In this document: one piece after another, positions 1-64,000 of the stretch
How the letters are laid out: every line of letters begins with the position of its first letter
Numbering within the stretch: position 1 is the first letter of the stretch
DNA from: Naegleria gruberi
Taxonomy: Eukaryota
Length of the DNA: 64,000 nucleotides
Assembly (NCBI GenBank): GCA_000004985.1
Contig: GG738899.1
Direction: 5' to 3' (one strand)
The notes under the pieces: generated by a model
Databases searched by the model: none
Seen by the model: only the letters and a program-made list of their open reading frames with translations
Told to the model about the DNA's origin: nothing
Program-made: the position numbers and the translations under genes

Positions 1-73
1 TAATCCAAAAAGTATCCAATGTGAAACAACACTATTCAGAATAGTTTTGATCAAAATTAATGTTTTATTTTAA

Positions 74-1315
74 TTAAATTGGAATAGATTGGATATTGGT
101 AACTCTTCTCTGACCATTGATTCCAACAAGATACAACATTCCATTCACACTTGCATAAATTTCAACTGAAGTTCCACTTTCTCTTGGAACTTGCTTTACA
201 ACTTGACCATTTTCAACATTTACAATTTGAATTCCGTCTTTCAATCCAATTGCAATTAAAGTTCTCTTATCATTGAGTGCTGCAAGGTTGGTTTGGAAGT
301 TTGGGCTAGCAAGTTGCATGGCTTTGGTGATGGAAGGAAACTTTTGGGTTGCATTCAACTTGTAAATGGAAAGTGGACTATTTTCTGCTTGTTCATAACA
401 GTATGATAGGAAGGTGAGTTGAATTTCTGATGTAGAATATCCTAAACCATGACAACTTTCGAATTCTCCAGCCAACCTACTTGGTTGAACAATGTAGTTG
501 TTTTTAATCGAGTAGAAGGACAACAAATTGTTATTGTAAATGATTGAAAACCATCCATTTCCTGCATAGGCCATTTTGCCATACTCAACTGAATCATTTG
601 ACCAATCATAGTAATTGAATATTTTGCCACTACTAACATCGAGTTCCATAAATGTATTTCTAGCCAAGAAGTAAACCACACCATTGTCTTGTCTAAATAC
701 CAAATTACTAGAAATTGTAATTGGAGTTTTCCATACAATGTTCAAAGAATTGGTATCAATTGAATAAATGAATTGCTTATCTACTGAAACAAGCAATCGA
801 TTAAATTGAGGAGTAAGAATGAGTGAATCGAATTTTGATAAAGGTGGAAGTGCAATTTCTTGTTGTTGTAAGGTAAAGCTTTTGAAGTTAAACTTGTTGA
901 TAGAAATAGTTCTGGACTTGGACAAAAAGTAAACATTTCCCAAAGAATCAACTACTTTGGAACTGACTAATAGACCAATTCCTGGTCCTGTCATTTGAAA
1001 TTTTGCATAATTTCCAGAATTCATGTTCAATACCAATAGTTCATCAACTGCACGAGGTGAATCATAATAATGACCAATCATGAATCCGTTAAAAGAATCA
1101 ATAACGACATCTTCTAAAATATGTGAAAAGTTGCCAGTAAGCCATGGATTGTGCTTTGTAGAATAGGCTGCCAAATTGGAGTGAAATTCGTCCAAACCCT
1201 TTTGAGTCCAAGCATTGGAGACAACACATTGGACGCAGGATGCAACCATCAAGCAACACAATAGCAATGCAATGTTGCGCATATTTTTTTTGTTTCCTCT
1301 CGTTCCAGTTATCAT
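74..1315 (-). CDS. Secreted hypothetical protein (signal peptide, no recognisable domain)
   Basis: 413-aa ORF ending in a TAA stop. The N-terminus MRNIALLLCCLMVASCVQC is a hydrophobic signal peptide. Composition is Asn/Ser-rich and possibly beta-rich, with no catalytic motifs recognised. Confidence 0.45.
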   Translation of the reverse strand: MITGTRGNKKNMRNIALLLCCLMVASCVQCVVSNAWTQKGLDEFHSNLAAYSTKHNPWLTGNFSHILEDVVIDSFNGFMIGHYYDSPRAVDELLVLNMNSGNYAKFQMTGPGIGLLVSSKVVDSLGNVYFLSKSRTISINKFNFKSFTLQQQEIALPPLSKFDSLILTPQFNRLLVSVDKQFIYSIDTNSLNIVWKTPITISSNLVFRQDNGVVYFLARNTFMELDVSSGKIFNYYDWSNDSVEYGKMAYAGNGWFSIIYNNNLLSFYSIKNNYIVQPSRLAGEFESCHGLGYSTSEIQLTFLSYCYEQAENSPLSIYKLNATQKFPSITKAMQLASPNFQTNLAALNDKRTLIAIGLKDGIQIVNVENGQVVKQVPRESGTSVEIYASVNGMLYLVGINGQRRVTNIQSIPI

Positions 1316-1512
1316 CTTCGCTGAGATAAAAGAAACTCCGACAGATGTAGAAGCATGAACTGCAAAGATCAGCCGGGGTTACTAACTCCTTTGAGGGGGA
1401 ACATTTCTCTTTGTACGTCTCTACATGTTCGTATGTACAATTATTACTGGAAGATTAAATGAAATTCGGATGTATTGTTGCTATAAAGAAGTTGTTTTCA
1501 TTATGAACAACA

Positions 1513-1584
1513 TCCCGTGTAGTCCAATGGCTAGGATACCTGGCTTTCACCCAGGAGGTCCGGGTTCAATTCCCGGCATGGGAG
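1513..1584 (+). tRNA. tRNA-Glu (anticodon UUC)
   Basis: 72-nt cloverleaf: acceptor tcccgtg/catggga, anticodon stem cctgg/ccagg, loop cTTTCac, T-arm ccggg-ttcaatt-cccgg. It closely matches eukaryotic tRNA-Glu-TTC. A T-rich tract follows, consistent with Pol III termination. Confidence 0.85.
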
Positions 1585-1682
1585 GATAATTTTAACCTGT
1601 CTTGATAAATTCTACAGTCTTTTGCTTGTGGTTCCGAATATTTTTTCTATGTGGCTTAATTTAAAATTAATATTTAAAAAAA

Positions 1683-3173
1683 ATGATCACACAACCAAAA
1701 CATTCCATCACTTCATTTTCGAAAATACAAGAAAATAGTCCATTCTCTGACGATTCACTCTTTGAAATTTTATCTTTTCACGATGATTTTAAATTTATTG
1801 TACAGAGTTGTGCATTGGTTTCCAAACAGTGGTTTCATGTCATTAAAAATTCATGTAAACACCTCTCGATAACACGTAATAGTGATTGGGAAATGGTTGG
1901 TCAATTGCCGTTTTTGGAAAATATTGCAAATCTAAGAGTGATAAATAATGAAGTTGGATTTAATTGTGAGATATTGGATTCGATGAAAGAATTGAAAAAA
2001 CTCAATTTAGAAAATAATTCTAATATTCATCCAAGTGGATTCAAGTATATATGTTCATTGGAACAATTGACTGATCTTTATATGACTTTCTGTTATTTTA
2101 GATTGCCTATTGCTAAACATTTACCATCGTTGAAATCACTAACTTATCTTCTTATTACGGGTAATTATATTGGTGTAGAAGGAGCCAAGTATATTGGTGA
2201 AATGAAGCAATTGAAACAACTTCATATTGCTAATAATAATATTGGCCCGGAAGGAGCCAAGCATATTAGTGGCCTTGAACAATTGACTATTCTTAATATC
2301 CGTGCCAATGAAATTACTGTGGATGGAGCAAAATTTATTAGTGAAATGAAACAGTTGACTGTCCTTAACATTATTGGCAACGATATTTGTGACGAAGGAG
2401 CTAAATTTATTAGTGGAATGAAACAATTAACTAATCTTGATATTTCTGTTAATAATATAGGCGAGAACGGTGCCAAGTATGTTAGTGAAATGTTGAATAT
2501 AACCAAACTCAATATTGGTTTTAATTCTATTAATGATTGTGTTGAGTGTTTTGGCAAAATGAAACAATTAACAGATCTTAATGTGAACAGTAGCTGTATT
2601 GGATTGTGTGGAATAGTTTTCATTTCGTCATTTAATCAATTAACTCATCTTTCTATAGCTAGTAATAGTATTTCAAATTACGAGGCAAGTCACATTAGCC
2701 AAATGAAAAATGTAATTAAGCTTGACATTTCTGATAATCGTATTGGGGATAACGGAGTCCAATCTATAAGTGAAATGAACCAATTAACTGAACTTAATGT
2801 TTCTAGTATTGATATTACACCAATAGGTATACAATATATCTGTAAAATGGATAATTTAACGTATCTAATAATTGCTCATAATAACATTGGAGTGAAAGGT
2901 GCAAACCAAATCAGTGAAATGAAGCACCTAGCACAGCTTTCTATCTATAACAACGCTGTTGGAGATGAGGGAGCCAAATTTATAAGTGAAATGGAACAAT
3001 TAACTTTTCTAAATATAGGTTCCAATGAAATTGGTGACGAAGGCGTTAAAGCCCTAAGTGGAATGAAGCAATTAACAGAACTTAACACAGTTGATAACAA
3101 TATAAGTGAAGAGGGTGAAAATTACATTCGAGAAATGAATTTGACAGATCATACAGGTATTTATGATGTTTAA
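1683..3173 (+). CDS. F-box/LRR-repeat protein (RNI-type 24-residue leucine-rich repeats)
   Basis: The N-terminus has an F-box-like motif (LFEILSFHDDFKFIVQSCALVSKQWFHVI). About 14 tandem repeats of the form ...QLT.L.I..N.IG.EGAK.IS.MK... follow, which is the ribonuclease-inhibitor-like LRR pattern. It ends in a TAA stop. Confidence 0.6.
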   Translation: MITQPKHSITSFSKIQENSPFSDDSLFEILSFHDDFKFIVQSCALVSKQWFHVIKNSCKHLSITRNSDWEMVGQLPFLENIANLRVINNEVGFNCEILDSMKELKKLNLENNSNIHPSGFKYICSLEQLTDLYMTFCYFRLPIAKHLPSLKSLTYLLITGNYIGVEGAKYIGEMKQLKQLHIANNNIGPEGAKHISGLEQLTILNIRANEITVDGAKFISEMKQLTVLNIIGNDICDEGAKFISGMKQLTNLDISVNNIGENGAKYVSEMLNITKLNIGFNSINDCVECFGKMKQLTDLNVNSSCIGLCGIVFISSFNQLTHLSIASNSISNYEASHISQMKNVIKLDISDNRIGDNGVQSISEMNQLTELNVSSIDITPIGIQYICKMDNLTYLIIAHNNIGVKGANQISEMKHLAQLSIYNNAVGDEGAKFISEMEQLTFLNIGSNEIGDEGVKALSGMKQLTELNTVDNNISEEGENYIREMNLTDHTGIYDV

Positions 3174-3195
3174 GGGAAATGAACTTGATCAAGAT

Positions 3196-3493
3196 TAAAA
3201 TTCTATGAGTCCCTCATCAAGGAAGGATTTCAATTTGGCAATTTGCTCCTGTTGTTCTGATGATAATTCAGTTTCAGTAGTGGTACTTGATGGAGAAGAT
3301 TGACTTGATGATGAAGTGCCAATAATTTAGATTGTTTCATTTCGAATTGTTCTTGTGAAATGATTCCATTCTCCAAAAGTTTCTTGGCATTTGAGGTGTT
3401 TCTTGGAGAGGTTTCAACCTTTTTTGGTTGTCTCATTTTGAGGTTTTCCATAGAGTTTGTCAAAATTACACACCTTGATTTTTGACCCACCAT
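3196..3493 (-). CDS. Small ORF with SHOCT-like motif (frame appears disrupted)
   Basis: The 87-aa ORF contains KKLLENGIISQEQFEMKQSKLL, which resembles the LL..G.IT.EEFE.KK..LL consensus of SHOCT-like short helical motifs. An adjacent frame continues ...EQQEQIAKLKSFLDEGLIEF* to about 3196. It starts only 13 nt downstream of the SPRY-gene stop. Whether it is coding is uncertain. Confidence 0.2.
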
Positions 3494-3506
3494 TGTACCT
3501 TGTTAT

Positions 3507-4380
3507 TTATTGCTGGATTAGCTCAAAGTTACAATTTGCATCATAAACTCCAAATGCAGGAAACAATTCAGGTTGGTTTGGAATATTTGAAAAGGCAACT
3601 CCATAATTAACACCATTGATTGTATAGGATATTTTACCATCTTTAAATTCACATTCAACAATTGATCCATCTTGAATTTGACTGGAATTATTAGAATAAC
3701 TTTTGTTTGATTCTCCATTCTGAGAATAAATGGTTCCACTAGCAGCATACAAATAATATCCACATTTAGAAAAATTATTTGTTTCGTTTACATTAATACT
3801 TTTAGGTGCAAATCCAATTAATAGTTTAGAACAATTAGATATGAGTTTAACTTTGAAATGATTTGATTTTGTTCCTAAAACACTTGAACTCCAATCAGAA
3901 GTGTTTTTTCTCTTTAGTATAGTTGGTGTTTCCAAGACAAGATTTGCAGAACAATACTGTGGATCAAATACTACTGTTTTTGAGTTTCCTTAATTTGAGC
4001 TACTTGTATCATTCTCTAAAATAATTCCATACTTGGATTTGAGTAAACTTCTTCCTTTAGGTGGAAGAATTTCATAAATTGGTGTAATTTGATAATAGAC
4101 AACTTCTTCCAAAAAACCCAGAAGGTCATTCCCATTCAAATTTTCAACTTGGTCCTTGATGTCAATTCCTCAAATAATTTAAAATCAGTTGAAACTGCTC
4201 AAAAGGTCTATCAACAAAATAGGCATTGTCATCTTCCTCAACAGTTGGACTAAAATGATCATTGAAATATCCAGTAAAGAATGTATCCTTCACACTCTTC
4301 AATGTTTGTAAGCTAGTGGAGAATATCTTCCCACCGACGTTTAATTTTACCACTTGATTCTTTCCCAATTTACTTACCAC
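3507..4380 (-). pseudogene. KCTD-type BTB/POZ (T1) plus SPRY/B30.2-like domain gene, with frame disruptions
   Basis: Positions 4380-4162 encode a T1-type BTB domain (VKLNVGGKIFSTSLQTL...YFVDRPFEQFQLILNYLRN). Its continuation (DIKDQVENLNGNDLLGFLEEVVYYQITPIYEILPP) lies in the +1 frame with no GT..AG intron that could fix it. An in-frame TAA then precedes a C-terminal SPRY-like region (3935-3507, ...FPAFGVYDANCNFEL). This is either a pseudogene or a sequencing/assembly error. Confidence 0.45.
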
Positions 4381-4665
4381 AGAGGCAGTGAATTATTTCG
4401 ATTTTGTTACAAGGAATCTTATCCAAATCCAAATACAAAACAAATTATTTTCACAAGACACTTCCAACCCTCAAACTTTATGAATTGATTATCAATAATA
4501 TTGCTTTCCTCTTTGAGAAAATGGAGTTTGTCATATTTTGGAAATTGAGATGCAATATCTGTATCTCCACTGCGGAAATCCTGAAATTAATGAACTTGTA
4601 ATTTCGAATAAATTCTGCCCAACGTTCTTCACATTCTTCTTTCAAAAAAACAAACAACCCAAGAA

Positions 4666-5214
4666 ATGAAAGCTATCATTCTCTCCATTGTCCTCCTTGC
4701 TTTCCTTGCCATCACATCAGTCAATGGTCAATTTCTCAGATCTTCCGTTTACACTGACTCCAAATGTTCAAGCACTCTCCCAATGTTGGATCTCTACATT
4801 CCAAGTACTAACTGTACTTCCAACCCAAACTGTACTGGCAATAACATCAACACACTCTTTACCACTAGTCAATGTACTTCAACTGTTCCTTCCATTGGTT
4901 CCAAGAATACTTTACAATTATCCATTTATTCCGACACTACTTGTGCTAGTGGCAACTTGGTTGTCTCACAAATCTTCCCATTGGATACTTGTGTCGTTGT
5001 TCCAAGTGTTGGTTCTTATAAGAGTACTGCCTGTAGATATTTGACTGTTTATTCTGATAGTGTCTGTACTAATGTTAAACAAACTGTCGATTTTTCTGCA
5101 TATAATGGAGTTTGTCTTTCTGGAACTAAATATGTTTGTTCTGGAGCTGAAAAGATGATTGGATCAAGCATTTTGATGGCATTGATGATGATTTTTTCAT
5201 TCTTTACTTTTTAA
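4666..5214 (+). CDS. Cys-rich GPI-anchored surface protein, ponticulin-like
   Basis: It has a signal peptide (MKAIILSIVLLAFLAITSVNG). There are three Y..(D/S)..C......(Y/F)....C repeats. A C-terminal hydrophobic tail (GSSILMALMMIFSFFTF) follows a small-residue omega region (CSGAEK), typical of a GPI signal. Confidence 0.45.
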   Translation: MKAIILSIVLLAFLAITSVNGQFLRSSVYTDSKCSSTLPMLDLYIPSTNCTSNPNCTGNNINTLFTTSQCTSTVPSIGSKNTLQLSIYSDTTCASGNLVVSQIFPLDTCVVVPSVGSYKSTACRYLTVYSDSVCTNVKQTVDFSAYNGVCLSGTKYVCSGAEKMIGSSILMALMMIFSFFTF

Positions 5215-5449
5215 AATAAATAGTATTTTCAATAACATAAAATATTAGTTGTTATTACTTGGGAAATGTTGCATTCATCGTGATATGGCAGTAGCCGTCA
5301 CTTATTGAAAATTTGAAATTTTAAAATCAAATTCAAACCATCATCTTCAAAGAAGCTGACTTGCTTGATGGTGACATATTTGGAGTTGAAGTCAACCCAA
5401 TCCAGTTGAGTTTTCAAAACTCATTGAAATTGCCTATTTATTTTTACAG

Positions 5450-5822
5450 AGCTCTTCACTTTTGGATAACAATACCAGTATCCTCATATTCTTCTTTCAG
5501 TTATCCACATCTGCCAACAAGTTGTAATTTTAAGACCAATATGTGATTATTGTCGGATGGTTGGATGGCAATTCATATGACTTTTCAACTGAGGATGATC
5601 TAGCAGCAACCTTCATTTCAGCTTCAAAATCCAAAACAAAATAACAGAGCTTTTCCTTGATATCTCTGATAATTTCTCTTTCAGCAGTTGAATAAGTAAC
5701 CTCTTTCCATCAAAATTTTCATCAAGTAATCAGTCAAGTCACAACCAGCCAAATCCAATCTCAAAATGGCGTATGGCAAGGTATAACAGTGTGTGAAACA
5801 CCGTCACCAGAGTCCAAAACAA
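5450..5822 (-). pseudogene. Actin pseudogene fragment (5'-truncated, internally deleted, frameshifted)
   Basis: The reverse strand translates as [16 protein letters not shown]...[21 protein letters not shown]...[41 protein letters not shown], matching actin residues about 150-245. It then jumps to QMWITE..EYEDTGIVIQK*, matching the actin C-terminus ([21 protein letters not shown]). There are several frameshifts and no start codon. It begins 11 nt after the helicase stop codon. Confidence 0.7.
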
Positions 5823-5833
5823 TACCAGCACTC

Positions 5834-7954
5834 TTATTGTTTTGTTTCATGTGGTTTCAACCTTTCTATAAATGTTGAAGAGTTACTACTACTGTTATTA
5901 GTTAAATAGAGCCATTCTTTAGCCCTTGTAATTGCAACATAGAATATTCTATCCTCTTCTCCTTCATGGACAATTTGTTGCTTTTTCAGTTGTATTGGAT
6001 CTGATTTCTTGATAAGTGGCATGACACCATCTTGCACTTCTGGTACAAAAACATGTTTCCATTCTCTCCCTTTTGCTCTGTGGACAGTGCATATGTGAAT
6101 TCCCTTTCCATCTGATGAGTTATTATATGTTTCATCATTAAATGAAATAAGAGAATCAATCAGATCAGAAGTAACTAATTCATCATTTAAGCCCAATCCA
6201 TCAATTATTAGAGGATCGTCCCAATTGAATTTCTTTTGAATTGTTTCAGCAAGTTTTAAAAAAGTTGTGTTTGCTAAACCTGCTGCCAATTCGTTAATGA
6301 CTGTAAAGAAACGGATGAATTTCTCTAATTTGTCTTTCTTAGGTGCTTTTCCTTTTGTAGGTACTTTCGTACTAGGAGTTTCCTGATCCTTTAAATATTG
6401 TAAATATTTTTCAAATGATTTCTCTCCAATCCCTTTAAAATAGATGAAATGCTTAATAATCCATTTCATTGATTTTGTAAATTTTTCATCCTTGATTTCC
6501 ACACCATCACATATCAACTTCATCAGATTCAACATTACTCGGGTATCATCCTTGGCATTCTTTGAGATTGGAATCTTTTTGTTCTTGAGTATACTTTCCA
6601 ATTCGCTGGTATTAGTACTTCTTCTCATTAGTATGGCAATATCATTATAAGATACTCCCTTATTATTCAATATTTGAATTTGATTTGCAATATATTGAAA
6701 TTCTCCATCACGAGTACTAAAATTGTTTAAAGTGATAGCATCTTGGGAATCGGTTTCTATTGAATTTTCTGTTGATGTTTTCATAAATCGATTAGATGCT
6801 AACACAATTGACTTCATGCTTCTATAGTTTCTTCTGAGCTTTAATATTGTTGCAGATGGGAAATCTTCCATAATTTTGTCAAATATCTTTTCTTGAGCGC
6901 CTAAGAATGAATAGATTGCTTGATGTGGATCTCCAAATACTGAAAATCTCGTTTTCTCTCCAATAATCATTTTCATAAATTTATACTGAACTGTGGATGT
7001 ATCTTGAAACTCATCAATTAAAACATCTGAGTAATGTTGTTGATAAAAATCTCTTGAACCTTGATGATTACTCGTTAATATATAGCAAGCTTCTCTCATA
7101 AGTGAAGATAAAGTAAGCATGCTCTTGGCTATTTCTTCATATATAGTCAAGGCAGCTTTGTAATCTGAAGTTGCAAACTCATTAGCAGAGACTTCTCTTG
7201 CGTATTCATCTTGTGCCCAATCAACATATTTCTCAACAGTCTCTGTAAGTGTAACATTTTTCTTTTCTAATTGCTCTTTCATCTCCTTAATAATCGATTC
7301 TTTTGTTGAAATATATGTTTTTCCTTTAGCTCCGTATTTTCTGCAAATTGACAAGGCAAACGCATGGATAGTTTTTACATCATATCTCTTTTCCACTCCA
7401 TATTTTTGTAATCTTTCTTGAATTTCCCTAGTTGCATCTCTAGAAAATGTTACAAGCAAAAGACAAGCATTAGGATTAGTTTCAATAATCTTCTTGGCCC
7501 TAAATGTCAACACAAGTGTTTTACCACCACCTGGTGGTGCCTGTACAACAAGATATTTGGCAGAATCATTTTCAATAACACCAAGTTGATCGGCATCGAA
7601 CTTTGGCACCTCTACAACAGGTACAATTGCGTTACAGTCAATTGTTGCCTTCTTTTTCTTCTTTTGAAAAAATGGATGCAAAGGAAGGGATGAAGTAGGT
7701 GTTTCTATTATTGATGAAGGTGACACTTCTATTTGGCTCTGAGTATCATCGGGATTCTGTTCTTGCTCCTGGCTCGGAGAGGATGAAGTGGAATTTTCTT
7801 TACTTTTAAGTGGTTTGAAAAATTCAACCACGGTTTTTTGTTTTTTACTATCTGGAATTGTACTATTGGAAAGTGATTTGGATTTTCTCTTTAGAGAATT
7901 ATTTCCTGATGATTTTGATGAAGAAGGCAAGCTTTTTCTTCCCGAAGTCATCAC
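5834..7954 (-). CDS. UvrD/Rep-family (SF1) DNA helicase with Ser/Lys-rich N-terminal extension
   Basis: Motif I is LVVQAPPGGGKT and motif Ia is VTFSRDATREIQERL. Motif II is LIDEFQDTS, motif III is VFGDPHQAIYSF, and motif IV is NYRS. Motifs V and VI are HICTVHRAKGREW and YVAITRAKEWLYL. The N-terminal 90 aa is basic and Ser-rich (NLS-like). Confidence 0.85.
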   Translation of the reverse strand: MMTSGRKSLPSSSKSSGNNSLKRKSKSLSNSTIPDSKKQKTVVEFFKPLKSKENSTSSSPSQEQEQNPDDTQSQIEVSPSSIIETPTSSLPLHPFFQKKKKKATIDCNAIVPVVEVPKFDADQLGVIENDSAKYLVVQAPPGGGKTLVLTFRAKKIIETNPNACLLLVTFSRDATREIQERLQKYGVEKRYDVKTIHAFALSICRKYGAKGKTYISTKESIIKEMKEQLEKKNVTLTETVEKYVDWAQDEYAREVSANEFATSDYKAALTIYEEIAKSMLTLSSLMREACYILTSNHQGSRDFYQQHYSDVLIDEFQDTSTVQYKFMKMIIGEKTRFSVFGDPHQAIYSFLGAQEKIFDKIMEDFPSATILKLRRNYRSMKSIVLASNRFMKTSTENSIETDSQDAITLNNFSTRDGEFQYIANQIQILNNKGVSYNDIAILMRRSTNTSELESILKNKKIPISKNAKDDTRVMLNLMKLICDGVEIKDEKFTKSMKWIIKHFIYFKGIGEKSFEKYLQYLKDQETPSTKVPTKGKAPKKDKLEKFIRFFTVINELAAGLANTTFLKLAETIQKKFNWDDPLIIDGLGLNDELVTSDLIDSLISFNDETYNNSSDGKGIHICTVHRAKGREWKHVFVPEVQDGVMPLIKKSDPIQLKKQQIVHEGEEDRIFYVAITRAKEWLYLTNNSSSNSSTFIERLKPHETKQ

Positions 7955-8151
7955 GAATTTTTTTTGATTTATTTTTAATTACCTTAAACGTGATGATTGA
8001 CCATATGCAAAGGTTATTGAAATCAAGTTAATTGGATAAGCACATATTGCTCATATTAAAAGTAAATGATCATTATTTTGTAAACACCAAAAGTTGTAAA
8101 GTCAAATAGAACCCTTTTAGATCATGATGAACATTCTATCATTGATGTGGG

Positions 8152-9381
8152 TTGATTAGATCACCCGATGACAACTTTTTAAATAATCAAAAAAAAATGA
8201 TGAACACAACTGGACCTCCCTCACTCAATCTTACCATTCACTCTGGATATTCCTTACCAAAGGCTGATTTACTTTCTTCAATTGATGCCTATTGTGTTGT
8301 ATATGTTCCATTGTTGGGTGGAAAGTTGGATATTATTAAAACCAAGGTTATTGATGATAATGCCAATCCTACATGGAATGCTGCCTTGTTTCGTACAGAT
8401 GTTGATGCCAGTCGTGATATGTTGATTGAAGTTTGGGATAAAGATGCTCTCAAAGATGAAATTGTATGTCGTGTTAATGTACCTTTGCCAAGATTGTGGA
8501 ATGAAAGATATTGGAATAATCAAAAATTTGTTTTAGAATGTTTGGGAAAGCACAAACCATACAAGGGAGCATCAGAGTGTGGTCTAGTAATTTCTGCCTT
8601 CTCTCAGATTTCTTTTGCTGATCTGGTTCAAAGAGTGAATGCTCCAAATAAGTTTGTTGATCCAGTTAAGAAGATATTGGTCTATCCAATCATTGGAGTT
8701 TTGGAAGATAAGCTTTATTTGAAGGTTTCTATCACTAAACGATTCAAAGTTTCCATTCTCGATACATCCTTGAGCAGAAATTTGGCCCTATTCGAAATTG
8801 TTGGAAGAGATGTTGGCACCAAAATCATTACAGCCAAGAGTCCAAAGACCAAGTTTGGAATTACCTACAGAAGAAAACTCAAATTGAAAAAGTGTGATCC
8901 ACATGCTCTTGCCAATCTCAAACTCCTTGTTGCTGGATTAACTAAAGTTGAATCAAAGGGTGTTGATGTAATTGTTGGAGAGCATGGATGGGCTGGATCA
9001 ATGTCCTACGATCAAGCTAAAAAGACTCTACGTAATATTACAGTGGATGAACAGAAAAAGAGAATTTTCATGAATGAAGCCAACTATGCTTACATGGTTG
9101 ACTATGATAGCTCAAATTTTGATCAAAAGATTTGGTTAAAGGAAGAAGCATCTGCCAAAGGTTATCATGCTGAATTCATTTACCATAAGGGAAAGAGTTG
9201 TGTTGTCACTTCACATCAAGAACCACAGTTACAACAACATACTGGAGCTCTCTATAGATTTAGCTCACAGGTAAAGGACTCTGAATATGGAACACCATTC
9301 AAAGAATTCTCAGTTGATTTGTACCAAAGAATCAATCCTATGCAAGTAATGCTCAGTGGAACTTATCTACCATTATTGTAA
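8152..9381 (+). CDS. C2 domain-containing protein
   Basis: N-terminal C2 beta-sandwich signature: LNLTIHSGYSLPKADLLSSIDAYCVVYV...NPTWNAALFRTDVDASRDMLIEVWDKDALKDEIVCRVNVPL. The real start is probably the internal Met at about 8197 (MMNTTGPPS). The C-terminal 280 aa has no recognised domain. Confidence 0.6.
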   Translation: MIRSPDDNFLNNQKKMMNTTGPPSLNLTIHSGYSLPKADLLSSIDAYCVVYVPLLGGKLDIIKTKVIDDNANPTWNAALFRTDVDASRDMLIEVWDKDALKDEIVCRVNVPLPRLWNERYWNNQKFVLECLGKHKPYKGASECGLVISAFSQISFADLVQRVNAPNKFVDPVKKILVYPIIGVLEDKLYLKVSITKRFKVSILDTSLSRNLALFEIVGRDVGTKIITAKSPKTKFGITYRRKLKLKKCDPHALANLKLLVAGLTKVESKGVDVIVGEHGWAGSMSYDQAKKTLRNITVDEQKKRIFMNEANYAYMVDYDSSNFDQKIWLKEEASAKGYHAEFIYHKGKSCVVTSHQEPQLQQHTGALYRFSSQVKDSEYGTPFKEFSVDLYQRINPMQVMLSGTYLPLL

Positions 9382-9538
9382 TTTATTAAATTTTGTAATG
9401 GTTCGTAATAGATTCTACCAAGAGTCAAGTTGGATTCTAATTATAATGAGATTTTCGAATTTCCCAAAAGTTGTGGGAGCGTTGAAATGGTATCCATAGT
9501 TTTTTTGAATACCATACGGCGTTAAGATCTAAAAAAAA

Positions 9539-10369
9539 ATGAACAAGAAGTTATTTGGCTTGATAATAGTGGCCGCTTTGACACTATTCCTACTCACCAC
9601 CTTTGCAGTATGGATGGGTTTGTTGCTAGGTGAGAAATTATATGAACCTATAGAAACCAGCTATACAGAATATCTTAATACCACATGTTTGGTAAATCAG
9701 ATGAATTTGACCTCCACTAGTTGCTGCTCCAAATCATGTTCGCAATGTAGAGAATGTGATCGGTCTTTGTATCCATCATGCTATAATACCACCTTTTTGG
9801 ATGTTGTATTTCTTAATCAGTCATCTTCTCCTTGTTGTGATTCTTCTAAATGTTGTAAGAATTGTTGTGAAACATGTAAGAACTGTTGGTGGACAGGAAA
9901 ATATCAACAATGTTCTAGTTATGAATGCAATTGTAGATGTTGTTCATCTGTCAGCTCTAACTTATGTACCTATGAATGTAATCCATGCTGGAAAATTCAC
10001 ATAACATTCAGCTATTCAACAACTCAAAATGAAACTTTCTCACAGTACGAATATTTTACATGCTCTTCACAAACTTGTGTTGATGAAAAAACAAGCAATT
10101 ATGCTGTGAATAACACGGTGGTATGCTACTACAGTCCAATTAATCAATATCCATCACTATACAGGTCCTACAGTGAGACCACAACCACCAAGGATACTTA
10201 CAAGTTTGGAATTATGTATACCTTTGTAGCCTTATTTATTATTTCTTTAGTTGGTTTGATAATCACTATAATTGTGTTGCTTGTTAATTGTTTGAGAAAT
10301 GTGAGATATTCCAATCCAGTATTTAATGCTGGTCAAAATGAACTACGTTCGAATGAATCTACCCAGTAA
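9539..10369 (+). CDS. Cysteine-rich membrane protein (N-terminal signal/anchor, C-terminal TM)
   Basis: It starts with a hydrophobic N-terminus (LFGLIIVAALTLFLLTTFAVWMGLLL). A Cys-dense ectodomain follows (CCSKSCSQCRECD..., CCDSSKCCKNCCETCKNCWW, CNCRCCSS). Near the C-terminus there is a TM helix (IMYTFVALFIISLVGLIITIIVLLV) and a short tail. Confidence 0.45.
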   Translation: MNKKLFGLIIVAALTLFLLTTFAVWMGLLLGEKLYEPIETSYTEYLNTTCLVNQMNLTSTSCCSKSCSQCRECDRSLYPSCYNTTFLDVVFLNQSSSPCCDSSKCCKNCCETCKNCWWTGKYQQCSSYECNCRCCSSVSSNLCTYECNPCWKIHITFSYSTTQNETFSQYEYFTCSSQTCVDEKTSNYAVNNTVVCYYSPINQYPSLYRSYSETTTTKDTYKFGIMYTFVALFIISLVGLIITIIVLLVNCLRNVRYSNPVFNAGQNELRSNESTQ

Positions 10370-10435
10370 ACTTATTTAATATCGTCGATTGCTTAAACGA
10401 GTTTCATATATAGACACTAAGGACATTAATGAGCA

Positions 10436-10508
10436 GCCCCGCTAGCTCAGTCGGTAGAGCGTTGGACTTTAAATCCAACGGTCGTGGGTTCGAGCCCCAC
10501 GTGGGGCG
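10436..10508 (+). tRNA. tRNA-Lys-like gene with anticodon UUA (ochre-suppressor-like)
   Basis: 73-nt canonical cloverleaf with acceptor gccccgc/gtggggc. The D-arm (gctc-agtcggta-gagc) is identical to eukaryotic tRNA-Lys(UUU). The anticodon stem ttgga/tccaa is perfectly paired, and the loop is c-t-T-T-A-a-a, so positions 34-36 are TTA. The T-arm is gtggg-ttcgagc-cccac. A/B boxes are intact, and a T-run (ttgttatttttttc) starts 3 nt downstream. Confidence 0.7.
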
Positions 10509-10831
10509 GTTGTTATTTTTTTCATGAAGTTATCAAGGAATGCCGTTAAAAACACAACTTCCATATTTTATATTTTTTCTTTTGCTTCAATTAAGTAAAT
10601 CTTAAAGAACCCATTTTGATAATTTCATAGCAAGATTATCTCCTTCCAGCACTCAACCCCAATACATAACACAACACGTTAATATCAGCTTCCTTTACAA
10701 TACAAGTTCTCTCTTCAGTCAAGTAGAGTGTCTCCTCCACTGGAAAGTCTTTTTTAAACTTGTCAAATTATTGTCATCACTCATCAGGTTGTTCCCTTCC
10801 ACAAGTAAAAAAACATAAAAAATATTTAAAA

Positions 10832-11652
10832 ATGACCACAGGTAGGTTCGTTGCGAAATCTCAACATTCCGCTTACAAGAAATTTAATCAATATCACCTT
10901 TGATCATACTATACAATGAATCATGATTATTAATCTAATACTAATAATAACAATATTGTTGATATTTACGTTCTCTTTGGAACTTTACTACTATTGTATT
11001 GAATTTTCACCACCCTGTGTTTTACTGTGATGATATGAACAATAATAATAACAATAACAGGAAACGAAAGTATTGATCAAATCCTCAACAAGGATACTGA
11101 AGATGAATCTCTCAGAAAATACAAGGAACAATTGTTGGGAGCTGCTGCTAAAGGAATTCCAAAGACTGATGATCCTCGTCGTGTTGTTGTTGAAACTTTT
11201 GGATTGAGATTCCCTGATGGTGAACACCCAGACATTATTAGAGAAGTTGACACCAAGGAAAAGGTTGCTACTTTGGAAAACGAACCTATCAATATCAAGG
11301 AAGGTGTCAAGTATTTATTCATTGTTACTTATAGAGTACAACACGACATTGTCCCTGCTTTGCACTTTGTTAACACAATCAAGAAGACTATGGTCACTGT
11401 CGATCAACAAGTAAGTAATTCAAATTTTGAAACAAATTAGAAATTGAATTAATAATTATATAGAATACTATGATGGGAAGTTATGGTCCTCGTGCTGAAC
11501 CATACACCTACAAGTCACAACCACAATATGCTCCAAGTGGTATGTTGGCTCGTGGTTCTTTCAAGGCCAACACCAAGTTTGTTGATGATGATGGAAAATG
11601 TCACTTGGAAATGAACTACAGTTTGGTCATTAAGAAGGACTGGACTGATTAA
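10832..11652 (+). CDS. Rho GDP-dissociation inhibitor (RhoGDI), 3 exons
   Basis: Exon 1 is 10832-10841 (ATG ACC ACA G, then gtaggt). Exon 2 is 11061-11410 (...DESLRKYKEQLLGAAAKG...LRFPDGEHPDIIREV...EGVKYLFIVTYRVQHDIV...). Exon 3 is 11464-11652 (MMGSYGPRAEPYTYKS...GMLARGSFKANTKFVDDDGK.HLEMNYSLVIKKDWTD*). Exons 2 and 3 match metazoan RhoGDI nearly motif for motif. Exon 1 is inferred from the ATG and GT..AG context. Confidence 0.8.
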
Positions 11653-11708
11653 ACTGTAATAAAATGTAGAGATAGATGTATAGTAACAAATGATTTATTC
11701 TATTGCTG

Positions 11709-13205
11709 CTACTTTTTGGAGGTTGGTTGGATTTTGTTTTTCAATTCTCTAATATTATTCAATAATTTCTCTTGCTCCTTCAGTAAGGCATTGAAATCCT
11801 TCACATCTTTCTGAGATCTGTATGAGGAATCACTTAGGAAGCTATTCTGCTTACTAAAGGTATCTTTTGGAACTATTCTGGAGGAAGATTTCATTGTTTG
11901 GCTAGTGGAGGAAATGGTTTTTTGTTGAGGTTTAACAGTTTCGATTGATATGGAGCTTTTTGGCCTTTCGGCAAAACTTGAACTAGGTCTCTTACTTGAG
12001 TTTGTTGGGGTGGTTGATCTTCTTGTCAATGATGGCGTGGAAGGTCTTTTAATTTCTGGAATTGGTCGAGAGAGGATACTATCTTCTTTAAGGAAAGTTT
12101 CTCTCCTCTGTTTCTCATCTCTTATTGCTTTTGCTCTCATGTTCTTGCTCTCTTGAAGCTCCCTTCGCTTATCCTCAATCCTCTTCTTTCGTTTTTCTAC
12201 TTCCAGTGAGTTTTGCAATTGTGTTAATGTTAAAATCGGATTACTCTCGTAGAGAGGTTTCGTCACAACTCTTTCTGAACTAGTATACACTCTAGGTTTA
12301 GGGGGAACAATCCTTTTTGGAGGTGTCGATTCCCTTTTCACTCTATCTTCCAAATAACGTTGTCTCACTTTGAGTCTTTCCACTGTCTTTTCAATTTCCT
12401 TCTTGTCTTTAAGAGTAATTGAAGAAAGATCAGAAGGAGGAGTATAAATTGCTTCCTCTGAAATTGTCTTTGAAATTGGAGAAGCTGACCTCACTGACTT
12501 TGAGTTTGTAGGAGTGGTTGGCCTATTATGTTGTCCCAATAATTCATTTTCCAATTCCAAATCACGTTTAAACGATGGAGAAGATTTTGCTTTTGATTTG
12601 GAAGAACTCGAGGTATGATCTAATGAAAATCTACTAGCTGATGATCCAAATCCAAAACTACCATTCAATGATGACGATGTAGAATTTCTTACCAGAGTTG
12701 TGGTTGTATTTCCTTTAAGAAGGTTTGATCGTGAAGAAGAAAAGGAGCTTCGGAATGACGAATTTTCCTTAGGCTGGTGTTGAACAGTCGTACTTGTTCT
12801 AAATTCTGCGTTGGTTTTTAAAGGCTTTGATTTTGGTGGTGATAATTTTGTCAATTCATGTTGTTGATTAAAATTGAGTTCTTCATTCTCATCTTTTGAT
12901 TCCTCATCATTATAAGAATGTTCTATTAAAACAAGTTGATTAAATTCATCATCTGATTCTTCTTCTTGATCAGAATCTTGATGATTTTGAAAATGGAAAG
13001 AAGTGTTGGTTTGTATTCTTGAATTTTGATACTCGGAATTTTCCTCAATTTCAATTAAGGAACTACTAATGGTACTTCTTGGACTGCTATCACCAAGTGA
13101 GAGTACCTCTGCATTATTTAATGATAATTGTTCTTCTCGTATGCTCGGAGTTGATTGATTTTCCAAAACATTCATCAATACTGATGAAGCTGACAACATT
13201 TTCAA
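11709..13205 (-). CDS. Ser/Thr/Lys-rich low-complexity protein with C-terminal coiled-coil
   Basis: 498-aa ORF of hydrophilic, S/T/K/E-rich low-complexity sequence. The C-terminus (KDVKDFNALLKEQEKLLNNIRELKNKIQ) shows coiled-coil heptads. No enzymatic motif is present. Confidence 0.4.
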   Translation of the reverse strand: MKMLSASSVLMNVLENQSTPSIREEQLSLNNAEVLSLGDSSPRSTISSSLIEIEENSEYQNSRIQTNTSFHFQNHQDSDQEEESDDEFNQLVLIEHSYNDEESKDENEELNFNQQHELTKLSPPKSKPLKTNAEFRTSTTVQHQPKENSSFRSSFSSSRSNLLKGNTTTTLVRNSTSSSLNGSFGFGSSASRFSLDHTSSSSKSKAKSSPSFKRDLELENELLGQHNRPTTPTNSKSVRSASPISKTISEEAIYTPPSDLSSITLKDKKEIEKTVERLKVRQRYLEDRVKRESTPPKRIVPPKPRVYTSSERVVTKPLYESNPILTLTQLQNSLEVEKRKKRIEDKRRELQESKNMRAKAIRDEKQRRETFLKEDSILSRPIPEIKRPSTPSLTRRSTTPTNSSKRPSSSFAERPKSSISIETVKPQQKTISSTSQTMKSSSRIVPKDTFSKQNSFLSDSSYRSQKDVKDFNALLKEQEKLLNNIRELKNKIQPTSKK

Positions 13206-13511
13206 TTAAATTCTCTGATTCCAACTCTGTTTTCTATTATTTTGTACAAGTTTATTATCTTTTAATCAATATAAAAACCTGCTTTATCTTTAAATTATTA
13301 CTCGAACTACAATTTTTTGTATTTTTTTATTAAGGAAGTTTCTTTGAATGGATTGAGTCATCAGATGGGTGGGGTTGTGGAGTTTAGTTTGCGACAACAT
13401 TGCAGAATTGTTGGTGGTTGAATTATTGGATGATTGCTGTTTTAACGGATTTCAAGTGACTTATTGGAGAGGGTTATTTACAAGAGGAGGGTAATCATGA
13501 GCTATCAGAAT

Positions 13512-15845
13512 TTACCATAATCCAAAGCTAAAGACGTCTCGGTTGAGTATAGATGATGAGGTGTTTTGATTTGAATCCTCTGGGGTGGGCGTGTCTTCAT
13601 CTACTTTGTGGATTCCAGAGAGAAAATCTTTTACACTATGAAGTGAGAGTGTTCTCCTGTTATTGTTTGATTTTTCTGATTCACTTGAGGAAGTGCTGCT
13701 ATCTTGTTGATGTTGTGAACGGTGGTCATCTTTGGAATCTTTGGTTCCAAGAAATATTCCTTTCACTGATTTACCAACACTCAGTAATTGTCTATGTATC
13801 TCAATAACTGGATGGATTTTTACACTCCTCTGTTGGCCAAATATATCTTTTTTGAGGTTTAGTAGAGTTCTCACAAGTTTTTCAGAGTCAGGTCTATCTT
13901 TAGGTTCTAGAGAGAGCATTGATATGATGAGATTGGCAAATCCTTCATGATATTTGCTACACCGTTTTCTGATCAGCCCGTGGAATTGTTGTTGATCTTT
14001 CATGGCCATAATGTATGGTGAAAAATTGAGGATTTCACATCCAACAAGCTCTAGAAAAACTATTCCCATTGACCATATATCAGAGGAGTAAATATAATTC
14101 ATGAATAAAGATGTAGGGGCTATTGGTTCCTTAGAATCCAACTCTGTTATATCTTTAACACCAATATGACACTCTGGTGATTGATATTTGATAGTACCTG
14201 CACTTGAGATTGTATCATTCAAATTTTTAGAGGTTAATGATCTCAAATTATAAATTAAACCAAAATCTCCAATTTTACATTCTTTGAATTTTGAACTGAG
14301 TAAAATGTTCTTTGGTTTTATATCTCTGTGAAGAAGCCCATTCAAATGAAGATGATTTAGACCGGCAGACATTTGAATCATCAGAGACAGCAGGTGAGCC
14401 TCTTGAATTGTTTGGCCTTGATCTTTGTGTCCATTAATGAATTGTTCTAAATCTCCATCATCCATGTATTCCATTACTAGACAGAGTGTAAATAGTGATG
14501 AGAATTCATTGTCTGATTTTGAAAAGTAAATGTCCTGTATAGATATTAATTGAGGATAGCTGATTTTTCTGATTGGCCAAAATTCAACGAGGGCATCATT
14601 TGCATTATTGATATCGTCACAATTAATTTTCTTAATACCAACTGTTACTCTATCGGATTTTCTTACAGCTTTGTACACTTTACCAAAAGATCCTCTTCCG
14701 ACTTCTTCCAGAATTTCATAATGACTCTCTTCATACAGATTTTCACTATTATTTTGTGGTAGATCAAAATTGCTGTCACATATGCTTGTCAGTTTTTCAG
14801 ATGATGGTTTCTTCTTAAGGCCGGATAATATGAACGAGTCATCAAATGAAATTGTTTCGTAATCATGTAAGCTCTCTAAAGAATTATTTGGTGATATGTG
14901 GTGCTTCACACCCTCGAATTTTTGTGGTAATATTAATTTCATTCCTATTGTAACAACTCCTGTTTTATCTTTACCTCGTTTCAGAGATAGTTCAATCATA
15001 TCCACAGATCTAGATCTAAAATCCATCAATCTGTTAATATCATACACAGCCTCTCCAATAAAGTTAACATGAGGTTTACATTTCATTATATAGTTGTGAA
15101 GCATTTCTGAAGTGGCAGAAATGTTATCCAATTGCATAGCAATTTGTGGTAGAATTTTCTTCGACTCCAACGATGAAGAATGTTCAAATACATAATGTGA
15201 TTCATTACTATTATTACTAGCTGAATTGCAAATGGTCATAACTTGTTGATATTCTGCCTCTGATAATTGGATTGGTAATATAACCTTCTCTCCTTTCCAT
15301 TTGAATGTAAATCCATCAGAGAGAGGTGATTTTCTAATTCGAGATGAATGGGCTACTACTTGTTTATATTCATCACCTAATAATTCTTCTTGTTCATCAC
15401 TTCTTTTTACACTAAATGTTAAACAAGTATCAAATATCGAAGCACTAAAGTATTGAGTAAAACTCAAATCACTTGCAAGTGTTACAGTTCCAATACTAAA
15501 TTCAATTCCAATATGATTCGGAGGTAAAATTAATGGTTGTTTGTTATTTTCCTCGATATCTTCTTCATCAGAATGATTATATTTATCACTAATTAAATTA
15601 TCATTTTCCGTAATTAAATTATGTAACATTTCACTAAATGATTTCCTTCTCGGATGTTCTTGTTGCTGTACTTTGAGAGTATTGTTATTATTATTCTGTA
15701 CATTTGATTTTTCCTTGTTTCGATCATTACTATTATTATTATTACTATCGGAAGATGATTGTGGTGGTGTAGTCGTTGGTGTTGGTGAGGAGGTTGATGA
15801 ACTCTTGTCCAATCCCATAAACGACCTGAATCCACCAAAGAACAT
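13512..15845 (-). CDS. Protein kinase (Ser/Thr-type catalytic domain in the C-terminal half, long N-terminal region)
   Basis: The Gly loop is VGRGSFGKVYKA and the VAIK lysine is VTVGIKKI. The catalytic loop is HRDIKPKNILL, followed by DFG at IGDFGLI and an APE-like SPECH. The N-terminal 360 aa is Asn/Ser-rich with no recognised domain. Confidence 0.8.
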   Translation of the reverse strand: MFFGGFRSFMGLDKSSSTSSPTPTTTPPQSSSDSNNNNSNDRNKEKSNVQNNNNNTLKVQQQEHPRRKSFSEMLHNLITENDNLISDKYNHSDEEDIEENNKQPLILPPNHIGIEFSIGTVTLASDLSFTQYFSASIFDTCLTFSVKRSDEQEELLGDEYKQVVAHSSRIRKSPLSDGFTFKWKGEKVILPIQLSEAEYQQVMTICNSASNNSNESHYVFEHSSSLESKKILPQIAMQLDNISATSEMLHNYIMKCKPHVNFIGEAVYDINRLMDFRSRSVDMIELSLKRGKDKTGVVTIGMKLILPQKFEGVKHHISPNNSLESLHDYETISFDDSFILSGLKKKPSSEKLTSICDSNFDLPQNNSENLYEESHYEILEEVGRGSFGKVYKAVRKSDRVTVGIKKINCDDINNANDALVEFWPIRKISYPQLISIQDIYFSKSDNEFSSLFTLCLVMEYMDDGDLEQFINGHKDQGQTIQEAHLLSLMIQMSAGLNHLHLNGLLHRDIKPKNILLSSKFKECKIGDFGLIYNLRSLTSKNLNDTISSAGTIKYQSPECHIGVKDITELDSKEPIAPTSLFMNYIYSSDIWSMGIVFLELVGCEILNFSPYIMAMKDQQQFHGLIRKRCSKYHEGFANLIISMLSLEPKDRPDSEKLVRTLLNLKKDIFGQQRSVKIHPVIEIHRQLLSVGKSVKGIFLGTKDSKDDHRSQHQQDSSTSSSESEKSNNNRRTLSLHSVKDFLSGIHKVDEDTPTPEDSNQNTSSSILNRDVFSFGLW

Positions 15846-16051
15846 TTTTTATTCTTAAAATTAGCTGAGAAATGAACTTGTAGGTTTATCAGAAATGAAT
15901 TGGATGATCTTGTTTAAATTGGATATATTTCTCTATGCAGTTGATCGAAATGTTCAGGCAACGTTTTCAATTCAATATTGAAAATGAATTACAAAATTCT
16001 TTATTATTTATTGATAATTTATTGAGCCGAAAGTTAATGGTTTCGACTGCC

Positions 16052-16813
16052 TTAGTAGAAGAGTTTATTTGCAACAACATATTGTTCAGTGCTATTTGGT
16101 GCATATCCTAGATTACCTCCTTCGAATAAAATTTGGAAAGCAGCAATAGTTGCATCAAAATCAGAATTCAATTCTGAAACAACTTCATGAAATGAAATGC
16201 CTGGTTTCTTAGCAACAAGTTCATAGATAGACACTTCCAGAGTTTTTTGTTGTTGAACTTTTGGCACTTTCTTCCCTACAAGTGAACCATATTGAGAATG
16301 CAGAGATGCAACAATTACGTCCAATAAGTGAGTGGTAAATTCATTGATATCCATAATTAGTGATAAACCTGTACCAACAATATATCTTGTTCCAGTTCTA
16401 TTATCAATATTCAAAATACCATAAATTCTCAAAAAGAGTCCATTTTCAATAACACCACCACAAGCTTCAAACTTTTTCTCAGTATCAATTGCGTACAAAA
16501 TTACGCTCATCCTTCCTGTACCATCATCAAGGAATAAATTTAATTTTCGTTTCTCGGGTTCATTAGTAAATTTTACAATTTGTGCAACAAGAGTAACTTG
16601 TTCAATTCTTTTCTTCTTTGTCTTGCAGTCAATGACGAAATGATTGGTTTCTGGCATTTCGGCATGGATTAATTGTCTAATATTTACAGGTGTAATACCT
16701 CCTTTCTCGGAAGCACTTTCACTACTATTTACATGTGATGTGTTATGTACCATGGATTGATCTACATCTTCACCACCATGCACATCACTTCCTCTAAAAT
16801 CATGATCATCCAT
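16052..16813 (-). CDS. Replication protein A 32-kDa subunit (RPA2)
   Basis: It has an acidic/Ser-rich N-terminus. The OB-fold region is ITPVNIRQLIHA...VTLVAQIV...LFLDDGTGRMSVILYA. The segment MDINEFTTHLLDVIVASLH matches RPA2 MNEFTTHILEVINAHM. The C-terminus looks like a winged helix (GISFHEVVSELNSDFDATIAAFQILFEGG). Confidence 0.75.
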   Translation of the reverse strand: MDDHDFRGSDVHGGEDVDQSMVHNTSHVNSSESASEKGGITPVNIRQLIHAEMPETNHFVIDCKTKKKRIEQVTLVAQIVKFTNEPEKRKLNLFLDDGTGRMSVILYAIDTEKKFEACGGVIENGLFLRIYGILNIDNRTGTRYIVGTGLSLIMDINEFTTHLLDVIVASLHSQYGSLVGKKVPKVQQQKTLEVSIYELVAKKPGISFHEVVSELNSDFDATIAAFQILFEGGNLGYAPNSTEQYVVANKLFY

Positions 16814-16977
16814 CTTGATTGCTGGGTATTTTTTTAAATATTTGATGTTCTAAATTTAATGTTTTTCTATTCTTCTAAAAAATAGAAACAAAATTTCTAG
16901 TTTTATCTGGAAGACAAAAAACTATTGATTCATTACAGAAAATATGTCAAGTTAAATTAATAGTAATTACAATTAGT

Positions 16978-17661
16978 TTAATTCTTCTTATGATGAGAAT
17001 CCTTTTCATATTCAAATTCAACCAATTCATTAGCACTGCAGTACATTTGAATAAAGTTCATCAATTGTTTACCAGCCCATGTTGGAACAAGAAGAGCCAA
17101 AGCAATAATCAACCAGAGTTGACTCAATTGATAGAAATGAATGGCATATAAAAAGACATAGAACAATTCATTACCAACACACAAAATAGCCATGAATGTC
17201 TTGTTAGTATAATATAAAGCCAATAAGTAACTTCTGTCCCAATCAACATCCTTGTGACTAGCAGTACCAATAACCAAACTGACATACATACGGAACCAAT
17301 GTGAAACAAAGTCCAAAATATTCAACAAGACAAAATATGGAGTATAATTTGGATAAAAGTTAGAAAGAATGGTAACAAGAGCAGCAGTACTGAAACGATC
17401 AGTGACCATATCTAAAACAGCTCCGAATCTAGAACATTGATTATAATGACGAGCAGCAATACCATCCAAACCATCCAAAACAAAACTTGTTGTATAGATA
17501 ACAATCACAGTTCCTGGATATGATTCATAAATAAAGAAAGATAAAAGTGAAAGGAAAACACGAAGATAACCAATCAAATTTGGAATATAAAAATAAATTT
17601 TGTAGGCCTCTGGGTTTCTTGGAGTAACTTTAGTAGCTGCCATCTCTTTCCGAATCAACAA
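16978..17661 (-). CDS. CDP-diacylglycerol--inositol 3-phosphatidyltransferase (PI synthase)
   Basis: It carries the CDP-alcohol phosphatidyltransferase signature DGLDGIAARHYNQCSRFGAVLDMVTDRFSTAALV (D-G-x2-A-R-x8-G-x3-D-x3-D). The ORF is 227 aa with multiple TM segments. This fits the PIS1/CDIPT family best. Confidence 0.8.
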   Translation of the reverse strand: MLIRKEMAATKVTPRNPEAYKIYFYIPNLIGYLRVFLSLLSFFIYESYPGTVIVIYTTSFVLDGLDGIAARHYNQCSRFGAVLDMVTDRFSTAALVTILSNFYPNYTPYFVLLNILDFVSHWFRMYVSLVIGTASHKDVDWDRSYLLALYYTNKTFMAILCVGNELFYVFLYAIHFYQLSQLWLIIALALLVPTWAGKQLMNFIQMYCSANELVEFEYEKDSHHKKN

Positions 17662-18061
17662 ATAAATAATAATAATACTAGAAAAATCCGTTGTTGGATG
17701 ATGAAAATATTTTTTCTTGTTGAAATTTTAAAAAATTCAAATCCAAATTTTTAAAAACAACGGAAAGTGAATCAAATTAGGCGAACAAAGCGGCACCGTT
17801 TTTTAACCCTAATATGTTGAACCAGCATTTAGATTAGGTTCAGTGTTCGTTTCGAATAGATTGGCTCAATTTCCAAGTTTACAATTTTACGGTATTGCTC
17901 TATCTCTTACCAAAAGGTTTTATTTATGAAATTAATGTCTATTTTACAGACATAAGAATATTATTTGTCTTTTATTGATTCGTTTTTCTAATAGAGGTTT
18001 CCACATTATTCGAAATGATTCACATTTAGAAGCACTGTCACTTGTCAACAATCCAAAAAAA

Positions 18062-19117
18062 ATGAGTTCAAAGGAAATGAAGATTGTCGTCGTTGGTGAC
18101 GGTGCTGTTGGTAGGTGTTATTTTTACCTAGAATTGGATTTGATAATTATTTCAATATATAGGCAAGACATGTTTACTATGGGTTTATGCTAATAACTCA
18201 TTCCCAGAGACTTATGTTCCAACTGGTAAGTCTTTCTTATATGATGATAAGATTCGAATAGAAGAATGATTAGTATTTGACAATTATAAAACAACAGTTT
18301 CGCTGGATGGTAGAACTGTAAAATTGGAATTATGGGATACTGGTATGTACACAAAGTTTTTTTGATCATTTTACGACGATGTAAATTATAGCTGGTCAGG
18401 AAGAGTAAGTTTTCGAATAGTGATGATGACGAGGAATATATATTTTTATTGTATTATTATTATAATGATCGGGTGATGAAACTCTCTTTTTGGAATCAAA
18501 TATTTGATCAACATGTTGATATGGTGATGAAACATTCATGATGATGGATTCTATTGTTATTATTGTTCTTATTATTATTATATTGGAAAAATAACTAAAG
18601 ATATGACCGTTTGCGTCCACTCTCATATCCTGGTACACAAGTTTTCTTGATTTGCTTTTCAACAGTTGATGAAACTAGTTATGCTAACATTAGGTAGGTT
18701 TTTTATAATGACAAGATGATGACAATAATCTTCTACTACTACTAAACTTTTATTATGATTCACATCAATAATAATAACATTTAAACAACAATTATTAACA
18801 CAATACTTTAATATAATGATACAAAAACAATTAGAACTAAATGGTATCCAGAAGTTAATCATCACTCTGATGGTGTTCCAATTGTTCTTGTTGGTACAAA
18901 AGTTGATTTACGTGAGATGGGTGACAAATCACAAGGAGGTGACAATATTTCACCACAATTGGGTGAAAAACTAAAGGCAGAAATTAAAGCTATCAAATAT
19001 GTTGAATGTTCTGCCAAGACACAACAAGGTGTTAAAATGGTCTTTGATGAAGCCATTAGAGCTGTTCTTTTCCCAAGAAGTGGATCTGGAAAGAAATCAG
19101 GATGTGAATTATTGTAA
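18062..19117 (+). CDS. Rac-family small GTPase, 6 exons
   Basis: Exons are 18062-18110, 18163-18225, 18274-18342, 18392-18404 (13 nt), 18601-18693 and 18835-19117. The spliced product reads [85 protein letters not shown]...TKVDLRE...[22 protein letters not shown]...CELL*. The C-terminal CaaL box predicts geranylgeranylation. All junctions are GT..AG. Confidence 0.85.
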
Positions 19118-19211
19118 ATTAATTTGCCTTTTTGTAGATAATTGCTATTGTAAAGCAATAATGAATTTTATATATTATATTTAGTATTTGTTTCAATAGG
19201 ATTGTAATTTT

Positions 19212-19450
19212 TGATAACCATTTCAGAGAATATGTCTATTTCATCCCAATTTGAGTTTTCGACATTTTCTTCCTCTTGCAGTATCTTTGAAAGATTACTT
19301 TTGGAGGTTCTTCTTCTTCTTCTTGTGGTTCTGTATTCACTTGACTCTGTGAAGAAATCTTCTTCGTCATCGTGTTAATCTTCCATACTATCAAATCCAA
19401 GACTCTTCTTCTTTGGAGATGGCTGAGGTTGTTTTGAACAATTAAGTATG
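19212..19450 (-). pseudogene. Degenerate duplicate of the 3' end of the SCY1-like gene (gene fragment)
   Basis: Positions 19212-19450 align with indels to 21460-21900 (e.g. tttcagagaatatgtctatttcatcccaatttgagttttcgacattttcttcctcttgcagtatctttgaaagattact). That target is the C-terminal coding end and 3' flank of the 752-aa exon. The copy has lost its frame. Confidence 0.6.
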
Positions 19451-19691
19451 GATTTATTAGTTGAACCACCAACCAAAACAACATCATCAATTTGTACACT
19501 GCATCTGTACCTGTACCTTATCTAAATATTCCCTACTTGAGGATCGTAAACACTTTTTTAGTATTCCAAAAGTTCAAGAAATGCTCAGAATTCTTTAATG
19601 GAAGGAATTGTGTAAATCAATCCAGATGAAGCAGTTGTTAATGGTGCTGCAGTTCAAGGTGTGTTTTAATTGGTAAATTCTCTTATCGATG

Positions 19692-21313
19692 TTACTCATT
19701 ATGATTAGATGCACCATCTAGAAGAGATTCATTAATACGATTGTTTTGAGATTCCACATTTCTCTTATTGGAAGAATCACTCAATTTTCCACATCTGAAA
19801 CAAGATTGATAACAAATTTTCAATTCATCCAAACTAAATTCCATATATAACAAGCCACTGACCACAATAAATAAAATAAAATTCAGAATGGCACCAATAA
19901 TTGGTTCAGTAAATTCAGCTCCAGTGTTCTGAGATTCTTGAACCAGATAAATTATTACCATTAATATAAAACATGGAAATACAATGGAAACAAATATCAA
20001 AAAGTTGGCATACTAAAATTGTTAATTATTTCCATATATATATTTAACTCACCCCAGTGTTCCAAATATTAATATCTGATACTTTTTTCATAGCTCTAGC
20101 GATAATTAATCCAACAATTAAAAATACTTTTTCATTATTGTTATGATTTACTTTCTAAAAAAGTATTACTTACTAAATATAGATAATAACAACCAAAGTG
20201 CAATAAATATTTTGACATATTGAAAAGCAAATGACTGAATAATAGCTATTGATACAATCCCTAATACTGAGAATATAATTGGTATAGCATAAATCAATAT
20301 ACTATAAATGGTTTTTCTCTTATTGACAACGCCAAAACTATTCGTGACCAATTTCCTAACCAGGAGAATAAAGCCAAAAATAAGAAAATATGAAAATAAT
20401 CTGACACTATTACCACAATGGTTCTCTGGTAATTCTCAAATCTAAGGATGTATCTATACAAATAAGTTCCAAATTCACTACAAATCCTAAAAGTAATATA
20501 TAAAATAGTAATAATTGGATATAAGGATCTTAATTTGACACACTGAATGAGTTTAGGAATGAAAACTAAGAAGAATGCAATAATTAATTGACCAAATGTC
20601 AATATTATTGAAATGATACCAACTGCAAAAGTGAGATATTGCTTATTTGGAGAATAAAAACATTTTTCAAAGAATGCACTGTCATTAATAGAGCAAGCAC
20701 AAAAGTATGAAAATGGATATCTCAAAATTCCATTCACATTTGATTGATTAAATAAAAAAGGAAATCCAAAAATACTGTCTCCACAATAAAGCAATCTTGT
20801 TGGAAAATAATTAATCATCTCATGTAACATAACCAAATTAGGATTACATTCTTCTCGTTTCACCATTTTCCTATAAATTAAACTGTTATTTCCACAATAT
20901 TGACATGCATTAATCCATTCCTCTGCTGAACTATCCAATCTTCTCATCATATCAAGAGTAGCAGCATTTGCATTACACAACACTTCAAAGCAAGTTTGAT
21001 TTAAAGTTTTTTCTAATTTTCCAATTTTTTCACAAATATTAATTCTCGGAGATTGATAAATTAATTTGGTTGATTCGGAATCAATGGTTGGTCCTTTGGT
21101 TATTACTAGAGAGACATTGCTGGTGTATGAAACATCGAGACAATTGAAATTATTTGGAAGAAACTGATCTAAATCATATTTCGGAAAGAGAAACATTCGC
21201 CAAACGTTTTCAATTGTGCAGTTGGAGAAGAATACTTTCTCTGAACCATGGACTGTCAGATGGCAGGAAATGAGAAGGAATGCCGAGAGGATAAAGAGAT
21301 ACCTTGTTGACAT
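19692..21313 (-). CDS. 7-TM receptor-like protein with large Cys-rich N-terminal ectodomain (Frizzled/Smoothened-like candidate), 4 exons
   Basis: Exons in + coordinates are 20349-21313, 20174-20301, 20053-20126 and 19692-20012, with introns of 47, 47 and 40 nt (all GT..AG). It has a signal peptide (MSTRYLFILSAFLLISCHLTVHG). A 200-aa ectodomain with at least 12 Cys follows. There are 7 predicted TM helices: 3 in exon 1, 2 in exon 2 and 2 in exon 4. The C-tail is Cys-containing. Confidence 0.55.
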
Positions 21314-21451
21314 TTTTTTACTTTGAGCTTTTCAAACTCCGAACTAATTTGAATTAGTTAGAAAAGAGATGGAAGATAAATAGATTCATATTATTTCTTA
21401 TTCTTAAATTCGGAAAGAATATGACAAAATATCCTCAGCAGCTTGAGGTCT

Positions 21452-24241
21452 TTAATTTTTGATATCCATTTCAGAGAACATGTCTATTTCATCCCAATTT
21501 GAGTTTTCGACATTTTCTTCCTCTTGCAGTATCTTTGAAAGATTACTTTCTTTTGGAGGTTCTTCTTCTTGTGGTGCAGTTGGCAGAGTTGGTTCTGGTT
21601 TCACTTGACTCTGTGTAATCTTTGATTTTGGAGGTTTTCTTTTACCACCTCTTGATGATGGGCTAGCTGTTGTTTTTGTTGTTCCAGCAGTTGGTTTTGG
21701 TGAAGTTTGGACAGTTTTAGGTGTGCTTTCTTGTTCCTTTGAGAAATCTTTGAAGAAATCTTCTTCCTCATCGTGTGGTGTGTATGAATCATCTTCCATA
21801 CTATCAAATCCAAGACCCTTCTTCTTCTTTTGGGAGGAGCTGGCTGAACTTGGAGATGGTTGAGGGTTGTTTTGCACAATTGTTGTTTCTTGTGGAATAG
21901 CTTTAACTGTTTCAACAACTTGAACAGACTTTTCTTCATCATCTGACCAATTCTTCCATTCCTCGTCTTCGCTGTGGGCTGGACTAGAATGGGATTGAGT
22001 CTGTTGAGCTACAGCTTCAATAGACTTGTTGGATGCTGTTTTGATTAATTGTAGTCTTGATTGTTGTTGAGATTCTACTTGAGCTTCAGGTGTCTTCTCT
22101 TGTGGTTGAGGATTGAATTCTTTCTTGACAACTGCTGGGGAAGACGGTGGAGTATTTTCAGTAGAACGTCCACCTTCATCTATTGAAGATTTTGATTGTT
22201 GATCACTTTCAGAGAATTGGATTACATGTTTTGGAGATTGACCAGAGAAGATTTCAACTCGAACAAGTTCTTTTTGAGATTGTGGAGGGAAGAATGGTGT
22301 AACATTTGTAATACCATCATTTGCTGAGGTAATCATTCCTAAATTACATCGGGAAAGATCAGATTCTGACAAGTACTCTAATGCAACTTTCATTACTTGG
22401 GTAGCTTTTGATCTGACTTGTTCCTTTTCATGGAGAGTTAATGGAAGTACAGGTTTCATTACATAGGTCATGAGTTCTCTTGGATCAAATCTCGACATGT
22501 GAATTAAAATTACATTCAAAGCGTGTACTTTGAGTTCTGAAATATCCTTATCAAACAAGTTAGAGTGTAAAGCTGTTAAAATTATTCCCTTATTGGCTCC
22601 AGGTAAATTCCATAATTCCAAAAGGCATAAAAGAGCATGAGATCTCAAAGCAATAACACTTTCAATGGCTTTTTCCTTATCAACTTCTTGGCCAATTCTA
22701 GGGAATGAGTTTTGTACAGCATAATGATGAAGGGAAGGAAGGAATTGATTATTAATAATTTCTATTCCAGTGGTGGATTGAGTAGATTGATCAAGTTTGG
22801 AAAGGTACTTGGAGAAGGCTACACAGGCATTCATAGTGAACATGACAAGTTCATTACTAGAGTCTTTGATGGCCTTCATTATTTCTGGAATAACTTCTGA
22901 AATGGCTACACTAGGAGGAATTTGATTTTGATAATATTCCAAGGTTTGAAGTATCCTAATTCTTAAACTATAATTCTTACTAATATAACATTTACGAATA
23001 AAAGTAAGAATGTGCTCATCGTAATCCTTGCCAGATAAGATACCATCAATTCCTCTCTTGGATGACTCTTTAGCTGAGAACAAGTGAGCCAAAAAGGTAC
23101 CTGAGGCAGGCTCTGTAACGAACGGAAGAGTTGTCATTCTTGGCAAAATTCTCTTTTTAAAAAGTGAAAGAGACAATTTGTTAACTTGGCTCTTGAGTTC
23201 CTTAAAGAAAGATTCCTTTTCAGATGCCTTTTTCAATCTCATATCATCAAAGAATAGCATAATGCTACAGAGTGGATCTTGTTCAAAAAGTTTCAGTTTT
23301 AAAAAGCTGGCAAAGGTAGCTCTTGATTGAGGTTCACTTTCAAGTGCCTTTGACATCCAAAATTTGATGGCTGGTAATTTCAAAAAAGATTGATAGTTAA
23401 CTTCGTTAGGAACGTTATTCTTCTTGCAGCTTTCTTCAATTTCTGCGAATATCTTGGATACTAATTTTTCAAAAGCATATACATCTCTACATGTACTTGT
23501 ATATTTTTGGAATTTCTTCATTCCTTCTTCTGGAGTAATAGTTTCAGAGTATCTAATTTCCTTAGTATTTTCGTAAAAATCCTTATCAATATTACTAAAT
23601 TCCATAGCAAATTGGAAATCACCAAGCATCCACCTCATTTGTTTATCTTTTGTCACATAAACAGAATCCAAATGAACATTATTAAATGTAATTTGGCATT
23701 GATCGTTCAAAAAATTGAGAGCACTCTGAAAAAGATGTGAGATGACTATTCAAACTAAAATACTCACAGATATTTGAAGTAATCCCAACAAAATTTCCGA
23801 CATTTCCAATGATGGCAAAACAGATCTGAGGGGTACAACAGGCTCTGTAGCTATATAAAAGTGTGAATTATTCAACTCAATGTCATCAACATATTTCAAA
23901 ATTGATGGATGTCTAAGAGTTTTTAAAAACTTCATTCCTCTTCTAGCACACTCAATAATTGTTTTTGCAGGTTCCTCATCCAATGGTGAAATTTTAGTTT
24001 TTGGCTTTTCCGCAGTTTGATTATCATTTTCATTCTTTTGTTGTCTCAAAATCTTTGGTAAATCTTTAGCTTGTTTATCCGTTAATTCAAATTCAAAAAC
24101 AGAAACATTTCTATTATCACTTTGAACATTCTTCTGAAAAACACCATCATATAATTTCCAAAATTTAAATCTCTTATCCGTATCAACCAATGGAACTGGT
24201 TGGAGGGATGAAAACTTTTGTGAGACGTTAGAATTTCCCAT
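21452..24241 (-). CDS. SCY1-like protein (kinase-like N-terminus plus HEAT repeats, acidic S/T/P-rich tail), 2 exons
   Basis: Exon 1 is 23768-24241 (MGNSN...GMKFLKTLRHPSILKYVDDIE...FYIATEPVVPL, compare SCYL1 FKRFKTLRHPNILAYID). A 42-nt intron (gtgagt...ttttcag) follows. Exon 2 is 21452-23725 and continues SALNFLNDQCQITFNNVH (SCYL1 ALSFLVNDCSLIHNNV). It contains HEAT-like helices and ends in an acidic tail ...NSNWDEIDMFSEMDIKN*. Confidence 0.8.
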
Positions 24242-24488
24242 CTTGTTGATTGTGATGATGAAAAAAGCCTTCGGAAAAGTAAGCTTTCACCTTGTTGGTG
24301 TTTTATTTTTTTAAATAATAATAAAATTAATCGTTGTTACAGTATGATGTAATATTGCTTCTAATTAGAAGGTTACAGTTATTAGAAATGTTGTTGTTTG
24401 ATTGTAAAATAATAATCAAAATACTATAGTAATTTTAATTAAATATATTAAATTATTAAAAAATTTGTCGCAATATTAAATTGGATCC

Positions 24489-24995
24489 ATGAACAAGCCT
24501 TCCTTGTTGCAAATTTTGTTCAAACGTCATTCGGTGGGAACTCTCAAACCAACCCGTTCGTTGTTGGATCAGTGGATTGGAAAATTCTCTGAAAAGATTC
24601 ATGATAAAGTTTGGAATCAATGGTTTACAGTTTCATCAATTTACAAGACACAATTAATGTTCGGAAATGTTGAATCTCTTGAGGATGGAAAATATGAGAA
24701 GCAAGTTATGAAGGAAAGATTATTATTCTATCAAAAACAAAAACGATTATTATTAAAGAAGGCTAAGGAAAGATATCAGGAACAACTTTTGATGGATGAG
24801 CTAGCTGTTCTCAATGCAGATATATTTGATGAAATTGATAGAAAATATAGAAAGAAAACTCTTGGTGATAGAGTTGAATTTTGGAAGTTGTTTTTCAAGT
24901 ACTTGTTCACAAAGAAGGAGAAACCATTATTATTGCTTTCCGATGTCAAGGATTATGATAAATATGCAGAGGAATTCAAGATTAAATCATCATAA
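24489..24995 (+). CDS. Hypothetical basic/Lys-rich protein
   Basis: 168-aa ORF, helical and K/E-rich. No motif recognised. Confidence 0.3.
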   Translation: MNKPSLLQILFKRHSVGTLKPTRSLLDQWIGKFSEKIHDKVWNQWFTVSSIYKTQLMFGNVESLEDGKYEKQVMKERLLFYQKQKRLLLKKAKERYQEQLLMDELAVLNADIFDEIDRKYRKKTLGDRVEFWKLFFKYLFTKKEKPLLLLSDVKDYDKYAEEFKIKSS

Positions 24996-25074
24996 CAATT
25001 TAATTTGTGTTTTGGAATGAAAAGAATAATTCAGATTGAGTGTAATAACTAAAGGAGAAAGAGAAGAACATGTT

Positions 25075-26214
25075 TTATGAAGCAGTTTCTATGGTCAAAT
25101 CAATAAAAAAGGAAGATCTATCATTGAGCAAGTTCTTAAAGTTATCATTGAGTTTTTTCTTTTTAGACGAGTTCTTTTTTGCCATACTAACCAATGAAAA
25201 GCCATGTCCATATTTCACATCTATAAAGTTGAATCTTTCCAACAGTTCACTCAAATATTCATGTACTGTTGAGCTATTGTATTTTGGCTCTTTTAGACCT
25301 AACTGATTATTTTGGTTAGCTCCACAACAATAAATCTTATTATTCTGTTTATCAATCTCAAAATATGATAAATAGGAAGGTAGAATCTCAAAGGTAGATT
25401 CTTTAAATTGACTTAAATCAGTTGAATAACCATGACTATAATAAGATTTTGCGGTTCCATCCTTCAAGTTCTTGATTTTAAAGCAACTGGCTGAAATTAG
25501 ATCATAAAATACATAATTTGGAGAATTCAATGTTTCTATCCAAGCAGAACCAGAATAAATAAATATTCTTCCATTTTTAGTGGTAAAGGCAAATGAATCC
25601 ATTGATCCAAGCGCAATTTCTGAAATTTCAGAATATCCAAATCGTTGTAAAACATCAAATTCCTGTATTCTACCCTCGCAATTCAAAACAATAAACCTCT
25701 TATCAATTACAGTCAATATAGTATTTTCAAAAGTCTCTAAATGTGTGAATTTTTCTTGACCAGGTTTTAAACTCAGTTCCTTGAATGGAATAAACCATGA
25801 TGATTTAATGGTTTTCCCTTTTCCACAATCATATTCTCCAGATATCATAATTTTTTTCCAATCATTGCAAATAAGTACTGAATGATTTCTTCCACAAGCA
25901 AACTCATTCACACAAAACGTTTTCACAACTACTTGTTCACACTTTTCCTTTTTTTTCTTTCTATTCTTATCTGGATTCAATCTTTCCTCCTTTCTTTTAT
26001 CTTTCCTCCTCTCCTTCTTATTCTTAATTTCATATGAAACATTACTTTTCGAAACTCTTGTATTCAAATTATCCTCCATAATCTCACCAATATCAAATAG
26101 ACATGGATTCCATGCCGAGACGTTTTTAGCCTTTGAAGAACATGCACATTGTCCCTTGGAATTTCCTCCGAATGAAAATAATTCACCAAATTTTGCTAAT
26201 TTAATAATCATCAT
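25075..26214 (-). CDS. RCC1-repeat (regulator of chromosome condensation-like) beta-propeller protein
   Basis: Repeated RCC1-blade signatures are present: LAKFGELFSFGGNSKGQ, EFACGRNHSVLI, IYCCGANQNNQLG and KYGHGFSLV. An internal Lys/Arg-rich insert lies at residues 65-90. Confidence 0.6.
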   Translation of the reverse strand: MMIIKLAKFGELFSFGGNSKGQCACSSKAKNVSAWNPCLFDIGEIMEDNLNTRVSKSNVSYEIKNKKERRKDKRKEERLNPDKNRKKKKEKCEQVVVKTFCVNEFACGRNHSVLICNDWKKIMISGEYDCGKGKTIKSSWFIPFKELSLKPGQEKFTHLETFENTILTVIDKRFIVLNCEGRIQEFDVLQRFGYSEISEIALGSMDSFAFTTKNGRIFIYSGSAWIETLNSPNYVFYDLISASCFKIKNLKDGTAKSYYSHGYSTDLSQFKESTFEILPSYLSYFEIDKQNNKIYCCGANQNNQLGLKEPKYNSSTVHEYLSELLERFNFIDVKYGHGFSLVSMAKKNSSKKKKLNDNFKNLLNDRSSFFIDLTIETAS

Positions 26215-26641
26215 TCATCATTTAATTGTATACTAACATTTCATCATTATGTGATTAACTCCACATTTGACATCAAAAATAATTATATCCGATGGTAGAC
26301 TTGGTAATTTACAAAAACTTGTAGAATGCCATACTTGACTATTGTGACCACTTATCTTTTGATGATTTAGTATAAATTAAATTGTTGTTGTGGTATATAT
26401 TTCTACCTACATAGAAAGCAAGCTCTTCCCCTTCATTACTTGTTGACATTTTTTTCAGTTCCAAAATTGAATTTTTATTATTATCTTGTTGTAAAGTTAA
26501 GAATACAAATAATGAAGGATGCATTGACTATGGTAATGTAAAAGTATCATCCAAAATGCTAATGAAACATAAAAAAGGAGGAACTCCATATGAATAGAAT
26601 GTATTGTTGCTATAAAGAAGTTATTTTCATCATGAATAACA

Positions 26642-26713
26642 TCCCGTGTAGTCCAATGGCTAGGATACCTGGCTTTCACCCAGGAGGTCCGGGTTCAATT
26701 ACCGGCATGGGAG
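26642..26713 (+). tRNA. tRNA-Glu (UUC), second copy, with T-stem mismatch (possible pseudo-tRNA)
   Basis: It is identical to 1513-1584 except for c to a at T-stem position 61 (...ttcaattAccgg...). That change breaks the conserved G53-C61 pair. About 45 nt of upstream flank and 12 nt of downstream flank are also shared with copy 1. Confidence 0.7.
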
Positions 26714-26830
26714 GATAATTTTAAACTTTTGGAAATCAATCCTCAAGGAATCCGCTTGTTGATGACTTTATTAAGGGTGATGATTCATCAAAGCAGAATC
26801 TTATAAACTAAGAATTTACTCCATTAATGT

Positions 26831-27370
26831 TTAAATATTGGATTCAAATACTCGTCTCTTCTCTAGTTTTGCCTTTCCGAATTCAATCACATATCCCACA
26901 GATTTAATCTGATTCAACAACAACAAGACAAACGACATTGAATTCAAAATAAGATGGGAGGTGCCAGCAAAAGGACCAAGATAAAAACAAGAATGCACAA
27001 AAGCAACAAAATTAACAAGGCTGTACATAAACATTCCAAGTGGATCTCTGGTTGCCATCGAATAAAAACCACATGCAACTCCAGCCATAGATAACAAGAG
27101 GATCCATACCGGTTGGGAGGTGTTAAACAAAAACAATACTGACAATACAAAAATTAAGAACAGTTGGAATGAAAACATATTTGCCAAGTTTGCCAAATTA
27201 GCTGGTCTGTTGTATTGCTTTTTCTGTACCACTTCAATAAATTGTTCAATGTACTTTGCGAACATATCATAGAGTGGAGTTTCGCTGTGGTTAGTGGTAT
27301 TGTTATTCATTTCTCCAATAGGTGCTGAAGGTGATGCTTCCAATGTTTGATGAGCTTCGGAATTGTTCAT
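26831..27370 (-). CDS. Small 4-TM membrane protein (vesicle-trafficking SFT2/PRA1-like candidate)
   Basis: 179-aa ORF with an Asn/Thr-rich N-terminus followed by four hydrophobic helices. Confidence 0.35.
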   Translation of the reverse strand: MNNSEAHQTLEASPSAPIGEMNNNTTNHSETPLYDMFAKYIEQFIEVVQKKQYNRPANLANLANMFSFQLFLIFVLSVLFLFNTSQPVWILLLSMAGVACGFYSMATRDPLGMFMYSLVNFVAFVHSCFYLGPFAGTSHLILNSMSFVLLLLNQIKSVGYVIEFGKAKLEKRRVFESNI

Positions 27371-27772
27371 TTGTTTTTTAATAGAGATGTGTTCTTTACT
27401 GCAACGTGTTTTTTATGTGACATAATTATATCTTCCTTTTCAAAAGTCTCCGCTTCACTAAATTACAGTTGCTTTTCAAGCTTATTCGTCATGTCAACTA
27501 TTTTCTTAAGCTTAACATTCTCTGGTTGTGTTATATTATTGTAACGTGGTAATGAAAGCTAGTCTATTGCTCATTCATATCCTGTGTTTAGCTGTTTATT
27601 AGAGAGTCAACCAATTCCTTAATAGCTTCAATGCTACCAAGTTATCGTTGATGATATATTAGAACACGATTAGTTTTTGAACAAAACACGTGTTTCTGAA
27701 ATTGGAACAAAACGTGTTATTGGGTTCTTTAAAGTTCAACAGCAGCAATTTTGATTTCAACAACAATAAAAA

Positions 27773-28813
27773 ATGTCACAAGAACTTGTAGCCTTGGAAG
27801 CAGCCTATCAATACATCTATTTATTCGGAGGAGGTATTTTAGCCTTCATTGTATTGAGAATTATATTGAATTGTATAATAACAGTCTCAACGAATGAAGT
27901 TGTTCTAGTTGAATATTTGGGAAAGTATTCGAGAACATTAACGAGTGGTTTTCATATTCTTCTTCCGTTTGTAGAATCAGTGAAGGAAGTAACTTGGATA
28001 AGAACCATTGAAGATACTCTAACAAGAAGAACTAAATTGAGTACAGTTAGAACAGGTAGAATTTCAACATCAGAAGTAATGTTTGATTTTCCTGCATTGG
28101 ATGTCAGTACAAAGGATAGAATTATTGCCAAAGTCAATGGTATTATGTTTTTCAAAATTGTTAATCCATATAAGGCAGTTTATGAAATTTCTGATTTGTA
28201 TCAATCGATGGAACAATTAGTTTATACTTCAATGAGAGATGCCATTTCAAAGATTACACTCGATGAAGCTATTGAAGGTAAATCTACAATCAAAGCTTCT
28301 ATTCATGAAGATTTTAAAGGATTGGAAAATTCTTGGGGAGTTAAATTGACCAAATTTGATATTCAATCAATTGAAGCTCCAGAATCTATTCAAAAGAGTA
28401 TTGAGAAATTAGTTTCAGCCCAAAGAGAAGCCCAAGCCGAATTGGAAAAAACACGTGCCTTACAAGAAGCTAAAAAGCTCAAAATTCAAACAGAACAAGA
28501 AATTCAATTACTGGAATGTGACGCCAAGAATAAGCGAAACATTATGGAAGCCAACACTGAAGCACAAGTTTTGAAAGCAAAGGCAGAATCAGAAGCTATG
28601 AATATTGAAAAGATGGCAAAAGCTGAAGCTATCTATTTGGAAAAAATTCTTTCAGTTAAAGGTATTTCACAAGAATATTTACTTCAAAAGGAATACACCA
28701 AGTCAATTGAGCATTTAGCAAAGTCAGGAAATAGAACATTTATAATTCCATTCGAAAGTGCAAAATATTTTGGCATGAACAATGTTTCCTCTCTTCAAGA
28801 AGTTCAACAATAA
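27773..28813 (+). CDS. SPFH/Band-7 (stomatin/flotillin/HflK-like) domain protein
   Basis: It has an N-terminal hydrophobic hairpin (LFGGGILAFIVLRIILNCII). A Band-7-like core follows (VSTNEVVLVEYLGKYSRTLTSGFHILLPFVESV...). The C-terminus is a long Ala/Glu/Lys-rich coiled coil (QREAQAELEKTRALQEAKKLK...KAKAESEAMNIEKMAKAEAIYLEK). Confidence 0.7.
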   Translation: MSQELVALEAAYQYIYLFGGGILAFIVLRIILNCIITVSTNEVVLVEYLGKYSRTLTSGFHILLPFVESVKEVTWIRTIEDTLTRRTKLSTVRTGRISTSEVMFDFPALDVSTKDRIIAKVNGIMFFKIVNPYKAVYEISDLYQSMEQLVYTSMRDAISKITLDEAIEGKSTIKASIHEDFKGLENSWGVKLTKFDIQSIEAPESIQKSIEKLVSAQREAQAELEKTRALQEAKKLKIQTEQEIQLLECDAKNKRNIMEANTEAQVLKAKAESEAMNIEKMAKAEAIYLEKILSVKGISQEYLLQKEYTKSIEHLAKSGNRTFIIPFESAKYFGMNNVSSLQEVQQ

Positions 28814-29176
28814 CTTTCATATTCTCTTTAATAATACTATTGGACTGCGTTTGTTTCTCAAGAGGTTATTTCTATCTTTGAATATTTAATTGTTGGTATA
28901 AACTAAATATTGTAGTTGTTTTGTAACATTAAATACAATTGTGGCCCAAAGTACCATGTATTGGTGAACTTGGTTGAAATTATAGAAAAGCATCTTGTTT
29001 AGAAATATTCGAAATTAACCTAAAACCATACATCCTTACTCAAAAGGAGAGACATTGAAAAATAAACAAGGGGTTTGGTTACTTGTTAAAAACATGGTTC
29101 GATATAGTTGACCACCACAACATGGCACATAATTTCGAAAGAACAGAAGAAACCATCTCTTTAAAAAACAAACAAG

Positions 29177-32100
29177 ATGCCAGAAGTAATTACCAGCAGC
29201 ACTGTTGGTAGAACAGCTTTCGGTCCCAACCTTTCCTTGTTGAAGGTAAGTTATTACTCATTTACATCTCGCAGTAATTTTTTTTTGACTTTCTAATAAC
29301 AAACAAACTAAGAACTTCAAAATGAACATGTTGAAAATAATATATAGGGTGGTACAATCTCTCAAACAATTGTTGGTTTAATAGTTTCTGCTTCTGTTGT
29401 TGCCTCTCTCGTTGTTACCATTGTAATGATTAGTGTTGGTGCAGGTGTTCAAAATCCAACATTGAAACCAGACTATTATGAACTTTACAAAAAGACACCA
29501 TCAAAACTCTATCCTCTTCTCAATGATATTGATCCAAGAGGTGGTAATTTGACAATTTTAAATGTTACTCAACCATTACATGGTAAAGCTGTGTTATCTT
29601 CTGCTGGCATGGTTATTTATACAAGTATTGGTTCTTATGCTGGTAATGATACTTTCGAATATTCGGTTACTAATGGATGGACAACTGCGACTGAACATGT
29701 TTATCTTAGTATTTTGAATCGTGCTCCAGAAGTAGTTGACATGACATATACTGTTAATAAGAATTCAAAGAAAAATTCATTTGATTTATTTGGATATGAA
29801 AGTGAAATGGGTGCTAAAATTAAGGATATTGACGGTGATGATTTATCTATTACTGACATTATTCTAGTTTCTCCTAATGTTGGTAGTTTAATCTCATTCG
29901 ATCAAAATTACTTGTACTATACTCCTGCTTATGGTTTTAATAATATTGAATTACTTAACTATACAATCTCAGATGGTTATGCCAATGTTTCAGGTGTCAT
30001 TACTATTAATGTTGCCAATGATAAACCAACAGCTGAACCTGACACTTATACCATTACAAAGAATGCTTTGGGTACTTTTAATATTCTAGATAATGATTTT
30101 GATATTAATGGTGATAACATTTCAATTACCACTGCTGGTTTAGGTTCATCTGGTGTTGTTTTAATTTCCTCTGATAATTCAAATATCGAATATATTCCAA
30201 AGCCATTTGTAGCTCCATATACTGATGCTTTTGAATATGAAATCACTGATGGAGCTTTGACAAGTTCTAGTTATGTTTTTGTAAAGATTGTCAATTCTCC
30301 TCCAACTGTTTCTGATAAGGTTTTCAATGTTGCAAAGAATTCAAAGAATAATCTTTTAGATTTGACATTCTCTGATCCAGATGTACTTGATACTGTTACC
30401 TTGACAGCTGTTAGTAAGCTTGCTCGTGGTAATTCCTCATTGTCTGTTACTAGCTCAATGGCATCTGTTTATTATCCAACAGGTGACTTTTTACAAGTTA
30501 AGAAGAATTTGTACTCTCTTGTTTATACACCAGATCAAGGTGTTATTTATACTGATTCCTTTAAGGTCAAAGTTAGTGATGGTGTGGATGTTGCTTATGC
30601 CACCATTACTATTAATGTAGTTCCTTCTCCTCCTGTTCCTGTTAATGATACTGTCACTTGTCAAAAGAATGGACAAGTCTCTCTTGATGTTATCAGTAAT
30701 GATTATAGTGCTTCTGGTGATGTTTTGAAATTGAATTTTGCATCATCTACTTCCAATTTTGGTGGTAAACTTGTTAAGATTGATGATAATAATGTAAAAT
30801 ATGAGCCAGCTAAAGGATTCCTTGGTCAAGATGAAGCTCAATACATTGTTATTAACACTAACACTGATGGATCTAGTGAAGGTACTTTCAATAGAGAGGG
30901 ATATGTTCTTGTTAATGTTGTGAACTCACCTCCAGTTGCTGTTCCATTAACTTTGACAGTTTCAAAGGGTTTGACAAGTGCTCTTAATTTATTAAGAGAT
31001 AGTTATGATCCAAATGGTGATTCTATTAATTATAATAGTATTGCTAAGAGTACTTATGGAGTTTCATTGTCCTTCACTTCTGGTAATGCAAATGTTAATT
31101 ATGCTGCCTTGTCATCTGTCTACGTTGATTATGTTGACTTTACTGTTGTTGATATTGATGGAGCTATTTCACAAGTTGCTACAGCTACCATTAACGTTGT
31201 TAATGATGCTCCTGTTCCAGTTGATGATACTGCTGCTGTTTCTTGGAATAGAAGTATTGTCATTGATGTTTTGGCAAATGACAAGGATGTTAATGGTGAT
31301 TCTCTAAGTGTTAAGAGTGTTAGTTATACTTCTAATAATGGTGCAACTGTTACTGTTCATCAAGGTGGTAAAACTGTTCTCTACACTCCAAAGGATGGAT
31401 TTGTAGGAAATGATACCTTCTCCTATGTTTGTTTTGATGGAATTGATTCATCTGTCACTTCTGGATTGGTGACAGTTGTTGTTAGTAATACTGCTCCATC
31501 TACTTCTCCAGTTACTGTTAGTGTTCATTGGAGAGATTCTTCAGTTATTATTCCAGTATTGACCTATGCCAGTGATATTGATGGTGATTCTCTTCATGTT
31601 GAATCTTTCACACAAGGATCAAAGGGATCTGTTTCACGTGTTACACTTACTGATGGTACAGATGGTTTGCAATTTACTACTTCTGGGTCAAATAACTATG
31701 TTGGAAGTGATTCTTTTACTTTTGTTGTTAGTGATTATGGTAAATCAAGTGTTGGAAGTGTCAACATTCAAATTACTGACACTGCTCCTGTTGCCAATGC
31801 TGATTCATTCTCAATGCATTGGAGATCAACTGATAATGTTTTATCTGTTCTTGCTAATGATGTCGATGCTAATATTGATCCAATTACTGTCAAATCATTT
31901 ACTAAACCACAAGGTTTTACTGGAACACTTGTCAATGTTAATTCTCATTTGACATTTACACCAAGTGCTTCAAGTGTTGGTACTCAAACATTTACTTACA
32001 CTGCTACTGATGGTCCATCAACAAGTAATGATGCTACTGTCACATTAACTGTTACCAATAAGGATATTCCACAAGATAAGACAATTTCCAAGACTGTTCA

Positions 32101-35100
32101 CTGGTCAACTCAATCAACTGGTACTACTATTACCATTTTCTCAAGTGCCAATCCAGTTGATACTGATGGTGATTCATTGAGTATTTCTTCTACTCTTGTT
32201 TCTCCTTCAAGTGGTTCAATTACAATTTCCAATTCTGATATTCCAAGTGTTGTTTACAAACAAAATACTGGATTCCTTGGAACTGATACTTTCAAGATTC
32301 AAATCTCTGATGGTGCTGCTACTGCTATTGTTACCATTTCTGTTACTGTTTATGATAATGCTCCATTGTCTAATGATATTTCTGAAAATAGACATTTTAC
32401 TGAAGTTAGTAATGGATATACTAAGAATGCAATTTCATTCTTCAATGTTACTGATATCGATTCTCAAGATAGTGTCACTGTTAAGGATGCTACTGTTGGA
32501 TCTTGTGGTTCTGTCTCAAAGACTTCTTCAACTGTCACATTCACAAGTAATAAGGGAAGTGTTGGTGTTTGTACTGTAACTATCACATTTACTGATGGTC
32601 TATTGAATTCTGTATCCAAGTGGAATGTCAATGTTCAAAATCAAGATCCTTCTGCCGCACCAATTAGCACTACCGTTCACTGGAGTAAGAGTCAAGCTAT
32701 TATTGACATTATGTCAACTTTGTCTGATGCTGATAATGATGCCTTGTCTTATTCAGTTTCATCTTATGATTCCACATTCGGTAGCCCATCTATCAATTCT
32801 GATAAGGCTCTCGTATGGACTCTTCCACAAACACCAAAATTAGGAACAACTCAAATTGTAATTTCATTCACAGATGGATGGGTCAGTAAGACTGCTTCTT
32901 ATCCATTGATTGTTCAAAACGTTGCACCAACTGCAGTTGCAAAGACAATTTCATCAAAGTGGTCTGCATGTCTTTCTGGTATTACTATTGATATTTTGAG
33001 TGAATGCTCAGATAATGACGGAGATAGTTTGTCATTTGACAGTACTACGCCAATTGTTACTGCTCCAGCTCAAGGAAGTGCTTCAATTGTTTCTTCAAAG
33101 GTTTATTACAAACAATCAACTGCTTCTGTTGGTTCTTATTCCATTACTTACAAGATTACTGATGGTATTCAAACTTCATCAAACTCTATTACTGTCAATT
33201 GTGAAGATAATGCTCCTGTTGCTAATGCTGATTCAATTACTGTTAATTGGAATACCTCTGATGTCGATATTACTATTTTGTCTAACGATATTGATTCAGA
33301 TAATGATATTCTTTCTGTCACTAATCTTTCAGCTGTCAGTGAAGGTTCTTTAACTAATTTAGGTACTTTTGTTAAATATACTTTGAAGAAACCACCAACC
33401 CTTTCTGACAAGACATTCACCTATAAGGCATTCGACGGAGCTCTCTATTCCTCTGCTGCAACTGTCACTGTCAAAGTTGTCAATGCCAACAAGCCACAAA
33501 TTAGTGATCAAAGTACAACTGCTCACTGGAGAACTGTCAAGGATGGTGTTTCATACACTGTCTATGATACTCTTACCGATGCTGATGGTGATTATTATTC
33601 ACTTTCATTTGGTAGTGGTTCAAGTGCTTATTGTTCACTTATTGACCTTTCGAATGGTATTAAGGGTGTTAAATATACTAGAAATGCATTCGATTCCACT
33701 GATTCTTGTAAAGTAGTTCTCTCTGATGGATTCAGTACAAGTGCTGCCACATTAACAACCAACTCTTACAATAATGTTCCAGTTGCTGCCAACTTTACTT
33801 TAGATTATTCTGGTGGTAATATTCAATATGGTATTTCAATTGATGTTTTGTCATCTGCTACAGATGCTGATATTCAAGATGTTCCATTCCTTTCCATTTT
33901 AAGTGTTGGAAATTCCAAATTATATGGTAGTGAAGCTGCAAATATTGTAAATGGACAAGTTTTCTATTTCCCAGATCAATCATTAGTTAAAGCATTGGGT
34001 ACTGATACTGTTGCTTATACTATTAGTGATGGTTTATCAACATCTATTGGTTATCTCACTATTAACATCAAGTCAACTTCTCCATCCAGTACTGAACAAT
34101 ATTACAATGTTCATTTTAGATATTCAAGTGTTGGTTATGTTTTCACACCATTGACAAAGATTGCAGATGCCACTAAACTTGATACTACTGTTGTTCAAGG
34201 AAGTGAACCAAATCAAGGTGGTTCAGTTGTTGTTTCTAGTGTTGATGAAAAGACAGTTACTTACAAACCATCTGGTTCCTATTTAGGTAATGAAATTTTC
34301 AAGTTAAAGTATTATACTGCTAGTGGTAGTAGTGATATTACTTTTACAATGAATATTTATGATACTGCTCCAATTGCTCAATCACTTTCTGGTTCAGTTC
34401 ATTTTGGTAAATCAACAACATTCAATTTAACTGCTTCAACTTCAGATGCTGATCCATTGGATGTCAATAATTTGTCATTCTCAATTACTGGTCAACCATC
34501 TCAAGGATCTTTGAGTGTTTCATCAAATATTGCCACTTATACTGCATCATCAACTGTTGGAACCTATTCTGGTATTTACAGAGTTTCAGATTCTATGAAA
34601 TCTTCTACTGGTTCTATTACTTTGACTGTAACTAATACTGTTCCTACTTCACAAACTAAAACCATTTCAGTTCCTTGGAGAACTTTCAAGGCAGGTTTTA
34701 ATATTGATGTCTTGAATTTAGCACCAGCTGATTTTGATAATGATGGAGATGAGTTGAGTTTGGTTTCAATTGCTCTTCAACCATCAGTTGGTTCAGTAAC
34801 TAAATTGGATAGTAAGAGAGTTAGTATTGTTGGTTCAGGAAACTTTGTTGGTTCACTTACATTCAAATACATTGTTAGTGATGGTGCCTCAAATGGTCAA
34901 GTCACAACCACAGTTAACTTGAATGTTTACAACACTGCTCCAGTTGGTATTCCAGATAAGCTCTCTACCCACTGGAATGTTGCCTCAAAGACATTGAATG
35001 TTATTGCCAATGACACTGATGCTGAATCAGATCCTTTAACTGTCACATCCGTTTATGGATCTTTAGCTTCAACTGCTCCAACTTTCACTTCTGATAGTAT

Positions 35101-38100
35101 TGTCTATTATCCAAAGAATGCTCCATCAACAGATACAGTTTATTATACAGTTTCTGATAATGTTGCTACATCTATTTCATATGTCACTGTTACTGTAACT
35201 AACACTGCTCCAACTACAACTTCTCAATCATTTGTTGGTTCTTGGTCTTCAGCTAAGAATGGTTTAACATTTGACGTTGTTTCTACTTCTTCTGATGCTA
35301 ATGGAGATTCATTGTCATTGCAATCATGCTCTTCATCAGTTACTTCCTCTCAAGGTAATGTCACTTGTTCTGGAAATGTCAAATTCACTCCAGCCAGTGG
35401 TTTCGTTGGTAGTATCAACCCAATCAGTTATATTATCACTGATGGTAGAGACACTGTCACTGGTACTGTTTCCATTACAATTTTGAATAATGCTCCTACT
35501 GCTAATACTACAAATACTTTCAGATATCATTGGAGAAGTGTTTTGAGTAATACTGTTATTGATCTTTCTTCATATCTCAAAGATGCTGATGGTGATGCTG
35601 TTACTTTGACAGCTGTCACAAAGACACTTGTTGGTGTTGCTTCTCTTGGATCAGGAAATACCATTAACTATAAGGTTAATAGTGCTTACACTGGTACTGA
35701 TTCAGTCACTGTCTCATTCACTGATGGATGGTCAACTTCAAGTGCCACTTTCAATATTGTAATTTACAATAACGCTCCTGTTGCTCAAAATATCATTACT
35801 TCAACTCACTTGGCAACTTTGAACATTCCTGTGATTGGATCTGGTTCAAATCAACCAACAGATGCTGATGGAAGTGTTGATCTTAATAATTTAGTCATTT
35901 CTTCATTCTCAAATCCATCAGTTGGAAGTGTTTCTTTGAGTGGTGATAAGAAATCATTCACATTCACTAACGTTGCTGGAAATGTTGCCACTCAAACATT
36001 TACCTATGTCGTTTCAGATGGAAAGGATACTTCTGCATCAAAGACTGTTACAATTTCCATTACAAACAATGCACCATCTGCAACTCCAATTACCATTTCT
36101 AAACATTGGGCTACAGTACAAGGTGGATTAGATATTAATTTATTGTCTGTTGTAACTGATTCTGATGGTGATTCTCTTTCAATTACTTCATTCACTCAAA
36201 CAAATAATGGAGCTGTTTCTTCAATCAATTCAACATCTGTCAAGTATATTCCAACACCATTGACTGCTGGTTTCACAACTTCATTCACCTATTCAGTTTA
36301 TGATGGTTATACTACAATTTCAAATACTGTTACAATTTCAATTACCAATACACCACCTGTTGCAGTTGATGATACCATCACTGTTCACTGGACCAATAAT
36401 ACATTGTATTTGAAACCAGTTGTGAATGATTATGATTTGGATAATGATTACATTTATATTAACAAATTGTATCCATCTCAATTTATGAATGCCTATGCAT
36501 CAATGGGTAATTATATCATCATTTCAAAGGGAACAACTATTGTTAATAACTTTGCAAGTGTTGTCGTTCCTGGAAGCGTTGCAACTGCTGGATTTGTTAA
36601 TCAAGTTCTTCAACCAACTGGCTCACTAAATGTTAATAATGCTGCTCAACTTGCCATTGTTAATGCTGCTACTAATTTGTATCAATCATTGAGTTTATAT
36701 ACTTGTACTGCTTCATTAGATCAATCATTCCCATCTTCAAATGTTTTGAGTTTCTCACCTGGTGTCTATTGTTTCCCACAAGGTTTATCTGGTTCTGGTA
36801 CCATCTTGTTGAGTGGTTCAGGTCTTTACATTTTCAGTATTTCCACTAATTTGAATGCTAACTTCCAATGGTCATTCACAAATGGAGCTAGTGCTTCAAA
36901 TGTTTATTGGTTGGTTGGTGCTGCTGGTATTTCAGGAACTTTCTATGGTCATGTTTTGAGTAATGGTCAACTCAATTTCAATAATGTTGTTCAAAATGGT
37001 GTTATTATGAGTTTAGGATCAAATTCAATGAGTTTGAATAGTGTTACTTTTGGTTCCGTTGTTATTCCAACTGGACAAACTGCCTTGGAATTACAATCTG
37101 ACAAGTTGACTGTCTATTATAAGAATACTTTCATTAATGGACCAGCAACTGACTCATTCCAATACACAATTACTGATCAAATTGCCACTTCTAATGTTGC
37201 TATTGTCAAATTGGTCTTTACCAATACTGCTCCAGTTGCCACTTCATTCTCAGCTGGTAAAGTTACATGGAAAAATACCTTAACAACTGCAAGTGTTGTT
37301 TCCAAGTATTGTTCTGATGCTGATAAGGATTCATTGAGTTTATTCGGAGTTACTCAAGGTAAATACGGAACTACTACAGTTACCGATTCTACAAGTGGTA
37401 CCATTGTTTATACACCAAGTAGTTCAATTTCCTATACCTCTGTTGATTCCAATGGAGCTAGTTATGTAACTGATCAAATTACTTTTGGATGTTATGATGG
37501 AGCTCAAGTTACATATAACACATTCTCTGTTGTCGTTTACAATACAGCTCCAAAGAGTGCTTCTAAATCACTTAGTGTTCAAAGAGATACTTCAAATCCA
37601 ACTGTTACATTGAATGATTTGTTGGTTGGTGCTACAGATGCTGAGGGTGATTCAATTTCTGTATCAAGTGTTTCAATGATTTCACAAAATACTGGTGCTT
37701 CTGTCTTGTTATCATCCAATACTGCTAAACTCACTTACATAACTTCATATTTAGGTTCAATTGTCTTTTCATTCACTTTAACTGATGGTCAATTGAGTTC
37801 AACTTATAATTATAATGTCACTATTACTGGTGCTCCATTCTATTGTGTTGATTATACCATTAGTACTACCAAAGATTCCTCTGCTGTCACTTTCGAAACT
37901 GATTTAAAGTCTAAATTGTCAAGCTATTGTGTTAATGATGTTTGTACTTTGGCTCTTGCTTCAACTGCATCACTCAATGGAGTTGGTTCAATTGCTGCCA
38001 ATGGTAATAACTTGTTGACATATACTCAAAATTCCAAGTCATCATCAAATGGAGAATCCTATTCCACTTACTCATATTCTAATAGGGCAGGTCAAAGCGC

Positions 38101-40450
38101 AATTTGTAAGATTATCATTAATCAACCAAATAATGCACCAACTGTCTATGATTATACTTATAGTTACTCAATTAGTAGAGCTTCTAATGATTATGTTACA
38201 TTTGATTATGTTAGTTTATCATCCTCTGATGATCCAGATGCTTCTGACTCAATTGTATTGAGTAGTATTTCAAGTGTTGGTACATGTACAACTAGTTCTA
38301 TCAGTAGTTTGTCAATTACTAGTGATAACCAAATCAAATTCTTGAGAAATCCATCATTCATTGGAAGTTGTTCATTCTCTTTGGTTGTTTCTGATAGTGA
38401 TTTGAGAAATCCAATCTCTAAAACTGCAAAAATTACAATCAATGCCATTTCTTCTCCACCAGTTGCTGTCAATGATGCTGTTTCTACAACCTATAACACA
38501 TATATTGATATTCCAGTTTCCACATTACTTGGAAACGATTATGATTCACTTGGTGGTACATTCTCATTCACTGGTATTAATTGCCCAACAGGTGATTCAA
38601 CTTATTGTACAGCAGGCACTCCAACTATTCTCAATCCATCTGATCCTGCAAATACAAGAATCATCAGAGTTCAACCAATTAAGGGATCTTGTAATTCTCA
38701 AAAATTCGTTTATGGTATCAAATCTGATTCTGATTCAACAACTGCCACAGCTATTGTTACAGTTTCTTATACCAAATGTACATGTTCTTTGAATATGGAT
38801 ATTGTATTTGTTTTGGATGGTAGTTCATCTATTGATGCAGGAAATTGGATTAACATGCAAAACTTTGCATCCAATTTAACTGTTGGATTTGGTTCAAACA
38901 TTTCACCAACTGCCACCAAGATTGGTATCATTCAATTCTCTACAACAACTGTAACTCACTTGGATTTGAAAGATGGTACTTCCAAGACAGCTGTTCTTAA
39001 TGCCATTTCATCAGCTGGTCAACTCAAATCCAGTACCAACTCAATTTTAGGTATTAACAATGCTGTTTCAATGGTTTTAAGTCAAGGTAGAAAGGATATC
39101 ACTAGAAAACTCTTAATTCACATTACAGATGGTATGTCCAATTTACCTTGTGGTATGGGAGCTTGTCGTGCCATGTATGGTAGTGATAAGTCATTATATG
39201 GATCTGTTCCTAATTATTGTAAGTCACCTCGTTTCCCAGGTACTGATGCAACAATATGCTCATGGAATGAACCACTCAGTAGATGTAATCCTTGTTCTGA
39301 TGCTACTCTTAGATCAACTGATTTGAATTCTTGGACAGTTGGAGGTGCTTCAAATCCAGAAAAATCAACTTATGGATCTATTTGGAATTGGAGACAATTA
39401 GTTGTAGGTATTGGTGATGGTTTGAGTTCTGGGTATGGACAACTTCAAATTCAAAAGATGAATTACGATCCAAACAATTTAATTGTTGTCGATTGGTCTG
39501 ATTTGAGCTCTGTTTATCAAACTGTTATTGATAATAGTTGTAATCTTGTCGATTCCACTCAAACCAACGTTCTTGTTCCACTTTCAAGTTCTGGATATTC
39601 TATTCAATATCTTGGAAAGACATTGTCCAAATCAAGTTACCTTAATTATGAAGCAACCATTTCAACATTCACTTATCGTGTTAGTGTCTCTTCATCAGCA
39701 CCTGCTTTACAAAGATTTACCTTAGGATTACAACCTGGTTACAATCAAGATAACTTTGTAAATTATGATCCATACTTCCCAGTTTTCATTGGTCAAGACA
39801 CTACCACTAATTTGAATGGTTTCACTTTCTTATCACTTCCAAATTCATATACAATTGCAGCTGGTTCATCAGATACCTATACATTGAGTATTGCTGGTGA
39901 TATTCCTGAAGGTGTTATTACTTATGGTATGTCGGGTGGTTCACAATACACACAAGGAACTGTTAAGGGACCAAGTGGAGTGATCAACTCAACCACAGTT
40001 GCTCTTCCACCAAATATTAATTACGGTGATGATTCAAGTTATAGAACTACCTATTGTTCCTCAACCAAATGTTATTTCTTTACCAAGATGAATTATGCCT
40101 ATCGTATTGAAGCAATGAGTAAGATTTGTAAATATTGGTCTGCCAATGCAACACTAGTTCAAATTCAATCATCCACTGAAAAGACCACACTCATCAATAA
40201 TGTTTTACCTTACGATGAGAGTGCTACCTTCTTCTTAGGTACTAAGGATTCCGATATTGCAGTTGGATCAACAACTACATGGCAAGATGGTACATCCATG
40301 TCCTCCTATACAAATTATCAAAGCAAACAACCTGGTTCCTACACTATTATTTATGCTTCATATAATGCTAATTCTCCAACTGGTACTTGGTGGAAGGGAG
40401 GTAGTTATGATACCAACACTCAATATTTACTTTGTCAATTTAAGAAATAA
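29177..40450 (+). CDS. Giant (about 3700 aa) membrane-anchored adhesin-like protein: tandem bacterial-type cadherin-like/VCBS repeats, ice-binding-like (DUF3494) domain, vWA domain and C-terminal C-type lectin domain
   Basis: Exon 1 is 29177-29245 (MPEVITSSTVGRTAFGPNLSLLK, then gtaagt). After a 102-nt intron it rejoins in frame at 29348 (GGTISQTIVGLIVSASVVASLVVTIVMISVGAG, a TM anchor), continuing as one uninterrupted 11.1-kb exon to the TAA at 40448. The ectodomain has about 25-30 tandem 95-100-aa repeats of consensus ..AP.A.(D/N)...TV......(I/L)(D/N)VL.ND.D..GD.L.(I/V)......G.......V.Y.P..GF.G.D.F.Y...DG......V.I.V.N. Named domains are annotated separately below. Confidence 0.8.
36485..37100 (+). 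other. Ice-binding-like (DUF3494/IBP-1 family) domain within the giant adhesin
   Basis: The region reads ...AAQLAIVNAATNLYQSLSLYTCTASL...LSFSPGVYCF...GTILLSGSGLYIFSISTNLNANFQWSFTNGASASNVYWLVGAAGISGTFYGHVLSNGQLNFNNVVQNGVIMSLGSNSMSLNSVT. This follows the DUF3494 pattern A..DL..AY..L....CT...L.....L.PGVY.F......G.L.LD..G....FIFQ.GS.L.......V.L.NGA.A.NVFWQVGS.A.......F.G.IL.....T......NGR.LA. Confidence 0.55.
38805..39150 (+). other. von Willebrand factor type A (vWA) domain within the giant adhesin
   Basis: It has the MIDAS-type start DIVFVLDGSSSIDAGNW. This is followed by ...IGIIQFSTTTVTHLDLKDG...LLIHITDGMSN, which fits the DxSxS...T...D vWA topology. Confidence 0.7.
40040..40447 (+). other. 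C-type lectin-like domain at the C-terminus of the giant adhesin
   Basis: The region reads CYFFTKMNYAYRIEAMSKICKYWSANATLVQIQSSTEKTTLINNVL...FFLGTKD...WQDGTSMSSYTNYQSKQPG...WWKGGSYDTNTQYLLCQFKK. This matches the CTLD pattern C..YF.....W.EA...C.......L..I.S..E..F.......WIGL.D....W.W.DG....Y.NW...QP.......C......W....C.....YICE. Confidence 0.65.
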
Positions 40451-40614
40451 GTCTATTGAGAGGCCAAATGTTAATTAAATAAACCCAATCTTTATAAAAT
40501 ACCATTCGGAGTATATTCCACTCCTCGCAACTACGGTTCAGCTCCTACTAAATGAAATAGAGCGCACTGGTTCTTTTGCAATAATTTGAAACAAACAAAA
40601 AAACAAACAACCAA

Positions 40615-41253
40615 ATGATTAAGCTTGCCATTGCTCTCATTCTCCTTGTTGGATGGATCACCTTGTTGGTCCAATCGAAGGATGTTAAATTTTGCATGCC
40701 TCCTATTGCTTCCTTCACACAAACCACGAAACATGTTTCATATTATGGAACGGCCAGAAATTCCTCCTACAAGCTCAAAATTCAATACGATAGTAATTTG
40801 AATAAGCAACGCACAGATACTTATGAACAAGATGGCACCTTGATCTCATCTGTAATTTCCTTACTAGATGCCTCTAATAATACCATTCTCTATTCCATAA
40901 AGAATAATGAATGTTCCTGTATTAATGAAGGTCAGACCGATGGAGCTATTTGGGCTCAATGTATAACTCAACCAGTTTTAGCTAAGGAAACTATTGCTGA
41001 ACAACCAGCTCTCAAAGTTGGATACAACACTACAAATTCTCAATGGACTAATGATGAATATTATTGGATTGTTCCAGCTAGAGAACCAGGTTATTGGTGG
41101 TTCCTTTCACAAATTGAATATGTTATTGATAGGAATAATGTTGAATTGGGAAGTAGTACTTTTTCTGATCATACTCCTAATGTGAATTATCTTTCACTTG
41201 TTGTTCCAACTAATTGTCCTTCAATGGGTGATTGTCCATCTCCAAGAAGATGA
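40615..41253 (+). CDS. Secreted hypothetical protein
   Basis: 212-aa ORF with a signal peptide (MIKLAIALILLVGWITLLVQS). Composition is Cys-poor and Asn/Thr/Tyr/Trp-containing. No domain recognised. Confidence 0.4.
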   Translation: MIKLAIALILLVGWITLLVQSKDVKFCMPPIASFTQTTKHVSYYGTARNSSYKLKIQYDSNLNKQRTDTYEQDGTLISSVISLLDASNNTILYSIKNNECSCINEGQTDGAIWAQCITQPVLAKETIAEQPALKVGYNTTNSQWTNDEYYWIVPAREPGYWWFLSQIEYVIDRNNVELGSSTFSDHTPNVNYLSLVVPTNCPSMGDCPSPRR

Positions 41254-41354
41254 GATATCAAAATAAAAATCAGTCCAATAACGAAGTTCAATTGTTTCCA
41301 ACCTCTATCAGAAAATATTACAATTAAGATTTTGATGATTTTGAACTTATATCA

Positions 41355-42611
41355 TTATTTATCAACTCTAAACTTGAAAATTTCTTTACCATTCTCATCC
41401 ATTGCAGTGACGAAAATGAAATCCTTTTGAACTTCAACACTGAAAAATCCAGGTGCAGTATAAACATTCAAAGATAATGGATTGTAAACATCTGGAATGA
41501 TGTTTGAACTACCAGCACCTGAAATAATGTAATTTGTCTTGTGTTCTGGTTCTTTAAGCCAATTGAGAAGATGTACGTGACCACAAGTGTACAATGGCAC
41601 TTGATACTTTTCCATGTATGGCAAGAAGGTATTCATCATATCCTTACTATTTCCACCAATACCTCCAGAATAAACTATTTAAATTAATAAGAAATGTGAA
41701 ATTTCAAAACCTACTGTGATGATGACCAAATACTAAAGTCCAAGAATTATTCTTTCCTTGATTTGTAGATAAAACCCCATCTAACATGTCCAATTGTTCT
41801 TGCTTTCTTTTATATTGAGATTCTAAATTAGAACTCTTCATTAATGGATCAGTCCAGAATGAAACAAATGGACTTGTATCTAACATGACCATTGAAACAT
41901 CAAATCCACTCAATGTAGAATTCTTAACTAGTGTGTAAAAATGTGAAGGAAGAACCCAACGATTACTAATCTTGGTATAATCAATTTGAGCTTGAACATT
42001 TCCTCTGTAATCTATTTCGAATAATAACAATAAATATAAATCTCAACCAAAATATACTTACCATGATTTCCTAAAAGCATATGCCATTTCAAATCCTCAA
42101 TTCCATCGACATTATAAATATCTTCAAACTTGCTCTTGAATTGTTCATCATTAACATTTTCAACACCATAATTATAAATATTATCACCAATACCAATTAC
42201 AAAATGACATTTTTGTGTTTTACAGAACTTTCCCATACTGGCAGCAACAGCCTTTTGACCATCATCTGCACGTCCCATATCTCCAACAACAAGAAAACGT
42301 AAAAAATCATCTGATGCTGTATATTCAGGAGTAGGATAAATATTTACATTCTTTCTTCCTAAATAAATTGCAATAGCAATAGCAATTACAATACATGTAA
42401 TTAAACAACACAATCCACAGCCTAGCAAACTACCCACACAAATCTTTTTATTCCGAGACCATTTTGTTTTTTTAGGAAGTACATATTTACTATCATCTGC
42501 CAACTCGATATCCCTCAAATTGCTATCCGAGCCATTAGAGAGTGCATCATCATAGTGGAATGATCGAGACATTTTTTTATGAGGCTGAAATTGAATTTTT
42601 GAAGAGCGCAC
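41355..42611 (-). CDS. Tartrate-resistant (purple) acid phosphatase type 5-like metallophosphatase, N-terminally membrane-anchored, 3 exons
   Basis: Exons in + coordinates are 42062-42611, 41715-42011 and 41355-41674, with introns of 50 and 40 nt (GT..AG). The spliced product reads ...FLVVGDMGRADDG...HFVIGIGDNIYNYGVENVNDEQFKSKFEDIY...[37 protein letters not shown]...LVFGHHHIYSGGIGGNS...YTCGHVHLLNWL...YIISGAGSS. It aligns block by block with mammalian ACP5 (GDWGG / GDNFY / GNHDH / RWNFPSPFYRL / GHDHNLQYL / YVLSGAGN). The N-terminus has a TM helix (CVGSLLGCGLCCLITCIVIAIAIAIYL). Confidence 0.8.
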
Positions 42612-43000
42612 TTTCTAAAAACTTAGCGCGCAGTTTTTTTTCCAATTAGAAGTAAAAAAGATAACAATAATTGGCTCTTAATGTTTCAATTGGTTGAGAG
42701 GAAGGTATCTAATTGAAATTGGAATCAAACGAGAAGGGTGATACAGTATTAAGGTATGAATAACATGTTTAAGATTCATCATCCTATTAATTCCTCTTTA
42801 CTATTCGAAACTTGGAGATTGATATTATTATTCATGAAAATCTTTCAAAGTGTTACATGGGTATTTGGCTGAGTCTTATTATGTACAATAGGAGAAATGC
42901 GGGTCACCCACACTGTTTGAGAATGTTACACATGAAAAAGCATCTATCTGTTGTGTAAATAAATATTTGGACAACTCTGAAAGTTATTGAAAAAAAAAGA

Positions 43001-43915
43001 ATGAAATTCACTCCTACATTGTTAGTTTTGAGTTGCATGTTGTGCATGGTCATGTGCATGGCCATGAGTAGTCATGTTGTTGTATTAGCATCAACTCCAG
43101 AGCAAGCAGATGATACCTATTATTCCGCTCAACAAGTTGAACATGTTTTGAATGGAAAGAAACAACATTTGAAACAAGTCCAAATTTCCCTATTGGAAAC
43201 TAACATGGGTTTGGAAGCAAGTGATTTGTTTGGAAAATCATCTCCATTGCATGATGTCTATGTTTCTAAAAAGCAAACAAGAAAGACTGAATTATTAGAA
43301 TTAAAGAGTGAATTAGAATATGAAATTGATAATTTCCAAAAATTGCTTGCTAAGAAACTTGCCATTAATGAAATGGGAGAATCCACCATCTTGACAACAG
43401 CTCATGCTATCAGATTCTATCAAGAAATTATCAATGAAGTAAAGATGAAACCATTGAAATTACTTTATAAGGCATCAAGAGATGGTTTCCAATCAAAGCA
43501 ATTCCACACCAAATGTGATAATCAAGGAGCAACTGTTACAATTATTAAGGCTGATACAGGTGCTATTTTCGGTGGATATACATCTGCTGCTTGGAATACT
43601 ACTGTCATGAGTCAATTTGCCTATTCTGAACGTGCCTTTTTGTTTAGTTTAGTTTCTAATAGTGGTGAAGAAAGATTTAAAAAGTTGAATCAACTTGCTC
43701 CACCTAATTCACCAAGTCAAGGAAGATCAATTTATTCCCATTCTCGTTTTGGTCCTACTTTCGGTGGAGGTCATGATTTATATATTTGTTCTAATGCCCA
43801 CGAAAATACTGGAAGTTATTGTCATCCAAATACTTATGCTGATTTCGGAAAAGAGTATTTAGCAGGTTCTTATAAGGAATGGCTTGTAAAGGATATTGAA
43901 GTTTATTCACTTTAA
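43001..43915 (+). CDS. TLDc domain-containing protein (OXR1/NCOA7-like fold) with N-terminal signal peptide
   Basis: The C-terminal 160 aa reads LLYKASRDGFQSKQFHTKCDNQGATVTIIKADTGAIFGGYTSAAWNT...AFLFSL...SRFGPTFGGGHDLYI...EIEVYSL-like. This matches TLDc signature blocks (LLY.S..G.S...FH..CD..G.T..li....g.ifGgY....W; gFG.G.......L.I; levw). The N-terminus MKFTPTLLVLSCMLCMVMCMAMS is hydrophobic. Confidence 0.6.
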   Translation: MKFTPTLLVLSCMLCMVMCMAMSSHVVVLASTPEQADDTYYSAQQVEHVLNGKKQHLKQVQISLLETNMGLEASDLFGKSSPLHDVYVSKKQTRKTELLELKSELEYEIDNFQKLLAKKLAINEMGESTILTTAHAIRFYQEIINEVKMKPLKLLYKASRDGFQSKQFHTKCDNQGATVTIIKADTGAIFGGYTSAAWNTTVMSQFAYSERAFLFSLVSNSGEERFKKLNQLAPPNSPSQGRSIYSHSRFGPTFGGGHDLYICSNAHENTGSYCHPNTYADFGKEYLAGSYKEWLVKDIEVYSL

Positions 43916-44352
43916 ATATCCCATCTTCCATATTATTATTAATAGGAGGAATTCAAGTAAAGATTTATTAATTCCTCTAAATAATGAATAATTTGTTTTA
44001 CAGTTTCATTTGCATAATGTTTCTGGATTCTATAAGTCAATTATGGAGTTATTGTAATCAAAGATCTCAAAGAATGATGAAATAGTAGATGTTGTTTGTC
44101 AACTGATGAACAACTTTAAAATGGCTCATTTGTATCTCTTGAAAAAACTAATTGTTTCAAAAGCAGTGCAAATTGTTAAAGGAGTAAATGTAAAGTATGA
44201 AATGCAGCCACAGCAATACATTACTAAACTGATACTTAAAGCTAAAATGTGAAATTCCATAAAAACTAACTCGTTTCTCCCTCATGGTTTAATTATGATC
44301 AATAAACAATTTCAAATTATTAAATATTAATAATTTGAATTTTGAACAAAAA

Positions 44353-45804
44353 ATGAGTGAACAACAACAAGAAACTACCACCATTCCTACAACCACTAGT
44401 ACAACTGATGGTACTACTGTAGGATCTACAACAACTACCATTTCATCATCGGAGTTGGTAAATGAACAAAATGACAAGAAGAGAAAGAATAAATTTAATA
44501 ATAATAATAATAACAATAAGAAAAATAAGAAGCAAAATAACAAACAACAAAATAGTAACAAGGAAAGAGATGATGAAGATGCAGATTTTGATGTGAGTGG
44601 AGAAGATTTAATGATTGAAGATGAATCTACATTGGTTCATTCATCATTTCCATTTGTTATTTCCTTCTCTTATAATGGAATTCCTTTCAATGGATTACAA
44701 ATTCAAAATGGAGAAAATTTAGTTAAACATCCACATTTATTAACTATTGAAGCAGTTTTATTGGATATTCTTTATGGTTCTAATGGTGAATCAGATTTTG
44801 AACAAGATGAAACAATTATTAGATATACTAAATCTAAAAATTGTAAAGATATTAGATTACAAAGAGCTTGTAGAACTGATAGAGGAGTTTCTGCTGTTAG
44901 AAATGCATTTGCATGTGTAATGACATTACCAAATACTCAAAATCATAAGGATACATTTAAATTTAATAACGAAGAACTTTGTAAAACATTGAATGATAGA
45001 ATTAATAATCATGTTAGAATTAAGAATCTCAATTTGATGGATCAAATCAAAATTTTCAATATTCAAAGAGTTCCATCAAGATTTGTATTACACCATTGGT
45101 GTCAATTTAGAAGATATCTCTATGTTTTACCATTATCTGCTTTGGATTTATCATCAAGAAATATTATTACAAAATGTAACAATATTTTCAATTTAGAAAC
45201 AAATGAACAAAAATGTCAAAAATTGAATGAACTACTTGGACATTTTGAAGGAATTCACTTATTCCACAATTTTACAGTAGATGCTAAACCAGGTTCAGAC
45301 AGTTCTAGAAGACATGTTAAAACTTTGAAAATTATTGAACAAAACTTAGAAGGAGACTTGCCTCATGTTGTTATTGAAATTAGTGGAAGAAGTTTCATGT
45401 TACATCAAATTAGAATGATGATTGGTACTGTTATTGCTCTCATGCGTGGTATGGCACCAAATATGAATACTACAGTACAAGATAATACTATTGTCAATGA
45501 TTTTTTCGAAAATTTATTCAAAGCACAAACAGAAGTGTTATTACCAATGGCTCCAAGTGAAGGATTATTCTTGGACAATTTGGATTTCCCAAATTTCAAT
45601 GCCAATATTGTTAAACCACCTTTTGAACCAATTAAATGGACTGGAACAGCAGATGAACATGCAGAAATCTTTAAAAAGGATGTAATTTTACCAAACATTC
45701 TCAAAGTTTTGAAAGAAAAGAATGTTGTCAGTAATTGGCTCATTGATATTCATTGTAATAAGGCAAAATACTTTGCCAAGCTCGCTAATAAAAAGAAAAG
45801 GTAA
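44353..45804 (+). CDS. tRNA pseudouridine synthase, TruA/PUS1 family
   Basis: The catalytic-Asp block is LQRACRTDRGVSAVRNAF (PUS1 RTDKGVSA). The C-terminal block is HVVIEISGRSFMLHQIRMMIGTVIALMRG. A long Asn/Thr/Lys-rich N-terminus precedes the catalytic core. The true ATG is at 44353, because the upstream 'M' in the ORF track is a TTG. Confidence 0.75.
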   Translation: MSEQQQETTTIPTTTSTTDGTTVGSTTTTISSSELVNEQNDKKRKNKFNNNNNNNKKNKKQNNKQQNSNKERDDEDADFDVSGEDLMIEDESTLVHSSFPFVISFSYNGIPFNGLQIQNGENLVKHPHLLTIEAVLLDILYGSNGESDFEQDETIIRYTKSKNCKDIRLQRACRTDRGVSAVRNAFACVMTLPNTQNHKDTFKFNNEELCKTLNDRINNHVRIKNLNLMDQIKIFNIQRVPSRFVLHHWCQFRRYLYVLPLSALDLSSRNIITKCNNIFNLETNEQKCQKLNELLGHFEGIHLFHNFTVDAKPGSDSSRRHVKTLKIIEQNLEGDLPHVVIEISGRSFMLHQIRMMIGTVIALMRGMAPNMNTTVQDNTIVNDFFENLFKAQTEVLLPMAPSEGLFLDNLDFPNFNANIVKPPFEPIKWTGTADEHAEIFKKDVILPNILKVLKEKNVVSNWLIDIHCNKAKYFAKLANKKKR

Positions 45805-45908
45805 AACATTCAGTCAAAAAATTCCCGCCAATTTCGGATACAACAAACTACAACAACAAGAAAAAAATACCTCAACACACAGCCTGCAATCTATAGTATC
45901 ATCAAAAA

Positions 45909-47417
45909 ATGAGGAAAAAAACACAACAAAATCAATCATTTCAAGTAGTCTATGAAAATGTTACAGAATTTGAAAAAGCCTTACTCACAAATCAAAATAC
46001 ACCTAACCATGTACTAGTTCTTGATGTACACGCAACATGGTGCGGCAAGTGTAATTCAGTATTGTCTACCTTTGAAAAAATTAATATGGATTATGGAGAT
46101 GACCATCAAATCATTTTTGGTGTGTTGGACTCACAAAAATTGGTGACTGAGTTGAATGAAATTATGAAACCTGCTGTTCGTCTAGGAGTGACCATCATGA
46201 GTGCAAGAGGTTCATCTAAAAATCTATTAACGCTAGGAGAAGATGAAGTTCTCAATGATGAAGTTAAAGCAAAGAAATTGTATAAAGAGGATGTAAAAAG
46301 AAAAAATTATAAGGCTCTTTTGGAAACATTTGTAGGATTATCGGAACCACATTTCCTAATTTTTAAGGAAGGAGAATTAATAAGAAAAATTAGAGGTGTA
46401 AATACACCAATGATCCATAAACTGATCGTCCAATTGCTTACTAATGAACCAGCAGAACATCCTGAGGAACCAAAGGTTGACAAAAATGCTGAGGTACAAC
46501 TCGTAGTTGAACCAGAGAAGGAAGAAGTTAAACCAGTCGAGGAAGAAAAAAAGGAGGAAGTCATTGTAGAACAATCTGCAGAGGAACAAAAAACAGAAAC
46601 AATAGCAACTGAGGAGACAGTAGTCGAGGAAGAAAAGAAAGAGGAAACAGTTGAGGAACAAAAGGCTGAAAGCTCAGTTGAAACTAAAACTGAAACAACT
46701 GTAGATGCTACTACTGTAACTGAAACTAAATCTGAAACCACCACTGAGACAACAGAAACAGAAGAAAAAACAGAAGTTAAAGAAACGACAGAAATCCATG
46801 AAGAGGAAGCCAAGACTGCAACAGAATCTGTGTCTTTGGAAACTGTTGAACATTCAACTGATAATCATGAAATAACTACCGAGAAAACTTCTGAAGTGGA
46901 AGCACCTCCAAGACCAGTTGAGGATGTTGTTTTTGAGGAAAAACCTGTTGAAACAGTGGCTGTATCAGAAGAAGTGGAATCACATGGAGATATTTCTAAT
47001 GAAGAGCAAGTTGAAACAAAAACTGAAGTCAAAACTGAACAAGTCGAAACAAAAACTGAAACCAAGGTAGAAACTAAAACTGAAACAACTGTAGATACTA
47101 CCACAGCAACAAATACAGAAACCACTACCACCACTACAACTACAACTGAGGAAGTTAAACCTGAAGTGACTGGAAAGTACAAGGAAAAGTCTGGAAAGAT
47201 TTGGGCTGTCACAACCTCCACCGCTTCAACATTTGAGTTATTAAATGAACAGGATGGAAGAAAGGCCACTGGTAAATATACTAAGGATTCCTCAGGAAAT
47301 TATTCCATCACAATAACTTTCCATGATCCTAGTGGAGATGTTGATTTGAACTCTGTAACACCAAACCTTAACACTATTCCACTCAGTAATGAAGATGCCT
47401 TCACAAAGGTAGAATAA
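45909..47417 (+). CDS. Thioredoxin-fold protein with long acidic Thr/Glu/Lys-repeat tail
   Basis: The N-terminus is VYENVTEFEKALLTNQNTPNHVLVLDVHATWCGKCNSVLSTFEKI (a Trx-like W-C-G-K-C active-site motif). About 250 aa of E/T/K/V-rich low complexity follow, with internal repeats (VETKTETTVDATTVTETKSETTTETTE ... VETKTETKVETKTETTVDTTTATNTETTTTTTTTTEE). Confidence 0.6.
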   Translation: MRKKTQQNQSFQVVYENVTEFEKALLTNQNTPNHVLVLDVHATWCGKCNSVLSTFEKINMDYGDDHQIIFGVLDSQKLVTELNEIMKPAVRLGVTIMSARGSSKNLLTLGEDEVLNDEVKAKKLYKEDVKRKNYKALLETFVGLSEPHFLIFKEGELIRKIRGVNTPMIHKLIVQLLTNEPAEHPEEPKVDKNAEVQLVVEPEKEEVKPVEEEKKEEVIVEQSAEEQKTETIATEETVVEEEKKEETVEEQKAESSVETKTETTVDATTVTETKSETTTETTETEEKTEVKETTEIHEEEAKTATESVSLETVEHSTDNHEITTEKTSEVEAPPRPVEDVVFEEKPVETVAVSEEVESHGDISNEEQVETKTEVKTEQVETKTETKVETKTETTVDTTTATNTETTTTTTTTTEEVKPEVTGKYKEKSGKIWAVTTSTASTFELLNEQDGRKATGKYTKDSSGNYSITITFHDPSGDVDLNSVTPNLNTIPLSNEDAFTKVE

Positions 47418-47482
47418 AGAAATGACGCTACAGTGACAACTGACACTAAAACTACAGAAATTAAATAAATAATTGTAAATAT

Positions 47483-47933
47483 TTATCCAGATTTGAATAA
47501 TAAAATTGCTAATCCATTCAGTGTAAAATAAATAAAACATTTAGCTTCGTAAGTTACCTTTAATTTTTAAATGTCACAAATTCACTCCAACTCAACTTAC
47601 CATAGATCCGAAACTTTTTCCTACTATACAATGCCTTTTTCATATTTTAAATCCAAATGCTATTACTACTAATAAAACTTACCAGTATTTGCCTTTAAAT
47701 AATTTTAATAACTTTCATGTATGAACAACACATTAAAACCTACCATAAACTTCATCAAATTGTTTTTTAATAAATGTAGCAATATCCCTTTCCACAGAAT
47801 ATTTATCCATAGCTTGTTTGGTTACCGTTATTACTAGATCCTTCATTTCATCAGTCATATCTATATTCTTTATATTCAGATTATCATCGGAAGTTGATTT
47901 GACAGCACCACTGCTACTAGCAATCGAAGACAT
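47483..47933 (-). CDS. Dynein light chain LC8-type (DYNLL), 4 exons including a 10-nt micro-exon
   Basis: Exons in + coordinates are 47744-47933, 47683-47692 (10 nt), 47601-47634 and 47483-47557, with introns of 51, 48 and 43 nt (GT..AG). The spliced product is [102 protein letters not shown]. Metazoan LC8 reads ...IKNADMSEEMQQD...[55 protein letters not shown]. Confidence 0.8.
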
Positions 47934-47961
47934 TTTTTTCACAATAATTGAAAGTTTATTA

Positions 47962-50643
47962 TTATTGGTCTGACGAGGAAGCAACATTTGAAGAAACAAA
48001 AATAATCTTTTCGATTGTGGTAAAGAGTTCAACCAATTCTTTTTCTTTGGAGAGTGACATTCCACTTTCTTCATCATTCTTCTTCTTTTTAGCAACTAAA
48101 CATTCAACAACTAATTGTTGACATTTTGTTAAAGTTGGAATAATCAAATCTTGATAAGCTGATCCTAATTGACCTTTCGAATATTCTTCCATAATAGAAG
48201 GTTCTTCAAGATAGGATAAAACAGGTGAAACTAACTTTCCAGGAATGAATAAAAGAATTGGCTTATCTCCCATCATTAATAAATATTGACAAATTGAAAT
48301 CAATCTTGTACCATAAATAATAGCTCCAGAAGATAAACTATCATCACTCAATTTAGCCAAATGTTCAACATGATTAATCTTCAATTCTTGTTTTCTTTCT
48401 TTCAAATAAGTTTTTTCTCTCTTTTTATCTAAAATCTTAATAAAAACGCTAAATTGTTTTGCAGTAAATTCAAATTGACTAATAAATGATTGCAATGTAG
48501 TATTATTAGCATTCAAACTTTCAACAAGAGTATTTAATTCCTTAACTTCCTCCTCTCTTGTCTTATCAAGTTCAACCTTCTGATTAAGTTGTTTCATTAA
48601 TAATTTAATTTCTCTATTTAATTCAACAAATTGAGTTTGTTGTTCTTCACTTGCCATTGATAATAAAGTATTATATTCTCTAATGAAATGTAAATTCTTT
48701 TCATTAATGTTAATACTTGTAGTATCAACAGGTTTCTTACTACTTGATTGTTTACCAGATTGTTGTGTTGGAGTTGATCTTAATAAATTTTTACAAGTAT
48801 CATAAACCATTAAATAAACAATCATTGTACATTTAGTTTTGATAATATGTTTTTCAACTGGAACAATAAATTCCTTTTCAATACTTTCTTTACGTTGTCT
48901 ATGTAAAATTTCAATAGATTTGTTATGTATAACAATTTGTGTATATAATTCATTGAGTTTTTCTTCAACATTAAGTTCACTGCTCAATTTTTGTTCCAAT
49001 TTCATAGTTTGTTGATTAACTATTTGTTCCTTGGTTTCTAAATATAATTTTTCAAGTTTAGGAATGAAATAATTTACAATAGATTCAATAATAGAATCAT
49101 CTGATCCACCAAACTTGTTAATCATATTTTCATTTTCTTTATCATTATCTAAATATACAAGTAATTGTTTTTCAATGTGTGAATAAATATCATCCTTCTT
49201 TGGTAGTAATTTCTTAATTTGATCATTTTCATTAGAAACTGGTGTTGATGATTTGGTTGATTTACTCTTTTGCTTCTTATTCTTATCATTTGAAGGTTGG
49301 GAAGGAGGAGGTGTACTAGTTGTTGATGGATTACTCTTTAAATAAATTTCAATAGCTTGAATAGCAATAGATTTGAATTGATCATTTAAGATTTGATCAA
49401 TCATTTCAACAGTCATAATATATCTATTATCAAAAACAATAATATCCTTGATATTCTTACTAAGAGTAATATACTTATCAACTAATTGTTTCATTTCACA
49501 TGAAGTATCAATAAGAACACAATGATCACCACCATTATTTTCAATATGTAATGGAATTGATTTGTGTTTATCATTATTACCATTAATAGTAGTATCGAAT
49601 ATATTTTTAAAAGATTCAATCATTTTCATGTGAATAATAATTTCATCTTCAATATTAATAAGATCATGTTCTTTCATTTCTCCATAACCTGTTAAATAGT
49701 TAATAATTTGTTGTGTATTTTTAAATGCTTTATATCCTAACATTGATTCAACTCTTTCAACAGAAACATAACCATTACTATGAATAAATTTACAAACTTG
49801 ATCAGTTGCCATCTTTTCATAAATATTTGGAACATATAAAGTACTATTAACTTGTAAAGTACCATTAATTTGTTTGTTCTTTATCAAATCTTTAACAATA
49901 TTTTGATAAAGTTCTAATTCAATTTCAATATCATCAGCATATTCATTACCATTACTTTCATTCATTAAATAAAACTTTTTAGTTACTTTTAATAAATCAT
50001 TACATTCCATAGATCTACTAGTAATACTATTACAAATACCAATTGTAATAGATTTTAAATTATTAATATATTTCTCTGTATATAAAGAGTTATTACTAAA
50101 TATTGTTCCATTTAATAATAAGTGCATATATTTTGTAATGATATGTTCTTTAATAAAATCAGAAGGTAAAAACAATTGTTTTGTTAATGTTCCGATATAA
50201 ATATAACCTGATAATTTGAGTAATTCATTAATTTCCATAACAACTGATTCAAGATAGGAAGGTGTCAAAATTTCGCATCCATTAATCAAGTCAGGAAGAA
50301 CAATTTGTTTTTGTATTAAATTATGAATAGGTTGTTCTAAATAGGTAAAATCGACTCGTAATAATTTTGGTAATTCATTCTTATTAATTCTTCCTCCATA
50401 TTTTTCTAATAGAATTTGTAATTCATATTCAATTTGATCTCTAGTAATATATTCTTTACCATCAGATGTAAAACATAATTGTTCAGCAAAATTAGGATCT
50501 TGCTTTTTAATATATTGGATCAATTCAATAATGTTATGTTCATTCAATTTGTAAGATCCACCCGAAAGTGATTCTTGTTGTACTTGTTCAAATTGCTGTT
50601 GCAATTGTTCAATAGATAATTCCATTAAATCTATATCAGCCAT
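47962..50643 (-). CDS. E3 UFM1-protein ligase 1 (UFL1) homologue
   Basis: The N-terminus reads MADIDLMELSIEQLQQQFEQVQ...LCFTSDGKEYITRDQIEYEL...YGGRINKNELPKLLRVDFTYLEQPIHNLI. This aligns to UFL1 MADAWEEIRRLAADFQRAQ...TLDGKEYITPAQISKEM...[29 protein letters not shown]. The ORF is 893 aa and uninterrupted. Confidence 0.8.
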   Translation of the reverse strand: MADIDLMELSIEQLQQQFEQVQQESLSGGSYKLNEHNIIELIQYIKKQDPNFAEQLCFTSDGKEYITRDQIEYELQILLEKYGGRINKNELPKLLRVDFTYLEQPIHNLIQKQIVLPDLINGCEILTPSYLESVVMEINELLKLSGYIYIGTLTKQLFLPSDFIKEHIITKYMHLLLNGTIFSNNSLYTEKYINNLKSITIGICNSITSRSMECNDLLKVTKKFYLMNESNGNEYADDIEIELELYQNIVKDLIKNKQINGTLQVNSTLYVPNIYEKMATDQVCKFIHSNGYVSVERVESMLGYKAFKNTQQIINYLTGYGEMKEHDLINIEDEIIIHMKMIESFKNIFDTTINGNNDKHKSIPLHIENNGGDHCVLIDTSCEMKQLVDKYITLSKNIKDIIVFDNRYIMTVEMIDQILNDQFKSIAIQAIEIYLKSNPSTTSTPPPSQPSNDKNKKQKSKSTKSSTPVSNENDQIKKLLPKKDDIYSHIEKQLLVYLDNDKENENMINKFGGSDDSIIESIVNYFIPKLEKLYLETKEQIVNQQTMKLEQKLSSELNVEEKLNELYTQIVIHNKSIEILHRQRKESIEKEFIVPVEKHIIKTKCTMIVYLMVYDTCKNLLRSTPTQQSGKQSSSKKPVDTTSININEKNLHFIREYNTLLSMASEEQQTQFVELNREIKLLMKQLNQKVELDKTREEEVKELNTLVESLNANNTTLQSFISQFEFTAKQFSVFIKILDKKREKTYLKERKQELKINHVEHLAKLSDDSLSSGAIIYGTRLISICQYLLMMGDKPILLFIPGKLVSPVLSYLEEPSIMEEYSKGQLGSAYQDLIIPTLTKCQQLVVECLVAKKKKNDEESGMSLSKEKELVELFTTIEKIIFVSSNVASSSDQ

Positions 50644-50762
50644 TTTGTCTATCTATTATATTGTTCGATGAAGATGAAGAGAATTGATGATGATGCAGAA
50701 CACTCAAGGCTTGTTCTTTGATCCTTAAGACAACAATTTGATTTTTTTAAAATGAATAAAAA

Positions 50763-51875
50763 ATGAATTTTTCATTGTCCAACAAGCCTAAAATTTCCAT
50801 GTCGATTGGTGTCAACAAGGCTTCCAACAACACCTCATCAACAACTGCTACATCATCATCAACAATAGGTAAATCTGGGAATGCCATCAAACAGCAGGGT
50901 TCCACAAATACATCATCCACAGTGAGTACTAAATCAACAACTTCCAAATCATCATTGTTTGAAGAGGATGAGGAACAAATTGTCGATACCAAATCTAACA
51001 ACAATAATCAAAAGAAAGGACAACAACACTCTTCTCATGCCCACTTTTATGCTAAACTTCAACAGGAAAAGAATAATGATAAGAAGCCATCCATGAATAT
51101 AGATGTGTCAAGTTGGGGAAGGGATGAGGAAGATGAATCGGAACAAACAAACATGATTGAAAGTGGTTTCTCCAACATTAGAAATGTTGTTTCATCACAA
51201 TCTAATAATTATCCTCTCAACAAGTCAACATCAAATCAGAATGAAGTAACAGTAGAAGGAGAATCTAAAAAACCAGAAGGCTCCAAATATATTGCTCATT
51301 TAGTTAAAGTGGCTGAGGATAGAAAGAAGGAAAAGGAATTAGCACAAATGAGAAGAGTACAAAAACAAGCAGAGGCTAACAGTGCCACTACTTCCGAAAC
51401 TCAAGTATTTGTTACAGAAGAATATAAACAATATTTAAAGGAACAAGAAAGATGGACCGAACAAAAGGAAAAACAATTACAAGATGAAATTAACAATGAT
51501 GTAACAAAGAAGGGAATGGGAAACTTTTATAAGAATTTATTATCAACACCCAATTCTTCTAATGCAAGTATTAACATGACTCCTGATAGTAATAATCAAC
51601 AACAACAACAATCAAATGTTATTAATAAGCCTTATGTTTCAAAGGTTGATGAAAAGAAAGCCTTGGAGGAAACAATTAATAGAAATGATGAACAAGAATT
51701 ATCATCAGAAAAGAAGAGAAAGAGACAAGATGAGGATATTTCAACAACAGCAACAAATAAGGAAGATTTGATCATTGCACCAATTTCAACCAATATCAAT
51801 AAGGATGAGGCTAAATTGAGTGCTAGAGAAAGATATCTCAGAAGAAAGGCAGAAAAAGAGAAATCAATTGAATAA
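50763..51875 (+). CDS. NSRP1/CCDC55-like (DUF2040) nuclear speckle splicing regulatory protein homologue
   Basis: The core is KPEGSKYIAHLVKVAEDRKKEKELAQMRRVQKQAE...TQVFVTEEYKQYLKEQER (NSRP1 KPKYIHNLLKAVEIRKKEQEKRMEKKIQREREME...KEAFVTSAYKKKLQER). The C-terminus ARERYLRRKAEKEKSIE* matches NSRP1 ARDRYLARQMARVNAKTYIEKEDD. Confidence 0.7.
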   Translation: MNFSLSNKPKISMSIGVNKASNNTSSTTATSSSTIGKSGNAIKQQGSTNTSSTVSTKSTTSKSSLFEEDEEQIVDTKSNNNNQKKGQQHSSHAHFYAKLQQEKNNDKKPSMNIDVSSWGRDEEDESEQTNMIESGFSNIRNVVSSQSNNYPLNKSTSNQNEVTVEGESKKPEGSKYIAHLVKVAEDRKKEKELAQMRRVQKQAEANSATTSETQVFVTEEYKQYLKEQERWTEQKEKQLQDEINNDVTKKGMGNFYKNLLSTPNSSNASINMTPDSNNQQQQQSNVINKPYVSKVDEKKALEETINRNDEQELSSEKKRKRQDEDISTTATNKEDLIIAPISTNINKDEAKLSARERYLRRKAEKEKSIE

Positions 51876-52163
51876 CAAATATTGGAATCCTTGTAAAGAT
51901 AGAAGATACGTTTCGAATGAAATTTCCTTAATTCAAAGATCAGATTAAGCAACCTTTTTGGTACTATAGCTGTAGGAGGTGTGGATTTACGGATTCCAAT
52001 GTGAGGTTGGAGAAAATGGTCAAAATATTGGAATTTCCAGGTTCATATTCGAATATGAACGCAATGCAACTTCAAATTGGCATATGAAGCCAATATAAAC
52101 TCATTCAATTTGAAGTGCAACTCTCAATTTGAAACTATTCATCCCACCCATTGAAACGAAAGA

Positions 52164-53693
52164 GTGCGCACCAATTCAAACAAAAAAATGTTACCACAAC
52201 AAGAAAGCCTTCATGAACAAGAAGAGGTTAATTCAAATAGTATTATGGAAGATGCTATTGTTGAAGCCTTTGAGAATGATGATGATTATATAACTGATCC
52301 AACAGTTAATATTGATAATTTTGATACATTATCTTTATCATCACTTTCATCATTGGTGATCGGAAGTAATAAATCACATCATGATTCAATGACAGGATCT
52401 TCATCTCTATTAGAAGAACATCACGAATTATTACTCAATTCATCTCGTAATATTATTGCTAATTCATTCAATGAACTTCCGAATGAAATACTTGTACACA
52501 TCTTAATTTACTTGAATGGTGCTCAAATTATTAAATTAGAATGTTTATCAAAGAGATTTTATCAATTAATTCATCATGAAGATGAATCAGAACGTAATTA
52601 TAATAAAAAGATTAGAAGAGGAAGAATACCTTCAAAGGAAAAGAGAAAACATCAAAGAAGATTGTCAATTAATTTGGCAAATATGATTGCAAGCTCTGGT
52701 TTAGATTTGAATTCAATCACTTCTGGTTATGAATTTTGGATGTTTTTAAATGAAGTACACTTTAGAGTATGTATTTACAATATTTCACATTTACAAATAC
52801 TTTTATACAACTATAATATATTATTCAATATCTTTTACAAATAATACTAATACAAATAATAATATAAATAGGATGAAACTCAAAAACGTAGAAGAGATTA
52901 TTCTTCAGCAATTCAACCTAGAATTTTCTACATGTATCAATTAAGAGTTCAATGGTTAAATGAAAAGTATAATTTAGAAAAAGCCATCAGATCACTTGAA
53001 GATGAAATTACATCTCATTCCTATTTTAATGAGGTTTGCATATTTTCACCACATTTACTCTATCTTCAATATTTATTATTTTTATTAGATAGAGATTATG
53101 CTGCTATGGATTTGAGATTTCATGCATTCAATGAATTGAATTTAAATATTGATACTCATGTTAAACCACTTATTAATCATATTTTACATTCAATTTATGA
53201 TAATAGTGATTCCAAATTATCAATGGTTGCTATTGTCAATTTGGCATCACCTGATATTATTAAGAGACCAATTACTAGCAGTTCAGTACATGGAATTACA
53301 CAAGAATCTCAAGCTCAACAATTACTTGAAGAAGCTTATGCTCATGATTTTAAAGATAGACAAGATGTTGGTATGATTAAATTCATTCATGAAATGCATT
53401 TCAATAATCCAATTACAACCTCAACTTCAATGAGTAATAGAACATTGAGTAAGGTTGATAATGAAAAAGTTCAATCATCACTCAATACAATCTATGCTAA
53501 ATGGTTTAAGAAATGGGGTGAAATTATCAAAACAAAACCTGAATATTCCTCACTCAATTATTACAATACTAGACAAATTGAAACCATTCAAATCAAGTCA
53601 GGATTTACCTATGATAATTTATTGAGATGTGCAAATGGTTGGTTAAAGAGAGAATATGTTTATGCAAGACTTTTAAAGAAGGAATTACAATAA
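52164..53693 (+). CDS. F-box protein, 2 exons
   Basis: Exon 1 is 52164-52766 and contains the F-box LPNEILVHILIYLNGAQIIKLECLSKRFYQLI. A 105-nt intron (gtatgt...aaatag) follows. Exon 2 is 52872-53693 in phase 0 and continues DETQKRRRDYSSAIQPRIFYMYQLRVQWLNEK. The C-terminal part has no recognised domain. Confidence 0.65.
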
Positions 53694-53781
53694 TCTTTTT
53701 TATATATAAATTTAAATATTATCATATTATATCACATACTATATTTTGTAAATAGATCTTTACTCAGCATCCGGATCAAAA

Positions 53782-54003
53782 TTATTTAACTTTTCTATAC
53801 TTGTATTCCAATTCCTTATATATTTCCATATATTTATCATCCTTAATATATGTATCCATAAAATCTCTATACATTCTCTTCACATCATAATGAGCAGAAA
53901 GATAAAATCCAGAAACGACACCTATCACAAAGTACATGTTTTTTTTAATTTGAGTTTTCCTTACAAGACTGCCAGGAGAATTGTTTTCCTTCACGATGTT
54001 CAT
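53782..54003 (-). CDS. Small single-TM protein, hypothetical
   Basis: 73-aa ORF with one hydrophobic helix (MYFVIGVVSGFYLSAHY) and a charged, Tyr/Lys-rich C-terminus. It starts 36 nt downstream of the SPCS1 stop on the same strand. Confidence 0.3.
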   Translation of the reverse strand: MNIVKENNSPGSLVRKTQIKKNMYFVIGVVSGFYLSAHYDVKRMYRDFMDTYIKDDKYMEIYKELEYKYRKVK

Positions 54004-54039
54004 TAAAGGAACTTTTGATTACATTGGATATATTGGTCT

Positions 54040-54440
54040 TTATTTTGATTTCTTATCATTATTATTAGTATCTAATTCATCACTAATTGGAATATCACTT
54101 CTCCATTTAACAGCAGCTCTTTTATAGAATGGCCAAGGTGGAACAACAAATATCAAGGCTAAAACTATTCCTAACAGGAAAATTCCTAATGTAAATGAAA
54201 ACCTTTCAAAATAAAATCCAACAATAAATCCTATTATCTATTTAAACGTAATTATTAATATTATTCAATTATTCGTGATGATCAATTTTGGTTCCGATGA
54301 TGAATAAAATAATGATGATTTATAAATTGATTAATACATCTATAATAATATATATATTGAAACATTACTGATGATGAAATTAATAAATATCTGTACACTG
54401 ATTCGGCAAGACTTTGTCCTCTAAAATCGATTGAAGTCAT
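54040..54440 (-). CDS. Signal peptidase complex subunit 1 (SPCS1/SPC12), 2 exons
   Basis: Exon 1 is 54369-54440 (MTSIDFRGQSLAESVYRYLLISSS). A 131-nt intron (gtaatg...aaatag) follows. Exon 2 is 54040-54237 (IIGFIVGFYFERFSFTLGIFLLGIVLALIFVVPPWPFYKRAAVKWRSD...*). Human SPCS1 reads DYKGQKLAEQ...[46 protein letters not shown]. Confidence 0.75.
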
Positions 54441-54636
54441 TTTTTATTATTTGAATTTTATTATTACTACTTGGTTGACGACGTATTTTGTTTATCATCA
54501 TACACGTGTTTTTATTTCGAAAATAATGACAATAGGTTTTATTACACTCTTACAACATTGATGATTTATTAGAAAAGCCTAATTGNNNNNNNNNNNNNNN
54601 NNNNNNNNNNNNNNNNNNNNNNNNNNNNNNNNNNNN

Positions 54637-56201
54637 GTGATTCAACTTATTGTACAGCAGGCACTCCAACTATTCTCAATCCATCTGATCCTGCAAATAC
54701 AAGAATCATCAGAGTTCAACCAATTAAGGGATCTTGTAATTCTCAAAAATTCGTTTATGGTATCAAATCTGATTCTGATTCAACAACTGCCACAGCTATT
54801 GTTACAGTTTCTTATACCAAATGTACATGTTCTTTGAATATGGATATTGTATTTGTTTTGGATGGTAGTTCATCTATTGATGCAGGAAATTGGATTAACA
54901 TGCAAAACTTTGCATCCAATTTAACTGTTGGATTTGGTTCAAACATTTCACCAACTGCCACCAAGATTGGTATCATTCAATTCTCTACAACAACTGTAAC
55001 TCACTTGGATTTGAAAGATGGTACTTCCAAGACAGCTGTTCTTAATGCCATTTCATCAGCTGGTCAACTCAAATCCAGTACCAACTCAATTTTAGGTATT
55101 AACAATGCTGTTTCAATGGTTTTAAGTCAAGGTAGAAAGGATATCACTAGAAAACTCTTAATTCACATTACAGATGGTATGTCCAATTTACCTTGTGGTA
55201 TGGGAGCTTGTCGTGCCATGTATGGTAGTGATAAGTCATTATATGGATCTGTTCCTAATTATTGTAAATCACCTCGTTTCCCAGGTACTGATGCAACAAT
55301 ATGCTCATGGAATGAGCCACTCAGTAGATGTAATCCTTGTTCTGATGCTACTCTTAGATCAACTGATTTGAATTCTTGGACAGTTGGAGGTGCTTCAAAT
55401 CCAGAAAAATCAACTTATGGATCTATTTGGAATTGGAGACAATTAGTTGTAGGTATTGGTGATGGTTTGAGTTCAGGGTATGGACAACTTCAAATTCAAA
55501 AGATGAATTACGATCCAAACAATTTAATTGTTGTCGATTGGTCTGATTTGAGCTCTGTTTATCAAACTGTTATTGATAATAGTTGTAATCTTGTCGATTC
55601 CACTCAAACCAACGTTCTTGTTCCACTTTCAAGTTCTGGATATTCTATTCAATATCTTGGAAAGACATTGTCCAAATCAAGTTACCTTAATTATGAAGCA
55701 ACCATTTCAACATTCACTTATCGTGTTAGTGTCTCTTCATCAGCACCTGCTTTACAAAGATTTACCTTAGGATTACAACCTGGTTACAATCAAGATAACT
55801 TTGTAAATTATGATCCATACTTCCCAGTTTTCATTGGTCAAGACACTACCACTAATTTGAATGGTTTCACTTTCTTATCACTTCCAAATTCATATACAAT
55901 TGCAGCTGGTTCATCAGATACCTATACATTGAGTATTGCTGGTGATATTCCTGAAGGTGTTATTACTTATGGTATGTCGGGTGGTTCACAATACACACAA
56001 GGAACTGTTAAGGGACCAAGTGGAGTGATCAACTCAACCACAGTTGCTCTTCCACCAAATATTAATTACGGTGATGATTCAAGTTATAGAACTACCTATT
56101 GTTCCTCAACCAAATGTTATTTCTTTACCAAGATGAATTATGCCTATCGTATTGAAGCAATGAGTAAGATTTGTAAATATTGGTCTGCCAATGCAACACT
56201 A
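54637..56201 (+). repeat. Near-identical duplicate (over 99.8 percent) of 38592-40156, the vWA to C-type-lectin part of the giant adhesin gene, bounded by assembly gaps
   Basis: The 1565-nt collinear match has an offset of 16045. Only about 3 substitutions were seen by eye, e.g. tattgtaaGtcacc versus tattgtaaAtcacc. N runs lie at 54586-54636 and 56202-64000. Confidence 0.9.
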
Positions 56202-59200
56202 NNNNNNNNNNNNNNNNNNNNNNNNNNNNNNNNNNNNNNNNNNNNNNNNNNNNNNNNNNNNNNNNNNNNNNNNNNNNNNNNNNNNNNNNNNNNNNNNNNN
56301 NNNNNNNNNNNNNNNNNNNNNNNNNNNNNNNNNNNNNNNNNNNNNNNNNNNNNNNNNNNNNNNNNNNNNNNNNNNNNNNNNNNNNNNNNNNNNNNNNNNN
56401 NNNNNNNNNNNNNNNNNNNNNNNNNNNNNNNNNNNNNNNNNNNNNNNNNNNNNNNNNNNNNNNNNNNNNNNNNNNNNNNNNNNNNNNNNNNNNNNNNNNN
56501 NNNNNNNNNNNNNNNNNNNNNNNNNNNNNNNNNNNNNNNNNNNNNNNNNNNNNNNNNNNNNNNNNNNNNNNNNNNNNNNNNNNNNNNNNNNNNNNNNNNN
56601 NNNNNNNNNNNNNNNNNNNNNNNNNNNNNNNNNNNNNNNNNNNNNNNNNNNNNNNNNNNNNNNNNNNNNNNNNNNNNNNNNNNNNNNNNNNNNNNNNNNN
56701 NNNNNNNNNNNNNNNNNNNNNNNNNNNNNNNNNNNNNNNNNNNNNNNNNNNNNNNNNNNNNNNNNNNNNNNNNNNNNNNNNNNNNNNNNNNNNNNNNNNN
56801 NNNNNNNNNNNNNNNNNNNNNNNNNNNNNNNNNNNNNNNNNNNNNNNNNNNNNNNNNNNNNNNNNNNNNNNNNNNNNNNNNNNNNNNNNNNNNNNNNNNN
56901 NNNNNNNNNNNNNNNNNNNNNNNNNNNNNNNNNNNNNNNNNNNNNNNNNNNNNNNNNNNNNNNNNNNNNNNNNNNNNNNNNNNNNNNNNNNNNNNNNNNN
57001 NNNNNNNNNNNNNNNNNNNNNNNNNNNNNNNNNNNNNNNNNNNNNNNNNNNNNNNNNNNNNNNNNNNNNNNNNNNNNNNNNNNNNNNNNNNNNNNNNNNN
57101 NNNNNNNNNNNNNNNNNNNNNNNNNNNNNNNNNNNNNNNNNNNNNNNNNNNNNNNNNNNNNNNNNNNNNNNNNNNNNNNNNNNNNNNNNNNNNNNNNNNN
57201 NNNNNNNNNNNNNNNNNNNNNNNNNNNNNNNNNNNNNNNNNNNNNNNNNNNNNNNNNNNNNNNNNNNNNNNNNNNNNNNNNNNNNNNNNNNNNNNNNNNN
57301 NNNNNNNNNNNNNNNNNNNNNNNNNNNNNNNNNNNNNNNNNNNNNNNNNNNNNNNNNNNNNNNNNNNNNNNNNNNNNNNNNNNNNNNNNNNNNNNNNNNN
57401 NNNNNNNNNNNNNNNNNNNNNNNNNNNNNNNNNNNNNNNNNNNNNNNNNNNNNNNNNNNNNNNNNNNNNNNNNNNNNNNNNNNNNNNNNNNNNNNNNNNN
57501 NNNNNNNNNNNNNNNNNNNNNNNNNNNNNNNNNNNNNNNNNNNNNNNNNNNNNNNNNNNNNNNNNNNNNNNNNNNNNNNNNNNNNNNNNNNNNNNNNNNN
57601 NNNNNNNNNNNNNNNNNNNNNNNNNNNNNNNNNNNNNNNNNNNNNNNNNNNNNNNNNNNNNNNNNNNNNNNNNNNNNNNNNNNNNNNNNNNNNNNNNNNN
57701 NNNNNNNNNNNNNNNNNNNNNNNNNNNNNNNNNNNNNNNNNNNNNNNNNNNNNNNNNNNNNNNNNNNNNNNNNNNNNNNNNNNNNNNNNNNNNNNNNNNN
57801 NNNNNNNNNNNNNNNNNNNNNNNNNNNNNNNNNNNNNNNNNNNNNNNNNNNNNNNNNNNNNNNNNNNNNNNNNNNNNNNNNNNNNNNNNNNNNNNNNNNN
57901 NNNNNNNNNNNNNNNNNNNNNNNNNNNNNNNNNNNNNNNNNNNNNNNNNNNNNNNNNNNNNNNNNNNNNNNNNNNNNNNNNNNNNNNNNNNNNNNNNNNN
58001 NNNNNNNNNNNNNNNNNNNNNNNNNNNNNNNNNNNNNNNNNNNNNNNNNNNNNNNNNNNNNNNNNNNNNNNNNNNNNNNNNNNNNNNNNNNNNNNNNNNN
58101 NNNNNNNNNNNNNNNNNNNNNNNNNNNNNNNNNNNNNNNNNNNNNNNNNNNNNNNNNNNNNNNNNNNNNNNNNNNNNNNNNNNNNNNNNNNNNNNNNNNN
58201 NNNNNNNNNNNNNNNNNNNNNNNNNNNNNNNNNNNNNNNNNNNNNNNNNNNNNNNNNNNNNNNNNNNNNNNNNNNNNNNNNNNNNNNNNNNNNNNNNNNN
58301 NNNNNNNNNNNNNNNNNNNNNNNNNNNNNNNNNNNNNNNNNNNNNNNNNNNNNNNNNNNNNNNNNNNNNNNNNNNNNNNNNNNNNNNNNNNNNNNNNNNN
58401 NNNNNNNNNNNNNNNNNNNNNNNNNNNNNNNNNNNNNNNNNNNNNNNNNNNNNNNNNNNNNNNNNNNNNNNNNNNNNNNNNNNNNNNNNNNNNNNNNNNN
58501 NNNNNNNNNNNNNNNNNNNNNNNNNNNNNNNNNNNNNNNNNNNNNNNNNNNNNNNNNNNNNNNNNNNNNNNNNNNNNNNNNNNNNNNNNNNNNNNNNNNN
58601 NNNNNNNNNNNNNNNNNNNNNNNNNNNNNNNNNNNNNNNNNNNNNNNNNNNNNNNNNNNNNNNNNNNNNNNNNNNNNNNNNNNNNNNNNNNNNNNNNNNN
58701 NNNNNNNNNNNNNNNNNNNNNNNNNNNNNNNNNNNNNNNNNNNNNNNNNNNNNNNNNNNNNNNNNNNNNNNNNNNNNNNNNNNNNNNNNNNNNNNNNNNN
58801 NNNNNNNNNNNNNNNNNNNNNNNNNNNNNNNNNNNNNNNNNNNNNNNNNNNNNNNNNNNNNNNNNNNNNNNNNNNNNNNNNNNNNNNNNNNNNNNNNNNN
58901 NNNNNNNNNNNNNNNNNNNNNNNNNNNNNNNNNNNNNNNNNNNNNNNNNNNNNNNNNNNNNNNNNNNNNNNNNNNNNNNNNNNNNNNNNNNNNNNNNNNN
59001 NNNNNNNNNNNNNNNNNNNNNNNNNNNNNNNNNNNNNNNNNNNNNNNNNNNNNNNNNNNNNNNNNNNNNNNNNNNNNNNNNNNNNNNNNNNNNNNNNNNN
59101 NNNNNNNNNNNNNNNNNNNNNNNNNNNNNNNNNNNNNNNNNNNNNNNNNNNNNNNNNNNNNNNNNNNNNNNNNNNNNNNNNNNNNNNNNNNNNNNNNNNN

Positions 59201-62200
59201 NNNNNNNNNNNNNNNNNNNNNNNNNNNNNNNNNNNNNNNNNNNNNNNNNNNNNNNNNNNNNNNNNNNNNNNNNNNNNNNNNNNNNNNNNNNNNNNNNNNN
59301 NNNNNNNNNNNNNNNNNNNNNNNNNNNNNNNNNNNNNNNNNNNNNNNNNNNNNNNNNNNNNNNNNNNNNNNNNNNNNNNNNNNNNNNNNNNNNNNNNNNN
59401 NNNNNNNNNNNNNNNNNNNNNNNNNNNNNNNNNNNNNNNNNNNNNNNNNNNNNNNNNNNNNNNNNNNNNNNNNNNNNNNNNNNNNNNNNNNNNNNNNNNN
59501 NNNNNNNNNNNNNNNNNNNNNNNNNNNNNNNNNNNNNNNNNNNNNNNNNNNNNNNNNNNNNNNNNNNNNNNNNNNNNNNNNNNNNNNNNNNNNNNNNNNN
59601 NNNNNNNNNNNNNNNNNNNNNNNNNNNNNNNNNNNNNNNNNNNNNNNNNNNNNNNNNNNNNNNNNNNNNNNNNNNNNNNNNNNNNNNNNNNNNNNNNNNN
59701 NNNNNNNNNNNNNNNNNNNNNNNNNNNNNNNNNNNNNNNNNNNNNNNNNNNNNNNNNNNNNNNNNNNNNNNNNNNNNNNNNNNNNNNNNNNNNNNNNNNN
59801 NNNNNNNNNNNNNNNNNNNNNNNNNNNNNNNNNNNNNNNNNNNNNNNNNNNNNNNNNNNNNNNNNNNNNNNNNNNNNNNNNNNNNNNNNNNNNNNNNNNN
59901 NNNNNNNNNNNNNNNNNNNNNNNNNNNNNNNNNNNNNNNNNNNNNNNNNNNNNNNNNNNNNNNNNNNNNNNNNNNNNNNNNNNNNNNNNNNNNNNNNNNN
60001 NNNNNNNNNNNNNNNNNNNNNNNNNNNNNNNNNNNNNNNNNNNNNNNNNNNNNNNNNNNNNNNNNNNNNNNNNNNNNNNNNNNNNNNNNNNNNNNNNNNN
60101 NNNNNNNNNNNNNNNNNNNNNNNNNNNNNNNNNNNNNNNNNNNNNNNNNNNNNNNNNNNNNNNNNNNNNNNNNNNNNNNNNNNNNNNNNNNNNNNNNNNN
60201 NNNNNNNNNNNNNNNNNNNNNNNNNNNNNNNNNNNNNNNNNNNNNNNNNNNNNNNNNNNNNNNNNNNNNNNNNNNNNNNNNNNNNNNNNNNNNNNNNNNN
60301 NNNNNNNNNNNNNNNNNNNNNNNNNNNNNNNNNNNNNNNNNNNNNNNNNNNNNNNNNNNNNNNNNNNNNNNNNNNNNNNNNNNNNNNNNNNNNNNNNNNN
60401 NNNNNNNNNNNNNNNNNNNNNNNNNNNNNNNNNNNNNNNNNNNNNNNNNNNNNNNNNNNNNNNNNNNNNNNNNNNNNNNNNNNNNNNNNNNNNNNNNNNN
60501 NNNNNNNNNNNNNNNNNNNNNNNNNNNNNNNNNNNNNNNNNNNNNNNNNNNNNNNNNNNNNNNNNNNNNNNNNNNNNNNNNNNNNNNNNNNNNNNNNNNN
60601 NNNNNNNNNNNNNNNNNNNNNNNNNNNNNNNNNNNNNNNNNNNNNNNNNNNNNNNNNNNNNNNNNNNNNNNNNNNNNNNNNNNNNNNNNNNNNNNNNNNN
60701 NNNNNNNNNNNNNNNNNNNNNNNNNNNNNNNNNNNNNNNNNNNNNNNNNNNNNNNNNNNNNNNNNNNNNNNNNNNNNNNNNNNNNNNNNNNNNNNNNNNN
60801 NNNNNNNNNNNNNNNNNNNNNNNNNNNNNNNNNNNNNNNNNNNNNNNNNNNNNNNNNNNNNNNNNNNNNNNNNNNNNNNNNNNNNNNNNNNNNNNNNNNN
60901 NNNNNNNNNNNNNNNNNNNNNNNNNNNNNNNNNNNNNNNNNNNNNNNNNNNNNNNNNNNNNNNNNNNNNNNNNNNNNNNNNNNNNNNNNNNNNNNNNNNN
61001 NNNNNNNNNNNNNNNNNNNNNNNNNNNNNNNNNNNNNNNNNNNNNNNNNNNNNNNNNNNNNNNNNNNNNNNNNNNNNNNNNNNNNNNNNNNNNNNNNNNN
61101 NNNNNNNNNNNNNNNNNNNNNNNNNNNNNNNNNNNNNNNNNNNNNNNNNNNNNNNNNNNNNNNNNNNNNNNNNNNNNNNNNNNNNNNNNNNNNNNNNNNN
61201 NNNNNNNNNNNNNNNNNNNNNNNNNNNNNNNNNNNNNNNNNNNNNNNNNNNNNNNNNNNNNNNNNNNNNNNNNNNNNNNNNNNNNNNNNNNNNNNNNNNN
61301 NNNNNNNNNNNNNNNNNNNNNNNNNNNNNNNNNNNNNNNNNNNNNNNNNNNNNNNNNNNNNNNNNNNNNNNNNNNNNNNNNNNNNNNNNNNNNNNNNNNN
61401 NNNNNNNNNNNNNNNNNNNNNNNNNNNNNNNNNNNNNNNNNNNNNNNNNNNNNNNNNNNNNNNNNNNNNNNNNNNNNNNNNNNNNNNNNNNNNNNNNNNN
61501 NNNNNNNNNNNNNNNNNNNNNNNNNNNNNNNNNNNNNNNNNNNNNNNNNNNNNNNNNNNNNNNNNNNNNNNNNNNNNNNNNNNNNNNNNNNNNNNNNNNN
61601 NNNNNNNNNNNNNNNNNNNNNNNNNNNNNNNNNNNNNNNNNNNNNNNNNNNNNNNNNNNNNNNNNNNNNNNNNNNNNNNNNNNNNNNNNNNNNNNNNNNN
61701 NNNNNNNNNNNNNNNNNNNNNNNNNNNNNNNNNNNNNNNNNNNNNNNNNNNNNNNNNNNNNNNNNNNNNNNNNNNNNNNNNNNNNNNNNNNNNNNNNNNN
61801 NNNNNNNNNNNNNNNNNNNNNNNNNNNNNNNNNNNNNNNNNNNNNNNNNNNNNNNNNNNNNNNNNNNNNNNNNNNNNNNNNNNNNNNNNNNNNNNNNNNN
61901 NNNNNNNNNNNNNNNNNNNNNNNNNNNNNNNNNNNNNNNNNNNNNNNNNNNNNNNNNNNNNNNNNNNNNNNNNNNNNNNNNNNNNNNNNNNNNNNNNNNN
62001 NNNNNNNNNNNNNNNNNNNNNNNNNNNNNNNNNNNNNNNNNNNNNNNNNNNNNNNNNNNNNNNNNNNNNNNNNNNNNNNNNNNNNNNNNNNNNNNNNNNN
62101 NNNNNNNNNNNNNNNNNNNNNNNNNNNNNNNNNNNNNNNNNNNNNNNNNNNNNNNNNNNNNNNNNNNNNNNNNNNNNNNNNNNNNNNNNNNNNNNNNNNN

Positions 62201-64000
62201 NNNNNNNNNNNNNNNNNNNNNNNNNNNNNNNNNNNNNNNNNNNNNNNNNNNNNNNNNNNNNNNNNNNNNNNNNNNNNNNNNNNNNNNNNNNNNNNNNNNN
62301 NNNNNNNNNNNNNNNNNNNNNNNNNNNNNNNNNNNNNNNNNNNNNNNNNNNNNNNNNNNNNNNNNNNNNNNNNNNNNNNNNNNNNNNNNNNNNNNNNNNN
62401 NNNNNNNNNNNNNNNNNNNNNNNNNNNNNNNNNNNNNNNNNNNNNNNNNNNNNNNNNNNNNNNNNNNNNNNNNNNNNNNNNNNNNNNNNNNNNNNNNNNN
62501 NNNNNNNNNNNNNNNNNNNNNNNNNNNNNNNNNNNNNNNNNNNNNNNNNNNNNNNNNNNNNNNNNNNNNNNNNNNNNNNNNNNNNNNNNNNNNNNNNNNN
62601 NNNNNNNNNNNNNNNNNNNNNNNNNNNNNNNNNNNNNNNNNNNNNNNNNNNNNNNNNNNNNNNNNNNNNNNNNNNNNNNNNNNNNNNNNNNNNNNNNNNN
62701 NNNNNNNNNNNNNNNNNNNNNNNNNNNNNNNNNNNNNNNNNNNNNNNNNNNNNNNNNNNNNNNNNNNNNNNNNNNNNNNNNNNNNNNNNNNNNNNNNNNN
62801 NNNNNNNNNNNNNNNNNNNNNNNNNNNNNNNNNNNNNNNNNNNNNNNNNNNNNNNNNNNNNNNNNNNNNNNNNNNNNNNNNNNNNNNNNNNNNNNNNNNN
62901 NNNNNNNNNNNNNNNNNNNNNNNNNNNNNNNNNNNNNNNNNNNNNNNNNNNNNNNNNNNNNNNNNNNNNNNNNNNNNNNNNNNNNNNNNNNNNNNNNNNN
63001 NNNNNNNNNNNNNNNNNNNNNNNNNNNNNNNNNNNNNNNNNNNNNNNNNNNNNNNNNNNNNNNNNNNNNNNNNNNNNNNNNNNNNNNNNNNNNNNNNNNN
63101 NNNNNNNNNNNNNNNNNNNNNNNNNNNNNNNNNNNNNNNNNNNNNNNNNNNNNNNNNNNNNNNNNNNNNNNNNNNNNNNNNNNNNNNNNNNNNNNNNNNN
63201 NNNNNNNNNNNNNNNNNNNNNNNNNNNNNNNNNNNNNNNNNNNNNNNNNNNNNNNNNNNNNNNNNNNNNNNNNNNNNNNNNNNNNNNNNNNNNNNNNNNN
63301 NNNNNNNNNNNNNNNNNNNNNNNNNNNNNNNNNNNNNNNNNNNNNNNNNNNNNNNNNNNNNNNNNNNNNNNNNNNNNNNNNNNNNNNNNNNNNNNNNNNN
63401 NNNNNNNNNNNNNNNNNNNNNNNNNNNNNNNNNNNNNNNNNNNNNNNNNNNNNNNNNNNNNNNNNNNNNNNNNNNNNNNNNNNNNNNNNNNNNNNNNNNN
63501 NNNNNNNNNNNNNNNNNNNNNNNNNNNNNNNNNNNNNNNNNNNNNNNNNNNNNNNNNNNNNNNNNNNNNNNNNNNNNNNNNNNNNNNNNNNNNNNNNNNN
63601 NNNNNNNNNNNNNNNNNNNNNNNNNNNNNNNNNNNNNNNNNNNNNNNNNNNNNNNNNNNNNNNNNNNNNNNNNNNNNNNNNNNNNNNNNNNNNNNNNNNN
63701 NNNNNNNNNNNNNNNNNNNNNNNNNNNNNNNNNNNNNNNNNNNNNNNNNNNNNNNNNNNNNNNNNNNNNNNNNNNNNNNNNNNNNNNNNNNNNNNNNNNN
63801 NNNNNNNNNNNNNNNNNNNNNNNNNNNNNNNNNNNNNNNNNNNNNNNNNNNNNNNNNNNNNNNNNNNNNNNNNNNNNNNNNNNNNNNNNNNNNNNNNNNN
63901 NNNNNNNNNNNNNNNNNNNNNNNNNNNNNNNNNNNNNNNNNNNNNNNNNNNNNNNNNNNNNNNNNNNNNNNNNNNNNNNNNNNNNNNNNNNNNNNNNNNN
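56202..64000. other. Assembly gap (N run)
   Basis: Continuous Ns to the end of the window. There is also a 51-nt N gap at 54586-54636. Confidence 1.

Follow-up and report, generated by a model that had tools for sequence, protein, structure and literature searches.

An intact lysine-type tRNA gene with the anticodon UUA in the TAA-terminating genome of Naegleria gruberi

The tRNA gene and its signals

We analysed a stretch of 64,000 nucleotides from Naegleria gruberi NEG-M (contig GG738899.1 of assembly GCA_000004985.1), referred to here as the window. Runs of N occupy positions 54586-54636, a scaffold gap of 51 bases, and positions 56202-64000, which reach the end of the window. The real sequence therefore amounts to about 56 kb, with everything after position 56201 being N padding. 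The G+C content of the genome is about 33%, its genes are dense and introns are few. Three tRNA genes were found by ARAGORN, and the one at 10436-10508 has the highest Rfam score of the three. The features of its locus, with the grounds for each, are as follows.

10407..10412, + strand: TATATA at -29 to -24, possibly a Pol III promoter element upstream of the gene (sequence)
10436..10508, + strand: tRNA gene of 73 nt (ARAGORN, Rfam, cloverleaf fold, identity to Lys genes)
10443-10454, + strand: Pol III A box, TAGCTCAGTCGG (sequence; the same in 29 of 29 Lys(CUU) genes from metagenomes)
10467-10473, + strand: anticodon loop CTTTAAA of 7 nt, with the stem TTGGA/TCCAA on both sides
10469..10471, + strand: anticodon TTA, positions 34-36, read from T10469-T10470-A10471 (sequence and ARAGORN)
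10487-10497, + strand: Pol III B box, GGTTCGAGCCC (sequence; the same in 29 of 29 Lys(CUU) genes from metagenomes)
10516-10522, + strand: run of seven T, Pol III terminator, 8 nt past the discriminator G
10833-11652, + strand: RhoGDI gene, interrupted by two or more short introns, 3' of the tRNA gene

ARAGORN labels 10436-10508 (+) as "tRNA-Stop, anticodon (tta) at position 34". The Rfam model RF00005, for which the gathering score is 29, matches the gene over its full length at 70.8 bits (E = 1.8e-13) and without a single non-canonical pair. Its cloverleaf fold has a minimum free energy of -34.1 kcal/mol (z = -3.8), a value equalled by none of 200 shuffled sequences. The body is of the lysine type, has G as its discriminator and contains no intron; its 3' end is followed by GTTG in the DNA, so that CCA is not encoded. 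At 63% G+C, this body stands out from a neighbourhood of 30% G+C.

The anticodon 5'-UUA-3' is the complement of the codon UAA. It is presented in a loop that reads C32-U33-U34-U35-A36-A37-A38, with the U33 and the purine at position 37 that are looked for in an ochre-suppressor anticodon. A10471 is the base that separates this tRNA from one with the lysine anticodon UUU, and it is also the base that produces the run A36-A37-A38. A shifted anticodon or an unusual loop was considered and rejected, as ARAGORN and Rfam both give a loop of seven nucleotides. A repeat or transposon setting was likewise rejected, the flanks of the gene being unique within the window.

With a cloverleaf scoring above threshold, A and B boxes, an oligo-T run and no encoded CCA, the gene has the hallmarks of a nuclear Pol III gene of type 2, and all elements for transcription by Pol III and for folding of the tRNA are intact. 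An earlier note on this DNA had described just such a gene, namely an intact tRNA with UUA at positions 34-36, set in a ttgga/tccaa stem, with A and B boxes and an oligo-T terminator, and the programs and coordinates given above agree with it on each of these points. Among the explanations it offered was a tRNA pseudogene, a label for which the structure gives no support. There is no broken stem, no truncation, no low score and no loss of promoter or terminator, and only the anticodon is altered. Since both tRNA-Glu genes of the window carry TATAAA at about -31 to -26, the TATATA at -29 suggests a role in transcription, as an upstream promoter element that the UUA gene may share with the Glu genes.

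A lysine-type body

The relatives of this tRNA were sought in two ways. JGI metagenomes were scanned with a core of 58 nt from the UUA tRNA in which the anticodon was left free, and the core was matched by 29 contigs of 25-46% G+C. In every one of the 29, the anticodon is CTT, the acceptor stem is GCCCGGC/GTTGGGC and ARAGORN assigns the gene to lysine. On this comparison, the D arm, anticodon stem and T arm of the UUA tRNA are of the widespread eukaryotic Lys(CUU) type. The canonical Lys(CUU) tRNA is identical to it at 69 of 73 positions, and the differences are confined to positions 34 and 36 and to the pair 5:68. This pair is G-U in the common Lys(CUU) tRNA and C-G in the UUA tRNA, which is a compensated change. 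Pattern scans of bacterial and archaeal genomes and of viral contigs gave no match.

Secondly, the open frames of the tRNA were translated, joined and used as a query of the protein database, a search aimed at spurious ORFs lying over related tRNA genes. It returned only canonical Lys(CUU)-type sequences and one array of Lys(UUU) genes. The array fills positions 1-11003 of ctg10153 (ENA ERZ25074608), a contig of 46% G+C, and consists of 57 tRNA genes in tandem, one about every 193 bp. By ARAGORN, 52 of these are Lys(UUU), 2 have the anticodon UUC ("Glu") and 3 have UAU ("Ile"). Copies with UUC or UAU keep a lysine body around an altered anticodon, and in some copies there are substitutions in the stems as well. 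The Lys(UUU) gene of this array is identical to the UUA tRNA at 67 of 73 positions. The two share the whole acceptor stem, C5-G68 included, the D arm and the anticodon stem, and they differ only at position 36 and at five positions of the T stem. In at least one other eukaryote, then, an acceptor stem with C5-G68 joined to this anticodon stem makes up an ordinary Lys(UUU) body.

These comparisons place the gene in the lysine family by its body, whereas its anticodon is neither of the lysine anticodons, UUU or CUU. The earlier note had called it a eukaryotic tRNA of the lysine type, and here the 29 of 29 Lys genes matched by the core leave it standing. Its more specific assignment to Lys(UUU) held in part: the acceptor stem does match Lys(UUU) of the tandem array, but it is the pan-eukaryotic Lys(CUU) type that the T arm and anticodon stem follow, as is evident from the same 29 contigs. 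Because the acceptor stem with C5-G68 and the anticodon stem are shared with the array, the simplest origin would be a copy of Lys(UUU) type in which T36 was replaced by A. This origin in one step is proposed from the genes of other organisms, and the four positions that differ from the pan-eukaryotic Lys(CUU) tRNA count against it.

TAA as the main stop codon

What a tRNA with the anticodon UUA could do depends on the use of TAA in the genome that carries it. Among window ORFs of at least 150 aa, 23 of 28 (82%) end in TAA. The products of five window ORFs are exact matches to annotated Naegleria gruberi proteins, and the long ORFs are uninterrupted, including one of 3674 aa at 29426-40450 (+). 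This last ORF, the "giant adhesin" of the earlier note, ends in TAA and has an in-frame TGA three codons further on. The RhoGDI gene also ends in TAA, at 11650-11652, about 1.1 kb downstream of the tRNA, and this stop falls at the conserved C-terminus, where full-length human RhoGDI1 has its last residue. That genes of the window mostly end in TAA, as the earlier note had it, was therefore confirmed both by the ORFs and by a gene with a well-placed end.

The RhoGDI gene also has a bearing on how ORFs are to be read. Its first exon is ATGACCACAG, followed by GTAGGT, and a further intron lies at 11412-11463. In the ORF list the gene is split into pieces, and so not all gene ends in the window that are based on ORFs are real.

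No in-frame TAA was seen in the genes of the window, and two apparent in-frame stops that were checked, each between consecutive ORFs sharing a frame, fall in introns. These two pairs of ORFs were rejected as candidates for read-through, since their members are separated by an intron containing several stops or by a gap that resembles GT-AG. Back-up TGA stops within 10 codons past TAA are found in frame in 3 of 22 genes, a small sample; the numbers for the two remaining frames are 4 and 5. Were a ribosome to read past TAA in the window, the extension would have a median length of 9 codons. The decoder of a reassigned stop should find its target stop in frame inside conserved coding sequence, and the window offers no such case. 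Several decoder genes and an altered eRF1 would also go with reassignment; the gene for eRF1 lies outside the window. TAA is the main stop here and not a sense codon, and a variant genetic code is rejected for want of in-frame TAA within the genes of the window.

The setting among tRNA gene families

The genome of N. gruberi has 924 tDNAs, of which 41 are flagged as pseudogenes (PMC2888827). This corresponds to about one gene per 44 kb and fits the three found in a window of 56 kb. The other two in the window are both tRNA-Glu(UUC) genes, and they are copies of one unit of 129 bp, found at 1470-1598 and 26599-26727 (+) with 96% identity. The unit takes in 43 bp upstream, including the TATAAA, the tRNA and 14 bp downstream. 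Hence tRNA genes here seem, on the evidence of these two copies, to spread together with a short flank that bears the promoter. In the second copy, at 26642-26713, a pair of the T stem is lost through a C-to-A change, and its score is 56.6 bits compared to 67.0 for the first. Both tRNA-Glu genes are followed by only four T as terminator, as against the seven of the UUA tRNA.

Programs for tRNA detection predict a small share of genes with stop-reading anticodons in eukaryotes of the standard code. For plants, the count of such "suppressor" genes is 25 with UUA and 11 with CUA, which jointly make up 0.036% of the predicted tRNA genes (PMC7678280). A plant total of about 98,800 tRNA genes can be derived from the percentages in the same paper, which puts the share of UUA genes at about 0.025%. 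Applied to 924 genes, the plant rate predicts some 0.23 with UUA. With such a share in plants and so many genes here, one UUA copy is not unexpected. Point variants of the anticodon (UUC and UAU) are also present in 5 of the 57 copies of the tandem lysine array described above.

Conservation of the locus and the literature

The tRNA gene lies between a gene for a Cys-rich membrane protein and the RhoGDI gene. A homology search with the ORF flanking the tRNA (9539-10369) recovered only the N. gruberi protein itself. In Naegleria lovaniensis, the region around the orthologue of a helicase gene of the window is not syntenic and contains no tRNA gene. An environmental contig of 2699 bp (ENA ERZ929261) is 98.99% identical to the window over 2469 bp, and this alignment indicates the presence in the environment of a strain very near to N. 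gruberi NEG-M. The contig spans only 5260-8020 (-) of the window, and the tRNA lies outside its coverage. It takes in the gene for the helicase and non-coding DNA that follows. Over the 250 bp upstream of this gene, identity falls to 92% and there are indels.

Two further observations concern this neighbouring region. The helicase at 5834-7954 (-) is of the UvrD/PcrA type. Apart from the environmental copy, the only close eukaryotic relative found is that of N. lovaniensis at 33% identity, and most other named matches are bacterial at about 24-30%, so that a bacterial origin is a possibility. Just downstream, at about 5260-5830 (-), lies a degraded stretch resembling actin, in which stops and frameshifts occur and which is present in the environmental contig too. 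It looks like a fragment of an actin pseudogene.

A search of the literature found no report of a suppressor tRNA or of read-through in Naegleria. It also found nothing on the UUA tRNA sequence itself, nor on the study PRJEB11402, which is named in the ENA record of the environmental contig.

Comparison with known systems

The UUA tRNA gene belongs among the naturally occurring, predicted suppressor tRNA genes of standard-code genomes. Like the predicted tRNA-Sup-TTA genes, it is a single gene with an ordinary body, an anticodon complementary to a stop codon and a genome with standard stops. It differs from them in being a high-scoring copy (70.8 bits) without structural defect, and in N. gruberi about four genes in five terminate at its target codon.

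A second comparison is with lysine tRNAs that were turned into suppressors. In E. coli, the lysT alleles supG and supL are lysine-inserting ochre suppressors that arose through a change of U36 to A in tRNA-Lys(UUU). These and the edited human Lys tRNAs (PMC6379413) resemble the N. gruberi gene in having a lysine body, a change at position 36 and an anticodon that pairs with a stop codon. The same outcome would be expected here, namely weak suppression that inserts lysine in competition with the release factor. The difference is that these tRNAs were selected in the laboratory or built, with their activity measured, whereas the N. gruberi gene is natural and is known from sequence alone.

Finally, there are organisms in which the code itself has changed. 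The oligohymenophorean ciliate PL0344 reads UAA as lysine and has 12 UUA genes, 8 of which are Lys-like. In this ciliate, UAA is frequent inside coding sequences, UGA is the sole stop and UGA back-up stops are enriched (PMC10553269). PL0344 and N. gruberi thus have in common a nuclear-encoded tRNA of the lysine type with the anticodon UUA. In contrast to PL0344, the N. gruberi window has one such gene, no in-frame TAA, TAA as its main stop and no enrichment of back-up stops. Blastocrithidia, a member of Discoba, has a tRNA-Glu(UUA) and uses UAA for both glutamate and stop (PMC12153298). It belongs to the same supergroup as Naegleria, and it too has a cognate UUA tRNA beside a UAA terminator. 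However, its genes are full of in-frame stops and its tRNA is of the glutamate type, neither of which is found in the N. gruberi window.

Origin and probable activity

Three points have to be considered in asking what a change at position 36 would bring about. Class II lysyl-tRNA synthetases recognise the anticodon, with position 36 included. U36 is also the context for t6A37, a context that is removed by the change to A. The run A36-A37-A38, on the other hand, is the motif of tRNA isopentenyltransferase in tRNAs that read codons starting with U.

We consider it probable that the gene is a young, one-off copy within the lysine tRNA family with a mutated anticodon, and not part of an altered genetic code. 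There is presumably no selection for keeping it. If the gene is transcribed, Pol III would read it from the internal boxes and stop at the run of seven T. The transcript would be processed and CCA then added. Lysyl-tRNA synthetase would charge the product with lysine, less well than a normal lysine tRNA since position 36 is in the recognition set of the enzyme. Once charged, the tRNA would compete for UAA, and perhaps by wobble for UAG, with the release factor eRF1. The outcome would be read-through at a low level and short C-terminal tails, of a median of 9 codons in the window. If transcribed and charged, we infer, the tRNA would thus act as a weak, lysine-inserting ochre suppressor, tolerated as a small fraction of the tRNA pool, that is, as one gene among about 900.

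Measurements on engineered tRNAs bear on this tolerance. In human cells, tRNAs with edited anticodons, Lys included, strongly rescue premature stops, while the density of ribosomes in 3'UTRs at natural stops rises by about 2-fold at most (PMC6379413). With a single gene among about 900 and so limited an effect at natural stops, tolerance is plausible. An expressed ochre suppressor had been expected by the earlier note to be deleterious in this genome, an expectation that is weakened, though not removed, by the dose of one gene in 924, by tails with a median of 9 codons and by the effect of no more than about 2-fold.

A copy that is functionally dead is unlikely, but it has several facts behind it. 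Such a gene would be silent, or it would not be aminoacylated because the synthetase needs U36; it would have no effect on translation and would decay. The place of position 36 within the anticodon recognised by the synthetase speaks for it, as do the tDNAs of N. gruberi already flagged as pseudogenes (41 of 924) and the neighbouring tRNA-Glu copy, which is in early decay. Moreover, an active suppressor of the dominant stop would be selected against. However, the sequence has no sign of silencing: neither promoter box is lost, and the TATA-like element and the terminator are in place too. The lysT ochre suppressors of E. coli carry the same U36A change. Anticodon-edited Lys tRNAs are suppressors in human cells too (PMC6379413).

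It is quite unlikely that the gene is instead a maintained natural ochre suppressor, which would be expressed, charged and under selection, either for programmed read-through of UAA or as an "ambiguous intermediate" on the way to UAA as lysine. All stem pairs, both boxes, the TATA-like element at -29 and the strong terminator of seven T are as one would wish for such a gene, and the pair 5:68 departs from the common Lys(CUU) tRNA in a compensated manner. The mutation has also given the tRNA the isopentenyltransferase motif A36-A37-A38. Precedents are provided by PL0344 (PMC10553269) and Blastocrithidia (PMC12153298). Yet an ordinary Lys(UUU) gene of the tandem array has C5-G68 as well, so that the pair is no sign of selection on this copy. 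The flawless body of 63% G+C fits a very young variant and purifying selection on a functional suppressor equally well. What counts against maintenance is the use of TAA, which ends 82% of the long ORFs and is absent in frame from the genes of the window, together with TGA back-up stops that are not enriched (n = 22). One such gene is seen in the window, and the literature search brought up no report of read-through or of a suppressor in Naegleria. For N. gruberi to keep, express and charge the tRNA and to read UAA as lysine proteome-wide at a low rate, as a living "ambiguous intermediate", is in our estimate very unlikely.

It is highly improbable that A10471 is an artefact of sequencing or assembly, or the minor allele of a heterozygous site, with TTT as the true or other allele and an ordinary Lys(UUU) gene as the result: one base makes all the difference, it lies where a run of T meets a run of A (TTTAAA as against TTTTAA) and the scaffold does have gaps (the N run at 54586-54636), but a substitution that preserves length is not a typical homopolymer error, the environmental contig, which does not reach the tRNA, agrees over 2.47 kb at 98.99% and argues that the assembly is not grossly faulty, and a consensus error of one base is far rarer than the 0.2 or so real UUA variants per genome inferred from the plant rate (PMC7678280).

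Implications

Taking the gene once more as a young anticodon mutant of the lysine family, its meaning depends on its activity. Should the tRNA be made and charged, a short tail starting with lysine would be added now and then to about four of five N. gruberi proteins. An active gene would be a natural system for the tolerance of a suppressor of the main stop and for the onset of reassignments of UAA to lysine. Were the "ambiguous intermediate" true, it would represent an early stage of stop-codon reassignment in a free-living eukaryote with the standard code, and it would require conservation among strains. If the gene is recent and effectively neutral, which is more likely, it would mean that large tRNA families constantly yield stop-reading copies, and nothing more. 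In either case, the label due in annotation is tRNA-Sup(UUA), and the gene should not be taken as evidence of a variant genetic code.

Follow-up and report, generated by a model that had tools for sequence, protein, structure and literature searches.

The RTX adhesins of bacteria, such as MpIBP of Marinomonas primoryensis, AhLap of Aeromonas hydrophila and FrhA of Vibrio cholerae, are megadalton-class surface proteins with an anchor at the N-terminal end, Ca2+-dependent beta-sandwich extenders and a distal ligand-binding region, and their binding domains bud from 'split' Ig-like domains (PMC12077191, PMC10865825, PMC5550230, PMC7493085). An RTX adhesin vWFA domain with an insert in the middle of its fold has also been described (PMC12077191). 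A different kind of adhesion protein is found in Dictyostelium, where the Sib proteins (SibA-E) are single-pass adhesion receptors with an extracellular vWA domain; their topology is type I, and the NPxY motifs in the cytosolic tail at their C-terminus bind talin (PMC9197732). For Naegleria, those parts of the adhesion literature that our search covered refer only to 'integrin-like' adhesion proteins, and no adhesion receptor gene is identified in the literature searched.

Here we describe NAEGRDRAFT_72752 of Naegleria gruberi, at positions 29177-40450 (+) of the window, by which we mean the whole 64,000-nt stretch of DNA that was analysed. We lean towards reading its 3,723-aa product as a type II membrane protein that serves as a long-reach, multi-ligand adhesin of the cell surface, a function that we infer from its sequence. 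The domains are arranged as a tail of ~29 aa, a transmembrane segment, 24 repeats, a twenty-fifth repeat split around a DUF3494 domain, five further repeats, a vWA domain, a beta-sandwich and a C-type-lectin-like domain. The layout features of the RTX adhesins (anchor, extenders, split-domain binder, mid-fold insert in the vWA domain) are all present, but what is shared is layout and not membership: neither RTX nonapeptide repeats nor a type I secretion signal is present in the Naegleria protein, the GGxGxD motif (searched as GG.G.D) is absent from the whole protein, and the C-terminus is a lectin-like domain. It differs further in its eukaryotic transmembrane anchor, its intron, its C-type-lectin-like end and its extenders of the tandem-95/Big_9 type. 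Compared with the Sib proteins it has the opposite topology, with its sole transmembrane segment N-terminal, and it comes from another supergroup; no NPxY motif (NP.Y) was found in it, and beyond the vWA domain we detected no sequence relationship to the Sib proteins.

Gene model and eukaryotic context

Exon 1 (29177..29245, +), read directly from the sequence, has 69 nt or 23 codons (MPEVITSSTVGRTAFGPNLSLLK) and encodes most of the short tail. The deposited protein EFC39496 (P0012) begins with the identical peptide, and the motif is kept in a paralog (P0013). It is followed by a spliceosomal intron of 102 nt (29246..29347, +; GTAAGT...TATAG, GT..AG, phase 0), whose end holds an in-frame TAG at 29345-29347 that shuts the frame upstream of exon 2. 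Exon 2 (29348..40450, +) is a single uninterrupted coding exon of 11,103 nt, 3,700 codons plus the stop. The region contains no ORF of 150 aa or more other than the one at 29426..40450 (+), whose frame is open from 29348; exon 1 joins it there in frame to give 3,723 aa. ORF, splice and hydropathy analysis thus confirm the gene model of an earlier note on this DNA, with a first exon that is short, a membrane anchor at the N-terminus and an 11.1-kb exon without interruption. The public record for the gene is a 'predicted protein' (EFC39496/D2VUR0) of 2,816 aa, in whose model four in-frame, stop-free, repeat-coding stretches are spliced out. These stretches are probably not introns, and the gene model presented here corrects the public one, which is 907 residues too short. 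The note had also held that the domain combination belongs to no named family, which agrees with the bare 'predicted protein' label and with the absence of the gene's identifiers from the literature searched.

One might ask whether such a gene is functional at all, or whether it stems from bacterial contamination, consists of mis-assembled repeats or is a pseudogene in decay. The bacterial type of the repeat module and the mismatch between the deposited model and the open frame would fit such a reading, which we nevertheless find hardly credible. The 11.1-kb frame is stop-free at 34% G+C, the value for the genome, whereas the other five frames contain 134-449 stops each over the span of exon 2. 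The locus is genuinely eukaryotic: it has a spliceosomal intron, its G+C matches that of its surroundings, and its neighbours are ordinary eukaryotic or housekeeping genes on a scaffold of 331 kb; the eukaryotic-style anchor also speaks against contamination. Identity between the repeats and their best-scoring member is only 22-39%, and no DNA-level tandem repeat was detected in the locus, so the array is not an assembly artefact. Finally, the C-terminal cassette recurs, together with the tail, anchor and repeats, in the paralog EFC44248 (P0013), and two environmental relatives (P0001 and P0014) share 52-58% identity with our protein in its C-terminal region, which argues for selection on the cassette. 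Five ORFs in the neighbourhood match Naegleria gruberi exactly; the host is thus this amoeboflagellate of the Heterolobosea and not a slime mould, and the amoebozoan or dictyostelid origin suggested in the note has to be abandoned.

Anchor, stalk and nested DUF3494 domain

A hydropathy scan places a single transmembrane signal-anchor at 29366..29446 (+; aa 30-56, TIVGLIVSASVVASLVVTIVMISVGAG), after the tail of about 29 aa. Its Kyte-Doolittle 19-residue mean is 2.66; the next best segment reaches 1.51 and no other exceeds 2. Both anchor and N-terminus are kept in the paralog. A type II orientation is suggested because the domains of extracellular type come after the anchor; the flanking charges are nearly balanced. 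The sequence is very rich in S, T and N, and we count its 27 N-x-S/T sequons and the confinement of Cys to the distal domains in favour of an extracellular character. In the arrangement we propose, the tail would be cytoplasmic and the hydrophobic segment would fix the protein to the plasma membrane.

The extender stalk of repeats 1-24 (29453..36352, +; aa 59-2358) was delimited by HMM matches. Across the protein, Pfam Big_9 matches 25 stretches (1e-187, 610 bits against a cut-off of 23.6), Cadherin_4 matches 21 (1e-127, 417 bits) and Cadherin_5 matches 17 (4e-111, 364 bits), while the NCBIfam tandem-95 model (tand_rpt_95, NF012211) matches 19 (6e-130, 424 bits, cut-off 90). The array is made of tandem copies of ~95 aa that score above the curated family thresholds, and it belongs with the tandem-95/Big_9/bacterial cadherin-like repeats. 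Classical cadherin (PF00028) and colossin-type CNA_B repeats are absent among the whole-protein Pfam matches at E<=0.1, so the Pfam and NCBIfam searches bear out the idea that the module is of bacterial tandem-95/cadherin-like type rather than either of these. An HMM built from this protein delimits ~30 units at a spacing of roughly 95 aa, in keeping with the 25-30 repeats first estimated. The consensus proposed at that time describes a subset of the repeats, but many begin with '..HW..' and not with 'DD..TV'. Bacterial tandem-95 proteins (NF012211; Big_9, Cadherin_4, Cadherin_5) have the same repeat unit, with roughly 17-25 matches per model here, and one of our repeats is 36% identical to a protein from a Planctomycetaceae MAG. 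The definition of that bacterial family, however, includes no metazoan-like vWA domain, no C-type-lectin-like domain and no membrane anchor, and the host here is a eukaryote. Acidic D..GD motifs are nearly invariant across the repeats, and the full ND.D..GD-like motif occurs only 4 times. We assume from knowledge of the family that the repeats bind Ca2+, in which case the 24 repeats could make up a stalk, stiffened by Ca2+, whose length would be of the order of 100 nm.

Repeat 25 is interrupted. Its N-terminal half (36353..36463, +; aa 2359-2395) covers positions 1-39 of the repeat HMM and its C-terminal half lies at 37040..37234 (+; aa 2588-2652), with a DUF3494/Ice_binding-like domain between them (36464..37039, +; aa 2396-2587). 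PF11999 goes unreported in the whole-protein Pfam scan; on the isolated segment it scores 39.8 bits (cut-off 28.7) over profile positions 26-196 of 208, and the embedded DUF3494 domain that the note had recognised is thereby upheld. The segment also aligns with solved ice-binding proteins, namely 7bwx (E 6.8e-6), 3wp9 (3e-4) and, weakly, 6bg8 (0.027). When its 192 residues (2396-2587) are excised, the two halves, which score 24.1 + 35.3 bits, become one full repeat of 71.7 bits that spans HMM positions 1-79. Judged by these profile scores, the DUF3494 domain is nested within repeat 25, in a 'split domain plus projecting ligand-binding domain' layout. Domains that bud from split domains have their start and end adjacent (PMC12077191, PMC10865825), and in the canonical DUF3494 fold the end adjoins the start (PMC11645318). 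A multi-domain AlphaFold prediction had a pLDDT of 41. Five more repeats follow (26-30; 37235..38764, +; aa 2653-3162, by repeat HMM), two of them clear and three degenerate or Cys-containing; the homologous stretch of P0001 has a precomputed Cadherin_4 match, marked as weak at its contig.

Does the nested domain hold the cell to ice? By analogy with Marinomonas MpIBP, or with a Shewanella frigidimarina protein that combines DUF3494 with tandem Ig-like domains, DUF3494 might bind ice and the stalk might tether the amoeba to it in freezing soil or water. The domain does belong to PF11999 and resembles type 1 (DUF3494) proteins of proven ice-binding activity, including the weakly matching 6bg8, a Shewanella frigidimarina protein deposited as 'Ig domain protein, group 2 domain protein'; the joining of DUF3494 to Ig-like domains thus has a precedent. 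Ice adhesins on long repeat stalks are likewise described (PMC5550230, PMC5014055). In contrast to the known DUF3494 proteins, the Naegleria domain interrupts a repeat and is not appended, and it is very divergent: a single word-index homolog was found (E 6e-5), and in the whole-protein scan the domain fell below detection. N. gruberi is a mesophilic amoeba of soil and freshwater, which sits poorly with such a role, and we know of no sequence motif in the DUF3494 family that predicts ice-binding activity. The annotated model of the paralog lacks DUF3494, so that either the family can do without the domain or that model has it spliced out. In the literature searched, the one paper that mentions both Naegleria and ice-binding is a general perspective article about protists of extreme environments. 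Ice binding by this protein is hypothetical and, with family membership as its one basis, unlikely; a role as an ice adhesin seems very improbable to us.

Distal domains, function and origin

The vWA domain (38798..39541, +; aa 3174-3421) scores 73-77 bits against PF00092 (cut-off 23.8) over profile positions 1-116 of 174. Its MIDAS motif DxSxS...T...D is intact (D3180, S3182, S3184, T3253, D3284), and with a complete MIDAS and a score above threshold the vWA assignment holds. An insert of ~80 aa with 6 Cys (aa 3288-3368) separates the two halves of the fold, and among solved structures the vWA domain comes closest to the collagen VI and integrin alpha I domains. Next comes a beta-sandwich (39569..39997, +; aa 3431-3573), previously called an unassigned beta-rich region. 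Beta-rich it is, but it can now be placed in an un-annotated domain family found otherwise in bacterial proteins, most of which have a hydrophobic N-terminus; its closest structural matches include carbohydrate-binding modules.

The C-terminal tip is a divergent C-type-lectin-like domain (40028..40447, +; aa 3584-3723), recognised by profile methods. Lectin_C (PF00059) gives no direct Pfam match to the 143-aa C-terminus at E<=10. The family profile, searched against 1.8 billion sequences, matches confirmed Lectin_C proteins at 4e-5 to 3e-4; hhalign gives 97.8% probability (E 8e-13), and the PDB profile matches include snake-venom C-type lectins (snaclecs) and DC-SIGN, up to 1.5e-6. The last third of the domain stays outside the alignments. 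The EPN/QPD and WND motifs for Ca2+ and sugar are absent from the domain, as is the inner Cys pair of the fold, and the last Cys is not kept in P0001. There is thus homology at profile level, without a direct Pfam match, a Ca2+/carbohydrate site or the two canonical disulfides, and the earlier label 'C-type lectin' was too strong where 'lectin-like' stands.

The protein could also be read as a structural one of the surface coat, matrix or cyst wall, whose repeats would build an extracellular layer while the vWA and lectin-like domains cross-link components of the cell itself. The vWA domain is nearest to collagen VI and a mussel thread matrix protein, as is typical of matrix assembly, and the S/T/N-richness with its many glycosylation sequons and the lack of sugar-binding residues at the tip would suit such a protein. 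But the conserved N-terminal tail and transmembrane anchor are more in keeping with a receptor attached to the cell than with a matrix that is deposited, and the presentation of a near-distal DUF3494 by a split domain is known from adhesins; we consider a structural role unlikely. On the adhesin reading that we prefer, the distal domains would bind ligands and attach the amoeba to the substratum, to bacterial prey or to other particles, following a plan of anchor, extender and split-domain ligand binding in which a transmembrane anchor replaces type I secretion. The protein opens no long-standing question, but, if we are right, it gives Naegleria a concrete candidate protein for adhesion at the cell surface or for recognising prey.

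As to origin, bacterial relatives exist for the repeats, DUF3494 and the beta-sandwich, while the best matches of the vWA and lectin-like domains are metazoan. We found no collinear bacterial donor, and the G+C of the gene matches that of its neighbours. The note's suggestion of horizontal descent followed by eukaryotic additions is at most consistent with these comparisons; for some modules a horizontal origin is plausible. We find it tempting to go further and speculate that Naegleria carries a eukaryotic counterpart of the RTX-adhesin design, a chimera in which a bacterial-derived block (tandem-95 extenders, the split repeat presenting DUF3494 and the unnamed beta-sandwich) was fused to a vWA domain and a C-type-lectin-like domain of eukaryotic type and a type II anchor, in a family that serves as a main receptor for substrate or prey. 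We put this forward as a possibility that is rather doubtful as a whole. Among protists, giant mosaic surface proteins that contain repeats of bacterial type are no rarity. If the adhesin reading is correct, the projection of a ligand binder from a split domain, described for bacterial RTX adhesins, would also occur in a eukaryotic membrane protein, which could mean either transfer of bacterial modules or convergence. The analysis also flags the unnamed beta-sandwich as a domain family common to bacteria and Naegleria.

Gene structure and the deposited model

A single open frame of 3,674 codons, counted from its first ATG, occupies window 29426-40450 (+), and no second ORF of at least 150 aa was found in the region when both strands were scanned. 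The frame stays open upstream as far as 29348; there, a good 3' splice site (...TATATAG/GGT) contains an in-frame TAG. An ATG at 29177 starts a run of 23 codons up to a GTAAGT donor (29246). Removal of 102 nt by splicing joins the two pieces in phase and gives a 3,723-aa product. The first internal ATG falls within the hydrophobic segment described below, so a start there would lose the sole targeting signal. The remaining five frames contain 134-449 stops across the exon, and at 34% G+C an open frame of 11.1 kb is therefore far beyond chance. The earlier note had described a giant single-exon gene, and the ORF scan, the splice sites and the stops in the other frames confirm this; the first exon and anchor that it proposed are matched exactly by the deposited model.

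The host is the heterolobosean Naegleria gruberi: five adjacent ORFs, on a 331-kb scaffold, are exact matches to proteins of this species. The earlier assignment to an amoebozoan or dictyostelid was therefore wrong, and a dictyostelid origin is rejected. Contamination is excluded by the neighbours, which are typical of a eukaryote (Band 7, RCC1, TLDc, pseudouridine synthase, UFM1 ligase, NSRP1), together with uniform G+C across the locus and the intron. In the window itself, N stands at 54586-54636 (an assembly gap of 51 nt) and from 56202 to 64000 (padding to the end), so that about 56.2 kb is usable and its end is probably the scaffold end.

The gene is already deposited but uncharacterised and mis-annotated. 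Exhaustive profile search identified the deposited version as a 'predicted protein' of 2,816 aa (EFC39496.1, XP_002672240.1, D2VUR0, NAEGRDRAFT_72752), and these identifiers are absent from papers in the literature searched. Exact look-ups with the ORF product and with the spliced 3,723-aa product gave no match because the deposited model differs: it leaves out four internal stretches as introns (294, 651, 162 and 1,623 nt, at about window 31253-31546, 31757-32407, 33203-33364 and 34307-35929 (+) when the model is set against the open frame), and its protein falls 907 residues short of the open frame. Because each omitted stretch is a multiple of three, stop-free, in frame and codes for tandem-95 repeats that score like the adjacent ones, the four annotated introns very probably arose as errors of gene prediction, and the single long exon, predicted from sequence, is very probably the better model.

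Domain order from anchor to tip

A hydropathy scan finds one hydrophobic segment, aa 30-56, and both tail and anchor are kept in the paralog EFC44248. The stalk that follows matches Big_9 (25 stretches), Cadherin_4 (21) and Cadherin_5 (17) in Pfam and tandem-95 in NCBIfam (19 stretches), all in tandem, which bears out the proposed bacterial-type tandem-95/cadherin-like repeats; about 30 units can be delimited with an HMM made from the protein's own sequence. Classical cadherin and CNA_B (colossin) repeats are rejected, as neither is among the Pfam matches. The identity of repeats to the best unit is only 22-39% and no DNA-level tandem repeat was detected, so the array is old. When a single repeat was compared with bacterial genomes, one Planctomycetaceae locus (a MAG protein) was found at 36% identity, from which neither the direction nor the date of any transfer follows.

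An embedded DUF3494 (Ice_binding) domain had been noticed earlier, and it is indeed present: PF11999 scores 39.8 bits on the isolated segment against a cut-off of 28.7, with matches to solved ice-binding proteins at 6.8e-6 and 3e-4. Its position can be sharpened, since it is located within one repeat and not between repeats. Before excision of aa 2396-2587 (nt 36464-37039) the repeat HMM finds two half-matches, at 24.1 and 35.3 bits; afterwards it finds a single full-length repeat that scores 71.7 bits. In the canonical DUF3494 fold the end adjoins the beginning (PMC11645318). A word-index homology search with this region gave one match, and a metagenome scan with it gave no relatives. Five more repeats follow the DUF3494-bearing one, the final ones degenerate and Cys-containing.

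Next comes the predicted vWA domain, upheld by a score of 73-77 bits and by the MIDAS residues D3180, S3182, S3184, T3253 and D3284. The first 116 positions of the vWA profile are separated from the rest of the fold by about 80 inserted residues, six of them cysteines; among solved structures, collagen VI and integrin alpha I domains come nearest.

What had been called an unassigned beta-rich region (aa 3431-3573, window 39569-39997 (+)) has no Pfam match and no PDB sequence match. Exhaustive profile search now ties it to a beta-sandwich domain, about 125 aa long, that is carried by bacterial proteins (P0016, P0017, P0020-P0024 and P0026-P0028 in our numbering), most of which start with a hydrophobic N-terminus; the two named ones are a DUF11 protein from Caldisericota and a hypothetical protein from Thermoanaerobaculia. 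The domain occasionally occurs in tandem in these proteins and has two conserved cysteines, both of which the Naegleria copies lack. No Pfam family model or PDB structure covers it, and a word-index search with its profile gave three matches.

The earlier call of a C-type lectin domain holds in part. Pfam Lectin_C does not match the C-terminal 140 aa, but a profile of this region and its relatives matches proteins that Pfam confirms as Lectin_C, hhalign gives 97.8% probability, and the PDB profile matches, down to 1.5e-6, are all C-type lectin domains. The alignment is restricted to the first two thirds; the region lacks the EPN/QPD and WND motifs as well as the inner disulfide. Taken together, these profile matches and missing features identify a predicted C-type-lectin-like fold with no canonical sugar site. 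An AlphaFold2 model of the beta-rich and lectin-like region, made from a two-sequence alignment, had a pLDDT of 41 and was discarded.

Relatives and origin

The same genome encodes a paralog, EFC44248.1 (NAEGRDRAFT_79811, 2,366 aa as annotated), that shares the tail, anchor, repeats, vWA, beta-sandwich and lectin-like domain. Its annotated protein, the form compared here, has no DUF3494, an absence that may belong to the gene model. Two environmental fragments, P0001 and P0014, are 52-58% identical across the C-terminal region, P0014 spanning only the vWA and beta-sandwich. Exhaustive profile search of 1.8 billion representatives found no further carriers of the beta-sandwich and lectin-like pair. 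It was far more informative than word-index search, which with the C-terminal cassette returned one real relative and not the gene's own deposited protein; a metagenome scan with the cassette alignment found no relatives.

In an ENA metagenome contig of 35% G+C (L001 1-5074), a 58%-identical relative of the C-terminal cassette has a sudden start near L001 2531, preceded by an in-frame stop and a possible 3' splice site, with unrelated genes upstream. This relative may be a short cassette-only paralog or may possess a further exon far upstream; a chimeric contig is the third possibility.

Relatives of the repeats, DUF3494 and beta-sandwich are mainly bacterial, and the best matches of the vWA and lectin-like domain are metazoan-like. 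A bacterial core with eukaryotic additions, as was suggested before, is a hypothesis that would fit these matches. No collinear bacterial donor was found, and the composition of the gene is native.

A possible mode of action

In RTX adhesins, Ca2+-stiffened beta-sandwich extenders keep the ligand-binding region off the cell; budding from 'split' Ig-like domains is the sign by which domains that bind ligands are identified; and a vWFA domain interrupted by a mid-fold insert has also been described (PMC7493085, PMC12077191, PMC10865825, PMC5550230). The Naegleria protein resembles these bacterial adhesins in its order of anchor, long repeat stalk and distal cluster of binding-type domains, and its nested DUF3494 and vWA insert reproduce the split-domain and mid-fold-insert features. 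It has no RTX repeats, and membership of that family is rejected; identity with Sib proteins is likewise rejected, given the opposite topology and the lack of NPxY. The sequence comparisons establish which domains are present, their order, the nesting and the conservation. The RTX-like plan, the nested DUF3494 and the vWA insert suggest, beyond this, an adhesin with a type II anchor, whose tip would serve several ligand classes. The repeats would form a Ca2+-rigid stalk of perhaps 100 nm or more, the vWA MIDAS could support metal-dependent binding of protein or anionic ligands, and the beta-sandwich, lectin-like domain and DUF3494 might bind glycans. In its architecture the encoded protein is a new version of the giant repeat-adhesin type, here in a protist.

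Transfer RNA genes in the window

Two tRNA-Glu(TTC) genes (1513-1584 and 26642-26713, (+)) lie 25 kb apart and differ by one base. Unrelated to these nearby genes is a high-scoring tRNA gene at 10436-10508 (+) (Rfam 70.8 bits). ARAGORN assigns it the anticodon TTA, which would decode the UAA stop codon. Its body resembles that of a tRNA-Lys(TTT) in which one anticodon base has changed; a suppressor tRNA and a mutated copy are both conceivable.

What the first reader, a model, noticed from the sequence alone, without database searches (positions are those of the whole stretch)
36485..37100. Ice-binding-like (DUF3494) domain embedded in a eukaryotic adhesin
The segment AAQLAIVNAATNLYQSLSLYTCTASL..PGVYCF..GTILLSGSGLYIFSISTNL..FTNGASASNVYWLVGAAGISGTFYGHVLSNGQLNF..NGVIMSLGSNSMSLN reproduces the ordered conserved blocks of the bacterial/fungal IBP-1 (DUF3494) beta-helix: A..L..AY..L, PGVY.F, FIFQ.GS.L, NGA.A.NVFWQVG and G.IL. 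This fold is known from ice-binding and antifreeze proteins and from bacterial adhesins. Finding it inside a giant repeat protein of a soil amoeba is unusual. It could point to ice or surface binding, or to horizontal acquisition.
Basis: partly seen in the sequence, partly recalled or inferred. Interest (0 to 1): 0.7.

Follow-up and report, generated by a model that had tools for sequence, protein, structure and literature searches.

The report
Ice-binding-like domain in Naegleria adhesin
A giant cell-surface protein of the amoeba Naegleria gruberi carries a real ice-binding-protein-type (DUF3494) domain that buds out of one of its 30 Ig-like repeats, as bacterial fibre adhesins display their ligand-binding domains, and it probably binds something other than ice.

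Summary

The host is Naegleria gruberi (XP_002672240.1), not a dictyostelid. The gene sits among ordinary eukaryotic genes and has a 5' intron. The domain's GC3 matches the rest of the gene.

The protein is about 3,723 aa. It has an N-terminal membrane anchor, 30 Big_9/cadherin-like repeats, a VWA domain and a weakly lectin-like C-terminus. The DUF3494 domain is nested inside repeat 25, which it splits in two. Bacterial RTX adhesins project their ligand-binding domains from split domains in the same way.

The domain belongs to a divergent, eukaryote-type DUF3494 clade. In other proteins this clade is fused to a PhoPQ-related hydrolase, EGF-REJ receptors and a subtilase. It lacks FfIBP-type ice-binding motifs and is poor in threonine.

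Most likely it is a non-ice surface- or ligand-binding module of an adhesin. Ice binding is not excluded. This is a new variant of a known kind, of moderate interest.

The parts
29177..29245 (+). Exon 1 (23 codons, MPEVITSSTVGRTAFGPNLSLLK), the short N-terminal cytoplasmic tail
   Evidence: Read from the sequence. Identical to the start of the annotated protein P0002 = XP_002672240.1.
29246..29347 (+). 102-nt spliceosomal intron (GTAAGT...TATAG)
   Evidence: Joining exons 1 and 2 reproduces residues 1-658 of the annotated protein exactly.
29348..40450 (+). Exon 2: an uninterrupted reading frame to the stop codon. With exon 1 it gives a 3,723-aa protein.
29369..29449 (+). The only strongly hydrophobic segment (IVGLIVSASVVASLVVTIVMISVGAGV), an inferred signal-anchor or type II transmembrane helix
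   Evidence: Kyte-Doolittle 19-residue windows above 1.6 occur only at residues 26-59 (maximum 2.66). The topology is inferred.
29450..36316 (+). 24 tandem Big_9 / Cadherin_4/5 beta-sandwich repeats (the extender stalk), many with a DxDxDGD-type acidic loop
   Evidence: Pfam Big_9 E=1e-187 with 26 stretches. Self-built repeat HMM table. Acidic-loop motif count.
36329..36478 (+). N-terminal half of repeat 25, the split domain (ORF aa 2302-2351; repeat-HMM positions 1-50)
36479..37069 (+). The 197-aa DUF3494 / IBP-1-like beta-solenoid inserted in the loop of repeat 25 (ORF aa 2352-2548). The Pfam PF11999 match covers 36533-37015.
   Evidence: homology and fold. (boundaries). (composition).
37070..37189 (+). 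C-terminal half of repeat 25 (ORF aa 2549-2588), which completes the split domain
37205..38764 (+). Repeats 26-30 (five more Big_9-like domains)
38798..39142 (+). von Willebrand factor A domain with a MIDAS-like DGSSS...T...D pattern
   Evidence: Pfam VWA E=4.7e-20. Sequence read.
39143..39988 (+). About 280 aa with no family assignment
   Evidence: No Pfam hit at E<=1.
39989..40447 (+). C-terminal 153 aa, weakly similar to C-type lectins
   Evidence: phmmer against the PDB finds snake C-type lectins 3ubu and 6xfq at E=0.03-0.04 only. Pfam is silent.

Best explanation
The segment encodes a true but divergent DUF3494 (IBP-1 fold) beta-solenoid. It is nested in a loop of the 25th of 30 Ig-like (Big_9) repeats of a roughly 3,723-aa Naegleria gruberi cell-surface protein. 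Inferred mechanism: an N-terminal signal-anchor helix holds the protein in the plasma membrane. Twenty-four repeats, probably stiffened by calcium, form a stalk on the order of 100 nm long. Near the far end, a split repeat pushes the solenoid sideways off the fibre axis. Five more repeats follow, then a VWA domain and a lectin-like C-terminus. The solenoid would act as one of several ligand- or surface-binding heads of an adhesin, for substratum, prey bacteria or cell-cell contact. It would use a flat solenoid face to bind something other than ice. Shown here: homology, fold, nested position, the remaining domain content, the eukaryotic genomic context, and the paralogue family with varied fusions. 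Inferred: membrane topology, stalk behaviour, adhesive role and ligand.
Against: There is no experimental or expression evidence. No ligand can be named. The ice-binding sites of DUF3494 proteins have no reliable sequence signature, so the absence of FfIBP-type motifs is weak evidence. The first ~46 residues of the model, which include the first coil, have pLDDT below 50. The split-domain geometry is inferred from HMM coordinates only: I could not obtain a model of the two halves packed together, because the alignment attempts with repeats failed. The insert has only 2 charged residues in 197, which is odd for a soluble binding head. No orthologues from other Naegleria species were available to test for selection.
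Confidence: 0.6

Rival explanations
1. It is a functional ice-binding head. The protein would be a eukaryotic ice adhesin that tethers the amoeba or cyst to ice or modifies ice growth, like SfIBP_1 or, by analogy, MpIBP.
For: All strong structural neighbours are proven ice-binding proteins. The tether-plus-head build resembles bacterial ice adhesins (PMC5550230, PMC9957290). The domain is almost uncharged; to my knowledge ice-binding faces tend to be uncharged. To my knowledge the genus Naegleria includes polar species.
Against: To my knowledge N. gruberi NEG-M is a mesophilic soil and freshwater amoeba. There are no T-[AG]-x-[TN] motifs in the core and threonine is 5-7% against a canonical mean of 14%. 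Clade members are fused to a hydrolase, a protease and EGF-REJ receptors, which do not fit an ice role. Most DUF3494 proteins come from organisms that are not associated with ice (PMC11645318, PMC12337378).
Confidence: 0.12
2. It is a structural or relic insert with no binding role of its own, for example a rigid spacer or kink in the stalk.
For: It is a divergent member at the edge of Pfam detection and is not reported in a whole-protein scan. The N-terminal coil is modelled with low confidence. The composition is extreme, with 2 charged residues in 197.
Against: The family's core motifs are kept: PGVYCF, NGAxAxNVYW, invariant glycines and the Cys78/Cys100 pair that is invariant in the 92-sequence alignment. 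The solenoid core is modelled with high confidence. The reading frame is open. Three paralogues are retained in the genome. In bacterial adhesins, domains that bud from split domains are ligand binders (PMC12077191).
Confidence: 0.15
3. It is a generic beta-helix, for example a pectate- or polysaccharide-lyase-like enzyme domain, that resembles ice-binding proteins only superficially.
Against: There is a two-fold gap in Z (14.6-16.8 for ice-binding proteins against 8.1 or less). The aligned lengths are 172-181 residues against ~100-115. Sequence-level Pfam and PDB hits are to DUF3494 only.
Confidence: 0.02
4. It is bacterial contamination, an assembly chimera, or a very recent horizontal transfer of a bacterial adhesin.
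For: Big_9, Cadherin_4/5 and DUF3494 are predominantly bacterial families (Pfam names). The scaffold end holds a suspicious near-identical partial copy of the gene's 3' part.
Against: There is a GT-AG intron at the 5' end and a eukaryotic signal anchor. The flanking genes are eukaryotic. GC and GC3 of the insert equal those of the gene. The closest relatives are N. gruberi paralogues and eukaryote-like environmental proteins; among the 150 listed hits, only these and a few short fragments reach about 45% identity or more.
Confidence: 0.02

Closest known systems
Canonical DUF3494 / IBP-1 ice-binding proteins (AnpIBP 7bwx, IBPv 5uyt, ColAFP 3wp9, FfIBP 4nu2, TisAFP 3vn3, LeIBP 3uyu)
   Different: Those are small secreted proteins of ice-associated organisms with threonine-rich ice-binding faces. 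This one is an internal, nested domain of a 3,723-aa membrane protein in an organism that is not ice-associated, is poor in threonine, lacks FfIBP-type motifs and is nearly uncharged.
SfIBP_1 of Shewanella frigidimarina (6bg8): tandem Ig-like domains plus DUF3494, a proposed ice adhesin
   Different: SfIBP_1 is bacterial, with far fewer repeats, and its DUF3494 follows the repeats in series. Here the domain is inserted inside a repeat, and further repeats, VWA and a lectin-like domain follow it.
Bacterial RTX (Lap-type) fibrillar adhesins with split domains: AhLap, FrhA, MpIBP
   Same: Same order of parts: N-terminal anchor, long run of Ig-like extenders, and a distal ligand-binding region in which binding domains bud from Ig-like split domains. 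A VWA domain is present. AhLap even buds a beta-solenoid from a split domain (PMC12077191, PMC10865825, PMC5550230).
   Different: This protein has no RTX nonapeptide repeats and no type I secretion signal. The anchor is a eukaryotic transmembrane helix, the gene has an intron, and the budded domain is DUF3494, which is not among the domains those papers report budding from split domains. MpIBP's ice-binding domain belongs to a different family.
Diatom Trailins / Choice-of-Anchor-A (pAdhesive_15, PF20597) domains
   Same: An IBP-fold solenoid used by a temperate eukaryote in extracellular adhesive proteins. That study also judged it non-ice-binding because the ice-binding motifs are absent (bioRxiv 10.1101/2023.03.06.531300).
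   Different: It is a different Pfam family with no detectable sequence similarity to PF11999. The Naegleria domain hits PF11999 directly and not PF20597. Trailins are secreted, not membrane-anchored repeat fibres.
ComZ pilus-tip protein of Thermus thermophilus (6qvi)
   Different: The structural match is much weaker, with 8% identity.

Membership tests
DUF3494 / Ice_binding (Pfam PF11999) | Score above the Pfam gathering threshold | tested here: met
   37.4 bits against a 28.7 cut-off, E=2.7e-9, profile positions 26-196 of 208, when scanned as a 334-aa excerpt. The family is not reported when the whole protein is scanned.
DUF3494 / Ice_binding (Pfam PF11999) | IBP-1 fold: first coil, long alpha-helix, then stacked coils of a three-faced beta-solenoid | tested here: met
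DUF3494 / Ice_binding (Pfam PF11999) | Conserved sequence blocks (PGVY.F, NGA.A.NVFW.VG, invariant Gly, Cys pair) | tested here: met
   Alignments A1 and A3: G138, W146 and G159 are invariant in 31 sequences; C78, G97, Y99, C100, G159 and G176 are invariant in 92 sequences.
Functional ice-binding proteins (activity class) | Ice-binding activity (thermal hysteresis, recrystallisation inhibition, ice shaping) | not testable with these tools
   Needs recombinant protein.
Functional ice-binding proteins (activity class) | FfIBP-type ice-binding motifs T-A/G-x-T/N on the flat face; threonine-rich face | tested here: not met
   No motifs in the solenoid core; the single TGQT lies in the returning Ig strand. 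Threonine is 5-7% against a canonical mean of 14%. The motif is not universal among ice-binding proteins: 18 of 93 canonical domains also have none.
Functional ice-binding proteins (activity class) | Host organism lives with ice | not tested
   The organism was identified as N. gruberi. That it is a mesophile rests on my own knowledge, not on a tool result.
RTX / Lap-type fibrillar adhesins | Long run of tandem Ig-like extender domains | tested here: met
   30 Big_9/Cadherin-like repeats.
RTX / Lap-type fibrillar adhesins | Ligand-binding domain projecting from a split Ig-like domain in the distal region | tested here: met
   Repeat 25 is split, with HMM positions 1-50 and 38-89 on either side of the 197-aa insert. 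This rests on sequence coordinates only; no 3-D model of the reassembled halves was obtained.
RTX / Lap-type fibrillar adhesins | C-terminal RTX nonapeptide beta-roll and type I secretion signal | tested here: not met
   No GGxGxD/N motif anywhere in the protein. The gene is eukaryotic, with an intron and an N-terminal transmembrane anchor. It is therefore not a member; it only works like one.
Choice-of-Anchor-A / pAdhesive_15 (PF20597) | Pfam PF20597 match | tested here: not met
   Only PF11999, and weak Big_9/Cadherin_4 matches from the flanks, are reported at E<=1.

The most novel reading that the evidence does not exclude
Naegleria has built a bacterial-style fibrillar adhesin within a eukaryotic gene: a membrane-anchored stalk of 30 Ig-like repeats that displays a DUF3494 solenoid from a split repeat. 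It has also turned a divergent, eukaryote-type DUF3494 clade into a general extracellular surface-binding module, re-used on a hydrolase, a protease and EGF-REJ receptors. This would be the first split-domain ligand display described outside bacteria. It would also be a concrete case of the long-suspected non-ice function of the DUF3494 fold, possibly in capturing prey bacteria or gripping the substratum.
Probability: 0.35. Interest if true: 0.6.

Novelty: new variant of a known kind. Interest (0 to 1): 0.45.

Why it matters
DUF3494 is the most common microbial ice-binding fold. Most of its members, however, come from organisms that never meet ice, and their function is an open question (PMC11645318, PMC12337378). 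This protein offers a tractable eukaryotic case. The context (split-domain display on a membrane-anchored repeat fibre, next to a VWA domain) points to adhesion rather than ice, and the same domain type recurs on enzymes and receptors. It also suggests that the split-domain rule for spotting ligand-binding domains, worked out for bacterial RTX adhesins, may apply to eukaryotic giant surface proteins. On the practical side, whole-protein Pfam scanning misses the domain, and the RefSeq gene model appears to remove 907 residues of real repeats.

Tried and rejected
1. AlphaFold on the single 334-aa sequence gave pLDDT 37 and was unusable; I replaced it with an alignment-based run.
2. I tried to model the insert together with both half-repeats by adding the gene's other repeats to the alignment. 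MAFFT spread whole repeats across the insert and misplaced the C-terminal halves, so I abandoned this and modelled only the 208-aa segment.
3. The search for homologous proteins with the single segment returned one weak hit. The word-indexed search also failed to return the N. gruberi proteins with a clade profile. The exhaustive representative search was needed.
4. The look-up of encoding contigs found no exact record for the 3,674-aa ORF or for a neighbouring ORF. The organism was identified through cluster names instead.
The afdb50 fold library was not available, so I could not survey other eukaryotic proteomes by structure.
6. The first tree attempts failed: one timed out and one produced invalid Kimura distances. 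I used the Poisson-distance NJ tree with 100 bootstraps.
7. Pfam on the C-terminal 436 aa found nothing. The lectin-like reading rests only on E~0.03 PDB hits and remains a hint.
8. Literature searches for Naegleria with DUF3494 or ice-binding found nothing relevant.
9. I considered and rejected contamination, a generic beta-helix and a recent transfer; see the rival explanations.

Full report
**What is at the coordinates**

The finding lies inside one very long open reading frame, window 29426-40450 on the + strand (3,674 codons).

A 334-aa excerpt around it hits Pfam PF11999 (Ice_binding, DUF3494) at E=2.7e-9 and 37.4 bits. This is above the curated cut-off of 28.7 and covers profile positions 26-196 of 208. 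NCBIfam has no match.

phmmer against PDB sequences finds the fungal AnpIBP1a (7bwx, E=4.6e-6), ColAFP (3wp9, 2.9e-4) and SfIBP_1 (6bg8, 0.026). The alignments run through the PGVY, NGAxAxNVFW and later blocks.

An exhaustive HMMER scan of 1.84 billion representative proteins gives 246 hits at E<=1e-3. Multi-copy DUF3494 proteins such as P0003 (PF11999 E=1e-280) are among the best.

**Fold**

A single-sequence AlphaFold run was useless (pLDDT 37). With a 92-sequence alignment (A3) the 208-aa segment gives pLDDT 73 and pTM 0.74. It has a helix at residues 57-74 followed by a stack of strands, and most of the core is above 85. Residues 1-46 stay below 50.

In Foldseek against the PDB, the 31 hits with E<=1e-3 are all DUF3494 ice-binding proteins: FfIBP, ColAFP, TisAFP, LeIBP, IBPv, SfIBP_1, EfcIBP, FcIBP, AnpIBP and the Cryosericum IBPs. 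The next hit has E=0.47.

**Organism and gene**

The 208-aa segment queried is 100% identical to a 2,816-aa protein. That protein is Naegleria gruberi XP_002672240.1 / EFC39496.1, NAEGRDRAFT_72752, 'predicted protein'. The host is thus a heterolobosean amoeboflagellate, not a dictyostelid.

The gene starts at 29177 with a 23-codon exon. A 102-nt GT-AG intron follows (29246-29347), and then the uninterrupted frame runs to 40450. This N-terminus is identical to the annotated one.

The annotated model removes four in-frame blocks, 907 aa in total, from a frame with no stops. The removed pieces are ordinary repeats, so the real product is probably 3,723 aa.

The neighbouring genes are typical eukaryotic ones: a Band_7 protein, RCC1-repeat protein, TLDc, pseudouridine synthase, UFM1 E3 ligase, NSRP1 and a protein kinase. 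GC (0.350) and GC3 (0.203) of the insert equal those of the rest of the gene (0.348; 0.187, sd 0.029). Contamination and recent transfer are excluded.

**Architecture**

Pfam sees 26 Big_9 / Cadherin_4 / Cadherin_5 stretches and one VWA domain. An HMM built from the protein's own repeats resolves 30 repeats. Eighteen of them carry a DxDxDGD-like acidic loop.

The only strongly hydrophobic stretch in the protein is residues ~31-57, right after a short N-terminal tail. I read it as a signal anchor, which would put the N-terminus inside the cell and the C-terminus outside. This is an inference.

The key point is the position of the DUF3494 domain. Repeat 25 matches the repeat HMM at positions 1-50 with ORF aa 2302-2352, and at positions 38-89 with aa 2532-2588. 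hmmalign shows the break falls in one loop, between '...DYIYINKLYPS' and 'TGQTALELQSDKLTVYY...'. The apparent overlap arises because the last strand of the insert (NSMSLNSVTFGS) mimics the Big_9 strand.

The insert is ORF aa 2352-2548, which is window 36479-37069. The domain is therefore nested in a split Ig-like repeat, not placed between repeats.

After the split repeat come five more repeats, the VWA domain (with a DGSSS...T...D MIDAS-like pattern) and ~280 unassigned residues. The last 153 aa have only weak similarity to C-type lectins.

**What this resembles**

In bacterial RTX (Lap-type) adhesins, ligand-binding domains are recognised by the way they project from Ig-like 'split domains' in the distal region. 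Their N and C termini lie next to each other. In AhLap one such budded domain is itself a beta-solenoid, and a VWA domain lies in the same region (PMC12077191; also PMC10865825).

The DUF3494 fold ends with its final coil next to its initial coil (PMC11645318). This makes it sterically suited to that kind of insertion.

The Naegleria protein has the same order of parts: anchor, extenders, split domain with a budded head, more extenders, then VWA. It has no RTX repeats, uses a eukaryotic membrane anchor and contains an intron. It works like an RTX adhesin but is not a member of that family.

**Relatives of the domain**

The best hits after self are two N. gruberi paralogues:
- NAEGRDRAFT_49989 (47% identity): a PhoPQ-activated pathogenicity-related (PhoPQ_related) domain followed by the domain at the C-terminus.
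- NAEGRDRAFT_61915 (41% identity): EGF repeats, then the domain, then REJ.

Environmental relatives include:
- A subtilase with the domain at its C-terminus (P0009).
- An EGF-REJ protein of the same build (P0038).
- An EGF_CA protein with three copies (P0069).
- Small secreted proteins, Cys-rich or with many N-x-S/T sequons (P0007, P0010, P0011, P0053). P0053 sits beside a eukaryotic-type RdRP.

In an NJ tree of 60 domains, the three Naegleria copies plus P0007 form a clade in 93 of 100 bootstraps. A seven-member eukaryote-type clade has support of 92 of 100 and is separate from the canonical bacterial and archaeal sequences. Several members fall below Pfam detection. Named canonical relatives are 'ice-binding family proteins' of Nitrosotalea, Nitrosopumilaceae, Acidobacteria and others, at about 31-46% identity over partial lengths.

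This pattern fits one old acquisition or inheritance followed by domain shuffling within the lineage. It also fits a general extracellular binding module.

**Is it an ice binder?**

This cannot be decided by sequence. What I could test points away from it.
- The solenoid core has no FfIBP-type T-[AG]-x-[TN] motifs, against a mean of 2.1 in 93 canonical domains (18 of which also have none).
- Threonine is 5-7% against a canonical mean of 14%.
- The same test led others to conclude that the IBP-fold CAA domain of diatom Trailins binds surfaces other than ice (bioRxiv 10.1101/2023.03.06.531300).
- Reviews of the family state that members in organisms not associated with ice may bind other surfaces (PMC11645318), and that DUF3494 occurs in substrate-binding as well as ice-binding proteins (PMC12337378).
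- To my knowledge N. gruberi is a mesophile.

One odd feature remains unexplained. The insert has only 2 charged residues in 197 (1%), against 12.8% for the whole protein and 9-12% in the two N. gruberi paralogues.

**Verdict**

The family and the adhesin-like host protein are correct. The organism is wrong, the nesting was missed, and ice binding and recent transfer are not supported.
- The best explanation (confidence about 0.6) is a non-ice surface- or ligand-binding head displayed from a split repeat of a membrane-anchored fibrillar adhesin.
- Rivals: true ice binding (0.12), structural relic (0.15), generic beta-helix or artefact (0.02 each).
- DUF3494 in eukaryotes and Ig-tethered DUF3494 proteins are known. 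At least one N. gruberi paralogue passes the Pfam threshold, so the family's presence in Naegleria is probably already in the databases.
- I found nothing in the literature on it. I also found no description of a DUF3494 domain budding from a split Ig-like repeat, or of split-domain display in a eukaryote.
- I rate it a new variant of a known kind, of moderate interest.

Noticed in passing
window 54586-56201 (and 56202-64000): After a 51-N gap, 54637-56201 is a near-identical copy (3 mismatches in 1,565 nt) of 38592-40156, the 3' part of the giant gene (last repeat, VWA, C-terminal region). It runs into the scaffold end, and everything from 56202 on is N padding. It is probably an assembly artefact or haplotig, or else a very recent partial duplication.
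   Followed up: partly
window 29177-40450: The RefSeq model XP_002672240.1 (2,816 aa) omits four in-frame blocks (aa 659-756, 827-1043, 1309-1362 and 1677-2217 of the 3,723-aa product). The frame is uninterrupted and the omitted parts are ordinary Big_9 repeats, so these are probably spurious predicted introns.
   Followed up: yes
window 36479-37069: hmmscan of the whole protein, for both the ORF and the RefSeq model, does not report PF11999 even at E<=1. The excised segment scores above the gathering threshold. The domain is therefore probably unannotated in public records of this protein.
   Followed up: partly
window 36479-37069: The insert has only 2 charged residues in 197 (one Lys, one Asp), no N-x-S/T sequons and two cysteines. 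The two N. gruberi paralogues have 9-12% charged residues. This is unexplained.
   Followed up: partly
window 37022-37057: The last strand of the insert (NSMSLNSVTFGS) mimics the Big_9 strand that precedes the insertion point (consensus DSLSVKSVSYTS). As a result the repeat HMM matches positions 38-50 twice. This could be a remnant of how the insertion arose, or chance.
   Followed up: no
window 39989-40447: The C-terminal 153 aa show only weak similarity to snake C-type lectins (3ubu, 6xfq; E=0.03-0.04) and have no Pfam hit. This may be a divergent C-type lectin-like domain.
   Followed up: partly
window 39143-39988: About 280 residues between the VWA domain and the C-terminal domain have no Pfam match at E<=1. 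This is an unassigned domain in the distal, presumably ligand-binding region.
   Followed up: no
proteins P0152, P0005, P0038, P0009, P0069 (not in the window): The same divergent DUF3494 clade is fused to a PhoPQ-related hydrolase and to EGF+REJ in N. gruberi. In environmental, eukaryote-like proteins it is fused to a subtilase and to EGF_CA repeats. The EGF-IBP-REJ build recurs in two clusters that are less than 50% identical.
   Followed up: partly
window 40615-41253 and 21452-23710: Two sizeable ORFs (212 aa on the + strand, 752 aa on the - strand) have no Pfam match at E<=1e-3.
   Followed up: no

What the first reader, a model, noticed from the sequence alone, without database searches (positions are those of the whole stretch)
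54586..56201. Near-identical second copy of the adhesin's vWA-lectin end flanked by N gaps: paralogue or uncollapsed assembly
Positions 54637-56201 repeat 38592-40156 with only about 3 substitutions in 1565 nt. N gaps lie on both sides and a 7.8-kb N run follows. There are two possible explanations. One is a very recent tandem or segmental duplicate of the giant gene whose repetitive body could not be assembled and is hidden in the gaps. The other is an allelic or misassembled fragment. The first would mean at least two giant adhesin genes in head-to-tail arrangement.
Basis: seen in the sequence. Interest (0 to 1): 0.55.

Follow-up and report, generated by a model that had tools for sequence, protein, structure and literature searches.

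The report
Orphan duplicate contig in Naegleria assembly
A 1.6-kb piece of a giant Naegleria gruberi surface-protein gene appears a second time, between assembly gaps; it is most likely a stray contig of the other chromosome copy in a 2010 draft assembly, not a second gene, though only read data can prove this.

Summary
Window 54637-56201 equals 38592-40156 over 1565 nt with 3 substitutions, and N runs lie on both sides (51 N; 7799 N running to the window end). The window is Naegleria gruberi NEG-M, a Sanger draft of an organism described as a heterozygous diploid. The copied segment is residues 3106-3626 of a 3723-aa type II membrane protein (NAEGRDRAFT_72752) and covers its VWA domain and the start of a C-type-lectin-like tip.

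All 3 differences are synonymous third-position changes (P about 0.012 by chance), so they are real variants. All lie at least 631 nt from either end, so the island is about one Sanger read either side of a SNP cluster.

The gene body is not repetitive at DNA level. The missing 9.4 kb of gene would have to fit the 51-N gap, because the large N run is on the 3' side.

Best reading (0.55): a false duplication, i.e. allelic or variant reads scaffolded into the nearest gap. Rivals are a real partial or tandem duplication with a 16,045-nt period (0.28), a second full giant gene (0.07) and sequencing error only (0.05). Sequence alone cannot decide; read depth, mate pairs or long reads can. Interest is low.

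The parts
54586..54636 (.). 51-N assembly gap between the long contig (1-54585) and the island
   Evidence: Sequence left of it (53600-54585) is unique AT-rich intergenic DNA upstream of a small minus-strand ORF and has no similarity to the giant gene.
54637..56201 (+). Island contig: second copy of the 3' part of the giant gene. It equals ORF residues 3057-3577, or 3106-3626 of the 3723-aa conceptual protein. It is an open frame of 521 codons.
56202..64000 (.). 7799-N run to the window end: a scaffold gap of at least 7.8 kb, or padding beyond a scaffold end
38592..40156 (+). Copy 1 of the duplicated segment, lying inside an uninterrupted 54.6-kb contig
39223..39430 (+). 208-nt patch holding all 3 differences (39223 G/A, 39271 A/G, 39430 T/A; island positions 55268, 55316, 55475). 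All are synonymous third-position changes (AAG/AAA Lys, GAA/GAG Glu, TCT/TCA Ser).
29177..29245 (+). Exon 1 of the giant gene (MPEVITSSTVGRTAFGPNLSLLK)
   Evidence: matches the N-terminus of the annotated model NAEGRDRAFT_72752
29246..29347 (+). 102-nt spliceosomal intron (GTAAGT...TAG)
29348..40450 (+). Exon 2: a transmembrane anchor (IVGLIVSASVVASLVVTIVMISVGAGV), about 24-30 Big_9/cadherin-like (tandem-95-type) repeats, an Ice_binding-like domain, VWA, an unassigned ~160-aa domain, a C-type-lectin-like tip and a TAA stop
38798..39142 (+). VWA domain (N-terminal two thirds of the Pfam profile, followed by a Cys-rich insertion). Repeated in the island at 54843-55187.
40043..40447 (+). C-type lectin-like domain. 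Only its first 38 residues fall inside the duplicated segment.
   Evidence: sub-threshold Pfam hit, in the paralogue only; profile versus PDB

Best explanation
The island is a false duplication in the 2010 JGI Sanger draft of Naegleria gruberi NEG-M. It would be a minimal contig of a few reads carrying the alternative haplotype, or another variant read set, of the single giant gene NAEGRDRAFT_72752. Those reads were kept apart from the main contig at a local cluster of three SNPs. Their true position was already occupied by a contiguous 54.6-kb contig, so the scaffolder put them in the nearest free slot 16 kb downstream with a nominal 51-N gap. On this reading there is one gene, and the three differences are heterozygous sites. 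Shown here: the identity, the geometry, the nature of the differences and the organism. Inferred: the mechanism of separation and of misplacement.
For: (1) Organism. The UFL1 ORF is 100% identical to an N. gruberi protein on a 331,038-bp scaffold, and the giant gene is XP_002672240.1 on the same scaffold. The assembly is Sanger data, 1977 contigs in 784 scaffolds (PMC6125883; PMC8040595). Naegleria is described as 'mainly a heterozygous diploid', heterozygosity is reported for the N. gruberi genome (PMC9928731), and it is described as mosaic (PMC6201504). (2) The island meets the operational definition of a 'duplicated contained contig': 100% of its length aligns at 99.8% to a site 16 kb away inside another contig. 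In Sanger assemblies of diploids, 30-52% of such contigs (chicken, chimpanzee, cow) were shown by mate pairs to be haplotype mis-assemblies, and most were under 2 kb (PMC2864568). (3) All 3 differences are synonymous third-position changes. That has P=0.012 if substitutions were random, or 0.023 with transition bias. They are therefore real variants filtered by selection, as expected for alleles of a functional gene and less so for a truncated dead copy. (4) All 3 differences lie in a 208-nt patch at least 631 nt from either end. Own arithmetic from the coordinates: (303/1565)^3 = 0.007 under a uniform spread. The island therefore spans about one Sanger read on each side of the SNP cluster, and its ends (mid-codon, mid-domain) are technical, not biological. 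(5) No sequence joins the island to either flank: both sides are N. The left flank has no similarity to the gene. If the island were truly ~51 nt from 54585, about 6 spanning reads would be expected. That figure assumes roughly 8x coverage and ~700-nt reads, both recalled from the genome paper and not checked here. (6) The 90% cluster of the annotated protein has one member, so no separate gene model exists for the island. The known paralogues are old (47-60% identity in the tip) and lie on other scaffolds.
Against: (a) 99.8% identity is unusually high for a haplotype split: Kelley and Salzberg report a median of 98.1% and 'few contigs above 99.5%'. Assemblers normally merge such reads. (b) Placement 16 kb from the true site would violate 3-kb and 8-kb plasmid mate constraints and strain fosmid constraints. 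A real second locus explains the placement more naturally. (c) The island abuts a contig end and, if the N run is a real gap, is followed by at least 7.8 kb of unassembled sequence. That is what a collapsed tandem duplication with a 16,045-nt period would produce. (d) Only one such island occurs in 56 kb, so the rest of the region must be homozygous or have SNPs too sparse to split reads. (e) No read-level data were available, so depth and mate pairs were not tested.
Confidence: 0.55

Rival explanations
1. A real, very recent partial duplication. In this reading a segment beginning inside the giant gene near 38.5 kb is repeated after 54.6 kb. The simplest form is a tandem duplication with a period of about 16,045 nt covering the gene's VWA-lectin tip plus the downstream genes. 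Reads of the second unit collapsed onto the first, leaving the island and a long gap. The second copy would be a tip-only fragment, either a pseudogene or a short gene.
For: The start-to-start spacing is 16,045 nt, and the island begins 51 N after the contig end. A collapsed tandem unit predicts exactly this: the contig breaks at the unit end, then the start of unit 2, then a long gap. Placement 16 kb away is natural if mates anchor it there. 99.8% identity is too high for typical haplotype splits. The family does duplicate: three paralogues exist in N. gruberi. A tip-only copy of a paralogue with a sharp upstream breakpoint exists in an independent contig, L001, although that contig may be chimeric.
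Against: No junction sequence is assembled across a gap written as only 51 nt. A truncated copy without a promoter or membrane anchor should accumulate random changes, yet 3 of 3 differences are synonymous. I estimate that pattern at about 0.06 if one copy is dead versus about 0.3 under constraint on both; this is a rough calculation and not a tool result. No further variant islands occur in the next 7.8 kb or more. The known paralogues are old and dispersed, not tandem.
Confidence: 0.28
2. A second full-length giant gene lies head-to-tail with the first. Its 9.4-kb upstream body would be collapsed onto copy 1 and hidden in the gaps.
For: The copies are in the same orientation. The island is an intact open frame, and all differences are synonymous, as expected for two functional copies. 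If the N run is a real gap, the total unassembled span (at least 9.4 kb) is of the order of the gene length.
Against: The 9,415 nt of missing upstream gene must sit where the assembly writes 51 N. The 7.8-kb N run is on the 3' side, where only 294 nt of CDS are missing, so both gap estimates would have to be badly wrong. The body is not DNA-repetitive, so the proposed reason for non-assembly does not apply. No second model is annotated.
Confidence: 0.07
3. The island is the same locus and the same allele. In this reading it is two or three misplaced or chimeric-clone reads whose three differences are base-calling errors in overlapping low-quality read tails.
For: The differences sit 632-839 nt from the left end and 727-934 nt from the right end. 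That is where the 3' tails of two opposed Sanger reads would overlap.
Against: Three of three synonymous third-position changes has P of 0.012-0.023 for random errors. There is not a single indel in 1565 nt, which is unlike poor-quality tails.
Confidence: 0.05

Closest known systems
False segmental duplication from haplotype divergence ('duplicated contained contig', Kelley & Salzberg 2010, PMC2864568)
   Same: It is a small contig under 2 kb, flanked by gaps, that aligns over its whole length at over 95% identity to a site within 50 kb inside a larger contig. It comes from a Sanger whole-genome shotgun assembly of a heterozygous diploid.
   Different: The identity of 99.8% is above the range typical for such errors (median 98.1%, few above 99.5%). 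The decisive mate-pair likelihood test could not be run. The assembler is believed to be JAZZ, from my recollection of the genome paper and not verified here; it was not among those studied.
Recent tandem or segmental duplication collapsed in a draft assembly
   Same: The copies are near-identical and in direct orientation 16 kb apart. The second copy starts at a contig break and is followed by unassembled sequence.
   Different: No junction or unique flank is attached to the second copy. Copy number is untested. The second copy would be a truncated gene tip.
Giant bacterial repeat adhesins (tandem-95 repeat / Big_9 / VCBS proteins) with distal ligand-binding modules
   Same: The gene containing the segment has about 24-30 Big_9/Cadherin_4/5 repeats. 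The best hits to its first 1000 aa are bacterial tandem-95 or VCBS proteins at 25-31% identity. Its binding-type domains (Ice_binding-like, VWA, C-type lectin-like) lie towards the far end.
   Different: It is a eukaryotic gene. It has a spliceosomal intron, an N-terminal signal-anchor (type II topology) and two N. gruberi paralogues. Adhesive function has not been tested.

Membership tests
False duplication / duplicated contained contig (Kelley & Salzberg) | The contig aligns over more than 93% of its length at more than 95% identity to sequence within 50 kb | tested here: met
   100% of 1565 nt at 99.81% identity, 16,045 nt upstream
False duplication / duplicated contained contig (Kelley & Salzberg) | The match is contained within another, larger contig | tested here: met
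   38592-40156 lies inside the N-free stretch 1-54585
False duplication / duplicated contained contig (Kelley & Salzberg) | [quoted passage not shown] | not testable with these tools
   This needs the read placements and libraries of the JGI assembly
False duplication / duplicated contained contig (Kelley & Salzberg) | Single-copy read depth over the twin, with about 50% allele balance at the variant sites | not testable with these tools
   No read data were available
False duplication / duplicated contained contig (Kelley & Salzberg) | The sequenced organism is heterozygous and non-haploid | tested here: met
   The organism was identified as N. gruberi NEG-M. Heterozygosity comes from the literature only (PMC9928731; PMC6201504).
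Genuine recent segmental duplication | Two copies of at least 1 kb at 90% identity or more | tested here: met
Genuine recent segmental duplication | Each copy is joined to its own unique flanking sequence (junctions) | tested here: not met
   Both flanks of the island are N runs. The end of the left contig has no similarity to the gene.
Genuine recent segmental duplication | Doubled read depth, or long reads spanning both copies | not testable with these tools
   No read data were available
Second complete giant gene, head-to-tail | Room for about 9.4 kb of gene 5' of the island and about 0.3 kb 3' of it | tested here: not met
   The 5' gap is written as 51 N, and the large N run is 3' of the island. 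Gap sizes are assembler estimates, so this is not absolute.
VWA domain (PF00092) | Profile match above the Pfam gathering score | tested here: met
   73-75 bits against a cut-off of 23.8; integrin I-domain and collagen VI hits in the PDB
C-type lectin-like domain (PF00059) | Profile match above the Pfam gathering score | tested here: inconclusive
   There is no Pfam hit for the window protein. The paralogue scores 20.1 bits against a cut-off of 22.6. A 3-sequence profile does hit snaclec and DC-SIGN CRD structures at E 1.5e-6 to 1e-3.
Tandem-95 repeat / Big_9 repeat proteins | Multiple Big_9/Cadherin_4/5 repeats above threshold | tested here: met
   Big_9 610 bits with 24 stretches; Cadherin_4 417 bits; Cadherin_5 364 bits. 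A UniRef name for the paralogue is 'Tandem-95 repeat protein'.

The most novel reading that the evidence does not exclude
N. gruberi NEG-M really carries a very young (about 0.2% diverged, still selectively constrained) extra copy of the ligand-binding VWA / C-type-lectin tip of a giant type II surface protein. It would be either a second giant gene or a tip-only gene. Together with the tip-only copy of a paralogue seen in contig L001, this would hint that the binding tips of this family are duplicated and reshuffled as cassettes.
Probability: 0.3. Interest if true: 0.35.

Novelty: not a real feature. Interest (0 to 1): 0.12.

Why it matters
If it is an artefact, its value is practical. The island should be removed or merged in the N. 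gruberi reference. The three differences become heterozygous SNPs in NAEGRDRAFT_72752. Gene-family counts should not include a second copy. If the duplication were real, it would be an ordinary young segmental duplication affecting a surface-protein gene. That would interest people working on Naegleria cell-surface diversity but would not be surprising. Neither outcome bears on an open question of wider reach.

Tried and rejected
Several attempts led nowhere.

- Exact-protein look-ups for window ORFs and for the N. gruberi UFL1 protein found nothing on record. The N. gruberi scaffold could therefore not be fetched, and the true length of the N run and what lies beyond it remain unknown.
- A word-indexed protein search with the island and with the first 1000 aa returned no N. 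gruberi protein. I first read this as 'gene not annotated', and that was wrong. All hits were 1740 aa or shorter, and the exhaustive representative search then found the annotated 2816-aa model and two paralogues.
- A full-length 3674-aa query timed out.
- Two metagenome scans gave only one distant 1.6-kb contig, so there is no independent assembly of this locus.
- I tested whether the three island variants could come from gene conversion by a paralogue. They do not match the homologous codons of L001.
- I looked for similarity between the contig end (53600-54585) and any part of the gene or its upstream region, which would reveal a duplication boundary. None was found.
- I looked for DNA-level repeats in the gene body that could explain assembly failure. 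None was found.
- Neighbours of the tip-only copy in L001 have no cluster mates at 90% identity in N. gruberi. L001 may be chimeric and was not used as strong evidence.
- The Cell 2010 genome paper and its 2011 review are not held. No heterozygosity rate or JAZZ gap convention could be cited.

Full report
**Observation.** The window has two N runs: 54586-54636 (51 N) and 56202-64000 (7799 N, reaching the last base of the window). Between them lie 1565 bases (54637-56201). These align without gaps to 38592-40156 with 3 mismatches, 99.81% identity. This is the only long repeat in the window, and the island matches nothing else. One caveat: the second N run may be a scaffold gap of at least 7.8 kb or padding after a scaffold end, and the window cannot tell which.

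**Source and gene.**
- Composition, TAA-dominated stops and low-complexity proteins indicated a eukaryote.
- The UFL1-like ORF 47962-50643 is 100% identical to a 'predicted protein [Naegleria gruberi]' on a 331,038-bp scaffold.
- An exhaustive representative search followed by a cluster look-up identified the giant gene as NAEGRDRAFT_72752 / XP_002672240.1 / D2VUR0 on the same scaffold.
- The gene has a 69-nt first exon (29177-29245), a 102-nt GTAAGT...TAG intron, and an uninterrupted second exon 29348-40450.
- The conceptual product is 3723 aa. It has a short N-terminal tail and one transmembrane anchor, followed by about 24-30 Big_9/Cadherin_4/5 repeats.
- Further along come an Ice_binding-like domain and a VWA domain. 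These are followed by an unassigned ~160-aa domain and a C-type-lectin-like tip (Pfam itself is sub-threshold).
- The island corresponds to residues 3106-3626. It contains the whole VWA domain, the unassigned domain and the first 38 residues of the lectin-like domain. It stops 294 nt before the stop codon.

**The differences.**
- The island is an open frame of 521 codons, and its protein is identical to copy 1.
- All three substitutions are synonymous third-position changes.
- Only 22.9% of possible single-base changes in this segment are synonymous. The chance of 3 out of 3 is 0.012, or 0.023 with transition bias. They are therefore genuine variants that have passed selection, not random base-calling errors.
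- All three fall within 208 nt (P=0.048), and all lie at least 631 nt from either end of the island. Under a uniform spread that has probability (303/1565)^3 = 0.007 (own arithmetic on the coordinates).
- The island is thus about one Sanger read length either side of a SNP cluster. This is the footprint expected when only the reads carrying the variants are kept apart.
- Its ends fall mid-codon and mid-domain, so they are technical rather than biological boundaries.
- This footprint is expected whether the variants are allelic or paralogous. It says the island is small because of the assembler, not because the second sequence is short.

**Geometry.**
- The island has the same orientation as copy 1. 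A head-to-tail second gene would need 9,415 nt of gene 5' of the island, where the assembly writes 51 N. The 7.8-kb N run lies 3' of it, where only 294 nt of CDS are missing.
The gene's repeats are diverged at DNA level: self-BLAST gives only a 43-nt and a 25-nt off-diagonal match, and TRF finds nothing in the gene beyond one 40-nt, two-copy match. Copy 1 is assembled without gaps.
- A second body could be absent only by collapse onto the first.
- The geometry is compatible with two other models. In the first, a variant contig whose true place (38.6 kb) is occupied is pushed to the nearest free slot with a nominal gap. In the second, a tandem duplication with a 16,045-nt period has its second unit starting at the contig break and the rest collapsed.
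- The end of the left contig shows no similarity to the gene. No assembled sequence therefore crosses the putative junction.

**Context from the literature.**
- The N. gruberi NEG-M assembly is a Sanger draft of 1977 contigs in 784 scaffolds (PMC6125883; PMC8040595).
- Naegleria is described as mainly a heterozygous diploid. Heterozygosity was reported for the N. gruberi genome (PMC9928731) and is described as mosaic (PMC6201504).
- Kelley and Salzberg (PMC2864568) defined 'duplicated contained contigs': over 93% of length at over 95% identity within 50 kb. They showed by mate pairs that 30-52% of them in the chicken, chimpanzee and cow assemblies are haplotype mis-assemblies. Most are under 2 kb, and one example of 1,537 bp is given.
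- The island meets that definition.
- Against this, they found a median identity of 98.1% and few cases above 99.5%, so 99.8% is atypically high.

**Family context.**
- N. gruberi has at least two further paralogues with the same architecture on other scaffolds: NAEGRDRAFT_79811 (47% identity in the tip) and NAEGRDRAFT_79080 (about 55-60%).
- They are old and dispersed. No separate model exists for the island, because the 90% cluster of the annotated protein has one member.
- The island's variants do not match the homologous codons of the one paralogue for which DNA was available, so there is no sign of gene conversion from it.
- That DNA is ENA contig L001. It carries a copy 99.6% identical to the last 741 aa of NAEGRDRAFT_79080, with an abrupt loss of similarity upstream. 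This is either a tip-only copy or a chimeric contig. I treat it only as a weak precedent for tip duplication.

**Weighing.**
- For the artefact: a heterozygous organism, a Sanger draft, the classic contained-contig pattern and no junction on either side. In addition, the variants are selectively filtered, which fits alleles of one functional gene, and no recent paralogues are known.
- For a real duplication: the very high identity, the 16-kb displacement (hard to reconcile with plasmid mate pairs), and the coincidence of the island with a contig end followed by a long unassembled stretch.
- I put the false duplication at 0.55, a real partial or tandem duplication at 0.28, a second full giant gene at 0.07, and an error-only artefact at 0.05.
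- None of these can be settled without reads. The decisive tests are read depth and allele balance, mate-pair likelihood, a junction PCR, and long reads.

**Verdict.** The most exciting reading, two giant genes head-to-tail, is the least supported. The most likely reading is an assembly artefact in a published draft genome. The finding is of low interest; its practical value is as an assembly and annotation correction.

Noticed in passing
window 10436-10508 (+): A canonical-looking tRNA (Rfam 70.8 bits; clean cloverleaf, z = -3.8) has anticodon UUA, which would read the ochre stop UAA. Yet 22 of 27 long ORFs in this window end in TAA. From memory, its body resembles tRNA-Lys(UUU) with one anticodon change. 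It could be a suppressor tRNA, a pseudogene or a miscall; this is unresolved.
   Followed up: partly
window 29177-40450 (+): The annotated model NAEGRDRAFT_72752 (2816 aa) removes four in-frame blocks (about 907 aa in total) from what is one uninterrupted ORF. The conceptual protein is 3723 aa. These are probably spurious introns placed in Ig-like repeats.
   Followed up: yes
window 36533-37015 (+): An Ice_binding-like domain (PF11999/DUF3494; E 6.2e-10, 39.5 bits against a cut-off of 28.7) is embedded among the repeats of the giant protein. The whole-protein Pfam scan missed it.
   Followed up: partly
window 29177-29440 (+): The giant protein has a short N-terminal tail and a single hydrophobic anchor (IVGLIVSASVVASLVVTIVMISVGAGV), which gives a type II topology. 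This places the VWA and lectin-like modules at the far extracellular end. The same N-terminus is conserved in both paralogues.
   Followed up: partly
window 29426-32425 (+) and the whole gene: The repeats are of the bacterial tandem-95 / Big_9 / VCBS type. The best hits to the first 1000 aa are bacterial or metagenomic proteins at 25-31% identity. The gene nevertheless has a spliceosomal intron and two N. gruberi paralogues. An old bacterial origin of the repeat module is possible but was not tested.
   Followed up: no
L001 2552-4812: An ENA 'metagenome' contig (ERZ929261 / ERR1078381, PRJEB11402) encodes a protein 99.6% identical to the last 741 aa of N. gruberi NAEGRDRAFT_79080. Similarity stops abruptly at L001:2552. 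The upstream genes, including a DUF4495 gene, have no cluster mates at 90% identity in N. gruberi. It is either a tip-only gene copy in an N. gruberi-like strain or a chimeric contig.
   Followed up: partly
window 1470-1598 and 26599-26727; also 19198-19301 and 21446-21549: Two tRNA-Glu(UUC) genes sit in a 129-nt direct repeat at 96% identity, 25 kb apart. A separate 104-nt repeat pair at 95% identity lies 2.2 kb apart.
   Followed up: no
window 39503-39990 (+): The ~160-aa domain between the VWA and the lectin-like tip has no Pfam match. It is conserved in the paralogues and gives weak hits (E 1e-7 to 1e-3) to about a dozen unnamed proteins of 220-970 aa in the representative library. It is an unassigned domain.
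   Followed up: no
method (versus 53): The word-indexed protein search returned no hit longer than 1740 aa. It missed the 2816-aa, 2704-aa and 2366-aa N. gruberi proteins that the exhaustive search found. Absence of hits to giant proteins in that tool should not be read as absence of annotation.
   Followed up: yes
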